DNA from: a virus
Reading direction: 5' to 3' (one strand)
IMG/VR virus record: IMGVR_UViG_3300035157_000972
DNA: 64,000 nucleotides
The translations under genes were made by a program, and so were the position numbers. The notes beneath the pieces are model-generated. The model did not search any database, was not told the origin of the DNA, and was given only the letters and a program-made list of their open reading frames with translations. Position 1 is the first letter of the stretch. Each line of letters opens with the position of its first letter. Positions 1 to 64,000 of this stretch are shown here, in pieces.

Positions 1-1
1 C

Positions 2-3000
2 AATACCTTTACAGATGTCATAAACATACCTAATCACAGATACTCATCAGGAGAATTGATACGGTATGGTGGAGGAACGGTATCAAATATCTCTGGTCTT
101 ACAGTTGGTAATGATTATTATGTTGTAAAGATAGATGATAATAATTTCAGAGTTTCTATTTCAACTTCATTAGTTGATTATGTAGAGATGACTCTACCCG
201 GAACTGGTGTTCATTCTTTCAACTATCCACCGGTATCCGTAACTATTGATGGTACACAAGGAATATCGACTTCTAATGCGACTGCATCTGCAGTGATAAG
301 AGGAGAAGTTGATGGCGTACACGTAAAAACCAAGGGTAATGATTTTGGTTCACTCTTTATAAACGATAACTTCAAACCTGATGCGTTGGTCATTGAGGGA
401 TCTAAATCAGCATTTGATCCAGTCATTGTCAATGGAAGAATAGATTCTGTAGCGATCAAGAGTGGTGGTAAGGACTACTTCAGTGTCCCTGACATGATTA
501 TCAATGGTGATGGTGTAGGTGCTAAACTCATTGCAAGAGTAGCGAATGGAAAGGTTGTAGGTGTAGATGTTATAACAAAAGGGGCAGGATATACTGAGAA
601 TGGAACTACAATTACTGCGAAAACTCCCGGATCTGGTGTAATACTATCACCTAATTTGAAGACATGGACTATTAATAATGTTCAACGTTACGCTAATTTT
701 GGTGATGTCAAGGATGATGATGGATACTATGGCGAACTAAAGGTAGCAGAAAACGGATATCCTTATGTAAATTACTATGCATCAAGAAAATTACGCGATC
801 ATTTAGAGGATGATGGCACATCACACTCACCAATACTAGGTTGGGCATATGATGGACATCCAATATACGGTCCATATGCGACTGCAAATCCTGATGGTAG
901 TGGACCTCTAAAATATCTACAATCCAGTTATGCCAAGATATCTGGACTATCAAGAACAAATGGTCCCGCTTTGACTGACTATGCTGCAGGATTCTTTATT
1001 GAGGACTATGAGTTCCAAGAAGGATTCGGCGATCTTGATGAGCATAATGGTAGATTTGCAGTGACACCAGAATATCCATTCGGTGTATATGCTTACTACA
1101 TCACAGTTTCTCCAAATCCAGTAACAAATCCTCTATCACCATTCAACAATAGAAGAGAACCTATATTTCCTTACATTGTTGGTGATTCATATAATTCAAC
1201 GTTATTACAGTATAATAATGAATTTACTTCAACACAAGATTCTTTACCTGAAGATTTATTAAGAAATACTGCGAAATATAACTTAGATGACTATCAATCA
1301 ATATCAGATGGTTCAAAAACAAAGACTAGCATAGCATCTATAAAGAATACTCAAAAGGGATCTATCGATAGTTTGAAGATAGTTGACGGTGGAACAAATT
1401 ACAATATAAATGACAAACTAACATTTGATAATTCAAAAACAGAAGGTTTTGGTTCATTTGGTAAGGTTACTGAATTAGTCGGAGTTGCTGCAACTGTTAT
1501 TACCTCTGCTGTACAAATCAAAGAAAGAATTGAACTAATTGCTAATGGTAGAACTGTAACAGGTATTGTCACTTCTGGTTTACATGATTATGAGTCTGGA
1601 ATACCCGTACAGATAAGTGGTATCTCATCTGCGATATACAGTGGATTAGAGGGAACATATCCAATCAAAGTCAAGTTTGTAAGAAGTGGATTAGGAACAT
1701 CTCTACTTGCAAGTGGTTTGACCACTACAATTACTCTTCGCGATGATATTAACATCTTTGATATCAATGATATCGTACAAGTTGGTGATGAGCAGATGAG
1801 AGTGATTGAACGTGATCACCTCAATCAAAAGATTACATTCTTACGTGCCCAGAACGGAACTACAGGTGCTGCACATACTGATAGAGCAGAAATCTACAGA
1901 AAAGAAAATAAGTTTACGTATGAGATCGATAGACCAATAGATGCTCCAACTCCAAAGAATGAATTATATTATTTTGATGCTACTGGTAATATTGGTGTCG
2001 GTCTTACAGGTGGAGTAGGTATCGGCACCACCGTATCGTTTGTGGGTGCAGGAAATATCTCTACCACTACATTTCTTCCAATCAAGTCAATAAGACTGCC
2101 CGGTCATCCATTTGTACACGGTGATCCTGTAACTTATACACCCGGTGGTGGATCAAAGTTATTATATTCATTCGATGGTAGTAATACACATTTCTTACCA
2201 GAGACAGGACTGTTTGTACAGAAAATCAATAATGATCTAATTGGTATAGTGACCAATGCTTATCAGATTGATAATAAGCACGATAGAGTCTTCTTCAACG
2301 GAACTATTGGTATTGGTAACAGTCATTCATTCAGAACAAATAGAAACGTTCCAACTGCAAATGCAACTACATTTGAAGTCACTGTTTCGACTGCTACAAC
2401 ACATCATCTTGATAGATTTGATGAAATAGACATGAAAGTTGTTTCTGCAGGATCAAGCACACTCAATATCAATTATGATCCCGGAACTAGATTTATAAGT
2501 ATTGGTTCATCAAATAATCCACCAATTACAACAACAATTGGTGAGCAACTTATATTTGACACTTCTGACAATGATCTATCAGGAACAAGACTAGACTTCT
2601 TCTTAGATCAAGACTTTACAAAGAGATTTGTCGGTTCTGGTAAATCAACCATGGAAAGAAGCGATACCTTGATTCCCGGAATCTCTTCTGCAAGAACTGT
2701 TTTACATGTCACTGAAAATGTGCCTGATGTTCTCTTCTACAAGTTCACATCTGTATCATCTAGCAAGTATGTTGATATTGATGAAGATGTGACTGATTAT
2801 GGTAAAATTATTGTAAAAGCAAGTGAATTTACAGGTAAACACTCTCTAACCACATCTACAGGAACCACCTTCAAATTCTTTACTGGGGGACTACCAGAAA
2901 GAGTTGGATATACAAGTGAATCTAGTATTACTTACACTACATCTTCTGCAAACGCTCGTGGACCTATTTCTAAGGTTTTACTAGAAGAAGGTGGAATAAA

Positions 3001-5500
3001 CTACAAAGATCTTCCAAAAGTATCTGTTGCTTCTACCACAGGTAAATCAGCAGTCATATTAGCAGAAACTGAAACTGCAGGTAAATTACTCACTACAGAA
3101 ATTCTAGAATTTGGATATGATTATCCTTCAGACCCCACATTGAAACCTGAAGCATCTGTACCTAATATTATTACTCTAAAAGACAATTTCAGTCTAAAAT
3201 CTATAGGAATCACTTCTACAGGTTCTAATTATCTAACTGCACCTGATGTCATCGTTTATAACAGACAAGATGATGTTGTAAACACAAGTATTGAGGCAGT
3301 AGCAAATCTAGAAGGATCCTCTGTCAATAGTGTTAGAATTATCAATTCTGGTGGTAATTTGAAGAGCACAGACACTGAAGTCTTTGCTGTCAACAATACA
3401 AACGGTGTTGGTATTATAAGTGCCACATATTCAGATCCTACAGTTACCTTGAGGTTACAAACACCTTCTGGTGGATTTACAACAGCATTACCTTTACCAT
3501 TTACTATTGGAGATGAAATCTTTGTTGAAAACGTTGGAGTATCAACTGGGCATGGATATAACTCTGCTGACTTCCAGTATTCATACTTTGTCGTAAGTGG
3601 TGTCAATACCAATGCAGGTCTTGTTGATCAAGCAACTATTACATATAATGTGACCAAAAATCCCGGAATTCATGATTTCCAGAATTTTGGTATAGTAACT
3701 AAAAAGTCTGACATAGCACAATTCAACGCTACACTTGAAGAAGGTTCTTTCTTCTCAGGTGAAGAAATTTACAATAACAATGCAGAAACAAACATCTCCA
3801 GAGGACAAGATAGTTCCACAAATATTATTCGAGTTGATTCTGTTGATGGGTTCAATATCGGAGACCTTGTAACAGGAAGAACATCTAGAGCGTCAGGTGT
3901 AATAGAAAGTATCACTCCAAACACAGGTAGATTCACAATAGGATCTACATTGAAAAGGTCGTTTGGATGGCAAAAAGATACTGGTAAAACTAACGAATTT
4001 TTCCAAAGAATACAAGATAATGATTATTATCAAAACTTCTCTTATTCTCTCAAATCTCTTGTAGGAATATCAAGTTGGAGTGAACCAGTTGACTCACTGG
4101 CACACCCTGCAGGATTCAAGAAACATTCAGATCTATTAGTTCCATCAGTTGCATCTGTTGGATTAGGATCTACTGTATCAGCAAAAGAACAAACCATTTC
4201 TTCTTTGGTTCTGATTGATAATGTAGCAGATACAAACTGTAAGCATGACTTTGATTTAGTCAGAGAAATGACTGACGCTGCTCAAACTAAGAGTGATAAG
4301 GTTGTATTCAATTCTAATAAGTTTGGTGATGCTTTGGTTTGTAAAACAAACAGAGTTCTTGAGATAGATGATATAAGTCCACAATTCTATACTGATCCTG
4401 ATGTAAACAGATCTGTAGAATTAGATACTTGGTCTGCTGCCGACTTCACTGCAGTCAAATACTATGCTCAAGTGGTTCTTGATTCCACTGCAGGAGTATT
4501 AGTCAACGAGACTCAATATTCTGAATTTGTTGTATCACATAATGGTGTGGTATCAATGGTCAATCAATACTCAGATTTATCTGATTCATTTGATCTAGGT
4601 GACTTTACAGCAGATTATACAACTGGTGGTGATGTCACAGTATCATTCGTGCCTTATAACAGCACCTTTGTTTATGATATAACAGTGTATCGTGAGATCA
4701 TCAATAATGGAGTGGGTGCTGCTACTACCTCATATGGTGGTATAAAGAAGGTTGGTGTTTCATCTTTTGTTGCAGCATCAGGTTCTCCATCAGAACAGAT
4801 TATTCAATCAATTGATGCCAATGCATTCAAGTCTGGAACAGTTCTTGTTGCAGTCACTGGTAATCAAAAAGAGAAGGAAATCTTAGAAGCAAGTTTTGTT
4901 GGTATAGGATCTACAGTCCAATACATTGAATATGGCAAGATGAAGGAAGATATGGATTTGGGAACATTCAATGTGGGTATGACGACCACAAATGATATGC
5001 AGATCAAATTCACTCCTATCGCCGGTATGGGTGTGACAGTTGCAACACTGACCACCCTTGTAGGTGTTGGTACTACAGTTGCAGGAACTGGTATTCCGGG
5101 CGGTTCATATGAAGTGGGTGATGCATATCTTCAGTCAAATAGAACTGAGATATCAGCATCTGGAACTCCTGCTGCTACAAACGTATCTTCTTTATCATAC
5201 AACAATTATACCAGTGTTAAATATTACGTGGAGGTTGAGAATGTCACCAACAATGAATACTCAGCATTCCATGTCGCTGCCAATGCATATGATGGCGATT
5301 CTAATTATGTCAAGTATGGAAATGTCTCTACTGGTTTGACTGCTAAACGAGATATACAGAATACAGATATCACTGTTTCTGCTTCCAACTTACTTTTACA
5401 ATTTACTCCAATGGAGAATAGAACCTATGTTGTAAGAGTATCTGAAATAAGAATTGACAAACCAGATGATGTTTCTAACGACACTACGATAGAGTACTAA
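2..5500 (+). CDS. Baseplate wedge initiator gp7-like giant structural protein, 5'-truncated (frame is open from base 2); contains a YHYH-type domain
   Basis: No stop upstream of the TTG at 56 in this frame; G/T/S-rich beta repeats; HSPILGWAYDGHPIYGPY...DLDEHNGRF motif; IQDNDYYQNFSYSLKS...HPAGFK motif typical of cyanophage gp7; lies upstream of gp8. Confidence 0.75.
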   Translation, partial: NTFTDVINIPNHRYSSGELIRYGGGTVSNISGLTVGNDYYVVKIDDNNFRVSISTSLVDYVEMTLPGTGVHSFNYPPVSVTIDGTQGISTSNATASAVIRGEVDGVHVKTKGNDFGSLFINDNFKPDALVIEGSKSAFDPVIVNGRIDSVAIKSGGKDYFSVPDMIINGDGVGAKLIARVANGKVVGVDVITKGAGYTENGTTITAKTPGSGVILSPNLKTWTINNVQRYANFGDVKDDDGYYGELKVAENGYPYVNYYASRKLRDHLEDDGTSHSPILGWAYDGHPIYGPYATANPDGSGPLKYLQSSYAKISGLSRTNGPALTDYAAGFFIEDYEFQEGFGDLDEHNGRFAVTPEYPFGVYAYYITVSPNPVTNPLSPFNNRREPIFPYIVGDSYNSTLLQYNNEFTSTQDSLPEDLLRNTAKYNLDDYQSISDGSKTKTSIASIKNTQKGSIDSLKIVDGGTNYNINDKLTFDNSKTEGFGSFGKVTELVGVAATVITSAVQIKERIELIANGRTVTGIVTSGLHDYESGIPVQISGISSAIYSGLEGTYPIKVKFVRSGLGTSLLASGLTTTITLRDDINIFDINDIVQVGDEQMRVIERDHLNQKITFLRAQNGTTGAAHTDRAEIYRKENKFTYEIDRPIDAPTPKNELYYFDATGNIGVGLTGGVGIGTTVSFVGAGNISTTTFLPIKSIRLPGHPFVHGDPVTYTPGGGSKLLYSFDGSNTHFLPETGLFVQKINNDLIGIVTNAYQIDNKHDRVFFNGTIGIGNSHSFRTNRNVPTANATTFEVTVSTATTHHLDRFDEIDMKVVSAGSSTLNINYDPGTRFISIGSSNNPPITTTIGEQLIFDTSDNDLSGTRLDFFLDQDFTKRFVGSGKSTMERSDTLIPGISSARTVLHVTENVPDVLFYKFTSVSSSKYVDIDEDVTDYGKIIVKASEFTGKHSLTTSTGTTFKFFTGGLPERVGYTSESSITYTTSSANARGPISKVLLEEGGINYKDLPKVSVASTTGKSAVILAETETAGKLLTTEILEFGYDYPSDPTLKPEASVPNIITLKDNFSLKSIGITSTGSNYLTAPDVIVYNRQDDVVNTSIEAVANLEGSSVNSVRIINSGGNLKSTDTEVFAVNNTNGVGIISATYSDPTVTLRLQTPSGGFTTALPLPFTIGDEIFVENVGVSTGHGYNSADFQYSYFVVSGVNTNAGLVDQATITYNVTKNPGIHDFQNFGIVTKKSDIAQFNATLEEGSFFSGEEIYNNNAETNISRGQDSSTNIIRVDSVDGFNIGDLVTGRTSRASGVIESITPNTGRFTIGSTLKRSFGWQKDTGKTNEFFQRIQDNDYYQNFSYSLKSLVGISSWSEPVDSLAHPAGFKKHSDLLVPSVASVGLGSTVSAKEQTISSLVLIDNVADTNCKHDFDLVREMTDAAQTKSDKVVFNSNKFGDALVCKTNRVLEIDDISPQFYTDPDVNRSVELDTWSAADFTAVKYYAQVVLDSTAGVLVNETQYSEFVVSHNGVVSMVNQYSDLSDSFDLGDFTADYTTGGDVTVSFVPYNSTFVYDITVYREIINNGVGAATTSYGGIKKVGVSSFVAASGSPSEQIIQSIDANAFKSGTVLVAVTGNQKEKEILEASFVGIGSTVQYIEYGKMKEDMDLGTFNVGMTTTNDMQIKFTPIAGMGVTVATLTTLVGVGTTVAGTGIPGGSYEVGDAYLQSNRTEISASGTPAATNVSSLSYNNYTSVKYYVEVENVTNNEYSAFHVAANAYDGDSNYVKYGNVSTGLTAKRDIQNTDITVSASNLLLQFTPMENRTYVVRVSEIRIDKPDDVSNDTTIEY

Positions 5501-8500
5501 TGTTCAAGATAGGATCAGTAAATAAAAAATTCAATAAAGAGACTGAAACCTTTAGGTATTCATTTCATCTAACCCATAAGGGAGATCCTATCTTCCTGAA
5601 ATCTTTCAGTGGAGCAGATACTTCTCAGGTCTTACTAGGTTCAGACACGATTGTATTGCAAAATCATTTTTTCACTACAGGTGAAGAATTAGAATATTAT
5701 GCAAATGATACTGCAATAGGTATAGATCATACAAGTAGTGGTGTTGGTGCTGCTACTACATTACCAATGAAGGTTTATGCTATCAAGGTTGATGAGAATA
5801 AGATAAAACTTGCTGCAACTCCCGCATTAGCAAATGCAGGGACAAATATTGGGCTGACCACTGTTGGTGTTGGTGCAAGTCACTATTTTACTTCTAAGAA
5901 ACAGAATAGTAAAGTTATAGTAGCACTGGATAATATAATTCAATCACCAATCTACAGTAAGGTCGGTGCTGCTACTACAACAGTTCAAATTTTGAATAGG
6001 GTTGTTTCATTATATGATGCTAGTCAGTTCAAATCATATGATCTTATAAAGATTGATGATGAGATTATGAGAATCCAAGTTGTTGGATATAATGGCAATA
6101 CAAATGATGTTCTTGTAGACAGAGAATGGATGGGAACTCAAAGAGCAACACATTCTAATGGTTCTGCTGTTCAATTAGTCAAGGGTGACTACAATATTAT
6201 CAAAGATAGACTTACATTCGCTGATGTTCCTTTTGGTGGTATCAAAGTAAATGTTGGGGTAAGTTCAAATCAATTCAACATAACCACGAATAGTTTTACA
6301 GCACTAACTGATTTTCTTGTAAGTGGATCAGAAGTAAGACTTAGAAGTGTAAATCCCCCTGCACCATTAGTGGGTAATGACAATTACTTTATTATCAAGA
6401 ATGGAGTAAATAACTTCTCTCTAGCATCAAATAGAGGAGATGCTCTTGTTGGCACTGCTATCACACTTACATCTGCAGGTGTAGGAACTCACAATTTCTT
6501 ATTCGTTGATACTTCTAACGGAAGTTCGTTCCAAGGTAGATCTTTTATGAGATCTGATTACACTGGCAACGTGGTGATGGACGACGTGTCTGGAGGTTTT
6601 ACTGGTATAGCGAAGACCTTTACTATAACAAGTGCAGGAGTCAATACAACAGGTATAACAAGTGATTTTGGTGCTATACTTGTAAACAATATTTTCCAGA
6701 AACCAGAGGTAGATTATGACTTCATAGGTGGTTCTGCAACTGGTATCACATCAATAAGATTTACAGGTAATAGTACAAATACTATAAATCTAAGTGATGT
6801 AAATGCAAATAATTTACCCAGAAAGGGTCTTATAGTTTCAATAGCAAATTCGGAGGGATATGGATATCAACAACGACAAGTGGGAACAGGAACCGCAGTG
6901 GTTACGGGATTTGGTACGATTACAGTTGCAATTGGATTTAGTGGATCCGGATACAGAAACCCTCCTACAACTTATAGAATTCTGGTCGATGGCGGAAATC
7001 CTACGGTTGGGGGTGCTGGCACATTTACAGTCGAAGGGGGGCATGTAAAAGATGTGTTCATGAATCCTGTAGGCACAGGATATACATGGACAGACGTTCC
7101 TAGAATTACTTTTGATAGTCCAGTTGGATATGATGATCTACAACTCATAAGTTCCTCAACTGGTGTAGGTGCATCTGTAACTGTGGATGTGGGTGCAGGA
7201 CTTAGCATATCGTCATTCAACTTGAATAATATTGGATATGGATTCACACAAGGAGAGCAACTAAGAATTGCAGGAATACCTACTGTTACAAGTATCGGAT
7301 CTACATTCCGAAATGCTGTATTTACAGTTACTGAAACAAGAGACGATGAGTTTGCAGGATGGGTATTTGGTAAGGTACAAGTACTAGATGATTTTTCTGA
7401 TGAGTTTGATGGTCGTAAGAAAGTCTTTACGATGACCGAAAATAAATCACCATTGAGTGTTGAGAAAGATCCCGGTTCACTTATTGATTTACAGCATAAC
7501 TTACTAATATTCTTGAATGATATTATTCAAGAACCCGGTGTTGCTTATGTCTTCAGTGGAGGAACACAAATTGAATTTACTGAACCTCCTGTAGAAGGAA
7601 CATCTCTACAAGTTCTCTTGTATAGAGGAACTGATTCTGATGTTGCTACAGAAGGAGCATTACAAACAATAAAAGCAGGTGATAGTATAAGAATTAGAAA
7701 GAGTAATGGTGAAATTACTCCTGTGACACAAAATGAGAGAATTGTTTCTGCTATAACATCAAGAGATACACTAAGAACTAACGTATATTCTCAACAAGGA
7801 ATATCGAATCAGATCACACCACTAAGACCAGTGGTTTGGTGTAAACAGCAAGACGATTTGATCGTTGATGGTGCTGTTGTAAGTAAGGCAAGGGATTTAT
7901 ATGATGCAAAAGTGAAACCTGCAGCGAGAATCATAAAAAGCATCAGCACAAGTGATAACACCTTCTACACAGGTGGTGGATCTGTTGTATTCAGCACGAC
8001 AGAAGAACCTAATACATCAACATTTGGTGTTCAAATAATAGATGCTGATAAAAATAACACTGGGTTTGGAACTACCACATTCACAAACCCTGTTGAGACA
8101 GTAACAGGAGTATCTGTTTCTGGAGATCATGGTGTGATAACTGGTATTGGAACAACTGCACAAGGAATACAGTTCAACATGCACATACCTCTATCTTCAC
8201 CAATCAGAGATAATGATTTGGGTGGTTTGACTAAGACAGGAATCTCTACAGGAGATTACTTCTTAGTAAGTAGATCAAATGTAGGAAGTGGAGTGACTGC
8301 ACTATCACAAGATAGAACAGTTGCTATTTCGTCATGCTCTGACCTTATAGATACTGTGTTCCAAGTGTCTCATATAGAAGATATCGCCCCTGTTGGGTCT
8401 GCATCTTCTGTTAGAGTTCATGTAAACGTAGAGACCGGTCATGGTCTAAACTTTACAGGACTAGGTTCAGGGATTGGAAACTATTACGGTGACTATAGTT

Positions 8501-8628
8501 GGGCAAAATTCAGTTCATCTAGAACCACTGGAATAGCATTTACTTGCAATACCTCAGACGGACTTACAGGTCTGTCTACTGCACCGACAATAGTTCGTAC
8601 AACGAAACTATCACTAGATTATACCTAA
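5500..8628 (+). CDS. Virion structural protein resembling the C-terminal part of the cyanophage gp7-like baseplate protein
   Basis: TAATG stop/start overlap with the upstream gene; same repeat style; ends ...GDYSWAK...TAPTIVRT just before gp8. Confidence 0.65.
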   Translation: MFKIGSVNKKFNKETETFRYSFHLTHKGDPIFLKSFSGADTSQVLLGSDTIVLQNHFFTTGEELEYYANDTAIGIDHTSSGVGAATTLPMKVYAIKVDENKIKLAATPALANAGTNIGLTTVGVGASHYFTSKKQNSKVIVALDNIIQSPIYSKVGAATTTVQILNRVVSLYDASQFKSYDLIKIDDEIMRIQVVGYNGNTNDVLVDREWMGTQRATHSNGSAVQLVKGDYNIIKDRLTFADVPFGGIKVNVGVSSNQFNITTNSFTALTDFLVSGSEVRLRSVNPPAPLVGNDNYFIIKNGVNNFSLASNRGDALVGTAITLTSAGVGTHNFLFVDTSNGSSFQGRSFMRSDYTGNVVMDDVSGGFTGIAKTFTITSAGVNTTGITSDFGAILVNNIFQKPEVDYDFIGGSATGITSIRFTGNSTNTINLSDVNANNLPRKGLIVSIANSEGYGYQQRQVGTGTAVVTGFGTITVAIGFSGSGYRNPPTTYRILVDGGNPTVGGAGTFTVEGGHVKDVFMNPVGTGYTWTDVPRITFDSPVGYDDLQLISSSTGVGASVTVDVGAGLSISSFNLNNIGYGFTQGEQLRIAGIPTVTSIGSTFRNAVFTVTETRDDEFAGWVFGKVQVLDDFSDEFDGRKKVFTMTENKSPLSVEKDPGSLIDLQHNLLIFLNDIIQEPGVAYVFSGGTQIEFTEPPVEGTSLQVLLYRGTDSDVATEGALQTIKAGDSIRIRKSNGEITPVTQNERIVSAITSRDTLRTNVYSQQGISNQITPLRPVVWCKQQDDLIVDGAVVSKARDLYDAKVKPAARIIKSISTSDNTFYTGGGSVVFSTTEEPNTSTFGVQIIDADKNNTGFGTTTFTNPVETVTGVSVSGDHGVITGIGTTAQGIQFNMHIPLSSPIRDNDLGGLTKTGISTGDYFLVSRSNVGSGVTALSQDRTVAISSCSDLIDTVFQVSHIEDIAPVGSASSVRVHVNVETGHGLNFTGLGSGIGNYYGDYSWAKFSSSRTTGIAFTCNTSDGLTGLSTAPTIVRTTKLSLDYT

Positions 8629-8654
8629 ATAACACTATCAGTTTGTAGAAAAGA

Positions 8655-10193
8655 ATGCCTGCGATCATTACAGATCAAATCAGAGTATTAAATGCGGAGA
8701 ATTTTGTCAACGGAATTTCAACCACGACAAATAGTTACTACGTGTTTATAGGGTTGCCGAATGCTACGGAAATTAATTCAGATTGGAATACCAATACTCC
8801 GGCACCTATTGATAACTTTGACGATCACGACAACATATACGATACACTAATATCTGCTAAGAAAATCAATTCTAGCGATGTGCTTCAAGTTATAAGAAAA
8901 ATTTCTTGGACTAGCGGAACGATATACGAGATGTATCGTCATGATTATGATATTAATAATACAACACCTCAGACTAATTCATCGAATTTATACAATTCTA
9001 ATTTCTATGTGATGAACTCTGACTTTAGAGTTTATGAGTGTATATACAATGGAGCGAACCCCACAAATAGTGGTAAGGGTATTGCATCTCTTGAAGAACC
9101 AACACACACTGATTTACAACCTAGATTAGAATCTGATGGATATCTTTGGAAATATCTTTATACTATAAAACCAAGTGATATTGTAAAATTTGATAGTGTA
9201 GAATATATTCCAGTTCCACAAAACTGGTTAACTAGTTCTGATACTCTTGATGTAAGAAATGCTGCTGTAGATGGTAAGATAGAAACAGTGGTTATAGAAG
9301 ATACAACTTCTGCTGCTTATCAATTCAGTGGTACAAAAAATAATGTTCCAATTAGAGGAGATGGTCAGGACGGATTAGCATCTGTCACATTTGTGAATGG
9401 TAAACCAACGACTGTTCAGGTAACGAATGGTGGTTCAGGATACTCTTTTGCAACATTAGATTTGGATTCAGTTGTTACAGGATCGGGTGCAGAATTTTCA
9501 GTTATAATACCACCACCAAAAGGACACGGTGCAAACATATACACAGAACTAGGAGCAAATAAGGTTCTTGTATATTCTAGAATAGAAAATAGTGATACTA
9601 CAAACCCTGATTTCCCAACAGGTAATCAGTTTGCTCGTATCGGAATAGTGAAGAATCCAAATGTAAACGGAACCACTAATTTACTAACTGCATCAAGTGC
9701 AAGTGGAGTATATGGTCTTCGTCTTGCAGGAGCAGCATCCAGTACAATGAGTGTATCTGTTGATGGACAGATTACACAAACAATTGGTATAGGATCAACT
9801 GCAGTTGGAAAGATTATATCATACGATCCAGTTACTAAATTCCTGAGATATTGGCAAGATAGATCCCTTGCTACAAATAGTTCTTCAGGTGCAAATCCCA
9901 CCTACGGTTACCGTCTAAATAGGTTCACGAGCACTCCTGCAACAGGAGGTTCTATCAACGTTGTTGTGACAACAACCACAGGAACAGAAACTGTAGGAAT
10001 TGAGACAACATTCACAGGTGTATCTACATCAGTGAACTCCAAAACATATTATTTTGGACAATCCATCAGTAGCGGTATTGCTTCCCCTGAGATAGAAAAA
10101 TACTCTGGTGATATCATTTACATTGACAACCGACCAGAGGTGACAAGAGCAACAAATCAAAGAGAAGATATTAAAATCGTCTTAGAATTCTAA
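8655..10193 (+). CDS. gp8: Baseplate wedge subunit gp8
   Basis: MPAIITDQIR start, YEMYRHDY, DGYLWKYLYTI, C-terminal SGDIIYIDNR...QREDIKIVLEF. Confidence 0.9.
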   Translation: MPAIITDQIRVLNAENFVNGISTTTNSYYVFIGLPNATEINSDWNTNTPAPIDNFDDHDNIYDTLISAKKINSSDVLQVIRKISWTSGTIYEMYRHDYDINNTTPQTNSSNLYNSNFYVMNSDFRVYECIYNGANPTNSGKGIASLEEPTHTDLQPRLESDGYLWKYLYTIKPSDIVKFDSVEYIPVPQNWLTSSDTLDVRNAAVDGKIETVVIEDTTSAAYQFSGTKNNVPIRGDGQDGLASVTFVNGKPTTVQVTNGGSGYSFATLDLDSVVTGSGAEFSVIIPPPKGHGANIYTELGANKVLVYSRIENSDTTNPDFPTGNQFARIGIVKNPNVNGTTNLLTASSASGVYGLRLAGAASSTMSVSVDGQITQTIGIGSTAVGKIISYDPVTKFLRYWQDRSLATNSSSGANPTYGYRLNRFTSTPATGGSINVVVTTTTGTETVGIETTFTGVSTSVNSKTYYFGQSISSGIASPEIEKYSGDIIYIDNRPEVTRATNQREDIKIVLEF

Positions 10194-10195
10194 AG

Positions 10196-13100
10196 ATGCC
10201 ACAGAACACCAACCTAAACGTCAATCCATATTTTGATGATTTCGATAAGAATAAGAAATTCAACAAAGTCTTATTCAAACCCGGAACACCTGTTCAAGCA
10301 AGGGAACTGACAACACTACAATCGATCTTACAAGATCAGATTGAAAAATTTGGACAACATATGTTCAAAGAAGGATCCGTAGTGATACCCGGATCTGTTG
10401 CTTATGATGATTCATATTATGCTGTAAAATTAGAGTCTACATTTTTTGGTGTTCCTGTAGAGTCATATTTTGATCAATTAGTTGGGTTAGAAATAAAAGG
10501 TAAAGCATCAGGTGTAACTGCTGTAGTCAAGAGTGTTCTAAAGGCATCAAAGTCCACTCAAAACTGCACAACATTATATGTGAAGTATAGAGCAGCAAAC
10601 GCTAATGACAAGACAACACAAACTTTCCAAGATGGAGAGAACCTTATTACTTTATCTGATTTCACTTTTGGCAGTACTACTACTACTGCAGGATCGGATT
10701 TTGCAACTTGCATTCTAAAAAATGCCACATCAACAGGATCAGCATTTACTGTTGTTGAGGGTGTATTCTTTGCTCGTGGTGCCTTTGTACAGGTAGACAC
10801 AGAGACTATAGTATTAGATCAATATTCTAATAATCCTTCATATAGAGTCGGATTCCAAGTTATTGAAGAGATTATAACTGCTGTAGAGGATGACTCATTA
10901 TACGATAATGCTGCAGGTTTCAGTAACTATACAGCACCGGGTGCTGATAGACTCAAGATTAGTCTAAAACTAACAAAAAAAGCATTAGACAACTTCCAAG
11001 ATGAGAACTTTATTGAACTCTTCAGAACCAATAAAGGTGAAATCAAGAAGATTGTTGTAAGAACTGTATATAATGAATTAGCAAAAGAACTTGCTAGAAG
11101 AACATTTGATGAGAGTGGAGATTACTTTGTAACACCATTCTCTTTTGAACCAAAAGAAAGTCTAAATGATAGACACTCACAATTTGGTGTATTCTTCCCA
11201 GAAGAATCTACTGATGATAATAATGTTCCATCAAAAGATATTGCAAGTATCAAAGTTGGACCCGGAAAAGCATATGTCAAAGGTTATGAAGTAGAAACCT
11301 TTGGAGCAACATTTGTAGATTCTAACAAACCAAGAGAAACAGAACTGGTAGAATCATCTACTGTTCCTTTCCAAGCAGGAAATCTAATAAGAGTCAACAA
11401 TGTATATGGTGGTGCTAGTGTTGGTATAGCAACCACAGGATATGTTGATCTAAGAAGTAACAGATTAGGCACTGACAGAGATGAACCTGCAGGTCAGTCA
11501 GTTGGTAGAGCAAGAGTATATGATTTCAAACTATCTGCAGGAGCATATGCAGATGCTACATCTAGTTTTGATTTATTCTTATTTGACGTACAAACTGATA
11601 CAGAGATAACACTCAACAATACACTATCAATCTCAGCACCTGCATTGGTTGAAGGTAAGAGATCTGGTGCAAGAGGATTCTTGAGATCTCAGACAGGTAA
11701 TATATTGACATTACATCAGACTGCAGGTCAGTTTGTTCAAGATGAAGCAATCACTGTTGATGGTATTGATAACGGTAGAATTATCACAAAGGTTACAGAG
11801 TTTGGTGTAAATGATATTCACTCGATTAGACAGGAAGTTGGTGTTCAGACATTTAGTGGTGACACAGTTTTAGAACCTAGAATTGTATTTGGTGGACAGT
11901 CATTTAACTTCACTGCTGCTGCAGGAAGTAAATCAACAGTATCATCATCTTCAAATTCATGGACAGTTGGGATACAAACAGGAGACATAATTCAGTATAA
12001 TAGATCTGGTATTACTGGAAGTGTATTCAATAGAGTCAAAACTGTATCTCCTTTAGGTACAAGTATTGAAGTAGAAGCAGTTGCAAACGTATCTGATGTA
12101 TGTACAGGATCTATTCCTTCTGCTGCAACTAATGTATCAGGTTTGAGTGTTGTATCTCCAATCATAAGAAATTCTCAAAGTGGATTCTTATTCGCAGATA
12201 TGCCTGATAGAAATGTAGAATCTGTTGATTTGACACGTTCAGATATATTTGTAAGAGGAGAACTTAGAGGAAGATCATCAAACTCATTGGGGACATTAGA
12301 TTTACCATCTCTAAGTGGAACAGATTTTGTGTATGCACCATTTGATGAAGAAAGATATACAGTATTATATGAAGATGGCACTATCGAACCTCTTACAACA
12401 GATCAGTTTGTAATTACTGGTGGTGGTAAGGGTGTAACTTTGAGTGGATTGACTGCAAGTAAGAGTAATATTGTTGTTCATGTAACTAAACAAAAAGTAA
12501 AAGTTGTAGCAAAAGATAAAGATCTAAAACGTTGTGAAACTATAGTTGTAAGTGGATCAAAATATACTTACTCAGGTATATCAACTTCGATTGGTGATGG
12601 ACTGACTTACAATCTTGCATATGGTAAGAGAGTGCAGGATAGAGAAGTATCTCTAGACACTGCTGATGTTGTAAGAGTTCGTGCTGTATTTGAATCTTCA
12701 TCAAATGCTGATCCTACAATACCTTCACTTACATTTACAGGTTTGAATGGACCAAATGCTGACAACTCAGACCTCATCAAGGGTGAATCTGTTATAGGTA
12801 AAGTTTCAGGTGCATCTGCATTGATTCTAGGCACCACTGGTACACAATCTGCATTTATTGTAAGTAGTAATGAAGGTAACTTTATTGAGGGTGAAGAAAT
12901 TTCATTTACTGAAAGTAAAGTTGGTGGTAAAATCAGTTCTGCAACATTAGGTGATAAGGAAATAAGTGCAAACTTTATATTAGATAATGGTCAGAGAGCA
13001 GAGTTCTATGACTTTGGTAGACTAATAAGAAGACAAGGTGCTCCTGAACCATCAGGTAGAATCAAGGTATTCTTTGATAAATTTGTAATCAATTCAGAGG

Positions 13101-16100
13101 ATAGTGGAGAACTTGTAACAGCAAGTAGTTATGGTGCAGATGTGTATGACATTGTTCCTAGTTTTAGAGGAACAAGAAACACAGATGTTGTTGATATGAG
13201 ACCAAGAGTTGCAGATTACAACTCAGCGTTATCACCATTTGAGTGGGGTGCAAGAGTATTCTCAGGTTCTGGTCAATCAGTAGCAAATGTCCTTGTATCT
13301 GATGAGAATATTACATTTGACTATAAGTATTATCTTGGTAGAATAGACAGATTATTCTTGAATAGTGACTCTACCTTTACACTTGTAGAGGGAACTCCTG
13401 CTAGATCACCACAATTACCTGAAGGTGTTGATAGTTCATTTGAATTAGCAGAGATTACATATGCTCCATATGTGTTTGATGTCAATAGAGATATTACTAT
13501 TGAAACAAGAGGTAATAAGAGATACACCATGAAAGATATTGGTGGTATCGAGAAGAGAATTGAGAATGTAGAATTTGCAACTTCATTATCATTACTAGAA
13601 GCAAAAACTGAAGCATTAGTTGTCAAAGATCCAGACACAGGATTAGACAGTTTCAAAACTGGTTTTGCAGTAGACAACTTCAGTAATTTTGCTTTAGCAG
13701 ATACTTCTTTACCAGAACTAAAGTATGATGTTGAGGATGGTGTTGCTGTAGCAAGAGCAAACTATGACGTAGTTGATCTACTCATAGGATCTGAATCATT
13801 GATTGGTTTATCTGGTGTACCTAATAATGCAGTTGATGTTAGATATGCAACTGACTTAGGTTCTCAGAATGTAACTAAGAAAGGATCTAAGGTTCTTCTA
13901 AACTACACACAGGTTGTAGATTTTGATCAACCATTTGCAAGTAGAGTTGTAAATGTCAACCCATATGATGTTGTGACATGGTTTGGTCAAATGAAGATCA
14001 ATCCAACAGAAGATGTATGGGTAGAAAGAAGATTCAATAGTGTTGACGGTGGTTTTGGTGTCACTGAGGTGATTACAGAAACTGAGGCAATACCAAATCT
14101 TAGATCACAGAATATTGAGTTTACAGGATACAGATTAAAACCCGGAACTAAGTTCTACAGTTCATTCTCCAGAACTGACATGTCAGATCAGAGAAGTTTG
14201 ACAGTTCCAAAACTATTAGAAGTAACACCAGTCAAAGGTGCATTCCAAGTTGGTGAAACTGTATCAGGTAAGTTACTTAACAATCAAAATTCCAATACAG
14301 TCCCTGAGATTAGATTCCGTGTTGCAACACCTAATCATAAAGATGGTCCATACAATGCTCCAACTTTAGTTTATGAATCAAGTCCTTATGATGGTGCCGG
14401 TATATCATCTTCCTACAGTGACACAAGTACACTTATCAACGTAGACACTGGTAGTTTGAACCAGAAATCTGATGAAAGATTCTTTGGTACAGTAGTCAAA
14501 GATATGAGACTTGTGGGTGAAACAAGTAATGCAGAAGCACAGGTCAAAGAAGTTAGATTAATATCTGATGGTTTTGGTGCATTACAAGGATCTATTCATA
14601 TTCCTTCAAGCAATCCTAACTTTACTAACGGAAGTAATACTGTTGGTTTGAGTGCTGCTAAAGGGGATGTAAAACAGGTTCCCGGAGAACTGCCAATCAG
14701 TAAGGCAAATGCAAACTTCTTCTCCAGAGGAGAGTTGATTACACAGACCACTATAAACCGAGTGGCACCTCCACCTCCTCCACCACCACCAGATGACGAT
14801 GATCCTCTAGCACAGTCATTCAATGTGACTGAGTACCCCGGAATATACATGACATCTGTGGATATGTTCTTCTTCACGAAGAGTAGCAGTATCCCTGTTG
14901 AGGTTAGAATAGTACATGTAGAGAATGGATATCCAACAAAACGTACAATAGCAAGTAAGATCCTAGAACCAAGTCAGGTCAATACATCTGACAATGGAAC
15001 AGTAGCAACTAACTTCGAGTTTGACTTCCCAGTATATCTTGCTGCAGGAGAATATGCTTTTGTTATCCTAGCATCTACTCAAGAATATCAAGCATGGATA
15101 TGTCGTGTAGGTGAAGATGATATTCTTACTCGTGATTTACCAGAACTTGCAAAAGTTGTTATTAGTAAGCAACCATCTACAGGTTCACTATTCAAGTCAC
15201 AGAATGCATCAACTTGGACAGCATCTCAACTAGAAGATCTCAAGTATAAGGCATACAAGGCGAAGTTTATAACTGGTCAGGGTACATTCAAGATGTACAA
15301 TCCAGAGTTACAAACATTCAATCAAAGAAACCTACTACCTTCTAATCCAATCGAAGTATTTGATAAGAAAGTTACCGTTGGTCTCTCCTCTGATTTGAAG
15401 AATCCACATATTGTTGTTGGTACACAAATCAAACAAAACAATAGAACATCTAGTGGTTTTGTTGAAGGTAAATTGGGTGCTGTTGGTGCAGCAAATACTG
15501 GATTCAGTATTACTAATGCAGGTATTGGTTACTCTAATACAACCTTCGGTGCTGTGAACTTCACAACATTGACTGGTAATGGATCTGGTGCAACAGGCAT
15601 CGTTACTGTATCAAGTGGCACTGTAGATAGTGTATGTGTTCTAAACACAGGATCTGGATATCAGGTTGGTGATACTGTGACTGCTACTCTTGGAAGTAAC
15701 AATCTTGGTAGAAACTTGGTATTGACAGTTGGTGTTGTAACATCTACTAATGCATTGAAATTGACAGGTGTAACAGGACAAGACTTCAATACATCTGAAC
15801 TCATACAGTATGTCCCATCAGGAGGATCAGGAGTTGGTTTAGGATCAACACTTGCATCTATCACACCTACAAGTGTGACTATCAATGCTGATGAGTTTGA
15901 TGGTAAGCATGTAAGAGTTTCTCATCCTAATCATGGTATGCATGCCTTCAATAACAAAGTTGATTTGACTAGAGTTGAGGGAGATACCATACCAACAAAT
16001 ATTACTGTTGGATATGGTGCTAGTTCTATTGAGAATATCAGTATTGGTTCTTCTTCTAACTTCGGTATATTTGAAGGATCACAAGTATCAACAACAAATC

Positions 16101-17197
16101 CCGGATTTGCATTGATTGGTAATGAAATTATTGCTTACACTGGTGTAGGTAATAATGTATTGACTGGTATTACAACAAGAGGAGTTGATGGTACAACAAC
16201 TCAATCATTCCTACCCGGAACACCTATTCAAAAGTATGAGTTCAAGGGTGTCTCACTAAGAGAACTCAATAAAGAGCATAGTTTTGCTGATGTTACAAAT
16301 GCTATCACAGAGAAGATTGGTTTAGATCATTACTTCTTGAAGATTGGTGGCACAAAGACATTTACATCACATTCTCTAGGTGGTGGAGTAAATGCAAGAG
16401 CATCACAGAATGTTCAGTTTGAAGCAATGACTCCAAATCTAAAACACACCTTACCTGACAATACAAGCATCAGTGCTAGTGCAAGAACTACATCTGGTAC
16501 AAGTATAAGTGGTAGTGAAACATCATTCCAAGATCGTGGATATCAACCAGTATCTCTTGGTGGTGAAACTAAATTTGCTGATCCTAGAATCATTGCATCT
16601 AGAGTCAATGAGTCAGACAAACTAAGTGTTTTACCGGGTGCTAAATCATTCACACTTGATGTAACTATCGGTAGTACAAATGAGAATGTGTCACCTGTTG
16701 TTGATGTATTTGATAGTAATATTACTGTAAAATCATCAAGAGTAAATGCACCAATCTCGAACTACGTTACTGATAGAAGATCTAACACATTACTTGAAGA
16801 TCCGCATACATTCTCATATGTAACATCTGTAATTGGATTAGAAAATCCTGCAAGTTCACTAAAGGTCATTCTTGCTGCATTCAAACCCGGAACTTCTGAC
16901 ATCAGAGTTCTTTACAGATTGAGAAGGACAGATGGTTCTGATATCGATAAGGTATTTGAACTAATGCCCGGATTCAATAACATTGATATCAATGGTAAAG
17001 TTATTGATGGTAAGAATAATGATGGTACATCTGATAGACAGATAAGTAACAGTGTGGCAGGGCAGTTCCTAGAACATCAGTTCACAGCGAATGGTCTTCC
17101 TCAGTTTAGTGGTTATCAGATCAAGGTTGAAGTCACTTCAACTAATCAGGCACAATCACCAAGCATACGTGACTTTAGAGTTATAGCATTAGCATGA
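10196..17197 (+). CDS. Large virion structural protein, VrlC-like
   Basis: MPQNTNLNVNPYFDDFD...VLFKPG.PVQARELTTLQSILQ start, APGADRLKI, DPLAQSF; conserved position after gp8. Confidence 0.85.
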   Translation: MPQNTNLNVNPYFDDFDKNKKFNKVLFKPGTPVQARELTTLQSILQDQIEKFGQHMFKEGSVVIPGSVAYDDSYYAVKLESTFFGVPVESYFDQLVGLEIKGKASGVTAVVKSVLKASKSTQNCTTLYVKYRAANANDKTTQTFQDGENLITLSDFTFGSTTTTAGSDFATCILKNATSTGSAFTVVEGVFFARGAFVQVDTETIVLDQYSNNPSYRVGFQVIEEIITAVEDDSLYDNAAGFSNYTAPGADRLKISLKLTKKALDNFQDENFIELFRTNKGEIKKIVVRTVYNELAKELARRTFDESGDYFVTPFSFEPKESLNDRHSQFGVFFPEESTDDNNVPSKDIASIKVGPGKAYVKGYEVETFGATFVDSNKPRETELVESSTVPFQAGNLIRVNNVYGGASVGIATTGYVDLRSNRLGTDRDEPAGQSVGRARVYDFKLSAGAYADATSSFDLFLFDVQTDTEITLNNTLSISAPALVEGKRSGARGFLRSQTGNILTLHQTAGQFVQDEAITVDGIDNGRIITKVTEFGVNDIHSIRQEVGVQTFSGDTVLEPRIVFGGQSFNFTAAAGSKSTVSSSSNSWTVGIQTGDIIQYNRSGITGSVFNRVKTVSPLGTSIEVEAVANVSDVCTGSIPSAATNVSGLSVVSPIIRNSQSGFLFADMPDRNVESVDLTRSDIFVRGELRGRSSNSLGTLDLPSLSGTDFVYAPFDEERYTVLYEDGTIEPLTTDQFVITGGGKGVTLSGLTASKSNIVVHVTKQKVKVVAKDKDLKRCETIVVSGSKYTYSGISTSIGDGLTYNLAYGKRVQDREVSLDTADVVRVRAVFESSSNADPTIPSLTFTGLNGPNADNSDLIKGESVIGKVSGASALILGTTGTQSAFIVSSNEGNFIEGEEISFTESKVGGKISSATLGDKEISANFILDNGQRAEFYDFGRLIRRQGAPEPSGRIKVFFDKFVINSEDSGELVTASSYGADVYDIVPSFRGTRNTDVVDMRPRVADYNSALSPFEWGARVFSGSGQSVANVLVSDENITFDYKYYLGRIDRLFLNSDSTFTLVEGTPARSPQLPEGVDSSFELAEITYAPYVFDVNRDITIETRGNKRYTMKDIGGIEKRIENVEFATSLSLLEAKTEALVVKDPDTGLDSFKTGFAVDNFSNFALADTSLPELKYDVEDGVAVARANYDVVDLLIGSESLIGLSGVPNNAVDVRYATDLGSQNVTKKGSKVLLNYTQVVDFDQPFASRVVNVNPYDVVTWFGQMKINPTEDVWVERRFNSVDGGFGVTEVITETEAIPNLRSQNIEFTGYRLKPGTKFYSSFSRTDMSDQRSLTVPKLLEVTPVKGAFQVGETVSGKLLNNQNSNTVPEIRFRVATPNHKDGPYNAPTLVYESSPYDGAGISSSYSDTSTLINVDTGSLNQKSDERFFGTVVKDMRLVGETSNAEAQVKEVRLISDGFGALQGSIHIPSSNPNFTNGSNTVGLSAAKGDVKQVPGELPISKANANFFSRGELITQTTINRVAPPPPPPPPDDDDPLAQSFNVTEYPGIYMTSVDMFFFTKSSSIPVEVRIVHVENGYPTKRTIASKILEPSQVNTSDNGTVATNFEFDFPVYLAAGEYAFVILASTQEYQAWICRVGEDDILTRDLPELAKVVISKQPSTGSLFKSQNASTWTASQLEDLKYKAYKAKFITGQGTFKMYNPELQTFNQRNLLPSNPIEVFDKKVTVGLSSDLKNPHIVVGTQIKQNNRTSSGFVEGKLGAVGAANTGFSITNAGIGYSNTTFGAVNFTTLTGNGSGATGIVTVSSGTVDSVCVLNTGSGYQVGDTVTATLGSNNLGRNLVLTVGVVTSTNALKLTGVTGQDFNTSELIQYVPSGGSGVGLGSTLASITPTSVTINADEFDGKHVRVSHPNHGMHAFNNKVDLTRVEGDTIPTNITVGYGASSIENISIGSSSNFGIFEGSQVSTTNPGFALIGNEIIAYTGVGNNVLTGITTRGVDGTTTQSFLPGTPIQKYEFKGVSLRELNKEHSFADVTNAITEKIGLDHYFLKIGGTKTFTSHSLGGGVNARASQNVQFEAMTPNLKHTLPDNTSISASARTTSGTSISGSETSFQDRGYQPVSLGGETKFADPRIIASRVNESDKLSVLPGAKSFTLDVTIGSTNENVSPVVDVFDSNITVKSSRVNAPISNYVTDRRSNTLLEDPHTFSYVTSVIGLENPASSLKVILAAFKPGTSDIRVLYRLRRTDGSDIDKVFELMPGFNNIDINGKVIDGKNNDGTSDRQISNSVAGQFLEHQFTANGLPQFSGYQIKVEVTSTNQAQSPSIRDFRVIALA

Positions 17198-17451
17198 TCA
17201 ACGCATGGAGTTTAGCAGCAGAAGTTCTTGAGGGAACTTTAGATGAAACTTATCCAATTATGAAAAAAGCACCTATAAACGATCGTGACGATCTAAAAAG
17301 AGATTTAGATACTGGAGCGATCGTGAATACAGACACCGTATATTATGAAAAGTATATGGCAGAAAAGAATAGGGTCAAAACACAAAGAAACGAAATCGTG
17401 GAGTTGAGAGCAGAGATAGAACTGCTCAAGGCGATGATACGTGATAAATAA
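17194..17451 (+). CDS. Small conserved cyanophage protein with C-terminal coiled coil
   Basis: ATGA overlap with upstream stop; LKRDLDTGAIVNTD motif; start could alternatively be the ATG at 17260. Confidence 0.6.
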   Translation: MINAWSLAAEVLEGTLDETYPIMKKAPINDRDDLKRDLDTGAIVNTDTVYYEKYMAEKNRVKTQRNEIVELRAEIELLKAMIRDK

Positions 17452-17470
17452 TCCTAGTATATAAGGTATA

Positions 17471-17833
17471 ATGGCAGTTCCAACAGTCAATCTAGTAATT
17501 GAACAAGGCACTGACTTCGCAAGGACTTACTCCTTGAAGAAGGCAGACAACACCCCATTGGATCTTACTTTTTATACTTTTGAAGCACATATGATCAAAA
17601 GTCGTGCTTCCATTCATAGAGCAATGGAAAACAATATGATCAGTATGGGCACTACCTTTGGTACGAATCCTGCATTAGGACAACTCACTGTATCATTTGC
17701 AGCGACAATGACTTCAGTTGGTATACTGACAGCAGGAAGATATGATTATGATATTGTTATCAAGAACACCAATAACAATAAAAAGACCAAGGTAATTCAA
17801 GGTCAAGCGTTAGTAAATGGCACAGCTATCTAA
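17471..17833 (+). CDS. Putative virion structural protein (baseplate/fibre adaptor-like)
   Basis: NLVIEQGTDF...GRYDYDIV...KVIQGQALV pattern; late promoter-like ATAAATA upstream. Confidence 0.6.
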   Translation: MAVPTVNLVIEQGTDFARTYSLKKADNTPLDLTFYTFEAHMIKSRASIHRAMENNMISMGTTFGTNPALGQLTVSFAATMTSVGILTAGRYDYDIVIKNTNNNKKTKVIQGQALVNGTAI

Positions 17834-18249
17834 TGGCAGAAGACATCAAAATATTTGTAGTCGAATCAGATTCTGATTTCGTTGCATCTGTTACAGTGGA
17901 TGATAATACTGTTGCAGATACAAATATTACTGGTGATGGTGTCGGAGACCTTATTGTACAATTCGTAGACTCAGTAGCAGGAGCAGGAGGATCAGTGTCA
18001 AATCTAAGAGACCTAGGAGACATAGACACTACAGCGATACCTCAAGGTTCGTCTGCCGGAGATAAGTTTGTATTGACATATGATGCAGGAAATAATAGAT
18101 TCACTTTCGTAAATCCGGATGCAGTTGTAGATGCAGCAGTAGGTGTGGGAGCGACATTCCCTGCACCTGTAGGACTCTCTACACAGGCGATAGATTACCT
18201 CGATACAGCATTAGACGACAAGATAGATTTAGATGCAGGAACATTCTAG
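17833..18249 (+). CDS. Acidic putative virion protein
   Basis: TAATG coupling; LRDLGDID and C-terminal IDLDAGTF motif shared with fibre-associated proteins. Confidence 0.55.
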   Translation: MAEDIKIFVVESDSDFVASVTVDDNTVADTNITGDGVGDLIVQFVDSVAGAGGSVSNLRDLGDIDTTAIPQGSSAGDKFVLTYDAGNNRFTFVNPDAVVDAAVGVGATFPAPVGLSTQAIDYLDTALDDKIDLDAGTF

Positions 18250-18321
18250 GTATAATTAATCACGTAGTTACGTTTTTTAATAAATATAAGAGAAGAAAAC
18301 AACATAACTTAAACATAACAC

Positions 18322-21234
18322 ATGGGAGCTCCTGTTTTACAGTTTAAGAGGGGTCAGTTTTCTAACCTACCGGGACTACGTGCGGGTGAACCGGGGTTTA
18401 CAACTGACAAATTTGACCTCTATGTGGGTATTGATTCCACAACAAATAGCAATAAATTCTTTGGATCACATCGTTATTGGAACAGAGAAACCTCTACAGT
18501 AGGTTCATCTGTCAGAGTAGTTGAAGGAAGTAATAATGGTTCAAACTATATTGAATTAAAATCACCTAACTCGCTAGGTGGAAACGTTTCATACACATTA
18601 CCCGGAACCGACGTCGCGAACGGTATCTTAGTAAGTGATGGATCAGGTAATTTATCATACACAACAACAGTCACAGGATCTGGTTCTGGTCTATCCGCAG
18701 GGACAGTACCTCTTACATCCTTAGACATAGATGGTGGAACAGATATCGGTGCTGATTTAGCAGATAGTGATTTACTTATAGTTGATGATGGTGCAGGCGG
18801 TACTAATAGAAAGACCGCTATGTCAAGAGTCAAGACTTATGTTCTTGGCGGTGGATCAGGAGCAACATTTGCCGGTATCAACGTAACAGGTATTGCAACT
18901 GTAGCATTTACTGATGCAACTCAACTCAAAGTATCTGGTGTTTCTACCTTTACTGGACAAACAAACCACTCAACAATCAACGCTTCAGGCACTATTACTG
19001 CAAACCAGTTCACTGGATCTGGAGCAGGATTATCTGCAGGAACAACACCTGTCACAACACTTGATATTGATGGTGCTACTGACATCGGTGCTGATTTAGT
19101 AGATGCTGACCTTCTTGTTGTTGATGACGGAGCAGGCGGTACAAACCGTAAGACTGCAATGTCTAGAGTCAAGTCTTATGTTCTAGGTGGTGGATCGGGT
19201 GCTACATTTGCTGCTATCAATGTAACAGGTATATCAACTCAAGCATTTGTTGATGCTACTCAGTTGAAAGTATCTGGTATCTCAACATTTACTGGACAAA
19301 CAAACCACTCAACAATCAATGCTTCAAGCACTGTTACTGGTACTGCATTCCACACAGGTGCTGAAGGATCTGCAATCAGAGTTACTTCAAACACAATCTC
19401 AGGTCCTGCTACAATCACTCTTGACCCTGCAGGGGTAGGTGATAACACAGGTAAGGTTGTTATTGCCGGTGACTTCCAAGTAGACGGTACAACAACCACG
19501 GTTAACTCAACCACTATGACAGTGGATGACAAGAACGTTGTTTTAGGTTCTGGTGCTGCTAATGATGCTGCTGCAAACGGTGGTGGTATTACTATTGAGT
19601 CTGGTGAAGGCAACAAGACATTCCAGTTTGAAGCAACCGGTGACAACCTAGGATCTTCTGAGAACCTAAACATTGCATCTGGTAAGGACTACAAGGTAAA
19701 CAATGTATCAGTTCTAAATGCAACAACTCTTGGATCAAGTGTCGTAGCAAGTTCTCTTACATCTGTAGGAAACCTAACAACTCTTGATGTAACTGGAGCA
19801 ACAAACCTCAACGCTACTACTCAGTCAACCAGTAACACAACTGGTGCTTTGATAGTTGATGGTGGTGTTGGTGTTGCTAAGAATGTAAACGTCGGTGGTG
19901 CTCTTGATGTTGATGGACAAATCACAAGTGCTGCACCTATAAGAAACTCAACTGGTAGTGGATTGATTCCCGGAGTTGGTGTTATCACAGCGACTTCTGA
20001 TGCCGGTCTTGTAACTGCATTCAAATTCAGAGGTAACGGTCTAGAGAACTTCATCGTTGAAGATGGTGTTGCTGACGTTGTTCTATCTGGTGTTGCTGCT
20101 ACTACATTCACAACATCTGAGACAACAACTGCAACTGAAGGGCAGACTGCTATTACAGTTTCTGCAGGATACACAGATGGATTCATTGATGTATATCTAA
20201 ACGGTGTTCGTCTGATCACAGGAACTGACTATACTCAGACAAATGCAAGCACAGTTACTCTTGCATCAGGTGCAACTGCAGGCGACGAAATTGAAACTGT
20301 TGCTTGGAAGTCACTAGGTGATATTGTTCACATACAGTCATTAAAGACTGCTTCTGACCTAACTGTAACAGGGGTAGCAACCGCTACGGGTGGATTTGTA
20401 GGAAACATAACGGGTGACATCACTGGTTCTGGAGCAGGATTATCTGCAGGAACAGTTCCTCTTACTGCACTTGATATAGACGGTGGTACAGCAACCTCAA
20501 CACTTGCTAATGCTGACCTATTCATCGTTGATGATGGTGCAGGCGGTACAAACCGTAAGGTAACATTCCAAACTATCTCTAACGCTGTTCTAGGCGGTTC
20601 TGGGGGTGCTACATTCGCTGCTGTAAATGTAACTGGTATTGGTACATTCGGTGGAATACTTGATGCTAACGGTGGTGCTAACATCTCAGGTGGTGATGGT
20701 TTAGTTGCTGCAACTGCTAAAGTATCTGATCTTACTTCTGGAAGAGTTGTTCTCGCAGGAACATCTGGAGAGATCGAAGACAGTGGAAACCTCACATTCA
20801 ACGGTTCAGCACTAACAGTTACTGGTACTGCTAACGTAACAAGTAATCTTACAGTTGGTGGTAACCTAACGGTCAACGGTACGACTACACAGGTCAATAC
20901 AGTCAACACAACCATTGAAGATACATTACTTGAACTTCAGAAGGTTGATGGTGGTAACTTAGGTTCAGATACCAACAAGGACGTTGGTCTTGTAATGAAC
21001 TACTATGACGGATCTGCTAAGAAAGCAGCGATGTTCTGGGATGATTCTGCAGGAAGATTTGCTTTCGGTAGTGTGGTTACTGAGACATCAGGAGTTCTAG
21101 GATCTATCACATACGGTGGTGTTGAAATCGGTTCATTGTACCTCAACGATTGTGCAGGTGCTTCACAAGTTATCTCATGTAGTGGTACTACAAGATCACT
21201 TGAGAACATCACGATCGACGGTGGCTCGTTCTAA
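18322..21234 (+). CDS. Tail fibre-like structural protein with internal repeats
   Basis: N-terminal LQFKRG...LRAGEPGFTTD fibre-type anchor; G/T/A/S-rich repeats; ends IDGGSF; followed by terminator. Confidence 0.8.
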   Translation: MGAPVLQFKRGQFSNLPGLRAGEPGFTTDKFDLYVGIDSTTNSNKFFGSHRYWNRETSTVGSSVRVVEGSNNGSNYIELKSPNSLGGNVSYTLPGTDVANGILVSDGSGNLSYTTTVTGSGSGLSAGTVPLTSLDIDGGTDIGADLADSDLLIVDDGAGGTNRKTAMSRVKTYVLGGGSGATFAGINVTGIATVAFTDATQLKVSGVSTFTGQTNHSTINASGTITANQFTGSGAGLSAGTTPVTTLDIDGATDIGADLVDADLLVVDDGAGGTNRKTAMSRVKSYVLGGGSGATFAAINVTGISTQAFVDATQLKVSGISTFTGQTNHSTINASSTVTGTAFHTGAEGSAIRVTSNTISGPATITLDPAGVGDNTGKVVIAGDFQVDGTTTTVNSTTMTVDDKNVVLGSGAANDAAANGGGITIESGEGNKTFQFEATGDNLGSSENLNIASGKDYKVNNVSVLNATTLGSSVVASSLTSVGNLTTLDVTGATNLNATTQSTSNTTGALIVDGGVGVAKNVNVGGALDVDGQITSAAPIRNSTGSGLIPGVGVITATSDAGLVTAFKFRGNGLENFIVEDGVADVVLSGVAATTFTTSETTTATEGQTAITVSAGYTDGFIDVYLNGVRLITGTDYTQTNASTVTLASGATAGDEIETVAWKSLGDIVHIQSLKTASDLTVTGVATATGGFVGNITGDITGSGAGLSAGTVPLTALDIDGGTATSTLANADLFIVDDGAGGTNRKVTFQTISNAVLGGSGGATFAAVNVTGIGTFGGILDANGGANISGGDGLVAATAKVSDLTSGRVVLAGTSGEIEDSGNLTFNGSALTVTGTANVTSNLTVGGNLTVNGTTTQVNTVNTTIEDTLLELQKVDGGNLGSDTNKDVGLVMNYYDGSAKKAAMFWDDSAGRFAFGSVVTETSGVLGSITYGGVEIGSLYLNDCAGASQVISCSGTTRSLENITIDGGSF
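18676..19330 (+). repeat. Two tandem ~339-nt (113-aa) repeats in the fibre gene; a third partial copy near 20424-20640
   Basis: ACTGGACAAACAAACCACTCAACAATCAA at 18952 and 19291 (339 nt apart); protein unit GSGAGLSAGT..LDIDG..DDGAGGTNRK..VLGGGSGATFA.INVTGI. Confidence 0.9.
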
Positions 21235-21260
21235 AATAAGGTTATAAAAACTTGATATAT

Positions 21261-21286
21261 AAGGGGACTAGACAGTCCCCTTTTTT
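21261..21286 (+). terminator. Rho-independent terminator after the fibre gene
   Basis: AAGGGGACT-agac-AGTCCCCTT followed by T run. Confidence 0.85.
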
Positions 21287-21296
21287 ATTGTTTACT

Positions 21297-21500
21297 ATGG
21301 ATCCTGAAGTACAAGCATTGATTGCAGTTTACCAAAAAAGATTGGCAGATGTAACTGCACAAGCGATTGCTTATGAAGCAAGAATTTCAATTTTGGCGAA
21401 ACAAATACAAGAATTAACACAACAACCTCCTATCCCAGAACCTCCTGCACCACAGAAAAAAACAGCAAGAACTAAAAAAACAGACGCTGGAACGTTTTAG
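21297..21500 (+). CDS. Small coiled-coil hypothetical protein (possible fibre chaperone)
   Basis: ATG at 21297 just after the terminator; MDPEVQALIAVYQKRL..., ends DAGTF. Confidence 0.65.
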   Translation: MDPEVQALIAVYQKRLADVTAQAIAYEARISILAKQIQELTQQPPIPEPPAPQKKTARTKKTDAGTF

Positions 21501-21503
21501 ATT

Positions 21504-21517
21504 GTAACGATCTATAC
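21504..21517. promoter_or_regulatory. NtcA-like box GTA-N8-TAC
   Basis: GTA ACGATCTA TAC, 8 nt upstream of a consensus -35. Confidence 0.45.
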
Positions 21518-21525
21518 GGTTTTCC

Positions 21526-21554
21526 TTGACAATAAGTATTAATTTTTTTATAAT
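21526..21554 (+). promoter_or_regulatory. Consensus sigma70-type (early) promoter
   Basis: TTGACA(21526)-17 nt-TATAAT(21549). Confidence 0.85.
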
Positions 21555-21578
21555 TAGTTATGTGTTCATTTCAAAACA

Positions 21579-21737
21579 ATGCATAACAGAGAAGTATCTT
21601 TCAACAATCTCCGTGCATGGACTGCGGAGGGCGAAAATCTATTTTCAGAGGATCCCATTGATGACTACTTTGAGTGTATATCAGAATGTTCCCCTGTAGA
21701 TAAACAATGTATAACATCATGTAGAACTTTATTGTAA
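21579..21737 (+). CDS. 52-aa Cys-rich small protein (CxxxC-x6-CxxxC); not in ORF track
   Basis: Hand translation MHNREVSFNNLRAWTAEGENLFSEDPIDDYFECISECSPVDKQCITSCRTLL; directly behind the promoter and 3 nt before the next ATG; resembles a small protein family of marine picocyanobacteria/cyanophages (from memory). Confidence 0.8.
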   Translation: MHNREVSFNNLRAWTAEGENLFSEDPIDDYFECISECSPVDKQCITSCRTLL

Positions 21738-21740
21738 TCT

Positions 21741-22259
21741 ATGGAATCTTATTTTAATGGTAAGTGGTCAGACAGCAGTTTCGATTCGTATAAGTGGTCT
21801 GGTTACCGATTGGTCGATGAAGTAAATTCCCATAATCCTCATTCTGTATTAGACGTAGGTTGTGGTTTCAACAGATTGAAAGGAAAAATAAACAACTTGG
21901 TCGGCATCGACCCGTACAATGATTATGCTGACATAAAAGTATCTCTAGAAGATTACAACGGTGGACCCGTAGACATAGTATTATGTCTTGGGTCTATTAA
22001 TTTTGGAGACGATTATACTATCAATAAACAAATTGATATACTAGACAATATCTGGCACAAGAGAGCATACTTCAGAGTCAATCCCGGCATAGAGCATACA
22101 TGGCATGACAAGTCAGACTGGGACGGAATCGTTTGGTATGACTGGACTCGTTCAAAAATTAACAGTATTGTTGCTAACTACAAATATCACTTAGGTAGGT
22201 TTGAAGAAGAATATACAACACAAGGTCATAAACGCTACTACTTTGAATTATATAAATAA
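21741..22259 (+). CDS. Class I SAM-dependent methyltransferase-like protein
   Basis: Motif I VLDVGCGFN, VGIDP acidic strand end, DIVLCLGSINF. Confidence 0.75.
   Translation: MESYFNGKWSDSSFDSYKWSGYRLVDEVNSHNPHSVLDVGCGFNRLKGKINNLVGIDPYNDYADIKVSLEDYNGGPVDIVLCLGSINFGDDYTINKQIDILDNIWHKRAYFRVNPGIEHTWHDKSDWDGIVWYDWTRSKINSIVANYKYHLGRFEEEYTTQGHKRYYFELYK
22251..22258 (+). promoter_or_regulatory. T4 gp55-type late promoter
   Basis: Exact TATAAATA, 27 nt before ATG 22285. Confidence 0.7.
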
Positions 22260-22284
22260 CAATGTAATTACAAGTAATACAACA

Positions 22285-22959
22285 ATGTTATCTGGAACCG
22301 ATTTCGTAAAGAAAATCAAAGAAGGAAACAAAGAATTATTTGAAGCATCTCGCTCAAATGTTCGTCGTTTCTTCGAGTCTAAACCAAGCGACGAATACTT
22401 AGTAGAGCACTTCCGTGGACGTATGGTCAACGAAGCTCAGAACATGTATGCAATCGCAGGACAAGTTGCATCAGCAGATCCTTCAACAGACGTAAGAGAT
22501 CTAGAATTACTTTCTAAGCAAGCAATGGATGAAGCGAAGCACTTCAGAATGGTAAAGGAAGTTATCGAGCATATCACTGGTGAAGAACTAGACGTTGCTG
22601 CTGCCTTCGCTGCAGAAGCAGAAGCACCACAAGCAAAGGGTGCATCTCTTCTTGAGAAGTATGAAGCATCTAATGATGAAGCAGCACTTGCAGCATATCA
22701 GTTAGTTGCTGAAGGAAGAGCAGAAGCAGTATGGAACGAAATGGCAGAATGTGTAGAAGATAGATTTATTTCTTCTCGCTATGCATCTATTGCTAAAGAC
22801 GAAGGATTCCACTCAAACTTAGGTGGACGTTCACTTTCAAAATTAGTTGAAGGTAGCGAAGCACTTCAGTCACACGTACTTGCATTAGTAGAAAGAATGA
22901 GAGCAGACCTCCTAGAGATCAGCAATCAGAACACTGCTACTCCTCTTGCCGTTGTGTAA
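22285..22959 (+). CDS. Ferritin-like four-helix diiron-carboxylate protein
   Basis: Ligand pattern E (NEAQN) - DEAKH - E (AEGRA) - DEGFH; all-helical; ATG 22285 preferred over TTG 22201. Confidence 0.75.
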   Translation: MLSGTDFVKKIKEGNKELFEASRSNVRRFFESKPSDEYLVEHFRGRMVNEAQNMYAIAGQVASADPSTDVRDLELLSKQAMDEAKHFRMVKEVIEHITGEELDVAAAFAAEAEAPQAKGASLLEKYEASNDEAALAAYQLVAEGRAEAVWNEMAECVEDRFISSRYASIAKDEGFHSNLGGRSLSKLVEGSEALQSHVLALVERMRADLLEISNQNTATPLAVV

Positions 22960-23572
22960 AGGGTTCTCTACCCCTTCGGATTTCTTTGTCTAACCAATGC
23001 TCTTTGCATGGAAAGACATACTTATGATTGGCATCGACGCTTATAAAGTTGTCGATGCCTTTTTTTGTGACTGGAAATTCTAGCATACGACCAAGATATT
23101 CAATATACTTTTCTTTGTATAAGAAGAATGCTTCATGATCTATGAAATGCACTGCCATATCTTTATAGTAATCAAGAGCAATATCCATAGTGCACTCACC
23201 ACCAACTCTTACTTGTTGTAGTTCGTTTATATTTCTATCTCTTACAATTACTGCTATGATTGGCATTACACCTAATTCAAATGCTCTCATAGCAACTTCT
23301 TTTACCTTTGGGGTTTGTCTTACACCATTGTAAAAGAAAGGCACACTGACATTGGCACAGAAGTAATCTCCATCTGCAAATGTCTCCTTAGTCATCTTCT
23401 CTGGGTTTACCCAATATTGTGCAAATGGTTCTTCGTCACTAGGAACCCAGTACTTATCATGAAGACTTTCCCACCCAATTACATTCTCATGTAGTGAGAA
23501 TAGTCTTGCAAATAGATGATTTCCTGATCCTTGTGGACCTGTTACGATTAGTAGTTTTTTCATTAGCAGCAC
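22937..23572 (-). CDS. P-loop sulfotransferase/kinase-like protein, paralogue 2
   Basis: LLIVTGPQGSGNHLFARLF resembles the sulfotransferase 5'-PSB / P-loop; IAVIVRD strand; true start probably the ATG at 23563. Confidence 0.6.
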   Translation of the reverse strand: MLLMKKLLIVTGPQGSGNHLFARLFSLHENVIGWESLHDKYWVPSDEEPFAQYWVNPEKMTKETFADGDYFCANVSVPFFYNGVRQTPKVKEVAMRAFELGVMPIIAVIVRDRNINELQQVRVGGECTMDIALDYYKDMAVHFIDHEAFFLYKEKYIEYLGRMLEFPVTKKGIDNFISVDANHKYVFPCKEHWLDKEIRRGREPFTQRQEE

Positions 23573-24285
23573 CTCCCGTTTGAACCTTCATCATATGCAT
23601 GATCGGTATCTTTTGTTATTGGTTTCTTTGCATCGGGATGATTCGGATCCCATAAGAAAGGAACTCCAGTCTTGTTACCATCATCTAATGGATTCTCTTT
23701 TACATAATTGATATACTTTGCATTAGCATCTCTTTCTAATATCTCATTTACTCTTTTATCATACCAAGCGATAGGGAAACCAAGATTTAATGATTTCAAA
23801 TACTCTTGTTTGTAAAGATATAATAATTCGTAACTTAAAAATGATGGACATGGAAACGCTCCTTGTATTTCTTTCAAGGCATCATAGAAATGTCTTATAG
23901 TAGATTCTTCTCTTATTCTTTTCTGTTGGTTTTCTAGTATTGTTTGATCTCTACCTATCACACATATCTTTACTTTCATTCCCAAACTCTCTGCCTTCAA
24001 TCCAAACTCTTTGATGTCAGGACACCACTTAGTTCCTTTGCTCTCTATGCCAAGTGGGACACTGATGCTAGTAAAGTAATGATCGTGTGAACTAAAGTCA
24101 AATTGGGATAGTAATTCTGGATTTCTCCAACATGCAGCAAATGGTTCGGAATATCTGTGTGCTTCCCAGTAGTTGTCTAATAAGGACTTCCAACCAAATA
24201 CATCTTCATGTAAAGAGAATATTTTAGACCACAGATGATTGCCTGATCCTTGTGGACCCGTTAGTATGGCAAGAGTTTTCATCAT
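23563..24285 (-). CDS. P-loop sulfotransferase/kinase-like protein, paralogue 1
   Basis: LAILTGPQGSGNHLWSKIFSLH, EPFA, SVP, CVIGRD..ILE.QQ.R and FLSYELL align with the neighbouring paralogue. Confidence 0.6.
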   Translation of the reverse strand: MMKTLAILTGPQGSGNHLWSKIFSLHEDVFGWKSLLDNYWEAHRYSEPFAACWRNPELLSQFDFSSHDHYFTSISVPLGIESKGTKWCPDIKEFGLKAESLGMKVKICVIGRDQTILENQQKRIREESTIRHFYDALKEIQGAFPCPSFLSYELLYLYKQEYLKSLNLGFPIAWYDKRVNEILERDANAKYINYVKENPLDDGNKTGVPFLWDPNHPDAKKPITKDTDHAYDEGSNGRCC

Positions 24286-24304
24286 ATAATATCAGTTACA
24301 ACTA

Positions 24305-24333
24305 ATTATAACACATAAATAGTGGCACAACAA
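24305..24333 (-). promoter_or_regulatory. Extended -10 promoter for the minus-strand P-loop pair
   Basis: Minus strand TTGTTG-17 nt-TATAAT with TG extension (TGTTATAAT), ~20 nt before the start codon. Confidence 0.55.
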
Positions 24334-24372
24334 CGTGTGTCCTTACACACTGAGTGCTCTTTAGCGTACATA

Positions 24373-26292
24373 ATGGCAAATCCAGTAATAAAAGTCAAAC
24401 GTTCCTCCGTTGCAGGAAAGGTTCCGGCACCCACACAATTAGAACGTGGTGAGTTAGCAGTAAACTCATACGACGGAAAAGTTTATATTGTAAGAGATCA
24501 GTTCAGCACTGGTATTGGCACAACAACTCATACTCTCAACCCATGGGATGAGTATACGATAGGAAATAAGATAGCATATGCAGGTATTGCCAGTGCACAG
24601 CAGTTTGATGGTAATATAACAGGTAGTGTAAATTCATCTGGTGTCTCAACCTTTGCTAGTGGGGCACTAGATTTTTATCGCAGTGGTGGTGACTCGTATA
24701 TTGATAATGATAGTGGACATCTTATTATAAGAAACCAAGCAGGTGGTGTTGACGATAATCATGACATATACATTATGGCAAAACCCGGTGAAACTGGGAT
24801 TCTAGTAGCAGATGATTCAGCAGTATATTTGTATTTTGATAATTCAGCTAAGATACGAACAGATAGCAACGGTGTCTTGGTTTATGGTAATGTAGCACTA
24901 TCAGGTACTGTAGACGGAAGAGATGTAGCAACTGACGGTACAAAATTAGATGGAATAGAGAGCAATGCGACCGCAGATCAGACAGCATCAGAAATACTGA
25001 CTCTGATCAAAACTGTAGATGGATCAGGATCCGGATTAGATGCAGATACTTTAGATGGTATTAGTTCAGGATCATTTGTAAGATCAGACGCTACTGATAC
25101 AGTGTCAGGTGCACTTACATTTACAAATGACGCTACATTTACTGGAGACGTTTATCTAACTGATACTGGCACTGACAGTAGTGCAGGACCTATACTTGAT
25201 TTTTATAGGAATAGTTCTTCTGCTGCTGATGCTGACTATATGGGACAGATAAAGTTCCAAGGTGAGAATGATGCAGATCAGAAAATTGTATATGCTAAGA
25301 TAACAGGTAAAATACAAGATGCATCAGATGGAACTGAAGATGGTCTCATCGAATTTGCTAACAAGAAAGCAGGTTCAAATGTTATAACAGCAAGACTAAG
25401 AAGTGATAGTTTACAATTATTAAATGGCACTGCACTGACTGTTGCAGGTGATTCTACATTTACTGGTAAAGTTTTTGCAAATCATGGTGTTCAGGGTAAT
25501 ATAAACTCAAGTGGTATATCTACAATATCAGGATTCACATTCCCCTCAACCGACGGGAGTGAAGATCAAGCATTGGTCACAGATGGAAATGGGTCGCTCT
25601 CATTCAAAACATTGTCTGGTGGTGGAGGTGCCACAGGTGCTGCAACAACAATAAGTACAGGTGTTACCACTGCAACACAAGGACAGACATCTTTTACTGC
25701 ACCTAATGTATTTGATGATGGTGAGCAAGCAACAGCATTTTCTACTCAGGTATTTCTAAATGGTGTGAAACAGAGACTGGGTGCATCCAATGATTATCAA
25801 CTATCTGCACCTCAGACTGTGACTTTCAACTCTGGAGTTACACTTGGAGATGATGTCACTATCGTTGTATATTTTGGACATACCTTAGAAGAAGAATTTT
25901 TTACAGCAACACAAGGGCAGAAAGATTTTACTCTAGCAGGTAGTCTAGCAGCAGCAAAAAATTACAAAGTATATCTGAATGGAGTCAGACTTAGAAATAC
26001 CGTAGACTATTCTGCAAGTTCTGCTGTTGTTCTAAATCAAATCGCTCAAGCAGGAGATCAAGTAGATATTGTCTCCGATCAGGCAGAAGATAGATTGACT
26101 GCAGTACAAAATCAAACCTCCTTTGCACCATCAGATTCAAATACAACATCAGATAATATGCAAGTGTATATGAACGGTATCTTACTAAGAGAAACTGAAG
26201 ACTGGTCAATAGGAAGTCCCTCTGTGACAATCCTAGATGCAGACGGTCTGAATGCCGGTGATCATCTGGATGTTGTCGTAAGACGATCATAA
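24373..26292 (+). CDS. Tail fibre-like structural protein
   Basis: MANPVIKVKRSSVAGKVP...GELAVNSYDGK anchor; DGRDVATDGTKLDGIE, GSGLDADTLDG; three C-terminal T..QT.F...V(Y/F)(L/M)NG modules; CATAAATA late-type promoter at 24314. Confidence 0.8.
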   Translation: MANPVIKVKRSSVAGKVPAPTQLERGELAVNSYDGKVYIVRDQFSTGIGTTTHTLNPWDEYTIGNKIAYAGIASAQQFDGNITGSVNSSGVSTFASGALDFYRSGGDSYIDNDSGHLIIRNQAGGVDDNHDIYIMAKPGETGILVADDSAVYLYFDNSAKIRTDSNGVLVYGNVALSGTVDGRDVATDGTKLDGIESNATADQTASEILTLIKTVDGSGSGLDADTLDGISSGSFVRSDATDTVSGALTFTNDATFTGDVYLTDTGTDSSAGPILDFYRNSSSAADADYMGQIKFQGENDADQKIVYAKITGKIQDASDGTEDGLIEFANKKAGSNVITARLRSDSLQLLNGTALTVAGDSTFTGKVFANHGVQGNINSSGISTISGFTFPSTDGSEDQALVTDGNGSLSFKTLSGGGGATGAATTISTGVTTATQGQTSFTAPNVFDDGEQATAFSTQVFLNGVKQRLGASNDYQLSAPQTVTFNSGVTLGDDVTIVVYFGHTLEEEFFTATQGQKDFTLAGSLAAAKNYKVYLNGVRLRNTVDYSASSAVVLNQIAQAGDQVDIVSDQAEDRLTAVQNQTSFAPSDSNTTSDNMQVYMNGILLRETEDWSIGSPSVTILDADGLNAGDHLDVVVRRS

Positions 26293-26310
26293 ATAACTAA
26301 AAAGTAAATA

Positions 26311-27210
26311 ATGGCAGACCATCTAACCACAGAATTACCAGATGACGACATGCTCAACTATAGAGAGGAATTCATTCTCTATGGTTTGAGGCAGTTAGGT
26401 CATCCTGTCGTGGAAGTCAATATTGCAGATGAGCAGATAGAAGAAGTGATGCAAGACACCATATCATTTTTTCAAAACAGACATATGGATGGTGTGGAGA
26501 AAGTATATCTAAAACATAAAGTTCCAGAAAACTTTATCAAAAGGGTAGGTGGAAGAGCAGATGACAATACTATAGGTATCAAAACCACCACATCAAATCA
26601 ATACAGTAGAGGTGGAGATATTGTTGGTTTGAGCACGACTGCTTTCGATTCATTTGAAGAGGATCAAAATTTTATTGTTATACCTGATGCTGTTATTGGT
26701 ATAGAGAAAGTTTGGAAATTAGACAACCGTGCTATCAGCACTAACATGTTTAGTGTCAACTATCAATTATTTTTGAACGAGATATACTATTTCAGTAGTA
26801 CTGAAGTATTGAATTATTCTATGACAAAAAGATATCTTGAGGATCTTGATTTTATATTACATCCAGATAAACAAATAAGATATAACAGAAGACGAAATCG
26901 ATTATATATTGATACTGATAAAGGTAGTTTACAAGAAGATGATTATTTGATCATTCAATGCTATAGGGCAATTCATCCCAACGAAGTTGGTAATAGAATA
27001 TATGGAGATATATTCTTTAGGAGATACTTTACTGCTTTGCTAAAACGTCAGTGGGGACAAAACCTCATGAAGTTTCAAGGTGTAAAAATGCCGGGTGGTA
27101 TGGAACTAAATGGTAGACAAATATGGGAGGATGGTACAGCAGAACTAGAGAAGTTGGAGTCTCGTATGAATATGGATTACGAATTACCTCCACTTGATTT
27201 TATTGGATAA
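26311..27210 (+). CDS. gp13: Neck protein gp13
   Basis: LRQLGHPVVEVN; KRQWGQNLMKFQGVKMPGG; ELPPLDFIG. Confidence 0.92.
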   Translation: MADHLTTELPDDDMLNYREEFILYGLRQLGHPVVEVNIADEQIEEVMQDTISFFQNRHMDGVEKVYLKHKVPENFIKRVGGRADDNTIGIKTTTSNQYSRGGDIVGLSTTAFDSFEEDQNFIVIPDAVIGIEKVWKLDNRAISTNMFSVNYQLFLNEIYYFSSTEVLNYSMTKRYLEDLDFILHPDKQIRYNRRRNRLYIDTDKGSLQEDDYLIIQCYRAIHPNEVGNRIYGDIFFRRYFTALLKRQWGQNLMKFQGVKMPGGMELNGRQIWEDGTAELEKLESRMNMDYELPPLDFIG

Positions 27211-28616
27211 TGGCACTCAATAATTATTTTAGAGCAACAGGAGCAAGGAATGAACAGGATCTTGCTCAGTCCTTAGTGGATGAACATATCAAAATGCATG
27301 GCATAGAGTTTGTCTATATGCCACGTTCTTTTGTGAATATAAAAACTGTCATGAGAGAAGTGACCTCATCAAAGTTTGAGAAGTCATTTCCTCTTGAAGG
27401 GTATATCGAGAACTATGAAGGATTTGGTGATCAATATAATCTATTAACAAAATTTGGAGTTAGATCTACAGCAGAAATGCAAATCACTATATCTCAAGCA
27501 AGATTTGGTGAACTAATTACTCCTGTTTTGAGAAGAGAAGGTGGACTTGGAATTGATACTCCTGTAAGACCACTAGAAGGGGATCTAATATACTTCCCAC
27601 TTGGGGACATAATATTTGAAATCAAACATGTAAAACATACTGCACCAACGTTCTATGCTTTAGGTAAGAACTATTGCTATGTTTTAGAATGTGAGATGTT
27701 TGAACTTGGTGATGAGAAAATTGAAACAGGTATTGGTGAGATTGATAATGATTTTGCTACATTAGGATATAATGTCACAATGACAGTATCAGGTGTTGGT
27801 ACAACTGCAACTGCACAGACATCATTGGTGAATGGTGGTATTCATAAAATCAAGATATTCAATGAGGGAACAGGATTCACAGCAGATCCCACAGTTCTCA
27901 TATCTAAACCTAATGGCACTGGTAGAAGAGCAACAGCAGTTGCTATTACCACTGCAAATGCACAAGGTTCTAGATCACTGCAAGAGTTTAGACTTACAGA
28001 TCCCGGTTTTGGATATACCACTGCTCCAAGTATTTCAATCACACCAGTTGACGGTCAAGGTGGAGGAGTGTCACTAGGAGTTGGTATTGCAACAACTGGT
28101 GCAGTTGGAATTATTACAGTTACATCGAAAGGATCTGACTATGTTGTTCCTCCTACAGTTACATTTACAGCAGCACCTTCAGGTGGTGTAACTGCTATAG
28201 GAACTGCCATACTTGTGAACGGTCAGGTGGATAGAATTATCACAACAAATGCAGGATATGGTTATACAGTAGCACCTACTGTCACTGTTGGTGCAGCAGG
28301 CACAGTTGGGGTGGGAACCTTCAAGTATGGAATGATTCTAACTGGTAAGACATCTTCAACAACTGCATATGCTACAAGTTGGGATGCTACAAATGGCACA
28401 CTTACTGCTAAAGACCTCACAGGTAAATTCTCAATCGGTGAATTGATTGTGGGAACAGCGAAGACGACAGGTGAGACTATCGCATATCGTCTAAATAGCA
28501 TCGACTACAATGATGATGAGACAAATGTCGATTCATATGCAGACAATGTTAGCTTCCAATCAGAAGGTGACGCTATCCTTGATTTTACAGAGAAAAACCC
28601 ATTTGGTGAAGCATAA
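27210..28616 (+). CDS. gp14: Neck protein gp14
   Basis: EQDL.QSLVDEHIKMHG, RPLEGDLIYFPL, DFTEKNPFG; synteny. Confidence 0.9.
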   Translation: MALNNYFRATGARNEQDLAQSLVDEHIKMHGIEFVYMPRSFVNIKTVMREVTSSKFEKSFPLEGYIENYEGFGDQYNLLTKFGVRSTAEMQITISQARFGELITPVLRREGGLGIDTPVRPLEGDLIYFPLGDIIFEIKHVKHTAPTFYALGKNYCYVLECEMFELGDEKIETGIGEIDNDFATLGYNVTMTVSGVGTTATAQTSLVNGGIHKIKIFNEGTGFTADPTVLISKPNGTGRRATAVAITTANAQGSRSLQEFRLTDPGFGYTTAPSISITPVDGQGGGVSLGVGIATTGAVGIITVTSKGSDYVVPPTVTFTAAPSGGVTAIGTAILVNGQVDRIITTNAGYGYTVAPTVTVGAAGTVGVGTFKYGMILTGKTSSTTAYATSWDATNGTLTAKDLTGKFSIGELIVGTAKTTGETIAYRLNSIDYNDDETNVDSYADNVSFQSEGDAILDFTEKNPFGEA

Positions 28617-29665
28617 TGTTTGGAAAGTATTTTTACAATGAGACAATAAGAAAGACTGTAATCGCTTTCGGAACTCTCTTCAATGACATCACGATAAAGC
28701 ATACAAATGATGCCACTGATGCAGTAATATCAACAATCAAGGTTCCTATTGCATATGGACCTATGCAGAAGTTCTTAGCAAGAATTGAACAACAACCAAA
28801 CTTCAACAAGAATGTAGCAATAACTTTACCAAGATTATCATTTGAGATAACTGCATATCAATACGACCCAACAAGAAAGATTGCACCTATAACAAAATTT
28901 TGTTTAGTTCCTAATAGTAGTAAAAATAAAATCAAAAAGGTCTTTATGCCTGTGCCCTATAATATAGGATTCAGACTTAGTTTTGCGACAAAATTGCAAG
29001 ATGACGCTTTGCAGATCTTAGAGCAAATATTACCATTCTTTCAACCATCATATAATGTTACATTGAACATGATAGAGGGTCATGATGAGAAAAGAGATAT
29101 ACCATTTACATTGAGTGATATATCATTCAAAGATGAATATGAGGATGATTTCAATACAAGGAGAGCGATTGTATATGATTTAGAATTTATGGCAAAGACA
29201 TATTTCTACAACGAGATTCCTACAGACGAAACTGGTGGAATTATCAAGAAGGTTCAGATCGATTACTCATCTGCTATCAGAGCACCAAGAGAGGTCAGAT
29301 ACGTTGTCACACCTACTGCTACGAAAGATTATAATCAAGACTCAACCCTCTCTCTTGCTGCAACATTGGAAGTTGGTAAGACTCTAATGACGGTAACGAG
29401 TGGTGCAAGTTTAGTTGTCGGACAATACATTCAAATCAACAATGAAGTTATGAGAGTTGAGGAGAAAGATAATGTCTCGATCATAGTTGCTAGAGGTCAA
29501 TATAGAACCAAAGAAATGAAGCATAGTAATGGTGATGTTATAAATCTTATTAACGCTGCCGATCATGCATTGATCGAAGTCGGTGATGATTTTGGATTCA
29601 ATAGTGATATTGACTTCTTCCAAGATTCTAAATTCTTTAGTCCTAGTCAGGGCACTGACCAATAA
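28616..29665 (+). CDS. gp15: Tail sheath stabiliser / terminator gp15
   Basis: YFYNETIRKTVIAFGTLFN, VPIAYGP.QKFLAR, QILEQILPFFQP. Confidence 0.93.
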   Translation: MFGKYFYNETIRKTVIAFGTLFNDITIKHTNDATDAVISTIKVPIAYGPMQKFLARIEQQPNFNKNVAITLPRLSFEITAYQYDPTRKIAPITKFCLVPNSSKNKIKKVFMPVPYNIGFRLSFATKLQDDALQILEQILPFFQPSYNVTLNMIEGHDEKRDIPFTLSDISFKDEYEDDFNTRRAIVYDLEFMAKTYFYNEIPTDETGGIIKKVQIDYSSAIRAPREVRYVVTPTATKDYNQDSTLSLAATLEVGKTLMTVTSGASLVVGQYIQINNEVMRVEEKDNVSIIVARGQYRTKEMKHSNGDVINLINAADHALIEVGDDFGFNSDIDFFQDSKFFSPSQGTDQ

Positions 29666-30075
29666 TGGAAAACTTTGATGAGTTAGAAAAGGCAATGAAC
29701 GTAAAGACAGAAATAGTCAAGGAGACTAAATCTGTCAAAGTCAAACCTATTAAAAATGGGGAAGATGATCCTAAAAAAGATTACGAATATAGTAGAGCAC
29801 AATTATATAATCTAGTAGAGAAGGGTCAAGAGGCAATCAATGGTATATTGGATGTATGTCAAGACTCACAGCACCCAAGAGCATATGAAGTAGCAGGACA
29901 GTTGATCAAGAGTGTAGCAGATACCACTGACAAACTAATTGACTTGCAGAAAAAAATGGTTGACTTAGAACAACCAACTGGAAATGGTCCAAAGACTGTA
30001 AATAATTCAGTATTCATTGGTAGCACTGCAGATCTTCAAAAGATCATCAAGCAAGGAAATATAAATAAGAAATAG
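29665..30075 (+). CDS. gp16: Terminase small subunit gp16
   Basis: DYEYSRAQLYNLVEKGQEA, HPRAYEVAGQLIK, FIGSTADLQK. Confidence 0.93.
   Translation: MENFDELEKAMNVKTEIVKETKSVKVKPIKNGEDDPKKDYEYSRAQLYNLVEKGQEAINGILDVCQDSQHPRAYEVAGQLIKSVADTTDKLIDLQKKMVDLEQPTGNGPKTVNNSVFIGSTADLQKIIKQGNINKK
30060..30067 (+). promoter_or_regulatory. T4-type late promoter
   Basis: TATAAATA 21 nt upstream of ATG 30089. Confidence 0.7.
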
Positions 30076-30088
30076 TAATCGATACACG

Positions 30089-32446
30089 ATGACCAAATCT
30101 TGCCCGAAAGGACAATATTATTGCTACACTGATAAGAAGTGTAAAAAAATACCAAAAGGGTACATGATTGGTGCTCGCGGTTACTTGCGACAAGAACCAC
30201 AAGAGGATGATTCTAAAAAGAATGGTAATGGGAACGGTAACGGACACTCTAACTCAAATGGGAGTGGTCGGAATGGTAGTGGAAATGGTAACGGTAACTC
30301 TGGTGGTAATGGTGGTAGTGGTGGCGTGTCTGAAGCGACAATGACCTCATCTCAAAAGAGAAAGGACACAATGCTGAAGAAAAAATATGATGACTCTGAC
30401 ATGAAAAGGAACATGAAGAAACAGTATGGTAAGGAAGAAGGTGAAAAAGTTTATTATGCTACGATACGAAAACAAGCAATGGAATCTAATTTAGGAAAAC
30501 TTGATGAAGTAGGATACTATTCTGGACAAGATAGAGATCCCACTACTGGACTACCAAAGAAAATAAAAAGTCTTGGTGGAGGAAGAAAAGATACCCCATT
30601 GAAGGCGGTTCCGTATAGTATTCTTCGTGCTCATACTGAGATGCCTGTGACTGATATCAAAACCAGTAGCATGGATGAGTTAACAGACTATAGAACGTTT
30701 GTTCAGCAATCCATGGATGCGAAAAAAAGAGAAGCAGATAGGTACAAAGCAAAACAGAAGGCAGATAAAGATTGGTCAGCAAGAAAGAAGGAGAGAGTGC
30801 AGAAAGGTATAAAGTTCTATGATAAGAAGGGTAAAGGTTATATCAAAGGTGGAGTCAAGACATACGAAGAGAATGAAATAGAGGAGAGTGCATTTACAGA
30901 CTTCGCAAAAAAGTATGGTTTAGATCCAGTAAATGATTATTCAAAAATCAAGAGGATGATGAGATCTAATAATTTGAGAGGTATTAACAATAATCCTACA
31001 GGTATAAAAAATATTAATCAGGTTGAAAACGAATCTGTGCAGACAGAGGGGTCATTACATAAATGGTTCAAGGGATCTAAATCAAAAGATGGAAAAGGTG
31101 GATGGGTCAACGTAGTAACTGGTGGAACCTGTGCTAGTGATGAACCCGGAGAAGGTACACCTAAGTGTGTGTCATCTTCTAAGAGAGCAAGTATGTCTAA
31201 AGCAGAAAGATTATCTGCTGCTCGTCGTAAAAAGAAAGCAGACCCCGGTCAGCAGTCAAAAACTGGTGCTGCAAAACCAACTTACGTTTCAACTGACAAA
31301 CCTAAAAAGAATATGAAAGAAGAGAATCAAATTACTGAAGCAGACAAGAAGGGTAAAGGTAGTGGCACAAAAGATGCTTGCTATCATAAGGTCAAGTCAA
31401 GATATTCTGTATGGCCAAGTGCATATGCATCAGGTGCATTAGTCAAGTGTCGTAAGAAAGGTGCTGCTAACTGGGGTAACAGTAAGAAAGAAGAGTTTGA
31501 AGGCACTAAGAGTTACAGTGATTTCATGGATGAGGCAAAGAAATGTTGGAAAGGATATAAGAAAACAGGCACACAGAAACTATTCGGTAAGACATACAAT
31601 AGATGTGAGAAAGAAGAAACTCAGTTAGAAGATAGTAGATTGACAAGTTCTAATGACATGCAGAGTAAAATGTATGCTGATAAGAACAAGTCTGGTAAGA
31701 AGATGAGTGATGATGAGATCAAGAAAGAGAAGGGTGGAAAGGAGTTTCTTGCTAGACTCAAGGCAGCAAAGGAGAAGATGAAGAAAGAAGGAACATCTTA
31801 CGGTTTATACAAAGGAGATGGTAAACCCAAAGGTCCTATGGCAAAGTTTGGGGAGAAGAAAAAGAAAGAAAAAAAGATTGAAGAGAAGGTAAATCTAAAG
31901 GATAAGTCTTCTCAGTATGCTAGAAGTACAAAGGAAGTTGACACTGCAATGACAGATCATGTCAACAGAAAAAGAGGAACTCATTACGGTAAAGATGGTA
32001 AGGTCACAGAGATAGGTCGTTACCGCAGACCAAGTAAAAGAGAAGCAAGAAATGAATTGATCGCTATGAATAAAGAGTCAAAGTCATTTTCTCAGTTCAC
32101 TCAAGAATGTTGGAAGACTCACAAGAAAGTGGGTATGAAGATGAAAAATGGCAAACTTGTGAATGATTGTCGTCCTAAGAATGAAGAGGTAGCAGTTGAG
32201 GGAGCAGCATGGACAAAAAAGTCAGGAAAGAATAAAGAAGGTGGACTCAACGAAAAGGGAAGAAAGTCTTACGAAAGAGAAAATCCCGGATCTGACCTCA
32301 AAGCACCTACCAAAAAAGTTGGAAATCCTAGAAGAGCATCTTTCTGTGCTAGAATGAAGGGAATGAAAAAGAAGTTGACATCTAGCAAGACTGCCAACGA
32401 TCCAGATTCAAGAATAAATAAATCACTGCGAAAGTGGAACTGCTAA
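30089..32446 (+). CDS. Lys-rich modular hypothetical protein; candidate internal head polyprotein
   Basis: 785 aa; short basic and Cys-paired modules separated by Glu-ending linkers; N/G low-complexity tract at ~30221-30326. Confidence 0.75.
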   Translation: MTKSCPKGQYYCYTDKKCKKIPKGYMIGARGYLRQEPQEDDSKKNGNGNGNGHSNSNGSGRNGSGNGNGNSGGNGGSGGVSEATMTSSQKRKDTMLKKKYDDSDMKRNMKKQYGKEEGEKVYYATIRKQAMESNLGKLDEVGYYSGQDRDPTTGLPKKIKSLGGGRKDTPLKAVPYSILRAHTEMPVTDIKTSSMDELTDYRTFVQQSMDAKKREADRYKAKQKADKDWSARKKERVQKGIKFYDKKGKGYIKGGVKTYEENEIEESAFTDFAKKYGLDPVNDYSKIKRMMRSNNLRGINNNPTGIKNINQVENESVQTEGSLHKWFKGSKSKDGKGGWVNVVTGGTCASDEPGEGTPKCVSSSKRASMSKAERLSAARRKKKADPGQQSKTGAAKPTYVSTDKPKKNMKEENQITEADKKGKGSGTKDACYHKVKSRYSVWPSAYASGALVKCRKKGAANWGNSKKEEFEGTKSYSDFMDEAKKCWKGYKKTGTQKLFGKTYNRCEKEETQLEDSRLTSSNDMQSKMYADKNKSGKKMSDDEIKKEKGGKEFLARLKAAKEKMKKEGTSYGLYKGDGKPKGPMAKFGEKKKKEKKIEEKVNLKDKSSQYARSTKEVDTAMTDHVNRKRGTHYGKDGKVTEIGRYRRPSKREARNELIAMNKESKSFSQFTQECWKTHKKVGMKMKNGKLVNDCRPKNEEVAVEGAAWTKKSGKNKEGGLNEKGRKSYERENPGSDLKAPTKKVGNPRRASFCARMKGMKKKLTSSKTANDPDSRINKSLRKWNC

Positions 32447-32449
32447 TTT

Positions 32450-34108
32450 ATGCCCCAACAAAGTGACGTCTATCTTGGTAATCCGAATCTAAAAAAAGCG
32501 AACACTGAAATTCAGTTTACAGAAGATAATGTAAAAGAATTTCTAAAGTGTAAAGACGATCCAGTTTACTTTGCTAGAAAATATATCAAAATCGTAAACG
32601 TTGATGAGGGTCTTGTACCTTTTGAGATGTGGCCATTTCAAGAGAAGTTAATAAAAAACTTTCATAAAAATAGATTCAATATCTGTATGATGCCCCGTCA
32701 GACTGGTAAGTCAACGACGTCGGTGTCTTATTTGTTGCACTATGCTATATTCAATGACAATATAAACATCGGTATTCTTGCTAACAAGGCAGCAACTGCA
32801 AGAGATCTACTCGGTAGATTGCAGACTGCATACGAGAACTTACCGAAGTGGATGCAGCAAGGTATTGTTGCATGGAACAAAGGATCGATGGATCTAGACA
32901 ATGGTTCTAAGATCATGGCAGCATCTACATCTGCTGCTGCTGTTCGAGGTATGACCTTCAACATCATATTCTTGGACGAATTTGCTTTCGTACCAAATCA
33001 TATTGCAGACGACTTTTTTAGTTCAGTATATCCTACAATATCATCTGGTAAGTCAACAAAAATTATAATCGTATCTACCCCCAAGGGTATGAATCACTTC
33101 TACCGTATGTGGCATGACGCAGAGAAAGGTAGAAATGAGTATGTCCCGACTGAGGTTCACTGGTCAGAAGTTCCGGGCAGAGATGCAAAGTGGAAAGCAC
33201 AAACTATTGCCAATACAAGTGAACAACAGTTCAAGGTTGAGTTTGAGTGTGAATTCCTAGGATCTGTTGATACATTGATAGCACCATCCAAACTGAAAGC
33301 GATGGCATATAATGACCCAGTGCAGACAAACGGGCATCTGATGGTGTATGAGACGCCTGTGAAAGGAAGAGATTATATTATCACTGTAGACGTAGCAAGA
33401 GGCATTTCAAAGGACTATAGTGCCTTTGTGGTGTTTGACATCACAGAGTTTCCATATAGAGTGGTGGCAAAGTATAGAGATAATGAAATCAAACCTATGC
33501 TTTTCCCATCGGTGATTATGGATGTGGCACTAGCATATCAAGAAGCATTTGTTTTATGTGAAGTAAATGATATTGGTGATCAAGTGGCAAGTATATTACA
33601 GTATGACTTAGAGTATGAGAATGTATTGATGTGTGCTATGCGGGGTAGATCTGGTCAGATAGTCGGTACAGGTTTCAGTGGTAAGAAGACTCAATTGGGT
33701 GTGAAGATGAGTGTCACTGTAAAGAAGGTAGGTTGCAGTAACCTGAAAACACTGATTGAGGAAGATAAATTACAAATTTTAGATTATGATATAATATCAG
33801 AATTGACCACGTTTGTTCAGAAAAGACAATCCTTTGAGGCAGAAGAAGGTTGTAATGACGACCTTGCTATGTGTTTAGTAATCTTTGCATGGTTGGTAGC
33901 ACAGGAATACTTCAAGGAGATGACTGACAATGACGTCAGGAAAAGGATCTATGAAGAACAAAAGAATCAAATAGAACAAGACATGGCACCTTTCGGATTC
34001 ATGACAGATGGATTGAATGATGAAGAGAACGAGATTGTTGACTCATCAGGGGATGTCTGGAAAGTTGATGAGTATGGTGATCGTTCCTATATGTGGGATT
34101 ACCGATGA
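32450..34108 (+). CDS. gp17: Terminase large subunit gp17
   Basis: YLGNPNLKKAN, Walker A PRQTGKS, Walker B IIFLDEFAF, nuclease DDLAM. Confidence 0.97.
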   Translation: MPQQSDVYLGNPNLKKANTEIQFTEDNVKEFLKCKDDPVYFARKYIKIVNVDEGLVPFEMWPFQEKLIKNFHKNRFNICMMPRQTGKSTTSVSYLLHYAIFNDNINIGILANKAATARDLLGRLQTAYENLPKWMQQGIVAWNKGSMDLDNGSKIMAASTSAAAVRGMTFNIIFLDEFAFVPNHIADDFFSSVYPTISSGKSTKIIIVSTPKGMNHFYRMWHDAEKGRNEYVPTEVHWSEVPGRDAKWKAQTIANTSEQQFKVEFECEFLGSVDTLIAPSKLKAMAYNDPVQTNGHLMVYETPVKGRDYIITVDVARGISKDYSAFVVFDITEFPYRVVAKYRDNEIKPMLFPSVIMDVALAYQEAFVLCEVNDIGDQVASILQYDLEYENVLMCAMRGRSGQIVGTGFSGKKTQLGVKMSVTVKKVGCSNLKTLIEEDKLQILDYDIISELTTFVQKRQSFEAEEGCNDDLAMCLVIFAWLVAQEYFKEMTDNDVRKRIYEEQKNQIEQDMAPFGFMTDGLNDEENEIVDSSGDVWKVDEYGDRSYMWDYR

Positions 34109-34206
34109 TTGTATGGTCAATTATATGGATGGTCTTCATACTATGTGTCTGTGTTGGCATTGTAATCTGGTGGATTATGACCTATGACAGTAGGAATGGA
34201 ATTTGA
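34105..34206 (+). CDS. 33-aa single-TM membrane peptide (not in ORF track)
   Basis: MIVWSIIWMVFILCVCVGIVIWWIMTYDSRNGI; ATGA overlap with gp17 stop. Confidence 0.55.
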   Translation: MIVWSIIWMVFILCVCVGIVIWWIMTYDSRNGI

Positions 34207-34414
34207 AGATACCTTTTCACTAGATCATCTGGTATTTACAGAAAGGAAATGTAGAACCTGTGGTATCACTAAAGATTTGTTGAGTGGTTTTTACAGAACA
34301 AGAAATAAAAGAACCACACCTTCTGCATATTCTTATGAGTGTAAGGAGTGTACAAAGATAAGAGTCAAGTCAAAAAGAAGAAAGAATAAACCTGAATTAT
34401 ATCCTGATTGGTAG
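34196..34414 (+). CDS. Small zinc-finger protein (CxxC...CxxC)
   Basis: RKCRTCG..K.L...FY...SAYSYECKEC, ends YPDW; usual cyanophage gene between gp17 and gp18. Confidence 0.7.
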   Translation: MEFEDTFSLDHLVFTERKCRTCGITKDLLSGFYRTRNKRTTPSAYSYECKECTKIRVKSKRRKNKPELYPDW

Positions 34415-34497
34415 GGTTCATGCACTGTTTCCCCTCTGTAAGCGTGTTTTTTTCTAAATATTAATAGTCAAACAGTAGGGAATCACAGGAATTTTAC

Positions 34498-36741
34498 ATG
34501 GCACTCAGACTATCATCTCCGGGTATCAGTGTAAGAGAAGTTGACCTTACCAGAGGTGGCGTAAATGCAAGCATTAACGTCGCTGCCGGTATTGCCGGAC
34601 CATTCAAAAAAGGACCTGTAAATGAAGTTTGCAGGATCAACAATGAAAAAGAACTTATAGACAAGTTCGGAGGTCCCGGTGTAGGTCTAACTGACTATCA
34701 CTATGAAACTTGGTATGCTGCATCTAATTTCTTATCATATGGAGGGCAACTAGATGTTGTTCGTGCCGGTGGTGGAAATGTTGCAGGATCACAAATGGTT
34801 AATGCCAACGCAGGAGTTGGAATAGCATCGACCACAACATTAGTCATCGAAAACTACGATGATTATAACAACAACGAAATCAATGCAACCAATTTCTATT
34901 GGGCAGCAAAGAACCCCGGATCATGGGGAGAAAATCTAAAGGTATGTGTTATTGATAACGCAGCAGACCAAAGGATTTCTGGTATTCTAACTGCAGTATG
35001 TGGTTCAGGAACAAATACTTATACATCTAAACCAATTGCAGTGGGTTATGCTGTAACTCAGGCATTGAGTGGTGTAAACATTGGTATTGGAACAACCGGA
35101 TCACCCGGAGTTCATGATTACCTGAAGGGTATCATAACTGGGGTAGGTAATAGTTTCATTGATGTCAAGGTTGTATCAACAGTTATTGCAGGAGTAGAAA
35201 CTGCAACATCATATCAGCAAAACTCACAACTTGAGTTCAAGACAGGATCTAGCGGTCAGCATACTAACATTGGTATCTCATCAGTAGCAGCAACCGACCC
35301 ATGGAAACTTACCGGAACACCGGTACTGTCAGATTGGTATAATCAACAGGACATTACTACCGGAAGAGGAGATGGTGGAACTGACGCTATCACAATCAAG
35401 TGGAGATCAGTATTACCAAAACCACAGACAAACTCTTATGTCTCGGAAAGAAATGGAAACAATGATGCAATTAACGTCGTTGTTATTGATTCTGATGGCA
35501 CTGTTACAGGAAGCACGGGATCGTTACTAGAAAAATTTGGCAATTTATCAAAGGCACAAGACGCTGATGGATCTCCTAACAAAGACATCTATTACAAGAA
35601 TGTCCTTGCTAATGAGTCTGAGTACATATTTGCCGGTTTATCTCCTGTCAATGCAGCAGATAGTTTCCATAACACACAACCACTAGCGAGTGGATTTAGT
35701 AGTGGAGTCACACCAATTGCTGCAGCAGCAGGTGCTTGGGGACAAGACGGTAAAGATGTCAAGTTCAATTTATTAGGTAATAAGAGTTACTTACTGAAAG
35801 GTGGTAAAGACTACGGTGGACACATTGGAGTCTATGACGCTGATCTAGGTGACACACTTAATGCTTATGATAAGTTGGCAGACAAGGTAAATTCTGATAT
35901 CAGATTCCTACTACAAGGTGGAGCATCTAAGTCAATATCGGAAGAGCAAGCAAAGGCACAGAAACTTATATCAATCTGCGAAGCAAGAAAGGATTGTGTA
36001 GCGTTTATCTCACCTAACCGTGATTCAGTTGTAAACATTACTAATTCAGCAACTAAACTAGCAAACGTTCTAGCGTTCTTCGCACCATTAGCATCATCAT
36101 CATACGCTGTATTCGATAGTGGATATCAATACTTCTATGATAGATTCAACAAAAAGTTCAACTACATGCCACTCTCAAGTGACGTTGCAGGACTTTGTGT
36201 TAGAACAGATGTAAATCAGTTCCCATGGTTCTCACCTGCAGGAACATCAAGAGGTTCACTAGCACATGCAGTGAAACTAGCATACAATCCCGGTCAGGAA
36301 GACAGAGATCAGTTGTATTCACAAAGAATCAACCCAGTTATCTCACTACCCGGATCAGGAATCACTCTCTTTGGTGACAAGACTGCACTTGCATTCAGCA
36401 GTGCATTCGATCGCATCAACGTAAGGAGATTGTTCATCACAGTAGAAAAAGCGATTGAAGCAGCAGCAAATGCTCAACTCTTTGAACTCAATGATGCAGG
36501 CACAAGATCAAACTTTGTCAACATTGTTGAACCATTCCTAAGAGATGTTCAATCTAAGCGAGGAGTTACAGACTTCTTACTTGTGTGTGATGAAACAAAT
36601 AACACACCAGATGTCATTGACCGCAACGAGTTTGTGGCAGACATATTCCTGAAGCCATCAAGGTCGATCAACTTCATAGGACTAACATTCGTCGCAACAA
36701 GAACTGGAGTTTCCTTCAGTGAAGTTGTAGGCACAGTTTAG
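34498..36741 (+). CDS. gp18: Tail sheath protein gp18
   Basis: SPGISVREVDLT, PWFSPAG..RG, FDRINVRRLF, KPSRSINFI. Confidence 0.97.
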   Translation: MALRLSSPGISVREVDLTRGGVNASINVAAGIAGPFKKGPVNEVCRINNEKELIDKFGGPGVGLTDYHYETWYAASNFLSYGGQLDVVRAGGGNVAGSQMVNANAGVGIASTTTLVIENYDDYNNNEINATNFYWAAKNPGSWGENLKVCVIDNAADQRISGILTAVCGSGTNTYTSKPIAVGYAVTQALSGVNIGIGTTGSPGVHDYLKGIITGVGNSFIDVKVVSTVIAGVETATSYQQNSQLEFKTGSSGQHTNIGISSVAATDPWKLTGTPVLSDWYNQQDITTGRGDGGTDAITIKWRSVLPKPQTNSYVSERNGNNDAINVVVIDSDGTVTGSTGSLLEKFGNLSKAQDADGSPNKDIYYKNVLANESEYIFAGLSPVNAADSFHNTQPLASGFSSGVTPIAAAAGAWGQDGKDVKFNLLGNKSYLLKGGKDYGGHIGVYDADLGDTLNAYDKLADKVNSDIRFLLQGGASKSISEEQAKAQKLISICEARKDCVAFISPNRDSVVNITNSATKLANVLAFFAPLASSSYAVFDSGYQYFYDRFNKKFNYMPLSSDVAGLCVRTDVNQFPWFSPAGTSRGSLAHAVKLAYNPGQEDRDQLYSQRINPVISLPGSGITLFGDKTALAFSSAFDRINVRRLFITVEKAIEAAANAQLFELNDAGTRSNFVNIVEPFLRDVQSKRGVTDFLLVCDETNNTPDVIDRNEFVADIFLKPSRSINFIGLTFVATRTGVSFSEVVGTV

Positions 36742-36753
36742 GAGGTATAAACA

Positions 36754-37380
36754 ATGGATAAGAACATTTTTTCAGTACCTAACAACACTAGAACAATCGA
36801 TGATTTCAAGGCAAGATTGATTCAAGGTGGTGCACGTCCCAACCTCTTTGAGGTTGAGATGGCATTTCCTACAGAGGAAATCTTTCCTGAGATAGGTGAT
36901 ACAACTTTTAGAATGATGATCAAGGGAGCACAACTCCCTGCATCAAATATTGCTGAAGTTGTTGTTCCTTTCAGAGGTAGACAACTCAAAGTTGCAGGGG
37001 ATAGAAGATTTGACCCATGGACTATCACAGTTATAAATGACGGTGACTTCAAACTTCGCGAAGCATTCGAGAAGTGGGCAAACTTTATCACTAAAGTATC
37101 CGATGGATCTGGAACAATCAATCCTAATGACTATCAAGTAAACTGGATTGTAAACCAACTTGGAAGAGCGAAGTTTACAGAAGGTCGTGCTGTTGATAGT
37201 GATTCACAACTTCCAGTTCTTAGAAGATATTACATGCAAGGTTGTTGGCCAAGTCAGGTCTCACCAGTAGAACTCAATTATGATACCGAAGGTATCGAAG
37301 AGTTCCAAGTAACACTTCAAGTTCAGTACTGGGAAGCGTACAAGGGTGCAGATGGACAGGGTGCTCCATCCGTGGTATAA
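36754..37380 (+). CDS. gp19: Tail tube protein gp19
   Basis: GGARPNLFEV, PFRGRQLKVAGDR.FDPWTITVIND, IEEFQVT. Confidence 0.95.
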   Translation: MDKNIFSVPNNTRTIDDFKARLIQGGARPNLFEVEMAFPTEEIFPEIGDTTFRMMIKGAQLPASNIAEVVVPFRGRQLKVAGDRRFDPWTITVINDGDFKLREAFEKWANFITKVSDGSGTINPNDYQVNWIVNQLGRAKFTEGRAVDSDSQLPVLRRYYMQGCWPSQVSPVELNYDTEGIEEFQVTLQVQYWEAYKGADGQGAPSVV

Positions 37381-37411
37381 TAAATAGGTATACAATAAGT
37401 CTAATATAATA

Positions 37412-39067
37412 ATGGCAAAACTTTTTGGATTCTCAATAGACGATGAAGAAAAGAAGTCGAAAGGTGTAGTCAGTCCCGTCCCCCCAAACAATGAGGATGG
37501 TGCTGACTATTATCTTAGTTCAGGATTTTACGGTCAGTATGTAGATATTGAAGGCGTATTCAGGACAGAATTCGACATCATCAGAAAATATCGTAACATG
37601 GCATTACACCCAGAGTGTGATACTGCTGTGGAACATGTTGTCAATGAAGCGATTGTCGCTGATTTGAATGATAGTCCTGTGGAAATAGACTTAGATAACT
37701 TAAATGCAAGTGCAGGTCTCAAGAATGTAATAAGAGATGAGTTCAAGTACATCAAAGACCTAATAGGATTCGATAAGAAAGCACATGAGATATTCAGAAA
37801 TTGGTATGTAGATGGCAGACTATACTACCACAAGGTTATTGACCTCAAGAAACCAGAATTAGGATTAGAAGAAGTAAGATATATCGATCCACTGAAGATC
37901 AAGTTGATGAGAATCAGACCAAAGGATCAAGAAAAGAAATATGATGTCAAACCATCAGGATCTATAGGTGAGTCAGTCACTGAAGATACAAAGGTTATAG
38001 AATTCTACACATATTATCCACAAGGAACTGCACAGAAGTATGGTAGCATTGCGGGTAAAGGTGTCAAAATTGCAAAGGATGCAATCACATATTGCTCATC
38101 AGGTCTAGTAGATAGAAACAAGCATATTGGTTTATCATACTTACATAAGTCAATCAAGGCACTCAATCAGTTACGTATGATTGAGGACTCTCTTGTTATC
38201 TACAGACTGTCGAGAGCACCAGAAAGAAGAATATTCTACATTGACGTTGGTAATCTACCAAAGGTAAAGGCAGAACAATACCTTCGTGATGTAATGAGTC
38301 GTTACAGAAACAAACTTGTATACGATGCAAACACTGGAGAGATCAAGGATGACAAGAAATTCATGTCTATGCTTGAAGATTTCTGGTTACCAAGAAGAGA
38401 AGGTGGTCGTGGAACAGAGATCACAACTCTTCCCGGTGGACAGAATTTAGGTGAACTTACAGACGTAGAATACTTCCAGAAAAAACTATATCGTTCACTC
38501 AATGTACCTGAGTCAAGAATAGGTGCAGATGGTGGATTCAACTTAGGTAGATCATCTGAGATCTTGCGTGATGAACTTATGTTCAGTAAGTTTGTTGGTC
38601 GTTTGAGAAAGAGATTTAGTGGTGTATTCTTAGATCTACTCAAGACACAACTAATCCTCAAAAACATAGTGACACCAACCGATTGGAATAAGATGGCAGA
38701 ACATATTCAGTTCGACTATCTCTATGACAATCATTTCGCAGAACTCAAAGAAACTGAGTTGATGAATGAGAGACTCAATCTCATGACTCAGATCGAACCA
38801 TACATCGGAACTTACTACTCTCGTGACTATGTAAAGCGTAAGATATTACGTCAGACAGAAGAAGAGATGCTAGAAATGGAGAAAGAGATGGAGGAAGAAA
38901 ATGCAACAGGTGTTGGTGTACCTTTAGAAACGCAGCAAGCAATAGCACAGGGTCAAATGGAGGTTGACAGGGCGACAACTAACCTTGGAAAGAACGGAAA
39001 AGACCCAGACACAGATGGTAAAAGCACGGAGTCACCCGGCATAGACATAAAGAAAGCTAAAATATAA
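37412..39067 (+). CDS. gp20: Portal vertex protein gp20
   Basis: RAPERRIFYIDVGNLPK, EDFWLPRREGGRGTEITTLPGGQNLGE. Confidence 0.98.
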   Translation: MAKLFGFSIDDEEKKSKGVVSPVPPNNEDGADYYLSSGFYGQYVDIEGVFRTEFDIIRKYRNMALHPECDTAVEHVVNEAIVADLNDSPVEIDLDNLNASAGLKNVIRDEFKYIKDLIGFDKKAHEIFRNWYVDGRLYYHKVIDLKKPELGLEEVRYIDPLKIKLMRIRPKDQEKKYDVKPSGSIGESVTEDTKVIEFYTYYPQGTAQKYGSIAGKGVKIAKDAITYCSSGLVDRNKHIGLSYLHKSIKALNQLRMIEDSLVIYRLSRAPERRIFYIDVGNLPKVKAEQYLRDVMSRYRNKLVYDANTGEIKDDKKFMSMLEDFWLPRREGGRGTEITTLPGGQNLGELTDVEYFQKKLYRSLNVPESRIGADGGFNLGRSSEILRDELMFSKFVGRLRKRFSGVFLDLLKTQLILKNIVTPTDWNKMAEHIQFDYLYDNHFAELKETELMNERLNLMTQIEPYIGTYYSRDYVKRKILRQTEEEMLEMEKEMEEENATGVGVPLETQQAIAQGQMEVDRATTNLGKNGKDPDTDGKSTESPGIDIKKAKI

Positions 39068-39068
39068 G

Positions 39069-39076
39069 TATAAATA
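39069..39076 (+). promoter_or_regulatory. T4-type late promoter
   Basis: TATAAATA upstream of ATG 39100. Confidence 0.7.
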
Positions 39077-39099
39077 GATATACTATATAAAAATTCAAT

Positions 39100-39336
39100 A
39101 TGGAATCAGCAGAATTAGTTGATATGATGATCGATGGTGCTTCACCATCTGAGATGCAAGACGCTGTTAAAGATCTTTTGATCGTAAAAGCAGCAGACAA
39201 AGTTGATGAGTTCAAACCCTCAGTTGCTAATTCTCTATTTGGTGCATCAGAACAAGAGGAAGTACCAGAGACTGAATCTGAACTTGAAACTGAAACTGAA
39301 ACCGAAATTTCACAAGAAACACAAGAAGAAGAATGA
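39100..39336 (+). CDS. Small acidic prohead core protein (gp67-like position)
   Basis: Glu-rich C-terminus with ETE repeats; between gp20 and gp21. Confidence 0.6.
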   Translation: MESAELVDMMIDGASPSEMQDAVKDLLIVKAADKVDEFKPSVANSLFGASEQEEVPETESELETETETEISQETQEEE

Positions 39337-39896
39337 CTCAACCATTAAAACAGGTGACAGACCTCGGTATCTTGAGTAGTGCAAACGCTACAGCAGTTAC
39401 TGGTGATTCATTTATTGTGAAGACAGGACTATTACATGGTTCTGCTACTGCTGCAAAAGGCGGTGGATTGGTTGGGGTATGTAATACAACTACATCAGCA
39501 GTTGGTGTATCTTCAATTCATGTGAATAAACAGGATGATAAGATACTAAGATATACACACCCTGCTTCCGCAACTATCGTAGCGATCACAAAAGGTAATC
39601 CATCAGTTCTGCAAGTTAGCAGTAGAGATACGAAAATTGTAGAGGGTGATTTTGTCACGCTAACTGGATCTTCAGTTGGTGGATACAACACTACTATCAA
39701 GCATGTACCTGTTACTGCTGTTACTGGTGGTACTCTAAAGAATGATTATAAAACTACAATTACAGTCACTGCCAACACAGGATCATTAGCGGACTTTACA
39801 GGAACTGCAACTCTAGCAAAATCAGTTATCCCTATATTGAAACCCTCTTCTGCAAGTGGGTGTGAGTTATACATTAATGAGGTACAACTAGGATGA
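39333..39896 (+). CDS. Hypothetical virion protein
   Basis: ATGA-coupled on both sides inside the head operon; T/V/G-rich. Confidence 0.65.
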   Translation: MTQPLKQVTDLGILSSANATAVTGDSFIVKTGLLHGSATAAKGGGLVGVCNTTTSAVGVSSIHVNKQDDKILRYTHPASATIVAITKGNPSVLQVSSRDTKIVEGDFVTLTGSSVGGYNTTIKHVPVTAVTGGTLKNDYKTTITVTANTGSLADFTGTATLAKSVIPILKPSSASGCELYINEVQLG

Positions 39897-40540
39897 AACT
39901 TATAGCAGAAGAAATCGAATCAGTTGAAATTGTAACTGAAGAGAAGAACGGTAAGAAGAATTTATACATCACGGGTCCATTTCTGCAAGCAGAGGTGGTA
40001 AATCGTAATAAACGATTCTACCCACTAGAGACAATGGTCAATGAAGTGAATCGATATAACTCATCATTCACTGATAAGGGTCGTGCTCTAGGAGAGTTGG
40101 GTCATCCAGATGGTCCATCTATAAACTTAGATCGAGTATCACATAAGATTGTTTCTCTTACTCAAGAGGGAAATAACTTTATTGGTAAGGCACAGATCTT
40201 ATCAACACCCATGGGAAAAATCGCGGAATCTCTTCTCTCTGAAGGAGTGAAACTCGGAGTTTCCAGTCGTGGTATGGGTTCTATCAAGAACGTTGATGGT
40301 GTAAACCACGTCGGTGAAGACTTCATGCTTGCCACTGCTGCTGACATAGTAGCAGACCCTTCTGCCCCCGATGCTTTCGTAGATGGCATCATGGAAGGCA
40401 AGGAATGGGTATGGGAAGGAAACGTTTTGCGTGAAATGAAATGCAACGAGGTTAAGAAGTCTATAAATAACTTGGTAGATCAAGAAATCCTAGAGGCAAA
40501 CAAGTTGCGTCTCTTCGCGGACTTCTTATCTAACTTATAA
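39893..40540 (+). CDS. gp21: Prohead protease gp21
   Basis: RALGELGHPDGP, GVSSRGMGS, DIVADPSAPDAFV. Confidence 0.97.
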   Translation: MKLIAEEIESVEIVTEEKNGKKNLYITGPFLQAEVVNRNKRFYPLETMVNEVNRYNSSFTDKGRALGELGHPDGPSINLDRVSHKIVSLTQEGNNFIGKAQILSTPMGKIAESLLSEGVKLGVSSRGMGSIKNVDGVNHVGEDFMLATAADIVADPSAPDAFVDGIMEGKEWVWEGNVLREMKCNEVKKSINNLVDQEILEANKLRLFADFLSNL

Positions 40541-40543
40541 ATA
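40536..40543 (+). promoter_or_regulatory. T4-type late promoter for gp22-gp23
   Basis: TATAAATA overlapping the gp21 stop. Confidence 0.75.
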
Positions 40544-40580
40544 ATAATATTAACACATTCTAAGTACATTCGGAACCATA

Positions 40581-41642
40581 ATGGCTGAAGAAAAAACACT
40601 ACATGAGATGGAAAATCAGGTAACGAAAGGTGCTAAGTCTGCCGATCCAATGCCAAAGGCACCAAACTACGTCCCAGACGCAGGTGCAGTTGAGGATCTC
40701 GGCGGTCCTACTCCTCAAAACTCCAAGTCTACAGACAACTCTAACAAGTTGAAGACTCCATCTGCTAAGTTCGCTCAACAGGGCGATCCACAAACAAAAG
40801 GAACTGCAGGTACAGTTCAACAAGATGGTCCTCTCGGTCCAGTTGGCATGAAGTCAAGTGGATATGGCAATGGTGCCAACGAAGAGGTTGAGACTGAGGA
40901 AGAGGTAGAAAATGTTATACAGGAAGAGGAGATCGATCTTTCACAAGACGTTCAAGCACTTCTTGAAGGTGAAGAACTCTCTGAAGAGTTCAAAGATAAA
41001 GCAACTACCGTTTTCGAGGCAGTTGTAAAATCAAGAATCGCCGAAGCAAAAGAGGCGATGGAAACTCAGTACGATAAGAACCTTATCGAAGAAGTTGAAT
41101 CTATCAAGAAAGAACTTACTGAGAGAATAGATTCGTACCTAGAGTACGTATGTAATGAATGGTTCACTGAGAACTCATTACAGTTAGAATCAGGAATCAG
41201 AGGAGAACTCTCTGAGTCCTTCATGACAGGTCTCAAGAACCTTTTTGAAGAGCATTATGTAAACATCCCTGATGAGAAATATGATGTACTTGAGGCAATG
41301 GTCGAAAAATTAGATGATATGGAGACTAAACTCAATGAACAGATTGAAAGCAATGTTTCACTAACGAAGCGTTTAGCAACATCTGTTTCCGACAACATCC
41401 TAGATGAAGTCTGTGAAGGTCTTGCATTATCTCAAAAAGAGAAGATAGCAAGTTTAGCAGAAGGCGTTGAGTTTGAAAGTGAAGTACAATATCGTGAAAA
41501 ATTGTCTACTCTTAGAGAGACATATTTCGCTCCTAAGAAACCAGAGGCAAGTTCACAAGAAGTTATCTCTGAAGAGGCACCAGTAGAGGAACATTCCCCT
41601 GCTATGGAGTCATACATTCAGGCACTAACTAAGTACCAGTAA
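40581..41642 (+). CDS. gp22: Prohead core scaffold gp22
   Basis: ELSEEFKDKATTVFEA, YLEYV..EW, GLKNLFEEHY; acidic coiled coil. Confidence 0.93.
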   Translation: MAEEKTLHEMENQVTKGAKSADPMPKAPNYVPDAGAVEDLGGPTPQNSKSTDNSNKLKTPSAKFAQQGDPQTKGTAGTVQQDGPLGPVGMKSSGYGNGANEEVETEEEVENVIQEEEIDLSQDVQALLEGEELSEEFKDKATTVFEAVVKSRIAEAKEAMETQYDKNLIEEVESIKKELTERIDSYLEYVCNEWFTENSLQLESGIRGELSESFMTGLKNLFEEHYVNIPDEKYDVLEAMVEKLDDMETKLNEQIESNVSLTKRLATSVSDNILDEVCEGLALSQKEKIASLAEGVEFESEVQYREKLSTLRETYFAPKKPEASSQEVISEEAPVEEHSPAMESYIQALTKYQ

Positions 41643-41663
41643 ATTAACTAAAACACAACAACA

Positions 41664-43079
41664 ATGTTTAATTCTTCTCAATTACAGAAGAAGTGGCAAC
41701 CTCTTCTAGAGGCAGAAGGTATTGATAAGATATCTGATAGTCATAGAAAAGCGGTTACAGCACAACTTCTAGAAAACCAAGAAAGATTTTTAAGAGAGGA
41801 ACGTGCATTCCTAACAGAAGCACCTCCTACAACATCACTAGGAAACGGTGGAGGAACAGCATCAGCTCCTGCATTTGGTGGCGACGCTGCCGATGCCGGT
41901 CCAGTTGCAGGTTTCGACCCAGTTCTAATCTCATTGATTAGAAGAGCAATGCCTAACTTGGTGGCATACGACCTAGCAGGCGTTCAACCAATGAACGGAC
42001 CTACAGGTTTGATCTTCGCAATGAGAACACGTTACGACAACCAGTCTGGAACAGAAGCATTCTTCAACGAACCAGATTCAGCGTTCTCTGCTCAAGATGA
42101 TAATGCATCACTAACACAAGGTGACTATGCACTAAACACAACTGACGGTGGAACAGACGTTGGTTTCGGTACAACTGCACAAGGTGGTACAAACCCATCC
42201 ATTCTAAATGGTGGTTCTGCTAACGCTTACTCAGTTGGACAAGGTTTCGACGCTCAGTCACTTGAATCTCTAGGAGATGCAGCAGGTAATGACTTCAGAG
42301 AGATGTCATTCAGCATCGAGAAGGTTACTGTGGCAGCAAGATCCAGAGCACTAAAGGCAGAGTACAGTTTAGAACTTGCTCAAGACTTGAAGGCAATCCA
42401 CGGTCTAGATGCAGAAGCAGAATTAGCAAACATTCTCTCAACAGAGATACTTGCTGAGATCAACAGAGAAATCATCAGAACAATCTACAAGGTTGCAAGA
42501 CCCGGTGCACAAACCAACACTGCAACAGGTGGTATCTTCGACTTAGACGTTGACTCTAACGGAAGATGGATGGTTGAGAAATTCAAGGGAATGATGTTCC
42601 AACTTGAAAGAGATGCAAACGCAATCGCACAGGAAACTCGTAGAGGAAAGGGTAACATTATCCTATGTTCTGCTGACGTTGCTTCTGCACTTGCTGCTGC
42701 AGGTCAACTAGACTACACTCCTGCTCTAAACGCTAACTTAACAGTTGACGACACAGGTAACACATTCGCAGGTACATTGAACGGAAGATTCAAGGTATAC
42801 ATCGATCCATTCGCTGCTAACCTATCTGCTGATCAGTACTACGTTATGGGTTACAAAGGTTCTTCACCTTATGACGCAGGATTATTCTACTGCCCATACG
42901 TTCCACTACAGATGGTTCGTGCAGTTGGACAAGACACCTTCCAGCCAAAAATTGGATTCAAGACCAGATATGGTATGGTTTCCAACCCATTCGCTGAAGG
43001 TACAACTCAAGGTCTTGGAAGAATCACTGCTGGTTCTAACCGTTACTACAGAAGAGTTAAGGTTCAAAACCTTATGTAA
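41664..43079 (+). CDS. gp23: Major capsid protein gp23
   Basis: AGFDPVLISLIRRAMPNL, GVQPMNGPTGLIFAMR, SRALKAEYS.ELAQDLKAIHGLDAE, YCPYVPLQM; FLTE/A cleavage-type site. Confidence 0.99.
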   Translation: MFNSSQLQKKWQPLLEAEGIDKISDSHRKAVTAQLLENQERFLREERAFLTEAPPTTSLGNGGGTASAPAFGGDAADAGPVAGFDPVLISLIRRAMPNLVAYDLAGVQPMNGPTGLIFAMRTRYDNQSGTEAFFNEPDSAFSAQDDNASLTQGDYALNTTDGGTDVGFGTTAQGGTNPSILNGGSANAYSVGQGFDAQSLESLGDAAGNDFREMSFSIEKVTVAARSRALKAEYSLELAQDLKAIHGLDAEAELANILSTEILAEINREIIRTIYKVARPGAQTNTATGGIFDLDVDSNGRWMVEKFKGMMFQLERDANAIAQETRRGKGNIILCSADVASALAAAGQLDYTPALNANLTVDDTGNTFAGTLNGRFKVYIDPFAANLSADQYYVMGYKGSSPYDAGLFYCPYVPLQMVRAVGQDTFQPKIGFKTRYGMVSNPFAEGTTQGLGRITAGSNRYYRRVKVQNLM

Positions 43080-43102
43080 GGTAATAGGTATAATTACGTC
43101 TC

Positions 43103-43132
43103 GACCTCCTCACTTGAGGGGGTCTTTTTTTT
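43103..43132 (+). terminator. Rho-independent terminator after gp23
   Basis: GACCTCCTCA-ctt-TGAGGGGGTC then T8. Confidence 0.85.
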
Positions 43133-43169
43133 GTCTGCTCTTATAATTAGTATTGGTATGACAACGATT

Positions 43170-43334
43170 ATGAACGGTAGACTCGATAAAGTTGCTATGA
43201 CAAATAAACTCATGCAACTCAAAAGAGAACTTGCTTACAAATGTGAGATTGGTGAGATGGGTGAGTGGGAGTGTAATGGTGCAAACAAGTATCTGAATAA
43301 AGTATGGGATGTGCTTGATGAGTATTGGCAATAA
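43170..43334 (+). CDS. Small hypothetical cyanophage protein
   Basis: MNGRLDKVAMTNKLMQLKREL...LNKVWDVLDEY; TATAAT at 43142. Confidence 0.65.
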   Translation: MNGRLDKVAMTNKLMQLKRELAYKCEIGEMGEWECNGANKYLNKVWDVLDEYWQ

Positions 43335-43342
43335 ATAATGAT

Positions 43343-43903
43343 ATGTCAAACAACCCATGTTCTCTAAACGAGGTATCCAATAGGAACTTACTCTCGATAG
43401 GAGGATTCAAATTAGTTATCAATAAGTGTCCGAAAGTAGATTTTCTTTGCAATAAAGCAAACCTACCCGGACTATCTCTTGGTGTCGCTGTGCAAGCAAA
43501 CTACCTTAGAGATATACCAGTTCCCGGTGAGAAACTTACTTATCAGGATCTTAGAGTTGACTTTCTTGTAGATGAGAAGTTGGAAAACTATATCCAATTG
43601 TATGAGTGGATGACTTCATTAGGATTCCCAGAGTCTTTTGATCAGTTTTCCAGACTACAAAAAGATAGTAGGTATTTTCCTGATGATAATAGTTCTTTTC
43701 AAGAAAGATCTGACGCTACACTCATCATATTGAATAGCAATTATCAAGAGTCAGGATCAATCAAGTTCAGAGATCTTTTCCCAACTGAACTGACAGGAAT
43801 ACCTTTTGATGCTACAATAGAACAGCAACAGTATTATACTGCAACTGCAATATTCAAATATACTATGTACGACTTGATTGACAATGACGGAAAGAAAGTC
43901 TAG
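43343..43903 (+). CDS. gp3: Tail completion / tube terminator gp3-like
   Basis: NRNLLS.GGFK, PKVDF.C.KANLPG, PVPGEKLTY..L.VDFLVDE..ENY, SDATL.ILNSN. Confidence 0.85.
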   Translation: MSNNPCSLNEVSNRNLLSIGGFKLVINKCPKVDFLCNKANLPGLSLGVAVQANYLRDIPVPGEKLTYQDLRVDFLVDEKLENYIQLYEWMTSLGFPESFDQFSRLQKDSRYFPDDNSSFQERSDATLIILNSNYQESGSIKFRDLFPTELTGIPFDATIEQQQYYTATAIFKYTMYDLIDNDGKKV

Positions 43904-44336
43904 TTTTTCATTAGATAAGATACAAAAAATGTGGGAGTCTGATTCTAAAATGAATCAGGACGAACTTGATGCAGAGTCGCTAAAGATACCTCAATTACAC
44001 GCTAAGTATTACGACATATATAATGTAACTCTCACTCTCAGAAAACAGACTGAGACTGCATACTCTAAAGTTCTATTAGAAAGAAGACAGTATTACCAAG
44101 GCAAAGCGACTGCTGCTGTATATGCAGAAGAACCCTTTCCATATAAGGTAAGAGATAAAGATGATCTAAGACTTTATCTTGATGCTGATGAAAAATTGAA
44201 AAACCTATCTCTAAAACGAGAGTATTATGATATGATGCTTCGCTACATTGAAGAGATACTAAAACAGATTACTAATAGAACATATCAAATCAAGAATGCA
44301 ATAGAGTGGCGACGTTTTACTTCTGGTTATGGCTGA
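43884..44336 (+). CDS. uvsY: Recombination mediator UvsY
   Basis: ESLKIPQLHAKY, YAEEPF, YLDADE, RTYQIKNAIEW. Confidence 0.92.
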   Translation: MTERKSSFSLDKIQKMWESDSKMNQDELDAESLKIPQLHAKYYDIYNVTLTLRKQTETAYSKVLLERRQYYQGKATAAVYAEEPFPYKVRDKDDLRLYLDADEKLKNLSLKREYYDMMLRYIEEILKQITNRTYQIKNAIEWRRFTSGYG

Positions 44337-45780
44337 TCTGGTTATACGTAAGAAGAACGAAGTATTCTTACGAGTTGAATGTGATCCACATATAAGGCAC
44401 GAGTTACAAGATCAATTTACTTTTGATGTTCCGGGTGCTAAATTTATGCCTCAATACCGTAACAAGTATTGGGATGGTAAAATCCGTTTATTCAATATGG
44501 ATAGAGGGGAGATATATTGTGGATTGATTGATAAGTTACAAGTTTTTTGCGAGAGATATTCATATACATTTGAGTTTGAAGAGAATAAACACTATGGTTT
44601 ACCTTATGAAGAGAACGATTCATTCTCAGAAGAGGGTGTCAGAGACTATCTAACAACAATATCTAAGTATAAACCTAGAGATTATCAGGTAGAGGGTGTT
44701 ACAGACGCTCTGAGACGTAATAGAAGATTGCTTATATCACCAACTGCATCTGGTAAATCACTTATGATCTATTCTATCTGCAGATATCATGCAGAAAATG
44801 GTAGAAAGATACTTTTGATTGTTCCTACTACATCGCTTGTAGAGCAAATGTATAAGGACTTTGAAGATTATGGGTGGGATGCAGAAAAGTATTGCTATAA
44901 GATCTATGGTGGTGCACCACGAAACACTGAGCAGTCAGTCATCATCTCTACATGGCAGAGTATATACAAACTCGATCGTAAATGGTTTGCTAACTTTGAA
45001 GTAGTGATAGGTGATGAAGCACATCAGTTCAAATCCAAATCACTGGTCAATATCATGACCAAAATGGCAGATACAAAGTATAGGTATGGATTTACAGGTA
45101 CACTTGATGGCACACAGACTCACAAATGGGTGCTCGAAGGATTATTTGGTCCATCATATAAGATCATCAGCACTAAAAAACTACAGGATGCAGGGTATCT
45201 TGCTAAGTTGAACATCAAGGTTTTGTTGATGAAGCATGAACCTCAGAAATTTGATACGTATGAGGATGAAGTTCAGTATCTTATCAATCATGAGAAAAGA
45301 AATAGATTTATCAAGAACCTTACTCATGACTTGAAAGGTAATACTTTGATTCTTTATAGTAGGGTTGCCACCCATGGACAGGTATTATTCGACCTCATAA
45401 ATACTGGTAACCGAAAGGTATTTTTTGTTCATGGTGGTGTAGATGCACAGGAACGAGAAGAGGTCAGAAGAATTACTGAGACTGAAAAAAATGCTATAAT
45501 AGTAGCATCATTCGGAACATTCTCAACAGGCATCAACATCAAAAATTTGCACAACATTATCTTTGCTTCCCCTAGTAAGTCTAGAATCAGAACACTTCAA
45601 TCTATTGGTAGAGTTCTAAGAAAGGGAAACAATAAAGTCAGTGCCACATTGTTTGACATAGCAGATGATACGAAGAAGGGGTCGAGGAACAACTACACAC
45701 TGAACCACTTGATCGAACGGATCAAATACTACAACGAAGAAAAATTCAACTATGAAATTCTCCAAATCAAAATCGGATGA
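44329..45780 (+). CDS. uvsW: SF2 helicase UvsW
   Basis: SPTASGKS, DEAH, GFTGTL, LQSIGRVLR. Confidence 0.96.
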   Translation: MADLVIRKKNEVFLRVECDPHIRHELQDQFTFDVPGAKFMPQYRNKYWDGKIRLFNMDRGEIYCGLIDKLQVFCERYSYTFEFEENKHYGLPYEENDSFSEEGVRDYLTTISKYKPRDYQVEGVTDALRRNRRLLISPTASGKSLMIYSICRYHAENGRKILLIVPTTSLVEQMYKDFEDYGWDAEKYCYKIYGGAPRNTEQSVIISTWQSIYKLDRKWFANFEVVIGDEAHQFKSKSLVNIMTKMADTKYRYGFTGTLDGTQTHKWVLEGLFGPSYKIISTKKLQDAGYLAKLNIKVLLMKHEPQKFDTYEDEVQYLINHEKRNRFIKNLTHDLKGNTLILYSRVATHGQVLFDLINTGNRKVFFVHGGVDAQEREEVRRITETEKNAIIVASFGTFSTGINIKNLHNIIFASPSKSRIRTLQSIGRVLRKGNNKVSATLFDIADDTKKGSRNNYTLNHLIERIKYYNEEKFNYEILQIKIG

Positions 45781-46174
45781 ACCTTATGATGAGTTTTATG
45801 CTTCCTTAAAACTTGTCTCAGGAGAAGAAATACTAGCGTTGGTCGTTGTAGACAATACAGGTAAACCAGAAAATGTTGTTATATCAAATCCAGTAGTATG
45901 TAAAGAAATTCGTTCCTCCGGAACGAATATACCCATGGGGTATAAGTTTGAACCATGGATGAAATTGACTGATGACGATACTTACGTCCTCCCTCTAGAG
46001 AAAGTAATCACTCTATCACAGATTACAAGTAATGAAATAGTAGATACCTATAAAGACGTAGTAGAATATGGATTCAAACCAACTAATCCTGATCTAACTA
46101 AAGATATGGGATACATCAATAGTGTATCTAAAGCAAGAGATATTCTAGAGAAACTTTATAGATCTAAGAGTTAA
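45752..46174 (+). CDS. Conserved hypothetical protein (Sm-like fold family between uvsW and gp55)
   Basis: FYASLKLVSGEEILA, EPWMK, MGYINSV..AR..LEKLY. Confidence 0.7.
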   Translation: MKFSKSKSDEPYDEFYASLKLVSGEEILALVVVDNTGKPENVVISNPVVCKEIRSSGTNIPMGYKFEPWMKLTDDDTYVLPLEKVITLSQITSNEIVDTYKDVVEYGFKPTNPDLTKDMGYINSVSKARDILEKLYRSKS

Positions 46175-46222
46175 TTAACTATACCCATCCCTTGAACCCT
46201 TACAGAGTTATTGTACAGAGAA

Positions 46223-46251
46223 TAGACAGGGTTGTCAAGCTGTGCTATAAT
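46223..46251 (+). promoter_or_regulatory. sigma70-type promoter for gp55
   Basis: TAGACA-17 nt-TATAAT with TG extension. Confidence 0.7.
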
Positions 46252-46273
46252 TTGAACATAATCTATACATAAG

Positions 46274-46741
46274 ATGGTCAGGAAACGTTCAGAACACTAC
46301 GTCAATAACAAAGAGTTTCTCTATGCTATTGTCCAGTACAAGACAGATATCAAAGAGGCAGAGGAGAAAGGTGAACCTAGACCGGTTATCCCTAGATACC
46401 TTGGCGAATGCTTCATGAAGATAGCAAGACATTTGTCGTATAAACCGAACTTTGTAAACTATATGTTCAAGGAGGACATGATCTCTGATGGAATCGAAAA
46501 TTGCGTTCAGTACATTAATAATTTTAATCCTGAGAAATCCTCGAATCCTTTTGCTTACTTTACACAGATCATACATTATGCATTTCTCAGAAGAATACAG
46601 AAAGAAAAGAAACAGTTAGAGATTAGACAGAAAATAATTGACAAGTCTGGATTTGAAGAGGTGATGACAACTGACGATGGTGGTAGTTGGTCTGACTACA
46701 ACTCTATCAAAGATAATGTACAGCAAAGAGGTAATAGATGA
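46274..46741 (+). CDS. gp55: Late transcription sigma factor gp55
   Basis: HYVNNKEF, LSYKPNFVNYMF.EDMISDGIENC, NPFAYFTQII.YAFLRRI.KEKKQ. Confidence 0.97.
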   Translation: MVRKRSEHYVNNKEFLYAIVQYKTDIKEAEEKGEPRPVIPRYLGECFMKIARHLSYKPNFVNYMFKEDMISDGIENCVQYINNFNPEKSSNPFAYFTQIIHYAFLRRIQKEKKQLEIRQKIIDKSGFEEVMTTDDGGSWSDYNSIKDNVQQRGNR

Positions 46742-46935
46742 CCTATGATCTCACGGAGGAAGAGTGGGAATGTGTTCGTGTCTGTGTAGACAATGCACCT
46801 ATACCTTATGACATCACCCTCAAAAAGATACCGGGTGATATATTACAGAAGATAGGAAAACCAAAACCTCGTAAAGGTGAACCCCTAACTAAACCAGAAT
46901 ACGATTTATCTCAATACGGAATTTATGAAAGTTGA
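46738..46935 (+). CDS. Small hypothetical protein
   Basis: ATGA overlap with gp55; ends YDLSQYGI. Confidence 0.6.
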   Translation: MTYDLTEEEWECVRVCVDNAPIPYDITLKKIPGDILQKIGKPKPRKGEPLTKPEYDLSQYGIYES

Positions 46936-47095
46936 TAGGTACTATGATCCATACGAAGATCTTGAAGCACAATGTCTAGAAGAACTAGAACACATCGCTA
47001 AGTCATTAGGCGGTAACATGACAAAACTAACCAGAGCAACATCTACTGGTAGATCATCAAAAGTTATTGAAATTGAGTATGAAATTAACGAATGA
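46925..47095 (+). CDS. 56-aa hypothetical protein (not in ORF track)
   Basis: MKVDRYYDPYEDLEAQCLEELEHIAKSLGG...GRSSKVIEIEYEINE fills the gap exactly. Confidence 0.6.
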   Translation: MKVDRYYDPYEDLEAQCLEELEHIAKSLGGNMTKLTRATSTGRSSKVIEIEYEINE

Positions 47096-47270
47096 AGTAA
47101 TTGAAAAGATTCAAGAAGCAATGAATCACACCAAAAAGAATGGTGATGTCAACTGGGAAGATGGCGACGAGATCGATGTCTGTCTTGCAGGTACGTTTGC
47201 AGCAGATAGGTTCATTGTCATACACAACAGAACAAAGAGTAGCACATCAAAGCATAATTTTGTAAAATGA
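47079..47270 (+). CDS. Small hypothetical protein
   Basis: MKLTNEVIEKIQEAMNHTKKNGDVNW.DGDEIDVCLAGTFAADRFI; ATGA coupling to gp47. Confidence 0.65.
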   Translation: MKLTNEVIEKIQEAMNHTKKNGDVNWEDGDEIDVCLAGTFAADRFIVIHNRTKSSTSKHNFVK

Positions 47271-48310
47271 AAGTCGCTATCATCACAGATCAACACTTTG
47301 GTTTCAAGAAAGGATCAAAACATTTCCATAGTTACTTCAAAAAGTTCTATGATAATGTATTCTTCCCTACGTTAGAGGAACGTGGTATTGATACTGTGAT
47401 TGATATGGGCGATACTTTTGACTCTAGGAAGGGTATTGATTTATATTCTTTAGACTGGTGTCAAAGAACTTACTTTGATAAGTTGAGAGATATGGGATGT
47501 AAACTTACATCTATTGTTGGAAATCATACAGCATACTACAAAAATACAAATGATATCAATACCATAGATCTGCTACTCAGAGAGTATGACAATATAGATG
47601 TCATTGTCAATCCAGAAGAAAGGACATTTGACAAACTCAAAGTATTATTTGTTCCTTGGATAACCTCAGATGATAGTGAAAGGACTTATGCCACTATAAA
47701 AAGATCTCGTGCCAAAGTCTGTATGGGTCATCTCGAACTCAACGGATTCTCTGCACATCATGGATATACAATGGAAGACGGTGCTGATGCTCTCCCTTTC
47801 AAGAAATTTACTAAAACTTTCTCTGGACATTATCATACTCGTTCTAGCGATGGTACTATATCTTATCTAGGAAATCCATATGAGTTGTATTGGAATGATT
47901 GTAACGATACTCGTGGGTTTCACATATTTGATACAGACACTCTAGAACTGGAACCAGTCAACAACCCTTACCAGATGTACAAAGTCATCAGGTATAACGA
48001 TACCCCTAGACAACTGTTTAGATTCCAAGATTATAAAGATGTAATTGTAAAGGTTGTTGTATTTCAAAAGTCAAACAAGAAAGAGTATGAAAGATTTATC
48101 GATGCATTATCTCATGCAGGACCCTATGATCTCAAGATTGTAGAAAAGATTGACGGATCTCAGTTAGATGGTACAATAGTAGAACAAACAGAAGATACCG
48201 TGACATTGTTAGATAAATTCGTAGATGACCTAGAGACTGATCTTGATAGAAACAGAATCAAATCTCTTCTCAAAAACATTTACAAAGAAGCATGTGAGGT
48301 GACTATCTAA
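47267..48310 (+). CDS. gp47: Recombination endonuclease subunit gp47 (Mre11/SbcD-like)
   Basis: DQHFG, GDTFD, VGNH, GHLE, SGHYH phosphoesterase motifs. Confidence 0.96.
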   Translation: MKVAIITDQHFGFKKGSKHFHSYFKKFYDNVFFPTLEERGIDTVIDMGDTFDSRKGIDLYSLDWCQRTYFDKLRDMGCKLTSIVGNHTAYYKNTNDINTIDLLLREYDNIDVIVNPEERTFDKLKVLFVPWITSDDSERTYATIKRSRAKVCMGHLELNGFSAHHGYTMEDGADALPFKKFTKTFSGHYHTRSSDGTISYLGNPYELYWNDCNDTRGFHIFDTDTLELEPVNNPYQMYKVIRYNDTPRQLFRFQDYKDVIVKVVVFQKSNKKEYERFIDALSHAGPYDLKIVEKIDGSQLDGTIVEQTEDTVTLLDKFVDDLETDLDRNRIKSLLKNIYKEACEVTI

Positions 48311-48573
48311 TGTGGATACTTGCTCCCAAAGGACATGAAGATGAAGGTGCTTATGCAGTCAAAGATCAGGCAGGAGAGAAAGTAGTTTTTCTTTTCGAGG
48401 AACGTGATGACTGTGAACGGTATGGCATACAACTCGAAGCAAAGGATCATCCTGATATGGAAATTATAGAGGTGCAGGATACCGTTGCTATCACAGCATG
48501 TGAGCGAGCGAAGGTAAAGTATACTATAATATCACCAGATGACATTGTAATTCCTGTAGAAAAGAATGATTGA
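48310..48573 (+). CDS. Conserved hypothetical protein between gp47 and gp46
   Basis: EGAYAV...LFEE.DD..RY...DDIVIP. Confidence 0.7.
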   Translation: MWILAPKGHEDEGAYAVKDQAGEKVVFLFEERDDCERYGIQLEAKDHPDMEIIEVQDTVAITACERAKVKYTIISPDDIVIPVEKND

Positions 48574-50299
48574 GTTCAAAGAAATAAGATATAAAAATTT
48601 CCTATCATCAGGAAATCAGTTTACTAACATTACACTGAATGAGCATGGCACATCAGTCATCATAGGTAAAAATGGTGCAGGAAAATCTACCATACTTGAT
48701 GCTTTATGCTTTGCACTATTCAATAAACCTTTTCGTAAGATAACTAAGGGTCAAATTGTAAACTCTTCTAATGATAAAGACTGTCTTGTAGAACTAGAGT
48801 TCTCTGTACATAGCACACAGTACAAAATTATTAGAGGCATCAAACCAAACAGATTTATTATAGAAAGAAATGGAAACAAACTCAACGAGGATGCTAATGC
48901 ACAGGATCAACAGAAGTCTTTGGAAGAGCAAATACTCAAACTCAACTACAAATCGTTCACTCAAATTGTTATACTTGGGTCTGCTTCTTTCGTTCCCTTT
49001 ATGCAACTTAGTGCTCCACATAGAAGGGAAGTTATAGAAGATCTCCTAGACATCAGAGTTTTCTCTACCATGTCAGACATCCTAAAAGAGAAAGTAAAGG
49101 GTGTCAGGACTCGTATACAGACGTTAGATCTAAAGAAGGAGAGTGTTGCAGATAAGATCATCATGCAGCAAAACTTTATCAAGTCTATAGAAGAGAGTGG
49201 ACAGGAAGAGATAAGCACAAAGAGACAGGAGATACAGAATCTTGAGGATGAAATGGAAGAGTATCAGACTCTTGTAGATAATCTTCTATATGACCTAAAG
49301 ATGAAAGAAGAACGGATCAAAGACTATACCGATGCAGGAAAAACTCTTAGAAAACTAGGAACATATAAAGGAAAGTTACAGTCTAAACACACAAATTCTA
49401 CGAAGGAAAGGGACTTCTTCAAGGACAATGTATCATGCCCTACATGTACACAGACTATACAGGAAGACTTTCGTGTAAATAAAATTGACCAACTAGAAAA
49501 AACTATCTCCGGTTTCACGGATAACCTCCAAGAAATCGAAGATGCTATCTCAGATGCAGAATCTAGAGAGAAGCAATTTATTTCTATACAAAAGGAGATC
49601 TCCAATCTATCTAATGAAATTTCTCAAACAAATGTTAGGATTACTGGATCAAGAAAACAATCTAGTAAACTCGAACAAGAAATTCAAACTATTACCACTA
49701 GACTTGAAAACAGAAATTCTGAACATGAGAAACTAAGTACATACAAGGCATCACTAAAACAAGTCCTTGCTGATTACGGAGACCTAAAAGAGAATTACGA
49801 ATACTTCCAAGAAGCAAATATATTGCTCAAAGATGATGGTGTCAAGAGTTCTATCATCAAGAAATACATTCCTCTTATCAATCAACAGGTCAACAAGTAC
49901 TTGCAGATGATGGACTTCTATATCAACTTCACACTTGATGAAGAGTTCAATGAGAAGATAGAGTCACCTATACACGATAAATTTTCATACCCATCATTCT
50001 CTGAAGGTGAGAAGATGAGGATTGACCTTGCTCTTTTATTCACATGGAGAGAGATAGCAAGGATGAAGAACAGTGTTGTGACTAATCTTCTTATCATGGA
50101 CGAAGTGTTCGATTCCTCACTTGATGGTTTGGGTACAGATGAGTTCCTAAAGATCATTCGTTATGTTATAAAGGATGCTAATGTCTTTGTTATCAGTCAT
50201 AAGCAGGACTTAGTAGAGAAGTTCAACGCTATTCTTGAGTTCAAAAAGGTCAAAGGATTCTCAATTCTAAGGGGGGTTGACAAGACCGAACAATCGTGA
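48566..50299 (+). CDS. gp46: Recombination ATPase gp46 (Rad50/SbcC-like)
   Basis: GKNGAGKST, CPTC zinc hook, FSEGEKMRIDLAL, IMDEVFDSSLD. Confidence 0.97.
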   Translation: MIEFKEIRYKNFLSSGNQFTNITLNEHGTSVIIGKNGAGKSTILDALCFALFNKPFRKITKGQIVNSSNDKDCLVELEFSVHSTQYKIIRGIKPNRFIIERNGNKLNEDANAQDQQKSLEEQILKLNYKSFTQIVILGSASFVPFMQLSAPHRREVIEDLLDIRVFSTMSDILKEKVKGVRTRIQTLDLKKESVADKIIMQQNFIKSIEESGQEEISTKRQEIQNLEDEMEEYQTLVDNLLYDLKMKEERIKDYTDAGKTLRKLGTYKGKLQSKHTNSTKERDFFKDNVSCPTCTQTIQEDFRVNKIDQLEKTISGFTDNLQEIEDAISDAESREKQFISIQKEISNLSNEISQTNVRITGSRKQSSKLEQEIQTITTRLENRNSEHEKLSTYKASLKQVLADYGDLKENYEYFQEANILLKDDGVKSSIIKKYIPLINQQVNKYLQMMDFYINFTLDEEFNEKIESPIHDKFSYPSFSEGEKMRIDLALLFTWREIARMKNSVVTNLLIMDEVFDSSLDGLGTDEFLKIIRYVIKDANVFVISHKQDLVEKFNAILEFKKVKGFSILRGVDKTEQS

Positions 50300-50305
50300 T
50301 AGTCT
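50277..50305 (+). promoter_or_regulatory. sigma70-type promoter at the end of gp46
   Basis: TTGACA-17 nt-TAGTCT with TG extension; overlapping late-like CTAAATA at 50304. Confidence 0.55.
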
Positions 50306-50320
50306 AAATAACATTACAAA

Positions 50321-50396
50321 GGGATCGAAAGATCGTGCCCCTACGTAACCATCACCCCATGTCGGGGGAGATGTTCATCCGCAGGGCGTTTTTTTT
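50321..50396 (+). ncRNA. Candidate structured leader / small RNA ending in a terminator-like hairpin
   Basis: GATC-GAAA-GATC hairpin; long stem GCCCCTACG/CGCAGGGC enclosing AAC-ATC-CCCC/GGGG-GAT-GTT; T8 tail; GC-rich in AT-rich surroundings. Confidence 0.5.
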
Positions 50397-50421
50397 GTCC
50401 TTGCGAGAAAATACGATACAA

Positions 50422-50796
50422 ATGTTTACAAAATCTACAATCGCAGCACTTGCTGCATCTCCACTTCTATTCTCTGGTGCTGCTTTTGCAGGTCCATACG
50501 TTAACGTAGAAGCAAACGGTTCATATCCAGACGGTTCATATTCTTCAGGTAATGTTGAATTCCAAGTTGGTTACGAAGGAACCACAACTAATGGAATTAA
50601 CTGGTATGTTTCAGGTGGTCCAACTGTTCAGCACACAGAAACTGCTGATGAGTTTGGCGACGTTGAACTAGCAGGATATCTTGGTGCAGGAAAGCAGATC
50701 ACTGAAAAAGTAGGACTATACGGAGAAATCTACGGTGCTACTAACAACGATAACGTTGATTGGTCTGGTAAAATCGGTACAAGATACACATTCTAA
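50422..50796 (+). CDS. Small outer-membrane beta-barrel/porin-like protein with signal peptide (host-like)
   Basis: Signal peptide ending AFA; alternating beta strands; C-terminal aromatic GTRYTF typical of outer-membrane proteins. Confidence 0.7.
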   Translation: MFTKSTIAALAASPLLFSGAAFAGPYVNVEANGSYPDGSYSSGNVEFQVGYEGTTTNGINWYVSGGPTVQHTETADEFGDVELAGYLGAGKQITEKVGLYGEIYGATNNDNVDWSGKIGTRYTF

Positions 50797-50799
50797 GTT

Positions 50800-50955
50800 A
50801 TGGAATCAGTAGACATTTCTGCATTCAAAGCAGTTCTATGGTGTTTCTATCCTATTGGTGCTCTTGTTTTTGTAGAATTGTTTCTACGTGCTTCTGATGA
50901 TGACGATGATGATCCGGAGGGTGGGATCATGACACCTGTATACAACCCTATATAA
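50800..50955 (+). CDS. 51-aa TM peptide with poly-Asp tail (not in ORF track)
   Basis: MESVDISAFKAVLWCFYPIGALVFVELFLRASDDDDDDPEGGIMTPVYNPI. Confidence 0.7.
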   Translation: MESVDISAFKAVLWCFYPIGALVFVELFLRASDDDDDDPEGGIMTPVYNPI

Positions 50956-50963
50956 AAAAACAC

Positions 50964-50988
50964 AAGACTCCTTCGGGAGTCTTTTTTT
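50964..50988 (+). terminator. Rho-independent terminator with cUUCGg loop
   Basis: AAGACTCC-TTCG-GGAGTCTT + T run. Confidence 0.9.
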
Positions 50989-51159
50989 ATGAAACCCATA
51001 TCAAACCCTCTCTGGTATACACCAGTCTTCCTTCTATTTCTCATTGCCCTTATAGAGGGAGTGCATACCATGGCACACTGGCATCAAAACCTAGATGTGC
51101 ATGGTTATTGCAAAGTGTATAATATGAAAAATCCTGATGCATATGATGAGGATTGGTGA
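50989..51159 (+). CDS. 56-aa membrane-anchored His-rich peptide (not in ORF track)
   Basis: MKPISNPLWYTPVFLLFLIALIEGVHTMAHWHQNLDVHGYCKVYNMKNPDAYDEDW. Confidence 0.6.
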   Translation: MKPISNPLWYTPVFLLFLIALIEGVHTMAHWHQNLDVHGYCKVYNMKNPDAYDEDW

Positions 51160-51195
51160 TAAGAAATGTTTATATATAAGATTATTTTTCCTTAC

Positions 51196-51224
51196 TTGAC
51201 AAAAGTGTAAAGTTTTGTTACGCT
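51196..51224 (+). promoter_or_regulatory. sigma70-type promoter of the hli cluster with overlapping HLR1-like repeat
   Basis: TTGACA-17 nt-TACGCT with TG extension; minus strand GTAACAAA-ac-TTTACACT at 51204-51221. Confidence 0.55.
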
Positions 51225-51250
51225 ATATATTAATATACAACAAAAAGTTT

Positions 51251-51451
51251 ATGACAGTTACAACAGAATCAGGCGGTCGCCAGAATGCATTTCCGACTGA
51301 AGTACAACCACGATTGGTCGAGAACTATGAGGGATACGGCAAGAATGCTGAAAGACTCAATGGTAGACTCGCTATGCTAGGATTGGTTGCAGGGTTCATA
51401 TCCTATGTAACTACAGGCAACTTTTTCTTCGGTGGAATCTTAGGATTCTAA
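51251..51451 (+). CDS. hli: High-light inducible protein
   Basis: AERLNGRLAMLG chlorophyll-binding motif; TTESGGRQN N-terminus. Confidence 0.93.
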   Translation: MTVTTESGGRQNAFPTEVQPRLVENYEGYGKNAERLNGRLAMLGLVAGFISYVTTGNFFFGGILGF

Positions 51452-51492
51452 CGATTGTCAACAAATTCACACAAACACAAAGGTAACACAAA

Positions 51493-51600
51493 ATGACTCC
51501 AGAAGCAGAAAGATTCAATGGATGGGCAGCAATGCTTGGTTTCGTAGCAGCAGTAGGTGCTTACGCAACAACAGGAAACATTATCCCCGGTATTTTCTAA
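51493..51600 (+). CDS. hli: High-light inducible protein, 35 aa (not in ORF track)
   Basis: MTPEAERFNGWAAMLGFVAAVGAYATTGNIIPGIF, Prochlorococcus multicopy type. Confidence 0.95.
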   Translation: MTPEAERFNGWAAMLGFVAAVGAYATTGNIIPGIF

Positions 51601-51722
51601 TGTCTGACAAAGATCAGAAAACAATTGCTGAAAAACTAAATGGCAGACTTGCCATGATCGGCATCATTGCAGGATTAGGTGCATACCTAACAACAGGTCA
51701 GATCATTCCCGGTTACGTGTAA
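51600..51722 (+). CDS. hli: High-light inducible protein, 40 aa
   Basis: AEKLNGRLAMIGIIAGLGAYLTTGQIIPG; TAATG coupling. Confidence 0.93.
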   Translation: MSDKDQKTIAEKLNGRLAMIGIIAGLGAYLTTGQIIPGYV

Positions 51723-51811
51723 TGACAAGACATCCAGTACCCCTCAAAGTTGTACCATATATCTTCATGGTGGCAGCAAGCATCAGTACTCTTACAGGTG
51801 TACTGGTCTAA
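51722..51811 (+). CDS. 29-aa hydrophobic peptide coupled to the hli cluster
   Basis: MTRHPVPLKVVPYIFMVAASISTLTGVLV; TAATG coupling. Confidence 0.5.
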   Translation: MTRHPVPLKVVPYIFMVAASISTLTGVLV

Positions 51812-51830
51812 TAACAAAACTGAATATTCA

Positions 51831-51860
51831 AAAAGCAGATCTTGACGGTCTGCTTTTTTT
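51831..51860 (+). terminator. Terminator closing the hli cluster
   Basis: AAAAGCAGA..TCTGCTTTT stem with T tail (A-run on the left makes it potentially bidirectional). Confidence 0.75.
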
Positions 51861-51870
51861 GTACTATAAT
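51842..51870 (+). promoter_or_regulatory. sigma70-type promoter for gp45, overlapping the terminator
   Basis: TTGACG-17 nt-TATAAT. Confidence 0.75.
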
Positions 51871-51889
51871 GAATTGAAACAATAAACTT

Positions 51890-52564
51890 ATGATGAAGTT
51901 ATCCGATAAAACGAAGGCAATCCTAAAGAACTTCACAGAGATAAATCAATCTCTGTCGTTCAAGAAAGGGAAGAAGATAAGAACTATCTCGCCGATGCAG
52001 AACATCCTTGCTGAAGCAACGATTGATGAAGAGATACCTTCAGACTTTGCAATCTATGATCTACCTCAGTTCATCACAACTATCGATGTCCTGTATAAAG
52101 ATCCAGATATAGACATTACATCAGAACAGTATGCTTCTATCAAGGAAGGTAAAGCAACTCGTTCAAAATATTTTTTCTCAGATCCTGATGTTATTATCTC
52201 ACCACCAGAAAAAGAGATGGCACTTCCTAGTGAAGAGGTATCTTTCAATCTTGATGAGAATCAGGTAAAGAAACTTATTCACTCTGCAAACATACTAGGT
52301 CTTCCTGATCTATCAGTTGTAGGTGAAGCAGGAGTTGTGAAGGTTGTTACAAGTGATCGTAGAAACGATACATCTAATGATTACACAATTGTAGTAGGAT
52401 CAACAGAGCATGAGTTCTCATTCAACTTCAAGATGGAGAACATCAAACTTATCAAAGGATCATATCAAGTCAGTATATCTAAGGCAAACCTCGCTAGATT
52501 CCACAACGTAGCATATAATCTCACATACTTCGTAGCACTAGAACCTGATTCTACTTACAACTAA
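51890..52564 (+). CDS. gp45: Sliding clamp gp45
   Basis: MKLS..T..ILKNF..INQS, DFAIYDL.QF, FNFKMENIK, YFVALEPDS. Confidence 0.95.
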   Translation: MMKLSDKTKAILKNFTEINQSLSFKKGKKIRTISPMQNILAEATIDEEIPSDFAIYDLPQFITTIDVLYKDPDIDITSEQYASIKEGKATRSKYFFSDPDVIISPPEKEMALPSEEVSFNLDENQVKKLIHSANILGLPDLSVVGEAGVVKVVTSDRRNDTSNDYTIVVGSTEHEFSFNFKMENIKLIKGSYQVSISKANLARFHNVAYNLTYFVALEPDSTYN

Positions 52565-53022
52565 TGTTTTGTGATCGTCTGAGTTTAGTTACTGGAGGTT
52601 TTGACCCTATTCACAGTGGTCATCTCCAGTATTTCAAAAGAGCAAAAGACCTTTCAAACTATCTTGTTGTAGGACTGAATGGAGATCCTTGGTTGAAGAG
52701 AAAGAAAGGACAATATTTCCAATGTTGGACAGAACGTGCAGACATTGTACGTCATCTTGACATGGTTGATGCTGTAATATCATGGGACGATGCTGATGAC
52801 TCTGCCTGTGGTGCTATAGCAAAGTGTTTAGAGATCTCCACAGAGGTTGTATTCTGTAATGGTGGCGACAGAGGTAAAACAAATACACCAGAGTATGAAA
52901 GATATAAGGATAATCCAAGAGTGTCATTTGAATTTGGTATTGGTGGCACTGATAAAATGAATAGTAGTTCTTGGATACTGCATGGATATTTTGAACGTCA
53001 ACGTAAATTATTAGGAATATAA
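52564..53022 (+). CDS. Cytidylyltransferase-like (HxGH) protein
   Basis: VTGGFDPIHSGH, VVGLN.D.WL.RKKG, FCNGGDR, K.NSSS. Confidence 0.88.
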   Translation: MFCDRLSLVTGGFDPIHSGHLQYFKRAKDLSNYLVVGLNGDPWLKRKKGQYFQCWTERADIVRHLDMVDAVISWDDADDSACGAIAKCLEISTEVVFCNGGDRGKTNTPEYERYKDNPRVSFEFGIGGTDKMNSSSWILHGYFERQRKLLGI

Positions 53023-53675
53023 TGTTTGAACTGAGTGATAACCTAAAAGTTGACACTGAAACATTTCAAGGTTCTAAAATTTTTACAATTGATAATTTTT
53101 ACAAAGATCCCGAAGAAGTATCTGACTATCTTTTCAATAGAGAAGTTCCTTTATGGAAGATAGAAGAGAGTCCATCATATAATGGTGTAAGATTTGAAGA
53201 TAGAAGACTAAAACTATATGATAAAAGATTACAACCAGTAATTAATTTTTTATGTGAGTTGACATCTCAAAAACCTTTATTGCATGACATCACAACAAAT
53301 CAATCTAGATTTTATAAACATGATTTCAATGATTATAAAAATTGTGTCTGGTGGCCACATGTAGATAATGGATATAATGGGATTGTCTTTTTCAATAAAA
53401 ATGATACTGAGTGTGGAACTAATCTGTATTCACAAACTATTGACTCTAGTGAAAAAACCTATTATAATTTACCAGAGCACTCTGCTCCATGGAGACCAAA
53501 AGAAAACTATGAAAAAATAAAAACACTAACTCCAAAATATAATAGATTAGTTTTATTTGACGGACTCAAATTTCCTCATGGTATGAACATCACAAATGAT
53601 AGATATTTTTCAGAGGAGTATAGAATTAATCAAGTGTTCTTTTTCAGACCCATACGTAAACTTTCAATCAAATGA
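53022..53675 (+). CDS. 2OG-Fe(II) oxygenase-like protein
   Basis: IDNFYKDP, PHVD (HxD), GTNLY, YNRLVLFDG...HG, R.NQVFF. Confidence 0.75.
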   Translation: MFELSDNLKVDTETFQGSKIFTIDNFYKDPEEVSDYLFNREVPLWKIEESPSYNGVRFEDRRLKLYDKRLQPVINFLCELTSQKPLLHDITTNQSRFYKHDFNDYKNCVWWPHVDNGYNGIVFFNKNDTECGTNLYSQTIDSSEKTYYNLPEHSAPWRPKENYEKIKTLTPKYNRLVLFDGLKFPHGMNITNDRYFSEEYRINQVFFFRPIRKLSIK

Positions 53676-53818
53676 TCCCACACGGTACAGCAGATCCATC
53701 TATCACACTGCCAATATCAATAGCAGTGTTGACTATATTATTATCAGGTTATGGAATCTATAAAGGATTCTTTGCCAATCAAAATCTTACAGACCCATGG
53801 GATGATCATGATGACTGA
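53672..53818 (+). CDS. psbN: Photosystem assembly factor PsbN (not in ORF track)
   Basis: MIPHGTADPSITLPISIAVLTILLSGYGIYKGFFANQNLTDPWDDHDD: one TM helix plus the L.DP(W/F)(D/E)(D/E)H.D C-terminus of PsbN. Confidence 0.85.
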   Translation: MIPHGTADPSITLPISIAVLTILLSGYGIYKGFFANQNLTDPWDDHDD

Positions 53819-53999
53819 ACTCAGAAACAAATTAAATCTCAAAGAGTGTGATTTTCTAATCGATGTTCTTATGACAGATAGATCAAAACAGACTGGTACA
53901 ATTGCTTCAATTTATAAAGTAGATGTACCATTGCTTGTACAAAAACTAGCAGGACAGGGTGATATGCTAGAGGGGGTGTATAACGAATTCAATGACTGA
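53811..53999 (+). CDS. Small hypothetical protein
   Basis: MTELRNKLNLKECDF...; start moved to 53811 so it does not overlap psbN. Confidence 0.55.
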   Translation: MTELRNKLNLKECDFLIDVLMTDRSKQTGTIASIYKVDVPLLVQKLAGQGDMLEGVYNEFND

Positions 54000-54309
54000 A
54001 TTTTGGAAGATCTGGAAATATGCTCTAGGATCTTTCCAAGATGAAACCACAAAAGATTATGATAATATAATATGTGTTATCAGAACTATGATATTCTTAC
54101 AACTTGTTATCACCAACTCATTCATCATTGCCGGTAATGTCCGACACTGGAATGATCATCACACACCACCAACCTATGAAAGACCAGAACAGTATCCCGA
54201 AAGAAGACCAAGACCAGAGATGGAACCGTGCTCTCGATATCTTTATAGAGAGTGTTCACAAACCAGACCATGCATTGAGAGGTTGTGCTCACAACCAGAA
54301 GTGCTATAA
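53992..54309 (+). CDS. Small membrane protein of cyanophage type
   Basis: WKIWKYALGSF.DE.T..YDN...IRT...VITN.FIIAGNVRHWN. Confidence 0.6.
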   Translation: MTEFWKIWKYALGSFQDETTKDYDNIICVIRTMIFLQLVITNSFIIAGNVRHWNDHHTPPTYERPEQYPERRPRPEMEPCSRYLYRECSQTRPCIERLCSQPEVL

Positions 54310-54367
54310 TGAACTCATGTGGATTCGAGATGACATTATAGAACATCTTCGAGATCTTCGCAGGTAA
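54176..54367 (+). CDS. Small hypothetical protein
   Basis: RWNRALDIFIESVHKPD..LRGCAHNQKCYNELM.IR. Confidence 0.65.
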   Translation: MKDQNSIPKEDQDQRWNRALDIFIESVHKPDHALRGCAHNQKCYNELMWIRDDIIEHLRDLRR

Positions 54368-54381
54368 ATTATTTTTTTATT

Positions 54382-54465
54382 ATGAACAACTACGGTCTTG
54401 AAATTTTATTCTGGGTTACACTATGTTTGTTTCTTGTATACCAGTATGAGGAGTCTAAGAAATGA
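54382..54465 (+). CDS. 27-aa TM peptide
   Basis: MNNYGLEILFWVTLCLFLVYQYEESKK; ATGA coupling to next gene. Confidence 0.45.
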   Translation: MNNYGLEILFWVTLCLFLVYQYEESKK

Positions 54466-54965
54466 ATATATTTGTTACTGATCCATCAGCAGTCAAATCT
54501 GCACAAGTATTACCTGACAAACATATTGTCAAGATGCCACTAGAAACATGTCAGATGCTATCTATTGTAGCGTCAGATAAGTGGGGTTATGGTTTTGGTA
54601 CATTACCTAAACTAGATGGCACACCATACAAGACAGAGCATGGTGCATTTCGTAACCATCCCTGCACAATATGGGCACAAACAAATTTCACATGGTTGAT
54701 TCTACATGGTCTTGCATTATGCAATGAGTATACCCACAGATATGGTAAGAAGCATAGTTGTCAATCTACTATAGAACACGCTGTAAAAATATTTCCACCT
54801 CAAGATTCTGATCCTACAGAGTTTGTATTTGCAGGACCTGATGAGTTCAAGCATGATGATAGTAAAGACATCTTTACAAAATACAAAGATTATATTTTTT
54901 CAAAACCATGGGCAAGAGATAACTATCTACGTGACCCATCGAGAAGACCAGAATGGATGTGGTAA
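54462..54965 (+). CDS. Pyrimidine-dimer DNA glycosylase / endonuclease V-like protein
   Basis: MNIFVT, DKHIVKMPLET.QMLS, NHPCTIW, EYTHRYGKKH. Confidence 0.8.
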   Translation: MNIFVTDPSAVKSAQVLPDKHIVKMPLETCQMLSIVASDKWGYGFGTLPKLDGTPYKTEHGAFRNHPCTIWAQTNFTWLILHGLALCNEYTHRYGKKHSCQSTIEHAVKIFPPQDSDPTEFVFAGPDEFKHDDSKDIFTKYKDYIFSKPWARDNYLRDPSRRPEWMW

Positions 54966-55486
54966 AAAATAGGTGCATGGTCAATATGCCTGTATATTCT
55001 ATGCAATTGGATATTGACAATGACCAACTTATCAAGGATATAAAACATCACAGGGAAAACTTTCCAGAAGGTGAAGAATCTAATGTGAAAGCATGGAGAA
55101 GTTCATACAAAACACACGAGCAAACTAGACTTTTCGATCCATACATTCATAAAATTTTAGAGGGTGCAGAGAGAGCAAGACGGTGTGATCCTGATTTTTT
55201 TAGTTGCTTACCTTATTGCACTTATACAGTGCATGATTTCTGGGCACTGATGTATGAGGAGGGTGATCATACACAAAGGCACACTCATTATCCTATCACA
55301 TGGGCATCTTGTTATTATGCATATGCAGATGAGGATGCTGCACCTATAAGATTTGACACGTTGCGAATCAAACCGAAATCTGGTACACTATTATTATGGC
55401 ACGGTTCTCTCTTTCATTCTGTTCCTAAGACACAAGGAAAGAGAATTGCTGTTTCTGCAAACTTGATTATCAAAGACTGGGGATGA
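54953..55486 (+). CDS. Putative 2OG-Fe(II) oxygenase
   Basis: W...Y..GD....HTH, PKSGTLLLW.GSLFHSV, RIAVSAN. Confidence 0.75.
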   Translation: MDVVKNRCMVNMPVYSMQLDIDNDQLIKDIKHHRENFPEGEESNVKAWRSSYKTHEQTRLFDPYIHKILEGAERARRCDPDFFSCLPYCTYTVHDFWALMYEEGDHTQRHTHYPITWASCYYAYADEDAAPIRFDTLRIKPKSGTLLLWHGSLFHSVPKTQGKRIAVSANLIIKDWG

Positions 55487-56424
55487 GTGATTTTATATGG
55501 GTTGAAAAATACAGACCCAAAACAATTGATGAATGTATTCTGCCTGAGAGAATCAAGAAAACATTCAATGACTTTCTAGAGAAAGGTGAACTACCTAACA
55601 TGCTCCTATCTGGACCTCCCGGTATAGGAAAGACCACTGTGGCAAAAGCATTGTGCAAACAGATGGGACTAGATAGTTATGTTATAAACGGATCGGATGA
55701 AGGCAGGTTTCTCGACACCGTGCGTAATCAAGCTAAGAGTTTCGCCTCAACTGTTTCCCTTACGTCAAGGGGCAAGCATAAGGTTATTATCATTGACGAG
55801 GCAGACAACACCACCCATGATGTTCAATTACTTCTTAGGGCGAATGTTGAACAGTTTTATAAAAACTGCAGATTCATTTTTACGTGCAATTACAAGAACA
55901 GAATTATAGAACCATTGCATTCTAGATGTACGGTTATAGATTTTAGTGTAGATGGTAAAGAGAAACAGACTATAGCAGCACAATTCTTCAAAAGATTGAA
56001 CGAGATATTATCTTTAGAAGGAGTTACAGCAGATAAAAAAGTATTAGCAACAGTAATTCAAACACACTTCCCTGATTGGAGGAGAGTTCTGAATGAGGTA
56101 CAGAGATATGCAGCAGGAGGAGAGATTGATACTGGTTTATTATCTAAACTATCAGACGTAAACACAAAAGAATTGATGGGATATCTTGAGAAGAAAGACT
56201 TCCCTAATGTAAGAAAGTGGATTGTACAGAACTTAGATAATGATCCCAACACAATACTGAGAAATATCTACGATTCATTGTATAATGTATTGAAACCTGC
56301 TACCATACCACATGCGGTATTAGTTGTGGCAAAGTATCAATATCAAGGTGCTTTTGTCGCCGATCAAGAAATCAATCTCTTGGCAGCAATGACCGAAATC
56401 ATGATGGAATGTGAATTCAAATGA
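55483..56424 (+). CDS. gp44: Clamp loader large subunit gp44
   Basis: WVEKYRP, GPPGIGKTT, IIIDEAD, PLHSRC, FPDWRR. Confidence 0.97.
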   Translation: MSDFIWVEKYRPKTIDECILPERIKKTFNDFLEKGELPNMLLSGPPGIGKTTVAKALCKQMGLDSYVINGSDEGRFLDTVRNQAKSFASTVSLTSRGKHKVIIIDEADNTTHDVQLLLRANVEQFYKNCRFIFTCNYKNRIIEPLHSRCTVIDFSVDGKEKQTIAAQFFKRLNEILSLEGVTADKKVLATVIQTHFPDWRRVLNEVQRYAAGGEIDTGLLSKLSDVNTKELMGYLEKKDFPNVRKWIVQNLDNDPNTILRNIYDSLYNVLKPATIPHAVLVVAKYQYQGAFVADQEINLLAAMTEIMMECEFK

Positions 56425-56582
56425 CTAAAAAAAGAACTCAAAACAAAGAAAATTATTACTACTTCTTTTGGATTGTAGCAATGATTGCATTTATTGTCCC
56501 TCAAGTTTTTACAGCATATGCATACATGGAAATTCTTGATATACTAGAGACAGGTAAAGTGGAGGTAAAACTTATTAAGTGA
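56421..56582 (+). CDS. 53-aa TM peptide (not in ORF track)
   Basis: MTKKRTQNKENYYYFFWIVAMIAFIVPQVFTAYAY...; coupled by ATGA and GTGA overlaps. Confidence 0.6.
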   Translation: MTKKRTQNKENYYYFFWIVAMIAFIVPQVFTAYAYMEILDILETGKVEVKLIK

Positions 56583-57466
56583 ATAATCTCAAGACACCAT
56601 TACGATATCCCGGTGGTAAGTCTAGAGCAGTTGGTAAAATCAAGAACTTCTTTCCCAATCTTTCAAACTGCAAGGAGTATCGTGAACCATTCCTAGGTGG
56701 TGGTTCTGTAGCACTACACATTAGTACTACCTTCCCACATTTGAACATCTGGGTCAATGATTTATACGAACCATTGACAAACTTTTGGCAAATCTTACAG
56801 AAACAAGGCGATGAAATTGCGACCAAACTCAAAGATATCAAAACAAACACCTCCGACTTCAGAGTACTCTTCGAGGATAGCAAGTCTATTCTACATGATA
56901 GAGGACTTACCGATCTCGAACGTGCTATTGCTTTCTATATCGTCAATAAGTGTAGTTTCAGTGGTCTTACTGAGTCTTCTTCTTTTTCAGAGCAAGCATC
57001 AAGACAAAACTTCACAGTGCGAGGTATTACCAAACTACCCCAGTATAGTAGAATCATCCAACGATGGACGATTACAAATGACTCCTATGAAATTTTACTA
57101 ACAGATCTTGTAAATGCTTTTGTATATCTTGATCCACCATACGAGATAGATTCAAACTTGTATGGTAAGAAGGGTGACATGCATGAGAGTTTTGATCATG
57201 ATAAGTTTGCAGAAAAATGTGATAATAGAGTTGCAAAGATGCTTATATCTTACAATTCATCACAACTCATCAAGGACAGGTTCAATAGTTGGTCAGCATC
57301 TGAGTATTCTCATACCTATACTATGAGATCTGTTGGTGATTATATGTCCAAACAAAAACAAAGAAAGGAATTATTACTTTTTAATTACAACAAAGAACCA
57401 AAAATACAATTCTCATTTGGGGGTTGCTATAACTATGATAAACTCAACTCATCAGGAATGACATGA
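56579..57466 (+). CDS. dam: DNA adenine methyltransferase, Dam/D12 class
   Basis: PLRYPGGKS, YREPFLGGGS, YLDPPY; GATC is abundant in the window. Confidence 0.92.
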   Translation: MNNLKTPLRYPGGKSRAVGKIKNFFPNLSNCKEYREPFLGGGSVALHISTTFPHLNIWVNDLYEPLTNFWQILQKQGDEIATKLKDIKTNTSDFRVLFEDSKSILHDRGLTDLERAIAFYIVNKCSFSGLTESSSFSEQASRQNFTVRGITKLPQYSRIIQRWTITNDSYEILLTDLVNAFVYLDPPYEIDSNLYGKKGDMHESFDHDKFAEKCDNRVAKMLISYNSSQLIKDRFNSWSASEYSHTYTMRSVGDYMSKQKQRKELLLFNYNKEPKIQFSFGGCYNYDKLNSSGMT

Positions 57467-57642
57467 ACCCAGAAGAAGAGAATCCATTTTGGGGTGAACC
57501 CACTCCTACTGATTTGTGGGATGACATGAAGAAACTAAATGAGTGCTATGAGAAACTTGGGTGGACTCATTTTGATTATCTAGAAATTGCTATCGAAGGT
57601 AATCATGTTACAATAAGGAACAAGTCAAAAGAAGGTAGATGA
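57463..57642 (+). CDS. 59-aa hypothetical protein, weak AbrB/MazE-like pattern (not in ORF track)
   Basis: ...YEKLGWTHFDYLEIAIEGNHVTIRNKS; ATGA overlaps at both ends. Confidence 0.6.
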   Translation: MNPEEENPFWGEPTPTDLWDDMKKLNECYEKLGWTHFDYLEIAIEGNHVTIRNKSKEGR

Positions 57643-58025
57643 AACCCGAACTGAAGGATTGGTTGAACTCAATCAACTACAAAAAGAATAATTTGTTTGA
57701 CGATCCAGAGGTTACTGACTCAATGTATCCTGCATTTATAGTCAACAGATGCATGGCAGGTCACATGGATGCTGTACTATATGCCAATGAGATGAATATA
57801 TACAATTCTTTAGATAAGAGACTACAGTACGACTTTTTACTAAATATTTTACGATCTCGGAAAAGATTCTCTCCTTGGATTAGAAAGGAAGAATTGGACA
57901 ATCTTGAACTAATCAAGAAATACTATCGCTACAGTGATGAAAAGGCAAAGCAAGTCCTCACCATACTTACCGAAGATCAGTTGAAATTCATTAGAAAAAA
58001 ACTTGACACTGGAGGATTGAGATGA
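57639..58025 (+). CDS. gp62: Clamp loader small subunit gp62
   Basis: LKDWLNSIN, YPAFIVNRC, LQYDFLLN, RKRFSPW, LDTGG. Confidence 0.95.
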   Translation: MKPELKDWLNSINYKKNNLFDDPEVTDSMYPAFIVNRCMAGHMDAVLYANEMNIYNSLDKRLQYDFLLNILRSRKRFSPWIRKEELDNLELIKKYYRYSDEKAKQVLTILTEDQLKFIRKKLDTGGLR

Positions 58026-58459
58026 GCGTGGTGATTGAACCAGAATACGACTGGTCGCCAAATAAAATGATCGAGGTTGCACTTGCAGAACCTGATGATT
58101 TTTTGAAAGTAAGAGAAACACTAACAAGAATTGGGGTAGCATCCCGTAAAGAGAAGAAGTTATATCAAAGTTGTCATATATTACACAAACAAGGTAAGTA
58201 TTTTATAGTTCACTTCAAGGAACTTTTTGCTTTAGATGGTAAAAAGGCAAATCTAAGCATCAATGACTTTCAAAGAAGAAATAGAATTGTACAATTACTA
58301 GCAGATTGGGGTCTGGTCAACGTATTATCATCAGACTTAGTAAATGATATAGCACCACTCAATCAGATAAAGGTAATATCATACAAGGAAAAAGGAGATT
58401 GGAAATTAGAAACGAAATATAATATCGGTAAAAGAAAAACTACTGAATCTTCTGAATAG
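58022..58459 (+). CDS. regA: Translational repressor RegA
   Basis: PDDFLKVRETLTRIGVASR, LYQSCHILHKQG.YFIVHFKELFALDG. Confidence 0.97.
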   Translation: MSVVIEPEYDWSPNKMIEVALAEPDDFLKVRETLTRIGVASRKEKKLYQSCHILHKQGKYFIVHFKELFALDGKKANLSINDFQRRNRIVQLLADWGLVNVLSSDLVNDIAPLNQIKVISYKEKGDWKLETKYNIGKRKTTESSE

Positions 58460-59363
58460 AATGAGCATGTAAGATATCTTCTTGCTCGTACACTTTATCA
58501 GTAAATGGCGTGATTACTTTGTAGTCACGCTTATTTTGTCCACATTTTTTTCTGCATAGTGGATCTTTGAAAGTCTTTATAGTATCCCAGTAAGTTTTCC
58601 ATTCTTTAGAATGTAATAGATCATGTAAACTATCATAGTCACGTATATTAGGAACAGTCTGGGTGTTCTCATAGTGTGCTGCCATCCAACAACATGGGAA
58701 TACGTTACCTCTTGCTGTAATAAAGAGTCTTTTTCTTTCAAGACATATTGGTATAACCTTACTGAAGAATCTTCTTCCTATTTTGTGAGTGCCGACACCT
58801 CGTTCAGCGTTTCTATTAGAATATATTGTATAGAAATGTTTGAATCCCATATCTTCTGCCATCTCCATAGCGGTGTCTCGTTGGTTCTCATTCCAGTTGA
58901 ACTGAACCATAGACCAAACTGCCCATCCACCGGCATTTATGAGTGCTGTAGCGTTTTCTAGAGTCTTTTCCCACACACAGTTGACTCTATAATATTCATA
59001 TGTCTCTTTATCTGCACCATCAAGAGCAAATAATACGGGATTATCTCCCATATGTTTTGCTAATTCTGTCCAGTATGATGGTTTATGTGCTGATCCATTT
59101 GTAAAAAGTCTTACTTTTATATCATTTTCTACTAAGTGATCTAAAATAGGGAACAAATGTCTATTAGCAGTGGCATCTCCATAGTTTCCACACATCTCTA
59201 GTGATTTTATATCTGACTTTGTTATCTTTTTGATATCATCTACTGTCAAATCTGTACTGATAACCCTACCTTTTTCATTCCTAGAACAAAAAAGACAAGC
59301 AGCATTACACTTATCGGTCAAATCTATCTGGATATCCGTCCATATGACTTCGGATTCCACCAT
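58440..59363 (-). CDS. Radical SAM enzyme with Cys-containing SPASM/twitch-like C-terminal domain
   Basis: CNAACLFC (CxxxCxxC), CGNYGD, FTNGS, FALDG...Y..YR; C-terminal C...FITARGNVFPCC...CRKKC. Confidence 0.88.
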   Translation of the reverse strand: MVESEVIWTDIQIDLTDKCNAACLFCSRNEKGRVISTDLTVDDIKKITKSDIKSLEMCGNYGDATANRHLFPILDHLVENDIKVRLFTNGSAHKPSYWTELAKHMGDNPVLFALDGADKETYEYYRVNCVWEKTLENATALINAGGWAVWSMVQFNWNENQRDTAMEMAEDMGFKHFYTIYSNRNAERGVGTHKIGRRFFSKVIPICLERKRLFITARGNVFPCCWMAAHYENTQTVPNIRDYDSLHDLLHSKEWKTYWDTIKTFKDPLCRKKCGQNKRDYKVITPFTDKVYEQEDILHAHSIQKIQ

Positions 59364-59441
59364 ATACAAAAAAAGTACTTCTATTATAATTATCTATGTC
59401 GCCTTCGGGGACATTATTCACAGACGCTTAGAGAGGTCACT

Positions 59442-59873
59442 ATGTTTGACAACGGAATAACTCTGACTGTTGGAGATACCCAAGAGTATCTCAATAAGAT
59501 CAGAAGAAACATGATCGGATTTGACGATTGGATCAGCGATTTCGATCAACACTTCAAAAATTCTAACTATCCACCTTATAATACTATAAAGATATCAAAC
59601 CATGAGTATAAGGTAGAGGTAGCACTAGCAGGATTCAAGAAAGATGAACTAAAAGTTTACACACAAGAGGGTAAACTGATCATCGAGGGTAAGAAAACTG
59701 AGAAAGAGGGCACTGACTACATGCATCGTGGTCTTGCACAGAGATCTTTCAGTAGATCATGGGCAGTACCTGATGATTTAGAGGTCAAGAACGTAAACTT
59801 TGAGGATGGATTACTTCTTATTGACATAGAAAGAATCATTCCAGAGCATAGGCAGCGTAAGGAGTGGCTCTAA
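59442..59873 (+). CDS. hsp20: Small heat-shock protein Hsp20
   Basis: NYPPYN, EVALAGF, YMHRGLAQRSF, FEDGLL.I...IIPE. Confidence 0.95.
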   Translation: MFDNGITLTVGDTQEYLNKIRRNMIGFDDWISDFDQHFKNSNYPPYNTIKISNHEYKVEVALAGFKKDELKVYTQEGKLIIEGKKTEKEGTDYMHRGLAQRSFSRSWAVPDDLEVKNVNFEDGLLLIDIERIIPEHRQRKEWL

Positions 59874-59895
59874 ATACCTAAAAAGCAATTAGGTC

Positions 59896-60639
59896 GTGTT
59901 CAATAGGGTAAGAAAACACATTTCAGCGTCAGATCTTCGTCGATTGAACGAGGGTCTGACTTTGAAGTTTAGAGATAAATTAAATCCAGTATTTTGGGGT
60001 CCATCTGGTCTAAAATCCATAGTCAGAGAGAAATTAATGGACTTTGGAAAGGCATTTGCAGACTATGCAGAGATACCAGAGGCAGGAATCGTAGATATTT
60101 TGATGTTGGGAGGTAATGCAGGGTATAATTACACCAAATATTCTGACATTGATGTGCATTTAGTGGTAGATCCTAAGTATGTGCCCGATTGTGACCCAGA
60201 ATTGATAGATGATTACTACATGGATAAGAAAACTCTATGGGAGTTGACTCATGATATAAAAATCTATGGTGTACAGGCAGAACCATACATTGAGAGACCC
60301 GGAATCACTAGAAAGAAGAGTCAGGGTGTCTACAGTCTACTAAAAAACAGGTTTATACAGGAACCACAGCGATTTGATGGTGAACTAGACGAAAGGGAAC
60401 TAGAAAAGAAGACAAATAACATCAAGGGTAAGATAGACAGACTTGTGGATAGTGACAATGGTGTCGGATTACGTGCTATAATGAAGAAACTAAGAGCAGC
60501 AAGGCAGGCATCACTCGATTCCTTTGGAGAATATGGATTTGAGAACCTTGTGTTCAAAGAACTAAGAAATAGTGGTTACATTGACAAAGTAAGGGATACC
60601 GTGCTAAAATTAAACTCAAGAAACCTATCCTTGACATGA
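59896..60639 (+). CDS. Pol-beta-superfamily nucleotidyltransferase-like protein
   Basis: GGNAGYNY..YSDIDVH (hG[G/S]...DxD); C-terminal GEY..ENLVFKELR..GY; late-like CTAAATA at 59870. Confidence 0.7.
   Translation: MFNRVRKHISASDLRRLNEGLTLKFRDKLNPVFWGPSGLKSIVREKLMDFGKAFADYAEIPEAGIVDILMLGGNAGYNYTKYSDIDVHLVVDPKYVPDCDPELIDDYYMDKKTLWELTHDIKIYGVQAEPYIERPGITRKKSQGVYSLLKNRFIQEPQRFDGELDERELEKKTNNIKGKIDRLVDSDNGVGLRAIMKKLRAARQASLDSFGEYGFENLVFKELRNSGYIDKVRDTVLKLNSRNLSLT
60581..60610 (+). promoter_or_regulatory. sigma70-type promoter ahead of the gp43 unit
   Basis: TTGACA-18 nt-TAAAAT with TG extension, inside the end of the upstream gene. Confidence 0.5.
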
Positions 60640-60911
60640 TACAAATATTATTATTGAAGAATCACACTGTTCTAATCGCTAGAATAGAGGAAGTTGGTTC
60701 TGAAATGGGTGAACCCGACTGCAAACTCATAGAACCATATGAATTGAAGCAAGAGAATGGTGAGAATTTCTTGACATCATGGCCAAGTTTCACAACACAG
60801 AAAGAATTGATGATTCATTCTGATAGTATACTAACTATGGTGCAACCTGATAAAGATCAACTCGATAAGTACCAAACACTCACAGCAAAACCTAGCATCA
60901 CTGTAAAATGA
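60636..60911 (+). CDS. Conserved hypothetical protein upstream of gp43
   Basis: LIARIEEV..E.GEPDCKLIEPY, WP..T.Q...MIHSDSILT. Confidence 0.7.
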   Translation: MIQILLLKNHTVLIARIEEVGSEMGEPDCKLIEPYELKQENGENFLTSWPSFTTQKELMIHSDSILTMVQPDKDQLDKYQTLTAKPSITVK

Positions 60912-63403
60912 GATATTACACCAACGTTCAGATGGTCGGCAACGACTTTCTGGTTCGTGGTTATGAGAATGGCAGGTCATTTACATCACGAGACGACTTT
61001 CAACCCACTTTGTTTGTCCCCAGTAAGAAGAAAACAAAGTATAGAACCTTGGATGGGAAGTATGTTGGTGAGGTAAAACCGGGAAACGTAAGAGATTGTA
61101 GAGAATTTATAAGATCGCATGAGAATATAGAAAAGTTCCCTATCTATGGCAATCGTAGATACATCTATCAATATATTTCAGACAAGTATCCAGAAGATGA
61201 GATAAAGTTTGATCTCAACAACATGAAACTCGTCACAATTGATATTGAGGTGAAGTCAGAGAATGGATTCCCCTCTGTAGAGAAGTGTGATGAAGAGATG
61301 TTGCTCATATCATTACTAGATTTCTCATCAAAGAAGATACTTACCTTTGGTGTTGGTCCTTTTGACAATAAGGATAAGGATGTAACTTATATCAGGTGTG
61401 TGGATGAGTATGATATGCTACAAAGATTCCTAGCATACTGGCAACAGAATACACCAGAGATTGTGACAGGATGGAACTGTACATTATACGATATACCATA
61501 CCTTGCAAAGAGAATCACTCGTATTCTAGGTGAGAAAGCATCAAAGCAACTATCTCCATGGGGTCTAGTAACTCATGAAGAGATCTTTATACAGGGTAGA
61601 GGGCATCTACAGTATGATATTGCAGGTGTTACTGTTCTAGACTACCTTGATCTGTACAAGAAGTTCACATACAAGGCACAAGAGTCATACAGATTGGACT
61701 ACATTGCATCTGTAGAACTAGGGCAGAAGAAATTAGACCATGATGAGTTTGATACCTTCAAAGATTTCTATACAAATGGATGGCAGAAGTTTGTAGAATA
61801 CAACATCGTTGACGTAAAACTTGTTGACGCTCTCGAAGAGAAGATGAAGTTGATTGAACTTGCTGTGACCATGGCATTTGATGCTAAAGTCAACTTCAAT
61901 GATGTATTCTATCAGGTTCGTATGTGGGATATGATTATCTACAACGACTTGAAGAAAAAGAATATTGTTATACCACCAAAGCAGGATGAAGATAAAGCAG
62001 ATAGGTATGCAGGTGCATATGTAAAAGAACCAAAACCGGGTGTATATGATTGGGTTGTGTCTTTTGACTTGAACAGTCTATATCCTCATCTTATAATGCA
62101 ATATAATATTTCACCAGAGACTTTACTGGATGAAAGATATCGTGGTGTGAGTGTGGATAAGTTATTGAACGAAGAAGTAGATCTATCTGGTCTCAAAGAT
62201 GTCACTGTGTGTCCAAATGGTGCTGTATTTACCACTAAAAAGAGGGGTTTTTTACCCAAAATAATGGACAAAATATACAGTGAACGAGTCATCTTCAAGA
62301 AGAAGATGCTCAAGGCAAAGCAAGAGTATGAGAAGTCTCCTACCAAGGCATTGGAAAGAGAGATTGCTCGCTGTAATAATATACAGATGGCAAAGAAGAT
62401 TCAACTCAACTCTGCCTATGGTGCTATCGGTAATAACTATTTCCGTTATTACAAATTGGCAAACGCTGAAGCAATTACTTTAGGTGGTCAGTTCTCTATT
62501 CGTTGGATCGAGAACAAGATGAACATCTACATGAACAAAATACTAAAAACTAAGGAGGTTGATTATGTTATTGCTAGTGATACTGACTCTATCTATTTGC
62601 ACATGGGTCCTCTTGTTGAAGTTATATACAAAGAACGAGAGAAGACTACTGAAGGCATTGTTGGGTTCCTTGACAAGATCTGTAATGTGGAACTTGAAAG
62701 GTATATTTCGAGTTCTTACGAAGCGTTGGCCACGTACGTCAACGCTTACGAGCAGAAGATGTTCATGAAGCGTGAGACAATAGCAGAGAGAGGTATATGG
62801 ACAGCAAAGAAAAGATATATTCTAAATGCATGGGACATAGAAGGTGTAAGATTTGCAGAACCAAAACTGAAGATGATGGGTATTGAAGCAGTCAAATCAT
62901 CTACACCTGCACCATGTAGAACTCTTATCAGAGATGCATTGAAAGTTATACTAACACAGACAGAACAAGATGTAATAGACTTTGTAGAACAAGCAAGAGT
63001 GGACTTCAAGAAGTTACCTGCAGAGGAGATTGCATTTCCTAGATCAGTCTCAAATGTTACGAAGTATAAAAGTGCAAGTGGCATATATGCCAAGGGTACA
63101 CCTATACATTCTAGGGGATCCTTACTTTTCAATCATCACATAAAGAAAAATAAACTAGATAATAAGTATAATATGATAAACAATGGCGAAAAGATAAAGT
63201 TTGTTTACCTCAAGAAACCCAATCCGATTCATGAAAATGTTATTTCGTTTATCAACCAATTTCCCAGTGAGTTAGGGTTACAAAAATATATCGACTACGA
63301 TTTACAATTCAATAAATCTTTTATCGAACCCGTTAGGGCGATTCTAGATGCGATTGGGTGGTCACTTGAGAAAACTGCAACACTTGAATCTTTCTTCATT
63401 TAG
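60908..63403 (+). CDS. gp43: Family B DNA polymerase gp43
   Basis: Exo I DIE, SFDLNSLYP, KIQLNSAYGAIGN, ASDTDS, KKRY. Confidence 0.98.
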   Translation: MRYYTNVQMVGNDFLVRGYENGRSFTSRDDFQPTLFVPSKKKTKYRTLDGKYVGEVKPGNVRDCREFIRSHENIEKFPIYGNRRYIYQYISDKYPEDEIKFDLNNMKLVTIDIEVKSENGFPSVEKCDEEMLLISLLDFSSKKILTFGVGPFDNKDKDVTYIRCVDEYDMLQRFLAYWQQNTPEIVTGWNCTLYDIPYLAKRITRILGEKASKQLSPWGLVTHEEIFIQGRGHLQYDIAGVTVLDYLDLYKKFTYKAQESYRLDYIASVELGQKKLDHDEFDTFKDFYTNGWQKFVEYNIVDVKLVDALEEKMKLIELAVTMAFDAKVNFNDVFYQVRMWDMIIYNDLKKKNIVIPPKQDEDKADRYAGAYVKEPKPGVYDWVVSFDLNSLYPHLIMQYNISPETLLDERYRGVSVDKLLNEEVDLSGLKDVTVCPNGAVFTTKKRGFLPKIMDKIYSERVIFKKKMLKAKQEYEKSPTKALEREIARCNNIQMAKKIQLNSAYGAIGNNYFRYYKLANAEAITLGGQFSIRWIENKMNIYMNKILKTKEVDYVIASDTDSIYLHMGPLVEVIYKEREKTTEGIVGFLDKICNVELERYISSSYEALATYVNAYEQKMFMKRETIAERGIWTAKKRYILNAWDIEGVRFAEPKLKMMGIEAVKSSTPAPCRTLIRDALKVILTQTEQDVIDFVEQARVDFKKLPAEEIAFPRSVSNVTKYKSASGIYAKGTPIHSRGSLLFNHHIKKNKLDNKYNMINNGEKIKFVYLKKPNPIHENVISFINQFPSELGLQKYIDYDLQFNKSFIEPVRAILDAIGWSLEKTATLESFFI

Positions 63404-63412
63404 TGCTATACT
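63384..63412 (+). promoter_or_regulatory. sigma70-type promoter ahead of uvsX unit
   Basis: TTGAAT-17 nt-TATACT with TG extension. Confidence 0.55.
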
Positions 63413-63433
63413 TTTAGAATCAGGACATTTATT

Positions 63434-63604
63434 TTGGATTTACCAATCAACGACAGAGAACTTGGAGTCATTGTCAACGCATTGACACTTGGCGGAGATA
63501 CCGCCCTATATCAAAAATTGAAGTTGGTGAAGGAGACTAGGGAAGCACATCCCGGTGGTCCTTACAAAAAGATCCTACGAGAAACACACGGAATGGTAAT
63601 TTGA
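63434..63604 (+). CDS. 56-aa hypothetical protein (TTG start; not in ORF track)
   Basis: MDLPINDRELGVIVNALTLGGDTALYQKLKLV...PGGPYKKILRETHGMVI; TGATG coupling to uvsX. Confidence 0.6.
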   Translation: MDLPINDRELGVIVNALTLGGDTALYQKLKLVKETREAHPGGPYKKILRETHGMVI

Positions 63605-64000
63605 TGAACTTTTTTGATGATGTAATCAAAGACATAGGAAAAGACACTGCAAAGTTGTCAAAGAATCTAGAGGAATCACATTCCTTTCTAGACACTGGTT
63701 CCTATATCTTCAATGCACTCTGTAGCACATCCATCTTTGGAGGTGTATCTGACAATAAAATTACTGCTATCGCAGGATCAGAAGCAACGGGCAAAACTTT
63801 CTTTGCCCTTTCTATCTGTAATAATTTTATGAAGCAGAACCCTAAAGGAGGAGTTGTATACTTTGACACAGAGGGTGCTATAACAAAAGAACTATTAGAG
63901 AAAAGGGGAATGGACCCCACAGGTAAGCAGTTCCTGACAATTGACTGTTTGACTGTAGAAGACTTCAGAAATGTTGCATATAAAATACTAGACAAGTATA
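63604..64000 (+). CDS. uvsX: RecA-like recombinase UvsX, 3'-truncated
   Basis: Hand translation: DTGSYIFNALCS.SIFGGV..NKITAIAGSEATGKTFFAL...VYFDTE. Confidence 0.93.
   Translation, partial: MNFFDDVIKDIGKDTAKLSKNLEESHSFLDTGSYIFNALCSTSIFGGVSDNKITAIAGSEATGKTFFALSICNNFMKQNPKGGVVYFDTEGAITKELLEKRGMDPTGKQFLTIDCLTVEDFRNVAYKILDKY

Follow-up and report, generated by a model that had tools for sequence, protein, structure and literature searches.

T4-like cyanomyoviruses carry known auxiliary metabolic genes such as psbA, hli, pebS/pcyA, PTOX and pstS, and one of the proteins that these genes encode, PTOX, is a di-iron carboxylate protein. A set of enzymes that decorates a common scaffold is known from Nod-factor tailoring, which combines the NodH sulfotransferase with PAPS synthesis by NodPQ, the NodS methyltransferase and the NodU carbamoyltransferase. 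The window analysed here, a stretch of 64,000 nucleotides from a viral record of IMG/VR (IMGVR_UViG_3300035157_000972), carries a compact cassette of five non-structural genes that recalls both of these systems. We refer to its four enzyme-like genes as E and D (paralogues with a predicted sulfotransferase-like fold), FER (a predicted ferritin-like di-iron protein) and MT (a methyltransferase-like protein), and suggest that these four enzymes probably tailor a small molecule during infection.

All five open reading frames of the sequence-only reading are present as it described them, and so are its two promoter sequences, its convergent overlap of the FER and D ends and its placement of the cassette between two fibre genes (Table 1). 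The protein encoded upstream has an Mtd_N fibre domain, and downstream a fibre-like gene is followed by the neck genes gp13/14/15. Two gene boundaries deserve comment. For D, whose open reading frame extends from 22937 to 23572, ATG 23563 is the most likely start; it overlaps the stop codon of E as TAATG, with GGAGG located 8 nt upstream, and judging from this arrangement the two genes appear to be translationally coupled. For FER, a start at TTG 22201 is unlikely because homologues are 221 to 224 aa long.

Table 1. Features of the cassette and its putative expression signals (positions in the window)
Feature	Position	Strand	Remarks
Peptide	21579-21737	+	52 aa, two CxxxC
MT	21741-22259	+	172 aa, class I SAM-methyltransferase-like
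FER	22285-22959	+	224 aa counted from ATG, ferritin-like di-iron carboxylate protein (predicted)
D	22937-23563	-	208 aa with ATG 23563; 211 aa with GTG 23572; sulfotransferase-fold paralogue (predicted)
E	23563-24285	-	240 aa, sulfotransferase-fold paralogue (predicted), disordered tail with Cys-Cys end
Putative sigma-70-type promoter TTGACA-17-TATAAT	21526-21554	+	TTGACA from 21526, TATAAT at 21549-21554; 12/12 consensus match; precedes peptide and MT
Putative extended -10 TGtTATAAT	24313-24305	-	Sequence reading; 20 nt upstream of E ATG
Putative T4-type late-promoter-like TATAAATA	22251-22258	+	Sequence reading; 26 nt upstream of FER ATG
Convergent overlap of FER and D 3' ends	22937-22959	both	23 nt

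Across a large group of uncultured T4-like cyanomyoviruses from the sea, E, D, FER and MT are co-inherited at a fixed locus. Gene order there (gp13, fibre, E, D, FER, MT, with D and FER convergent) is unvarying in loci L001 to L006 and in every IMG/VR locus with enough flanking sequence (about 50 of 80), and 37 of 41 non-redundant related loci retain the 23-nt overlap of D and FER. The order of the four enzyme genes also survives insertions of 0.6 to 4.5 kb of other genes between its members, and order and overlap together outlast saturated synonymous divergence (pS about 0.7 to 0.8) and multiple independent insertions. That they are neighbours is not a matter of chance: the four enzyme genes make up a linked unit, as the grouping in the sequence-only reading had implied. 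All four are under purifying selection (median pN/pS: FER 0.13, D 0.25, E 0.26, MT 0.40, compared to 0.30 in the neck protein gp13). Constraint is strongest on FER, which is far more conserved than its neighbours (median identity 92%, versus 55 to 74% in D, E and MT and 61% in gp13).

The inserted genes include paralogues with a classical RDPVRRxFS motif (13 loci) and, between E and D, a DctP gene (E-value 6e-46) together with DUF2061 (9 cyanomyovirus loci). The DctP protein that travels with the module has no signal peptide, and a bilin reductase is found in the same island in 6 loci. The fibre-proximal region is a general insertion hot spot, shared by bilin reductase, DctP and the Cys-rich peptide; not every neighbour in the island is meaningful, since clearly unrelated genes (bilin reductase, peptide) have also gathered there.

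Parts of the set recur jointly in unrelated viral contigs, once as a gene fusion. In L089/L090, an MT-like gene (38% identity), FER (63%) and a P-loop gene (49%) all lie inside 6 kb, and in L088 a D-like gene (57%) is directly followed by FER (57%), so that the families re-associate in different gene orders. The fusion protein, P0249, joins a P-loop domain to a methyltransferase domain that is 36% identical to MT, a Rosetta-stone arrangement. L091 and L093, in contrast, carry the P-loop family with no FER within 8 to 10 kb. Other genes accompany these families in distant lineages. In L089/L090, an APS kinase (PF01583) and then a 137-aa HxGH nucleotidyltransferase-like gene are encoded upstream of the MT-like gene, at a distance of 600 bp, TctA and TctC-like proteins with signal peptides are found in L089, L091 and L093, and no fibre genes lie beside the families in L088 to L093. 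L089 further encodes a carbamoyltransferase (by Pfam) and open reading frames with DxD-like motifs that by eye may be glycosyltransferases, though a Pfam scan assigned L089_241 and L089_234b to no family. The APS kinase, TctA/TctC or DctP, and DUF2061 neighbours speak in favour of the substrate being a small anionic metabolite and the donor being PAPS; as an APS kinase turned up in none of five related viral records, of which one is complete, the cyanomyoviruses would need host PAPS.

D and E are clear paralogues (39% identity, E-value 1e-45) that share the GPQGSGNHL, EPFA, SxP and RD motifs noted from sequence. The model of E (AF2 pLDDT 86) supports a sulfotransferase-like fold that outranks nucleoside monophosphate (NMP) kinases: its top 12 VIA matches are all sulfotransferases at moderate Z values of 8.1 to 10.4, led by 4gox (Z 10.4, rmsd 3.9, 171 aligned) and 3ap3 (Z 10.4). 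These alignments span about residues 1-197/224, past the NMP-kinase core and including the C-terminal helices, whereas those to kinases score Z 7.8 or less and stop at around residue 171. Foldseek and the Atlas agree with VIA on this fold, and beyond the viral clusters of E itself its Atlas neighbours are Sulfotransfer_3 families. At the level of sequence, E (1487 homologues) has no PDB sequence or profile match, its family has no Pfam match at E-value 10 or below among 20 members, and comparison with the RDPVRR paralogues gave an hhalign E-value of 0.41. The loop G10-P-Q-G-S-G-N16-H17 is nearly invariant in E/D and holds no Lys or Arg like that of the sulfotransferase 5'-PSB (PKSGTT/RSGTT), with Asn-His in place of Thr-Thr. 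Nor does it match the Walker A motif GxxxxGK[ST] of P-loop NMP or nucleoside kinases, having an invariant Asn for the Lys and His for the Ser/Thr. Of the initial view of these paralogues as sulfotransferase-like, the fold therefore stands while the motif and profile evidence does not follow, and PAPS binding is unproven and the chemistry may differ because the loop has neither the kinase Lys-Ser/Thr nor the sulfotransferase Lys/Arg.

E and D are predicted to form a heterodimer, with an ipSAE of 0.82 against 0.00 for the best control, at least 75% of contacts shared between runs and a partner pLDDT of at least 81. Solved complexes attained this ipSAE mark in 58 of 80 cases and mismatched pairs in 2 of 110, but such a score is unable to separate heterodimers from homodimers among close paralogues. 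The TAATG coupling of the two genes fits the predicted dimer. In E, the invariant R112-D113 follows strand 104-111, and Gln120 at +8 occupies the position of the 3'-PB Ser; however, the predicted E-D interface contains R112 and D113 as contacts and both of the shared motifs, RD and DANxKY, which are hence not simply readable as a PAPS 3'-phosphate site.

For FER, the proposed ferritin-like E/ExxH/E/ExxH pattern held up well. All six candidate ligands (E50, E83, H86, E143, E173 and H176) are invariant among 18 homologues and sit on helices 36-62, 70-98, 132-156 and 160-188 of the model (AF2 pLDDT 91.5). The closest folds found by VIA are the ADO-active ferritin-like protein 8fhc_B (Z 16.3, 191 aligned, rmsd 3.2) and TenA (Z 16.3), followed by the PaaAC subcomplex chain 3pvr_B (Z 14.2) and by RNR R2 and MMOH (Z 12 to 13). 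Sub-threshold Pfam matches to PaaA_PaaC, Ferritin_2, AurF and RNR-R2 occur in 5 to 11 of the 18 members, with PaaA_PaaC in 11 of 18 at a best E-value of 3e-4. By ligand pattern and modelled fold, FER belongs to the ferritin-like di-iron carboxylate superfamily, but at superfamily level only, as its matches stay below the threshold of every single family. The three-His/three-carboxylate pattern ExxH ... E ... HxxxDxxH of haem-oxygenase-like di-iron oxidases (CADD, UndA, SznF) is not shared by FER despite Z values of 14.6 to 15.7, as its last ligand helix carries ExxH and not HxxxDxxH.

MT keeps class I SAM motifs, in line with its initial reading as a SAM methyltransferase: D38, G40, C41 and G42 of motif I (VLDVGCG) are invariant, as is the acidic beta2 residue D57 in GIDPYN. 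The window protein has no Pfam match, yet its Atlas neighbours are Methyltransf_11/23, it aligns to the C-terminal half of P0249, which has sub-threshold Methyltransf_11/25 matches (E-value 0.004), and its homologue in L089 matches Methyltransf_23 below cut-off (E-value 1.7e-5). Metagenomic homologues number 1832.

Taken together, we place the probability that the four genes constitute one virus-borne enzyme module with the following mechanism and substrate at somewhat below even. E and D would be made in equal amounts by translational coupling and assemble into a pseudo-symmetric heterodimer of sulfotransferase-like fold, in which the glycine-rich GPQGSGNH loop would bind the phosphosulfate or phosphate of a nucleotide donor, most likely PAPS. 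FER, as a ferritin-like di-iron enzyme, may activate O2 to oxidise the substrate of E and D, by hydroxylation or otherwise, and MT may methylate it with SAM. We infer this oxidise-methylate-sulfate chemistry for a substrate that would most likely be a small anionic metabolite of the infected cell, either a carboxylate or a sulfonate; the neighbouring peptide is not the substrate, nor, probably, are the fibres. A bolder version, which we regard as doubtful though worth stating, is a widespread virus-only pathway built on a novel type of enzyme, an obligate heterodimer of sulfotransferase-fold paralogues whose catalytic Lys has become Asn-His, possibly with a composite active site where the two subunits meet or using a donor different from PAPS, plus a new, extremely conserved, highly transcribed ferritin-like oxygenase and a methyltransferase, that makes or destroys a specific anionic metabolite in infected marine picocyanobacteria.

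Among other substrates, we think it unlikely that the module sulfates, methylates or hydroxylates a macromolecular surface, i.e., the flanking virion fibres or a host envelope glycan or lipid in receptor masking or superinfection exclusion. Such a role would suit the constant location of the module, flanked by a fibre-like gene on either side in all cyanomyovirus loci, the putative late-promoter-like TATAAATA before FER, the tyrosylprotein and heparan-sulfate sulfotransferases among the best fold matches of E, and the carbamoyltransferase and possible glycosyltransferases of L089. Yet the fibre-proximal region attracts insertions in general, the MT and E/D units stand under putative sigma-70-type (early-like) promoters, and the solute-binding proteins and TctA suggest a soluble ligand. 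The adjacent fibres, one of several substrates suggested initially, lose ground in particular since in distant lineages the families are accompanied by transporters and PAPS-supply genes but not by fibres. Modification of nucleic acid (tRNA or phage DNA) by analogues of MiaA or 5-hmdU DNA kinase, the di-iron hydroxylase MiaE and RNA/DNA methyltransferases seems very unlikely. Its basis would be the lower-ranked folds of E (tRNA/adenylate isopentenyltransferases at Z 7.5 to 7.8, PSTK at Z 7.8 and polynucleotide kinases), weak MiaE matches in 2 of 18 FER homologues (E-value 0.05) and insignificant matches of MT to CmoB and an rRNA methylase (E-value 0.09 to 0.19), but all of these rank below sulfotransferases or are statistically insignificant, E/D are missing the Walker Lys that MiaA and kinases need, and the context of transporter, binding protein and APS kinase does not fit.

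The Cys-rich peptide had been suggested either as a RiPP-like substrate or as a possible unrelated passenger, and the latter is what we find. It lies immediately upstream of MT under the same putative promoter in the window and belongs to phrog_665 (E-value 5.5e-9), but it is found in only 5 related loci (L010, L011, L013, L031 and L032), is missing from most loci with all four enzymes, and has homologues in P-TIM68, S-SSM4 and S-SSM6b, phages in which a tblastn search detects no enzyme of the module. This distribution contradicts the idea that the enzymes act on the peptide, which we consider extremely improbable. Finally, there may be no single pathway at all: FER could be a stand-alone abundant late protein (for iron handling, oxidative-stress protection or structure), E/D nucleotide-binding regulators or kinases, and the linkage could result from co-inheritance in a part of a hypervariable island where recombination is rare. 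The outstanding conservation of FER, its own putative late-type promoter, the absence of the canonical catalytic Lys/Arg from E/D and the P-loop members without FER in L091 and L093 speak for this idea. We nevertheless judge it quite unlikely, given that order and overlap persist through saturated divergence and repeated insertion, that the families re-associate in other orders in L088 and L089, and that P-loop and MT domains are fused.

The module seems to be a viral speciality. A pattern scan of 185,579 species genomes for a cellular homologue returned one match, a MAG, and 0 of 150 relatives of that MAG were positive. The three enzyme families each have about 1,500 to 2,400 homologues in ocean metagenomes, and in the ESM Atlas the biggest cluster with a match to E contains 9,886 members that are 99% viral. 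Searches of 50,697 deposited phage genomes and of BFVD did not find the module; the three families have no Pfam family, no solved structure and no homologue among the deposited phage genomes searched, and no module member reaches a curated family threshold. The carriers are abundant T4-like cyanomyoviruses that infect the main primary producers of the ocean. Should a sulfated and methylated metabolite be what the module produces or eliminates, a multi-step virus-specific reaction would join the auxiliary metabolic genes and two new enzyme families would be defined; a widespread virus-only pathway, if true, would establish auxiliary metabolism of a new class and might carry weight in biogeochemistry. 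For finding the substrate by experiment, the accompanying binding proteins, TctC-like or DctP without a signal peptide, provide a direct handle.

Compared to known auxiliary metabolic genes of cyanophages, the cassette is likewise made of accessory non-structural genes in a variable region of T4-like cyanomyoviruses, but it is a multi-gene module with no cellular homologue found and not a single borrowed host gene. FER resembles ferritin-like di-iron oxygenases (PaaA, AurF/CmlI, aldehyde-deformylating oxygenase, RNR R2 and MiaE) in its E/ExxH/E/ExxH motif on two helix pairs, with Z 13 to 16 to ADO-active proteins and PaaAC and weak but consistent Pfam clan matches; unlike them, it is below every family threshold, virus-restricted, unusually conserved and without an evident reductase partner. 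Haem-oxygenase-like proteins (TenA, CADD and UndA; Z 14.6 to 16.3) are structurally just as close to FER but do not share its ligand pattern. With PAPS-dependent sulfotransferases (TPST, NDST/3-OST, the OLS/CurM domain and Stf0/StaL; Sulfotransfer_1/3), E shares the overall alpha/beta fold over about residues 1 to 199, a glycine-rich loop after strand 1 and an Arg-Asp after what would be the strand of the 3'-PB motif, and TPST is dimeric as predicted for E-D. E/D depart from these enzymes in that GPQGSGNH lacks the catalytic Lys/Arg, Asn-His replaces Thr-Thr, Gln replaces the 3'-PB Ser, no profile matches, RD lies in the predicted interface and the paralogues form a seemingly obligate heterodimer. 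In gene content, L089 can be likened to Nod-factor-type sets with its APS kinase, HxGH nucleotidyltransferase-like gene, methyltransferases, carbamoyltransferase and sulfotransferase-fold protein. L089 differs from these sets in adding a di-iron protein and solute-binding and transport genes, and what they have in common is the logic of decorating one scaffold with small groups.

On sequence grounds, the window belongs to a T4-like cyanomyovirus; downstream of the cassette it matches by DNA the gp13/gp14/gp15 neck and terminase genes of Prochlorococcus and Synechococcus myoviruses, and it also encodes a "cyanophage outer membrane protein-like" domain. The five ORFs of the sequence-only reading, i.e., the four enzyme genes E, D, FER, and MT plus a 52-aa Cys-rich peptide beside MT, are all present as described, and so are its two promoters, the overlap of the convergent FER and D ends, and the paralogy of D and E (39% identity). 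The start assigned to FER gives the length of its homologues, and a T4-type TATAAATA, as read from the sequence, lies upstream of it and overlaps the MT stop. D most likely starts at an ATG that is preceded by GGAGG and overlaps the E stop as TAATG, and this E-D junction has the form of classical translational coupling. In translation, the upstream fibre protein shows three near-identical internal repeats of the pattern ...GSGAGLSAGT.P.T.LDIDG.TDIGADL.D.DLL.VDDGAGGTNRKTAMSRVK.YVLGGGSGATFA.INVTGI.... The small coiled-coil ORF directly after its gene is kept in many loci (with a homologue in the related locus L001) and may encode a fibre assembly factor; its true start is probably an internal ATG (MDPEVQ...).

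Features of the cassette, its flanks, and related loci
Record	Feature	Position	Strand	Length	Remark
Window	Upstream fibre protein	18322-21234		970 aa	Mtd_N domain
Window	Small coiled-coil ORF	21252-21500			Probable start near 21297
Window	Terminator-like hairpin and T-run	21261-21282			Strong; inside listed TTG-start version of coiled-coil ORF
Window	TTGACA-17-TATAAT promoter	21526-21554			Consensus match 12/12
Window	MT	21741-22259	+	172 aa	Class I SAM-methyltransferase-like
Window	FER	22285-22959	+	224 aa	Ferritin-like di-iron protein; ATG at 22285
Window	Part of FER under RNA-library contigs	22291-22925
Window	D	22937-23563	-	208 aa	Paralogue of E; most likely ATG at 23563; 23-nt overlap with FER
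Window	E	23563-24285	-	240 aa	Sulfotransferase-fold
Window	C-terminal tail of E	23566-23680	-	~35 residues	Low confidence; ends Cys-Cys
Window	Extended -10 TGtTATAAT	24313-24305	-		Ahead of E
Window	Downstream fibre-like protein	24322/24367-26292		641-656 aa	Just upstream of gp13
Window	gp13	26311-27207
L008	Third GPQGSGNH paralogue	4376-4987			Between E and D
L005	E/D insert	6682-11031
L067	E/D insert	10783-13260
L080	Bilin reductase	10819-11457			Between E and D
L089	Three module families	1-16705			Contig of 471,898 bp

Metagenomes hold 1487 homologues of the E family, 2352 of FER, and 1832 of MT, and contigs of 50-190 kb share a constant order of fibre, E, D, convergent FER and MT, small coiled-coil ORF, and fibre. 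The sequence-only reading had taken the four enzyme families to belong together, and this held when all window proteins were mapped onto each of 80 IMG/VR loci retrieved with an E/D profile: the order E>D><FER<MT is found in every locus with enough flank (~50 of 80), none of these having lost any of the four genes notwithstanding insertions of 0.6-4.5 kb at the E/D, FER/MT, and MT/fibre junctions. Even the 23-nt overlap of D and FER is found in 37 of 41 non-redundant loci. Median pN/pS values (FER 0.13, D 0.25, E 0.26, MT 0.40; gp13 0.30), set against saturated synonymous divergence, indicate purifying selection on all four genes. Median amino-acid identity is 92% for FER versus 61% for gp13, which reflects selection rather than recent transfer because the most distant loci have reached saturation at synonymous sites (pS 0.7-0.8). 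At intermediate loci, the pS of FER is also below that of neighbouring genes, and codon-usage constraint or recombination may account for this.

Searches of the five window proteins against Pfam, NCBIfam, and PADLOC gave nothing significant, and PDB sequence and profile searches with E/D and MT yielded no informative match. The proposed sulfotransferase-like nature of E and D is upheld at the level of fold but not of profile membership: in a ranking of the E model (AF2, pLDDT 86) against 48,161 PDB representatives, made independently of Foldseek, the top 12 are all sulfotransferases, including the OLS sulfotransferase domain 4gox (Z 10.4), TPST1/2, NDST1, 3-OST5, Stf9, and StaL. These align from residue 1 to ~199-224, whereas P-loop kinases start at Z 7.8 and end near residue 171, and Foldseek, BFVD, and Atlas agree with the sulfotransferase-like picture; BFVD contains no close relative of E. 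The Z values against sulfotransferases are moderate, and the nearly invariant GPQGSGNH loop, shaped like a Walker A or PSB loop, has Asn in place of the kinase Lys and lacks the sulfotransferase Lys/Arg, so that a canonical P-loop cofactor site is not supported. With a fold match, no profile support, and no loop Lys/Arg, E and D are best treated as sulfotransferase-like in predicted working yet not classifiable as sulfotransferases.

Co-folding of E (residues 1-215) with D gave an ipSAE of 0.82 (three runs 0.81-0.83; best control 0.00). Among solved complexes 58 of 80 reach this mark, and among mismatched pairs 2 of 110. Because the chains are paralogues, the score argues that the family dimerises in this way, but not for a heterodimer over homodimers. 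At least 75% of contacts are common to the runs, with partner pLDDT of at least 81. The predicted interface is pseudo-symmetric and formed by exactly the motifs common to both paralogues, namely, R112-D113, E153, and D186-x-N188-x-K190-Y191 of E, with loop residue P11 also in contact, and the equivalent R111-D112, E147, and D180-Y185 of D. Given this position, the RD that resembles a 3'-phosphate-binding motif may at least partly serve dimerisation, with the active site possibly beside the modelled interface. A heterodimer is favoured by the TAATG coupling and the strict retention of both copies. The terminal CC of the E tail recurs in most E-type orthologues, in some with xDKPCxC after it, and is missing from D and the shorter E-like forms; the tail may be flexible and act in redox chemistry or metal handling. 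In the closely related contig L008, a third paralogue is 43% identical to E.

FER agrees with the ferritin-like diiron protein that had been proposed, with an invariant E/ExxH/E/ExxH set and weak, consistent Pfam matches (PaaA_PaaC, Ferritin_2, AurF, RNR-R2). Its model (pLDDT 91.5) matches ferritin-like folds (8fhc Z 16.3; PaaAC, RNR R2, MMOH) about as well as haem-oxygenase-like ones (TenA, CADD, UndA), and it is the ligand set and Pfam matches that place it in the ferritin-like clan. A weak likeness to C-phycocyanin beta (E 0.004 single sequence, 0.033 profile) was judged compositional and rejected, the model being a ferritin-type bundle that carries di-iron ligands. MT, likewise as proposed, retains motif I VLDVGCG and the acidic beta2 residue of SAM methyltransferases, and its relatives carry Methyltransf_11/23 signatures; a match of its profile to 8qai, a designed coiled coil with no passing stretch, was disregarded. 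Analogies of the MT and di-iron pairing to ChlM/AcsF (chlorophyll) and Coq3/Coq7 (quinone) were considered and dropped because profile similarity is absent and the module is not limited to cyanophage-like contexts. In two marine metatranscriptome runs, each of a different study, RNA-library contigs cover FER (k-mer depth up to 970), and in one of these and a third run of a third study they cover parts of E (depth 4-6). These numbers are unfit for ranking genes: conserved FER lets relatives map while its neighbours drop under the identity cut-off, DNA carry-over is possible, and missing MT and D cover is uninformative. The contigs hint only weakly at transcription of FER-like genes.

The inserted genes include, at 13 loci, paralogues of 348-376 aa that combine a PSB-like GxGW[AS]ATT loop with a textbook RDPVRRxFS and to which hhalign found no significant relation of the GPQGSGNH family (E 0.41), as well as a second P-loop family GIPGSGWAK (4 loci) and a PP-loop-like ORF (3 loci). 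In L005 and L067, three of the RDPVRRxFS paralogues lie between E and D together with a DctP solute-binding protein (E 6e-46) that seems to lack a signal peptide, a DUF2061 protein, and an ORF of 379 aa whose PP-loop motif is SGGxDS-like. Six related phages (L080 and 5 other loci) carry a ferredoxin-dependent bilin reductase (PF05996, E 1.7e-17) there, so the island also gathers unrelated, known cyanophage auxiliary genes.

The E/D family is compact, since a profile search of 1.8 billion representatives returned only 237 clusters; its Atlas clusters are 99-100% viral. One of the 237 is a fusion protein, P0249, of a P-loop domain and an MT domain with 36% identity to the window MT, and its contig L091 also encodes a second P-loop paralogue, two further MT-like genes, an Amidohydro_2 enzyme, a TctC-like protein, and TctA. 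On the distant contigs L089 and L090, MT-like, FER, and P-loop genes all lie within 6 kb, next to APS kinase, TctA, two TctC-like proteins with signal peptides, DUF2061, and a carbamoyltransferase; an HxGH nucleotidyltransferase-like gene adjoins the APS kinase and gives weak ATP-sulfurylase and cytidylyltransferase matches (E 0.004-0.007). Further genes in this part of L089 include a CMAS-like methyltransferase, radical SAM, and ORFs with DxD motifs read by eye; Pfam scans of two of these ORFs, L089_241 and L089_234b, assigned no family. Five related viral records, searched for APS kinase (PF01583), yielded none. DUF2061 and a solute-binding protein recur with the module in two lineages, with different binding-protein families (DctP versus TctC), which is hard to explain without a soluble anionic ligand. 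A further contig, L088, binned as Nitrosopumilaceae, has consecutive cupin, D-like, FER, and class I GATase genes and was the sole match when 185,579 species genomes were scanned by pattern. FER is found in 0 of 150 other genomes of that family, and with the FER and D-like pair confined to this one MAG of 151, a Nitrosopumilaceae trait was rejected and the contig is probably viral or mis-binned.

Beyond the linkage, selection, folds, intact metal and SAM motifs, and predicted dimer, which have direct support, our tentative but quite plausible reading is that E/D would bind a nucleotide-activated donor while FER would oxidise and MT methylate the same small carboxylate or sulfonate. The donor would most likely be PAPS, judging by the fold, by the sulfotransferase paralogues of canonical appearance that travel with the module, and by L089's APS kinase. 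That the module, lying between fibre genes, instead modifies fibre or envelope seems unlikely, and somewhat more so that the four genes are not one pathway; modification of nucleic acid we consider improbable. The sequence-only reading had also raised a RiPP-like pathway with the Cys-rich peptide as enzyme substrate, or else as an unrelated passenger. The peptide matches phrog_665, is found in only five mapped loci, and has homologues in P-TIM68, S-SSM4, and S-SSM6b, in which the enzymes were not found; this distribution marks it as a passenger, and the RiPP-like reading is rejected.

Our literature search found no paper on this cassette, and no match to E, FER, or MT came from tblastn searches of 50,697 deposited phage genomes, a set that may leave out the window's own record, except a partial MT-like one in a single-cell marine virus; a DNA search matched the fibre flank only. 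While the folds of the module proteins are already known, the novelty lies in a sulfotransferase-fold family that is Lys-less and predicted to be heterodimeric, in a viral ferritin-like family of very high conservation, and in the fixed association of the two.

What the first reader, a model, noticed from the sequence alone, without database searches (positions are those of the whole stretch)
30060..32446. Candidate capsid-packaged polyprotein: basic mini-domains separated by gp21-type cleavage sites, with internal T4 capsid-targeting-like motifs
Seen: late promoter, then 785 aa made of short Lys-rich modules (CPKGQYYC..KKC; GSLHKWF..WV..C..PKC; DACYHKVK..WPSAYASG..VKC; CWKGY..RC; CWKTH..DC; AAWTKKSGKN..GGLN..RRASFCARM) each preceded by a Glu-ending linker (VSE/A, LDE/V, IEE/S, QTE/G, ITE/A, MDE/A, IEE/K, TQE/C, AVE/G). 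Two linkers, KSYSDFMDE (31508-31534) and KSFSQFTQE (32081-32107), closely mimic the T4 internal-protein capsid targeting sequence MKTYQEFIAE. Established: T4 gp21 cleaves after Glu in hydrophobic-X-E sites and that leader directs internal proteins into the head; gp23 here has FLTE/A. Inference: one gene delivers a cocktail of about ten small basic peptides that are released in the prohead and condense DNA or are ejected into the host as anti-defence/host-takeover effectors; module content should vary between phages.
Basis: partly seen in the sequence, partly recalled or inferred. Interest (0 to 1): 0.8.

Follow-up and report, generated by a model that had tools for sequence, protein, structure and literature searches.

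The report
Cyanophage head-protein precursor, protease-cut beads
This marine T4-like cyanophage gene most likely encodes a chain of about a dozen small, positively charged mini-proteins that is loaded into the phage head and cut apart by the head protease, a polyprotein version of phage T4's internal proteins; the cutting itself has not been shown.

Summary
ORF 30089-32446 (785 aa, pI 9.8) lies between terminase genes gp16 and gp17 of a T4-like cyanomyovirus. It belongs to T4-GC119 / PHROG 727 and 3477, with a C-terminal DUF6321.

In this protein alone, hydrophobic-x-Glu is not enriched (11 against 8.1 expected). Across 386 relatives it is. The Glu just upstream of nine unrelated modules has L/I/V/M/F at P3 in 77% of contexts, against 23% for other Glu. 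Homology breakpoints fall on these sites.

The two T4-CTS-like motifs recur in relatives before six different modules. They sit at the N-terminus of short family members (MKTFNQFQAE|CWKTH, MIDYKEFKRLSE).

One anchor is independent. The cyanophage cytidylyltransferase GC190, repeatedly found in virion proteomes, starts MK(S/K)FxxF(L/F)xE|A, like T4's MKTYQEFIAE|A.

Family members were detected in S-SM1 and S-CREM2 virions, but not in Syn9.

Best reading (about 0.65): a capsid-targeted polyprotein processed by gp21. It would be a new variant of T4 internal proteins. Cleavage, packaging of this protein and what the peptides do are inferred.

The scan raised the same idea on at least eight other cyanophage windows. 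I found no paper describing it.

The parts
30060..30067 (+). TATAAATA, a T4-type late-promoter-like box 29 nt upstream of the ATG, inside the end of gp16
   Evidence: 5 in the window against 5.3 expected; kept at -29 in 12 of 15 relatives.
30089..32446 (+). 785-aa Lys-rich modular ORF (P0001), T4-GC119 / PHROG 727 and 3477 family
30089..30334 (+). Module A (CPKGQYYC..C beta-ribbon, always N-terminal in the family) plus an Asn/Gly spacer ending VSE82|A
   Evidence: 104 instances, all N-terminal. (pLDDT 73-86 for residues 1-35)..
30335..30886 (+). Helical modules B and C (residues 83-266) with candidate sites LDE140|V, MDE197|L and IEE266|S
30887..31048 (+). Variable, indel-rich linker (residues 267-320) ending VQTE320|G
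   Evidence: 182 homology starts cluster at residue 320.
31049..31321 (+). Module D (GSLHKWF..GGWVNV..C..PKC..KRASM..), nearly invariant across the family, ending MKE411
31340..31498 (+). Module E (ADKKGKGSG..DACYHKVK..WPSAYASG..VKC), weakly DUF5872-like, preceded by ITE417|A
   Evidence: E=0.01, below cut-off..
31508..31534 (+). CTS-like motif 1, KSYSDFMDE482|A, a predicted helix
   Evidence: (helix 476-484).
31535..31630 (+). CW module 1 (CWKGY..C, beta-hairpin)
   Evidence: strands 491-507.
31631..32080 (+). Modules G, I and J (SSNDMQSK..; GTSYGLYKGDGK..; KVNLKDKSS..) with boundary Glu at E514, E567 and E599
32081..32107 (+). CTS-like motif 2, KSFSQFTQE673|C
32108..32200 (+). CW module 2 (CWKTH..C, beta-hairpin) and a linker ending AVE704|G
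   Evidence: strands 678-696.
32201..32443 (+). C-terminal DUF6321 module (GAAWTKKSGKN..RRASFCARM..WNC), the constant last module of the family
   Evidence: 6.8e-22. (208 of 266 proteins end W[NK]C)..
29665..30075 (+). gp16, terminase small subunit (upstream flank)
32450..34108 (+). gp17, terminase large subunit (downstream flank)
39893..40540 (+). gp21, prohead serine protease (Peptidase_S77), the proposed processing enzyme
40581..41642 (+). gp22, scaffolding core protein, the proposed docking partner of CTS-like helices
   Evidence: docking is inferred from T4.
41808..41819 (+). FLTE52|A in gp23, at the position of the T4 maturation cut; this phage's own reference site

Best explanation
The gene encodes a late-expressed precursor built as beads on a string. 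An N-terminal Cys-ribbon module and a C-terminal DUF6321 module are the usual ends in the family. Between them lies a variable set of small basic mini-domains.

Inferred steps:
- During prohead assembly the precursor enters the gp22 scaffold core. Entry would be helped by its two internal amphipathic helices that copy the T4 capsid targeting sequence, and perhaps by charge.
- The prohead protease gp21 (Peptidase_S77) then cuts after Glu in hydrophobic-x-Glu sites at the module boundaries.
- About 13 basic peptides of 3.6-9.6 kDa (pI 9-10.5) are released. They stay with the packaged DNA and are probably ejected with it.

Shown: the motifs, their family-wide conservation at module boundaries, the presence of the protease, and virion detection of homologues. 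Inferred: targeting, cleavage, retention and ejection. What each peptide does is unknown.
For: (1) The Glu nearest upstream of nine unrelated modules has LIVMF at P3 in 414 of 539 distinct contexts. Other Glu residues have it in 1074 of 4736. The upstream neighbours differ widely.

(2) BLAST breakpoints against 385 relatives cluster at E320, E412, E514 and E140.

(3) The logo matches gp21's published L/I-X-E motif (PMC9026906) and this phage's gp23 site FLTE|A. gp21 is present.

(4) CTS-like K[ST][YF]xxF[ILVMT]xE gives 31 hits against 0.1 in shuffles, before six module types.

(5) N-terminal leaders on short relatives resemble T4 MKTYQEFIAE|A. Examples are MKTFNQFQAE|CWKTH, MKTFEQFTE|GSLHKWF, MKSLNTFIQE|G and MIDYKEFKRLSE. 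The conserved positions 4 and 7 are the ones needed for targeting in T4.

(6) The virion enzyme GC190 starts MK(S/K)FxxF(L/F)xE|A in eight phages. It was detected in the virion proteomes of S-SM1, S-CREM2 and S-SCSM1. Those papers also cite NMNAT-like proteins in S-CBWM1 and S-SZBM1 virions.

(7) The strict N-terminal pattern is absent from 1,204 other Met-starts in 132 kb of cyanophage DNA.

(8) GC119 was found in S-SM1 virions (13 peptide counts). S-CREM2 ORF137 was found in virions (4 peptides).

(9) Two podovirus DUF6321 proteins, from phages with no gp21 gene annotated in the stretches I looked at, lack any h-x-E leader.

(10) In the AlphaFold model, 11 of 13 predicted sites lie in low-confidence linkers and CTS-like motif 1 is helical.
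Against: - No cleavage product or N-terminus has been observed for any family member.
- This protein's own N-terminus (MTKSCPKG..) is not a CTS. Internal CTS function is untested even in T4.
- 148 of 266 family proteins lack a CTS-like motif by my regex, and about 80% of the motifs sit before CW modules.
- Some stand-alone module D proteins begin ME|GS or MNE|GN, so that Glu may belong to the domain itself.
- The Syn9 homologue was not detected in virions, and peptide counts in the two positive proteomes are low.
- Some sites here are non-canonical (QTE, TQE, QLE, KKE, AVE).
- The motif count in this protein alone is not significant.
- The sequences are related, so the P value is inflated.
Confidence: 0.65

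Rival explanations
1. It is an uncleaved, largely disordered, multi-domain basic protein that binds DNA or RNA. It might be a nucleoid or packaging accessory protein encoded between the terminase genes. The conserved hydrophobic-x-Glu would then be an N-terminal capping element of each mini-domain.
For: Mean pLDDT is 53 with small folded islands. The net charge is +83. The gene lies between gp16 and gp17 in more than 15 loci. The Glu persists in stand-alone module D proteins that start ME|GS.
Against: Nine modules with unrelated sequence share the same P3-P1 pattern in unrelated upstream contexts. A fold-specific cap does not explain that. The leaders resemble T4's cleaved propeptide.
Confidence: 0.15
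2. It is a scaffold-like core component. It is targeted to the prohead and cut by gp21, but most fragments leave the head as T4 gp22 fragments do. Its role would be in head assembly rather than in delivery of peptides.
For: It uses the same motifs as the best explanation. Spectral counts and coverage in virions are low (13 counts in S-SM1; 4 peptides and 4.1% coverage in S-CREM2). The Syn9 homologue was not detected.
Against: The fragments are basic, whereas T4 core fragments that leave the head are mostly acidic (my own knowledge). Lys-rich peptides give few tryptic peptides long enough to detect, so low counts are expected anyway. Variable module content suits cargo better than scaffold.
Confidence: 0.1
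3. It is an intracellular late protein that is not specifically packaged, and its detection in virion preparations is carry-over. The modules would act in the infected cell, and the boundaries would reflect recombination joints between mobile mini-genes.
For: The authors of PMC10665884 and PMC9602691 themselves caution that abundant late proteins may co-purify with virions. In P-SSM3 and P-SSM4 the modules occur as separate small genes elsewhere in the genome. Podoviruses carry DUF6321 alone.
Against: The family was detected in two independent proteomes. The motif is conserved at the amino-acid level with varied residues at P2, which does not look like a nucleotide recombination joint. The CTS-like leader is shared with GC190, which is repeatedly found in virions.
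Confidence: 0.1

Closest known systems
T4 internal proteins IPI, IPII, IPIII and Alt, with their capsid targeting sequence
   Same: Small basic proteins of a T4-like phage. The leader is of the type MK(T/S)(Y/F)xxF(I/L)xE, followed by a cut after Glu by the S77 prohead protease. The repertoire varies between related phages.
   Different: There is no sequence homology to T4 IPs. Here many units are fused into one 785-aa precursor. The CTS-like elements are internal, and every unit boundary carries a candidate cleavage site. Packaging and cleavage are not shown.
T4 core proteins gp22, gp67 and gp68, which gp21 cuts into several fragments
   Same: One polypeptide with several L/I-x-E sites, processed inside the prohead (PMC9026906).
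   Different: Those are scaffold components and mostly leave the head. This protein is basic, modular and hypervariable in content.
Head and inner-body proteins of phiKZ, 201phi2-1 and SPN3US, processed at several x-x-Glu sites
   Same: The protease is a gp21 relative and cuts after Glu with few other determinants. Propeptides carry redundant sites, and the cargo is ejected with the DNA (PMC9026906).
   Different: Those are giant phages with the motif S/A-x-E and large folded proteins. None is a string of mini-domains of 3-10 kDa.
T4-GC119 'structural protein' of Sullivan et al. 2010; PHROG 727 and 3477; Pfam DUF6321
   Same: This protein is a member. It gives strong PHROG and Pfam matches and has the same locus after gp16.
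   Different: Published annotation says only 'hypothetical' or 'structural protein'. I found no description of it as a polyprotein or of a CTS.

Membership tests
T4-GC119 / PHROG 727 and 3477 / DUF6321-containing cyanophage proteins | Significant match to the family profiles | tested here: met
   phrog_727 1.9e-124, phrog_3477 5.2e-113 and PF19846 6.8e-22, above its cut-off. S-SM2 SSM2_109 and S-B43 AYR01718 are annotated as GC119.
T4-GC119 / PHROG 727 and 3477 / DUF6321-containing cyanophage proteins | Locus in the hyperplastic region between gp16 and gp17 | tested here: met
   The order gp15-gp16-X-gp17 holds in the window and in more than 15 IMG/VR loci, and in S-SM1, S-SM2 and S-CREM2.
T4-type capsid-targeted, gp21-processed internal head proteins | The phage encodes an S77 prohead protease and a gp22 scaffold | tested here: met
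   Peptidase_S77 at 39893-40540 and T4_CASP at 40581-41642.
T4-type capsid-targeted, gp21-processed internal head proteins | N-terminal CTS propeptide of about 10 residues | tested here: not met
   The N-terminus is MTKSCPKGQYYC. CTS-like motifs are internal (residues 474-482 and 665-673). Short relatives do have N-terminal ones.
T4-type capsid-targeted, gp21-processed internal head proteins | Hydrophobic-x-Glu cleavage motif at the start of the mature part | tested here: met
   The motif is present at the module boundaries and enriched across the family. Its presence does not show that it is cut.
T4-type capsid-targeted, gp21-processed internal head proteins | Actual cleavage by gp21 | not testable with these tools
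   This needs mass spectrometry or an in vitro assay.
T4-type capsid-targeted, gp21-processed internal head proteins | Presence in the mature virion | not testable with these tools
   Literature only. Homologues are in the S-SM1 (13 counts) and S-CREM2 (4 peptides) virion proteomes and were not detected in Syn9.
T4-type capsid-targeted, gp21-processed internal head proteins | Small basic mature products | tested here: met
   The predicted fragments are 3.6-9.6 kDa with pI 9.1-10.5.
T4-type capsid-targeted, gp21-processed internal head proteins | Sequence homology to T4 IPI, IPII, IPIII or Alt | tested here: not met
   There is no Pfam or PHROG hit to internal-protein families, and Foldseek against the PDB finds nothing.

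The most novel reading that the evidence does not exclude
Marine T4-like cyanophages use a T4-type capsid targeting code, MK(S/T)(F/Y)xxF(L/I)xE followed by a cut, to load a variable cargo into the head. The cargo would include an NMNAT-like enzyme (GC190) and, uniquely, a combinatorial polyprotein. gp21 would cut that polyprotein into a phage-specific cocktail of a dozen basic peptides, which are ejected with the DNA and act on the host, for example against defence systems or on the nucleoid or RNA.
Probability: 0.3. Interest if true: 0.85.

Novelty: new variant of a known kind. Interest (0 to 1): 0.7.

Why it matters
T4-like cyanomyoviruses are among the most abundant viruses in the sea, yet no internal head proteins or capsid-targeting signals have been described for them. 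This gene family has thousands of metagenomic members (more than 7,400 in one search) and is still annotated as hypothetical.

If the reading is right, it would give three things:
- A sequence rule that predicts which cyanophage proteins are packaged. It would explain why an NMNAT-like enzyme keeps turning up in virion proteomes.
- A possible case of a protease-processed polyprotein of interchangeable mini-proteins in a tailed dsDNA phage; I found no description of one.
- A ready list of candidate ejected effectors for Prochlorococcus and Synechococcus infection.

All of this can be tested with one semi-specific mass-spectrometry experiment on purified virions.

Tried and rejected
- Pfam on single modules found only a sub-threshold DUF5872 hint for module E.
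- The full-length AlphaFold2 model had a mean pLDDT of 53. It was useful only for telling islands from linkers.
- Foldseek against the PDB found nothing with E<=0.001.
- The ESM Atlas returned only viral clusters of unknown function, plus fusions to DUF192, DUF5661 and Pterin_4a.
- I ran no further search on module D, because its homologues are 80-95% identical and would add little signal.
- The late-promoter count is not above chance.
- The P-SCSP1u cryo-EM paper says nothing about the small DUF6321 gene.
- The supplements of the S-CREM2 and S-SCSM1 papers hold no peptide-level data.
- I first thought the CTS-like helix was just the N-terminal helix of the CW module. I softened that view because the helix also precedes five other module types and occurs at N-termini.
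- A RiPP-type multi-core precursor was considered and rejected: the modules are 30-90 aa and the window holds no maturation enzymes of that kind.
- I stopped a whole-genome scan of S-SM1 for CTS-like N-termini after 68 kb, because the control was already clean.
Full report
WHAT IS THERE

The window is part of a T4-like cyanomyovirus (Kyanoviridae-type). The gene order is gp13/14-like neck, gp15, gp16, X, gp17, endonuclease VII-like ORF, gp18, gp19, gp20, DUF7243 ORF, gp21, gp22, gp23. X is ORF 30089-32446 on the + strand. It is 785 aa, 87.9 kDa, pI 9.8, 18% Lys, net charge +83, with 13 Cys. Relatives conserve the start (M[TA]KSCPKGQYYC).

TATAAATA lies at 30060-30067, 29 nt before the ATG, and is kept there in 12 of 15 close relatives. 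The window holds 5 such boxes against 5.3 expected, and this one lies inside the gp16 coding sequence. The late promoter is therefore plausible, not demonstrated.

FAMILY

Pfam sees only DUF6321 at residues 713-783. PHROGs 727 and 3477, among others, match strongly, and all are of unknown function. Cultured-phage homologues are annotated T4-GC119. One database search found more than 7,400 relatives, and 5,907 cluster representatives at 50% identity match.

The locus gp15-gp16-X-gp17 is conserved in more than 15 IMG/VR contigs and in S-SM1, S-SM2 and S-CREM2. At its smallest the gene is 103 aa, a leader plus DUF6321, in the same place.

Alignments show nearly invariant mini-domains separated by indel-rich linkers. 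I counted 76 different module orders in 266 proteins.

The AlphaFold2 model (mean pLDDT 53) shows small folded islands in a disordered chain:
- beta-ribbon, residues 1-35
- helices, 102-132, 201-239 and 266-300
- module E helices, 427-457
- two CW beta-hairpins
- DUF6321 helices

Foldseek against the PDB found nothing.

ARE THE GLU MOTIFS MORE THAN CHANCE?

In this protein alone they are not: 11 [LIVMF]-x-E against 8.1 expected (P=0.17). Across the family they are.

I anchored on nine sequence-unrelated modules in 386 proteins and took the nearest upstream Glu. L/I/V/M/F is at P3 in 414 of 539 distinct contexts (77%), against 1074 of 4736 (23%) for all other Glu residues (odds ratio 11). The sequences are related, so the P value is inflated. 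Still, the upstream neighbours are plainly unrelated: an Asn/Gly spacer, other modules, and N-terminal leaders.

The logo, P3 V/I/L/M/F, P2 E/S/D/T/N, P1 E, matches the published gp21 motif L/I-X-E (PMC9026906). It also matches this phage's own gp23 site FLTE52|A.

BLAST breakpoints between P0001 and 385 relatives cluster at these sites: 182 starts at E320, and ends at 412, 514 and 140. In the model, 11 of 13 predicted sites lie in low-confidence linkers.

THE CAPSID-TARGETING RESEMBLANCE

T4 IPII and IPIII begin MKTYQEFIAE|A; I checked this on NC_000866. In T4, residues 4 and 7 are needed for targeting and residues 8 and 10 for processing (PMC9026906). KSYSDFMDE|A and KSFSQFTQE|C align position for position with residues 2-10.

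In the family, the strict pattern K[ST][YF]xxF[ILVMT]xE occurs 31 times against 0.1 in shuffles. It precedes CW, SSNDMQ, DUF6321, GSLHKWF and A modules and one further module that I did not name. A looser pattern occurs 168 times against 10. About 80% of these sit before CW modules, and 56% of the proteins have none.

Short family members carry such leaders at their N-termini:
- MKTFNQFQAE|CWKTHKK
- MKTFEQFTE|GSLHKWF
- MKSLNTFIQE|GSSKSCPQG
- MKTFAEFRE|G
- MIDYKEFKRLSE|S..ILDE|AAAW, from the abundant 103-aa form, which was seen on 691 contigs

AN INDEPENDENT ANCHOR

While building a control set I found the same leader on the cyanophage cytidylyltransferase / NMNAT-like protein T4-GC190. It starts MKKFSAFLKE|A in P-SSM3, MKSFFQFLSE|A in S-SM2, MKSFSQFLTE|T in P-SSM2, MKKFSAFLTE|A in S-RIM2, (V)KSFGQFLTE|A in S-SSM7 and MKKFSAFLNE|A in S-SM1.

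GC190 was detected in S-SM1 virions (PMC3037559). Its homologues were detected in the S-CREM2 and S-SCSM1 virion proteomes (PMC10665884 and PMC9602691). Those papers also cite NMNAT-like proteins in S-CBWM1 and S-SZBM1 virions. Their authors could not say why an enzyme should be in virions.

The strict N-terminal pattern is absent from 1,204 other Met-starts in 132 kb of cyanophage DNA. In my control of 251 N-termini it picked out only T4 IPII and IPIII, GC190, and a small ORF next to the GC119 gene of S-B43. A T4-type targeting leader thus seems to exist in cyanomyoviruses and to go with virion residence.

EXPERIMENTAL HINTS FOR THE FAMILY ITSELF

Table S8 of Sullivan et al. 2010 lists GC119 as a structural protein of S-SM1 (13 peptide counts), absent from S-PM2, and present but undetected in Syn9. 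The S-SM1 protein (SSM1_115, 495 aa) has VLE|G..SLRDWF, IQE|GEKDACYHKVK, LSFQDFQE|KAMKCWKGY and a terminal DUF6321.

S-CREM2 ORF137 lies between terS and terL and has a C-terminal DUF6321. It is in that phage's virion proteome with 4 unique peptides and 4.1% coverage.

Two podovirus DUF6321 proteins, HTVC034P gp25 and P-SCSP1b_00018, start directly with the domain and have no hydrophobic-x-Glu leader. The second lies next to the major capsid gene. No gp21-type protease gene is annotated in the stretches I fetched from either phage. That is what the cleavage model predicts, but it rests on two cases.

MOST LIKELY MECHANISM

Confidence is about 0.65. The proposed sequence is:
- late expression;
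- entry into the gp22 core, through the internal CTS-like helices and perhaps through charge;
- cuts by gp21 after the boundary Glu residues;
- release of about 13 basic peptides of 3.6-9.6 kDa, which remain with the DNA and are probably ejected with it.

The motifs, their conservation, the protease gene and virion detection of homologues are shown. Targeting, cleavage, retention and function are inferred.

Weak points:
- This protein has no N-terminal CTS.
- Several of its sites are non-canonical (QTE, TQE, QLE, KKE, AVE).
- Some stand-alone module D proteins start ME|GS, so that Glu may be part of the domain.
- Virion peptide counts are low.
- Syn9 was negative.

The rivals are an uncleaved nucleic-acid-binding protein, a scaffold-like component whose fragments leave the head, and an unpackaged late protein. 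They are listed separately with their tests.

COMPARISON AND NOVELTY

It works like T4's internal proteins and Alt (CTS plus a gp21 cut), and like the multiply cleaved head proteins of phiKZ-type phages. It is not homologous to any of them.

The fusion of many interchangeable units into one precursor, with a cleavage motif at every joint and internal CTS-like elements, would be a new variant. Full-text searches found no description of it, nor of a CTS in cyanophages. The library is incomplete, so that absence is weak evidence.

This scan raised the same idea on at least eight other cyanophage windows, and one follow-up supported it. I treated those notes as leads and tested the claim independently here.

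Noticed in passing
L002:1425-2573, L033:301-1527, L034:61-1335, L035:61-1218, L037:61-1347, L040:10257-11420, L021:909: The cyanophage cytidylyltransferase / NMNAT-like protein T4-GC190 is repeatedly found in virion proteomes. It has a conserved N-terminal leader MK(S/K)FxxF(L/F)xE|A that closely matches the T4 capsid targeting sequence. This would explain its packaging, and the papers I read do not mention it.
   Followed up: partly
L003:5280-5597 (S-B43, gene after the GC119 'structural protein'): A 105-aa ORF starts MKSFQDFLQE|S. It carries a '..YPGAIVQQIYV..' module that also appears fused upstream of DUF6321 in other family members and in S-CREM2 ORF137. It is another candidate capsid-targeted unit.
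   Followed up: no
L026:2417-2671 (Prochlorococcus podovirus P-SCSP1b) and L025:2426-2677 (pelagiphage HTVC034P): Stand-alone DUF6321 proteins of 84-85 aa occur in podoviruses without any leader. In P-SCSP1b the gene sits between the major capsid and tail tubular genes, which hints at a virion-associated role there too.
   Followed up: partly
Proteins P0058-P0063, P0109, P0119, P0275, P0276, P0282, P0322, P0358; Atlas rows: Family members carry extra domains between the mini-modules: DUF192 (PF02643), DUF3008, DUF5661 and a pterin-4a-carbinolamine dehydratase. The string can therefore also carry larger folded cargo.
   Followed up: no
window 34184-34414 (+): A 76-aa Cys-rich ORF between gp17 and gp18 matches the endonuclease VII PHROG (phrog_4723, 3.9e-32). 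It is conserved at this spot in relatives.
   Followed up: no
window 39333-39896 (+): A 187-aa DUF7243 ORF lies between portal gp20 and protease gp21, where T4 has the core proteins gp67 and gp68. A TATAAATA box lies at 39069.
   Followed up: no
window 27210-28616 (+): The gp14-type neck protein is extended to 468 aa. Its Gly/Thr/Ala-rich C-terminal half matches repeat regions of large virion and fibre PHROGs (for example phrog_701 and phrog_5342).
   Followed up: no
L027:3999-4535 (S-SM1 SSM1_114, GC403): The gene between gp16 and the GC119 gene in S-SM1 encodes a 178-aa protein with 60 peptide counts in the virion proteome, far more than GC119. The terminase-flanked hyperplastic region therefore holds several virion proteins.
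   Followed up: no
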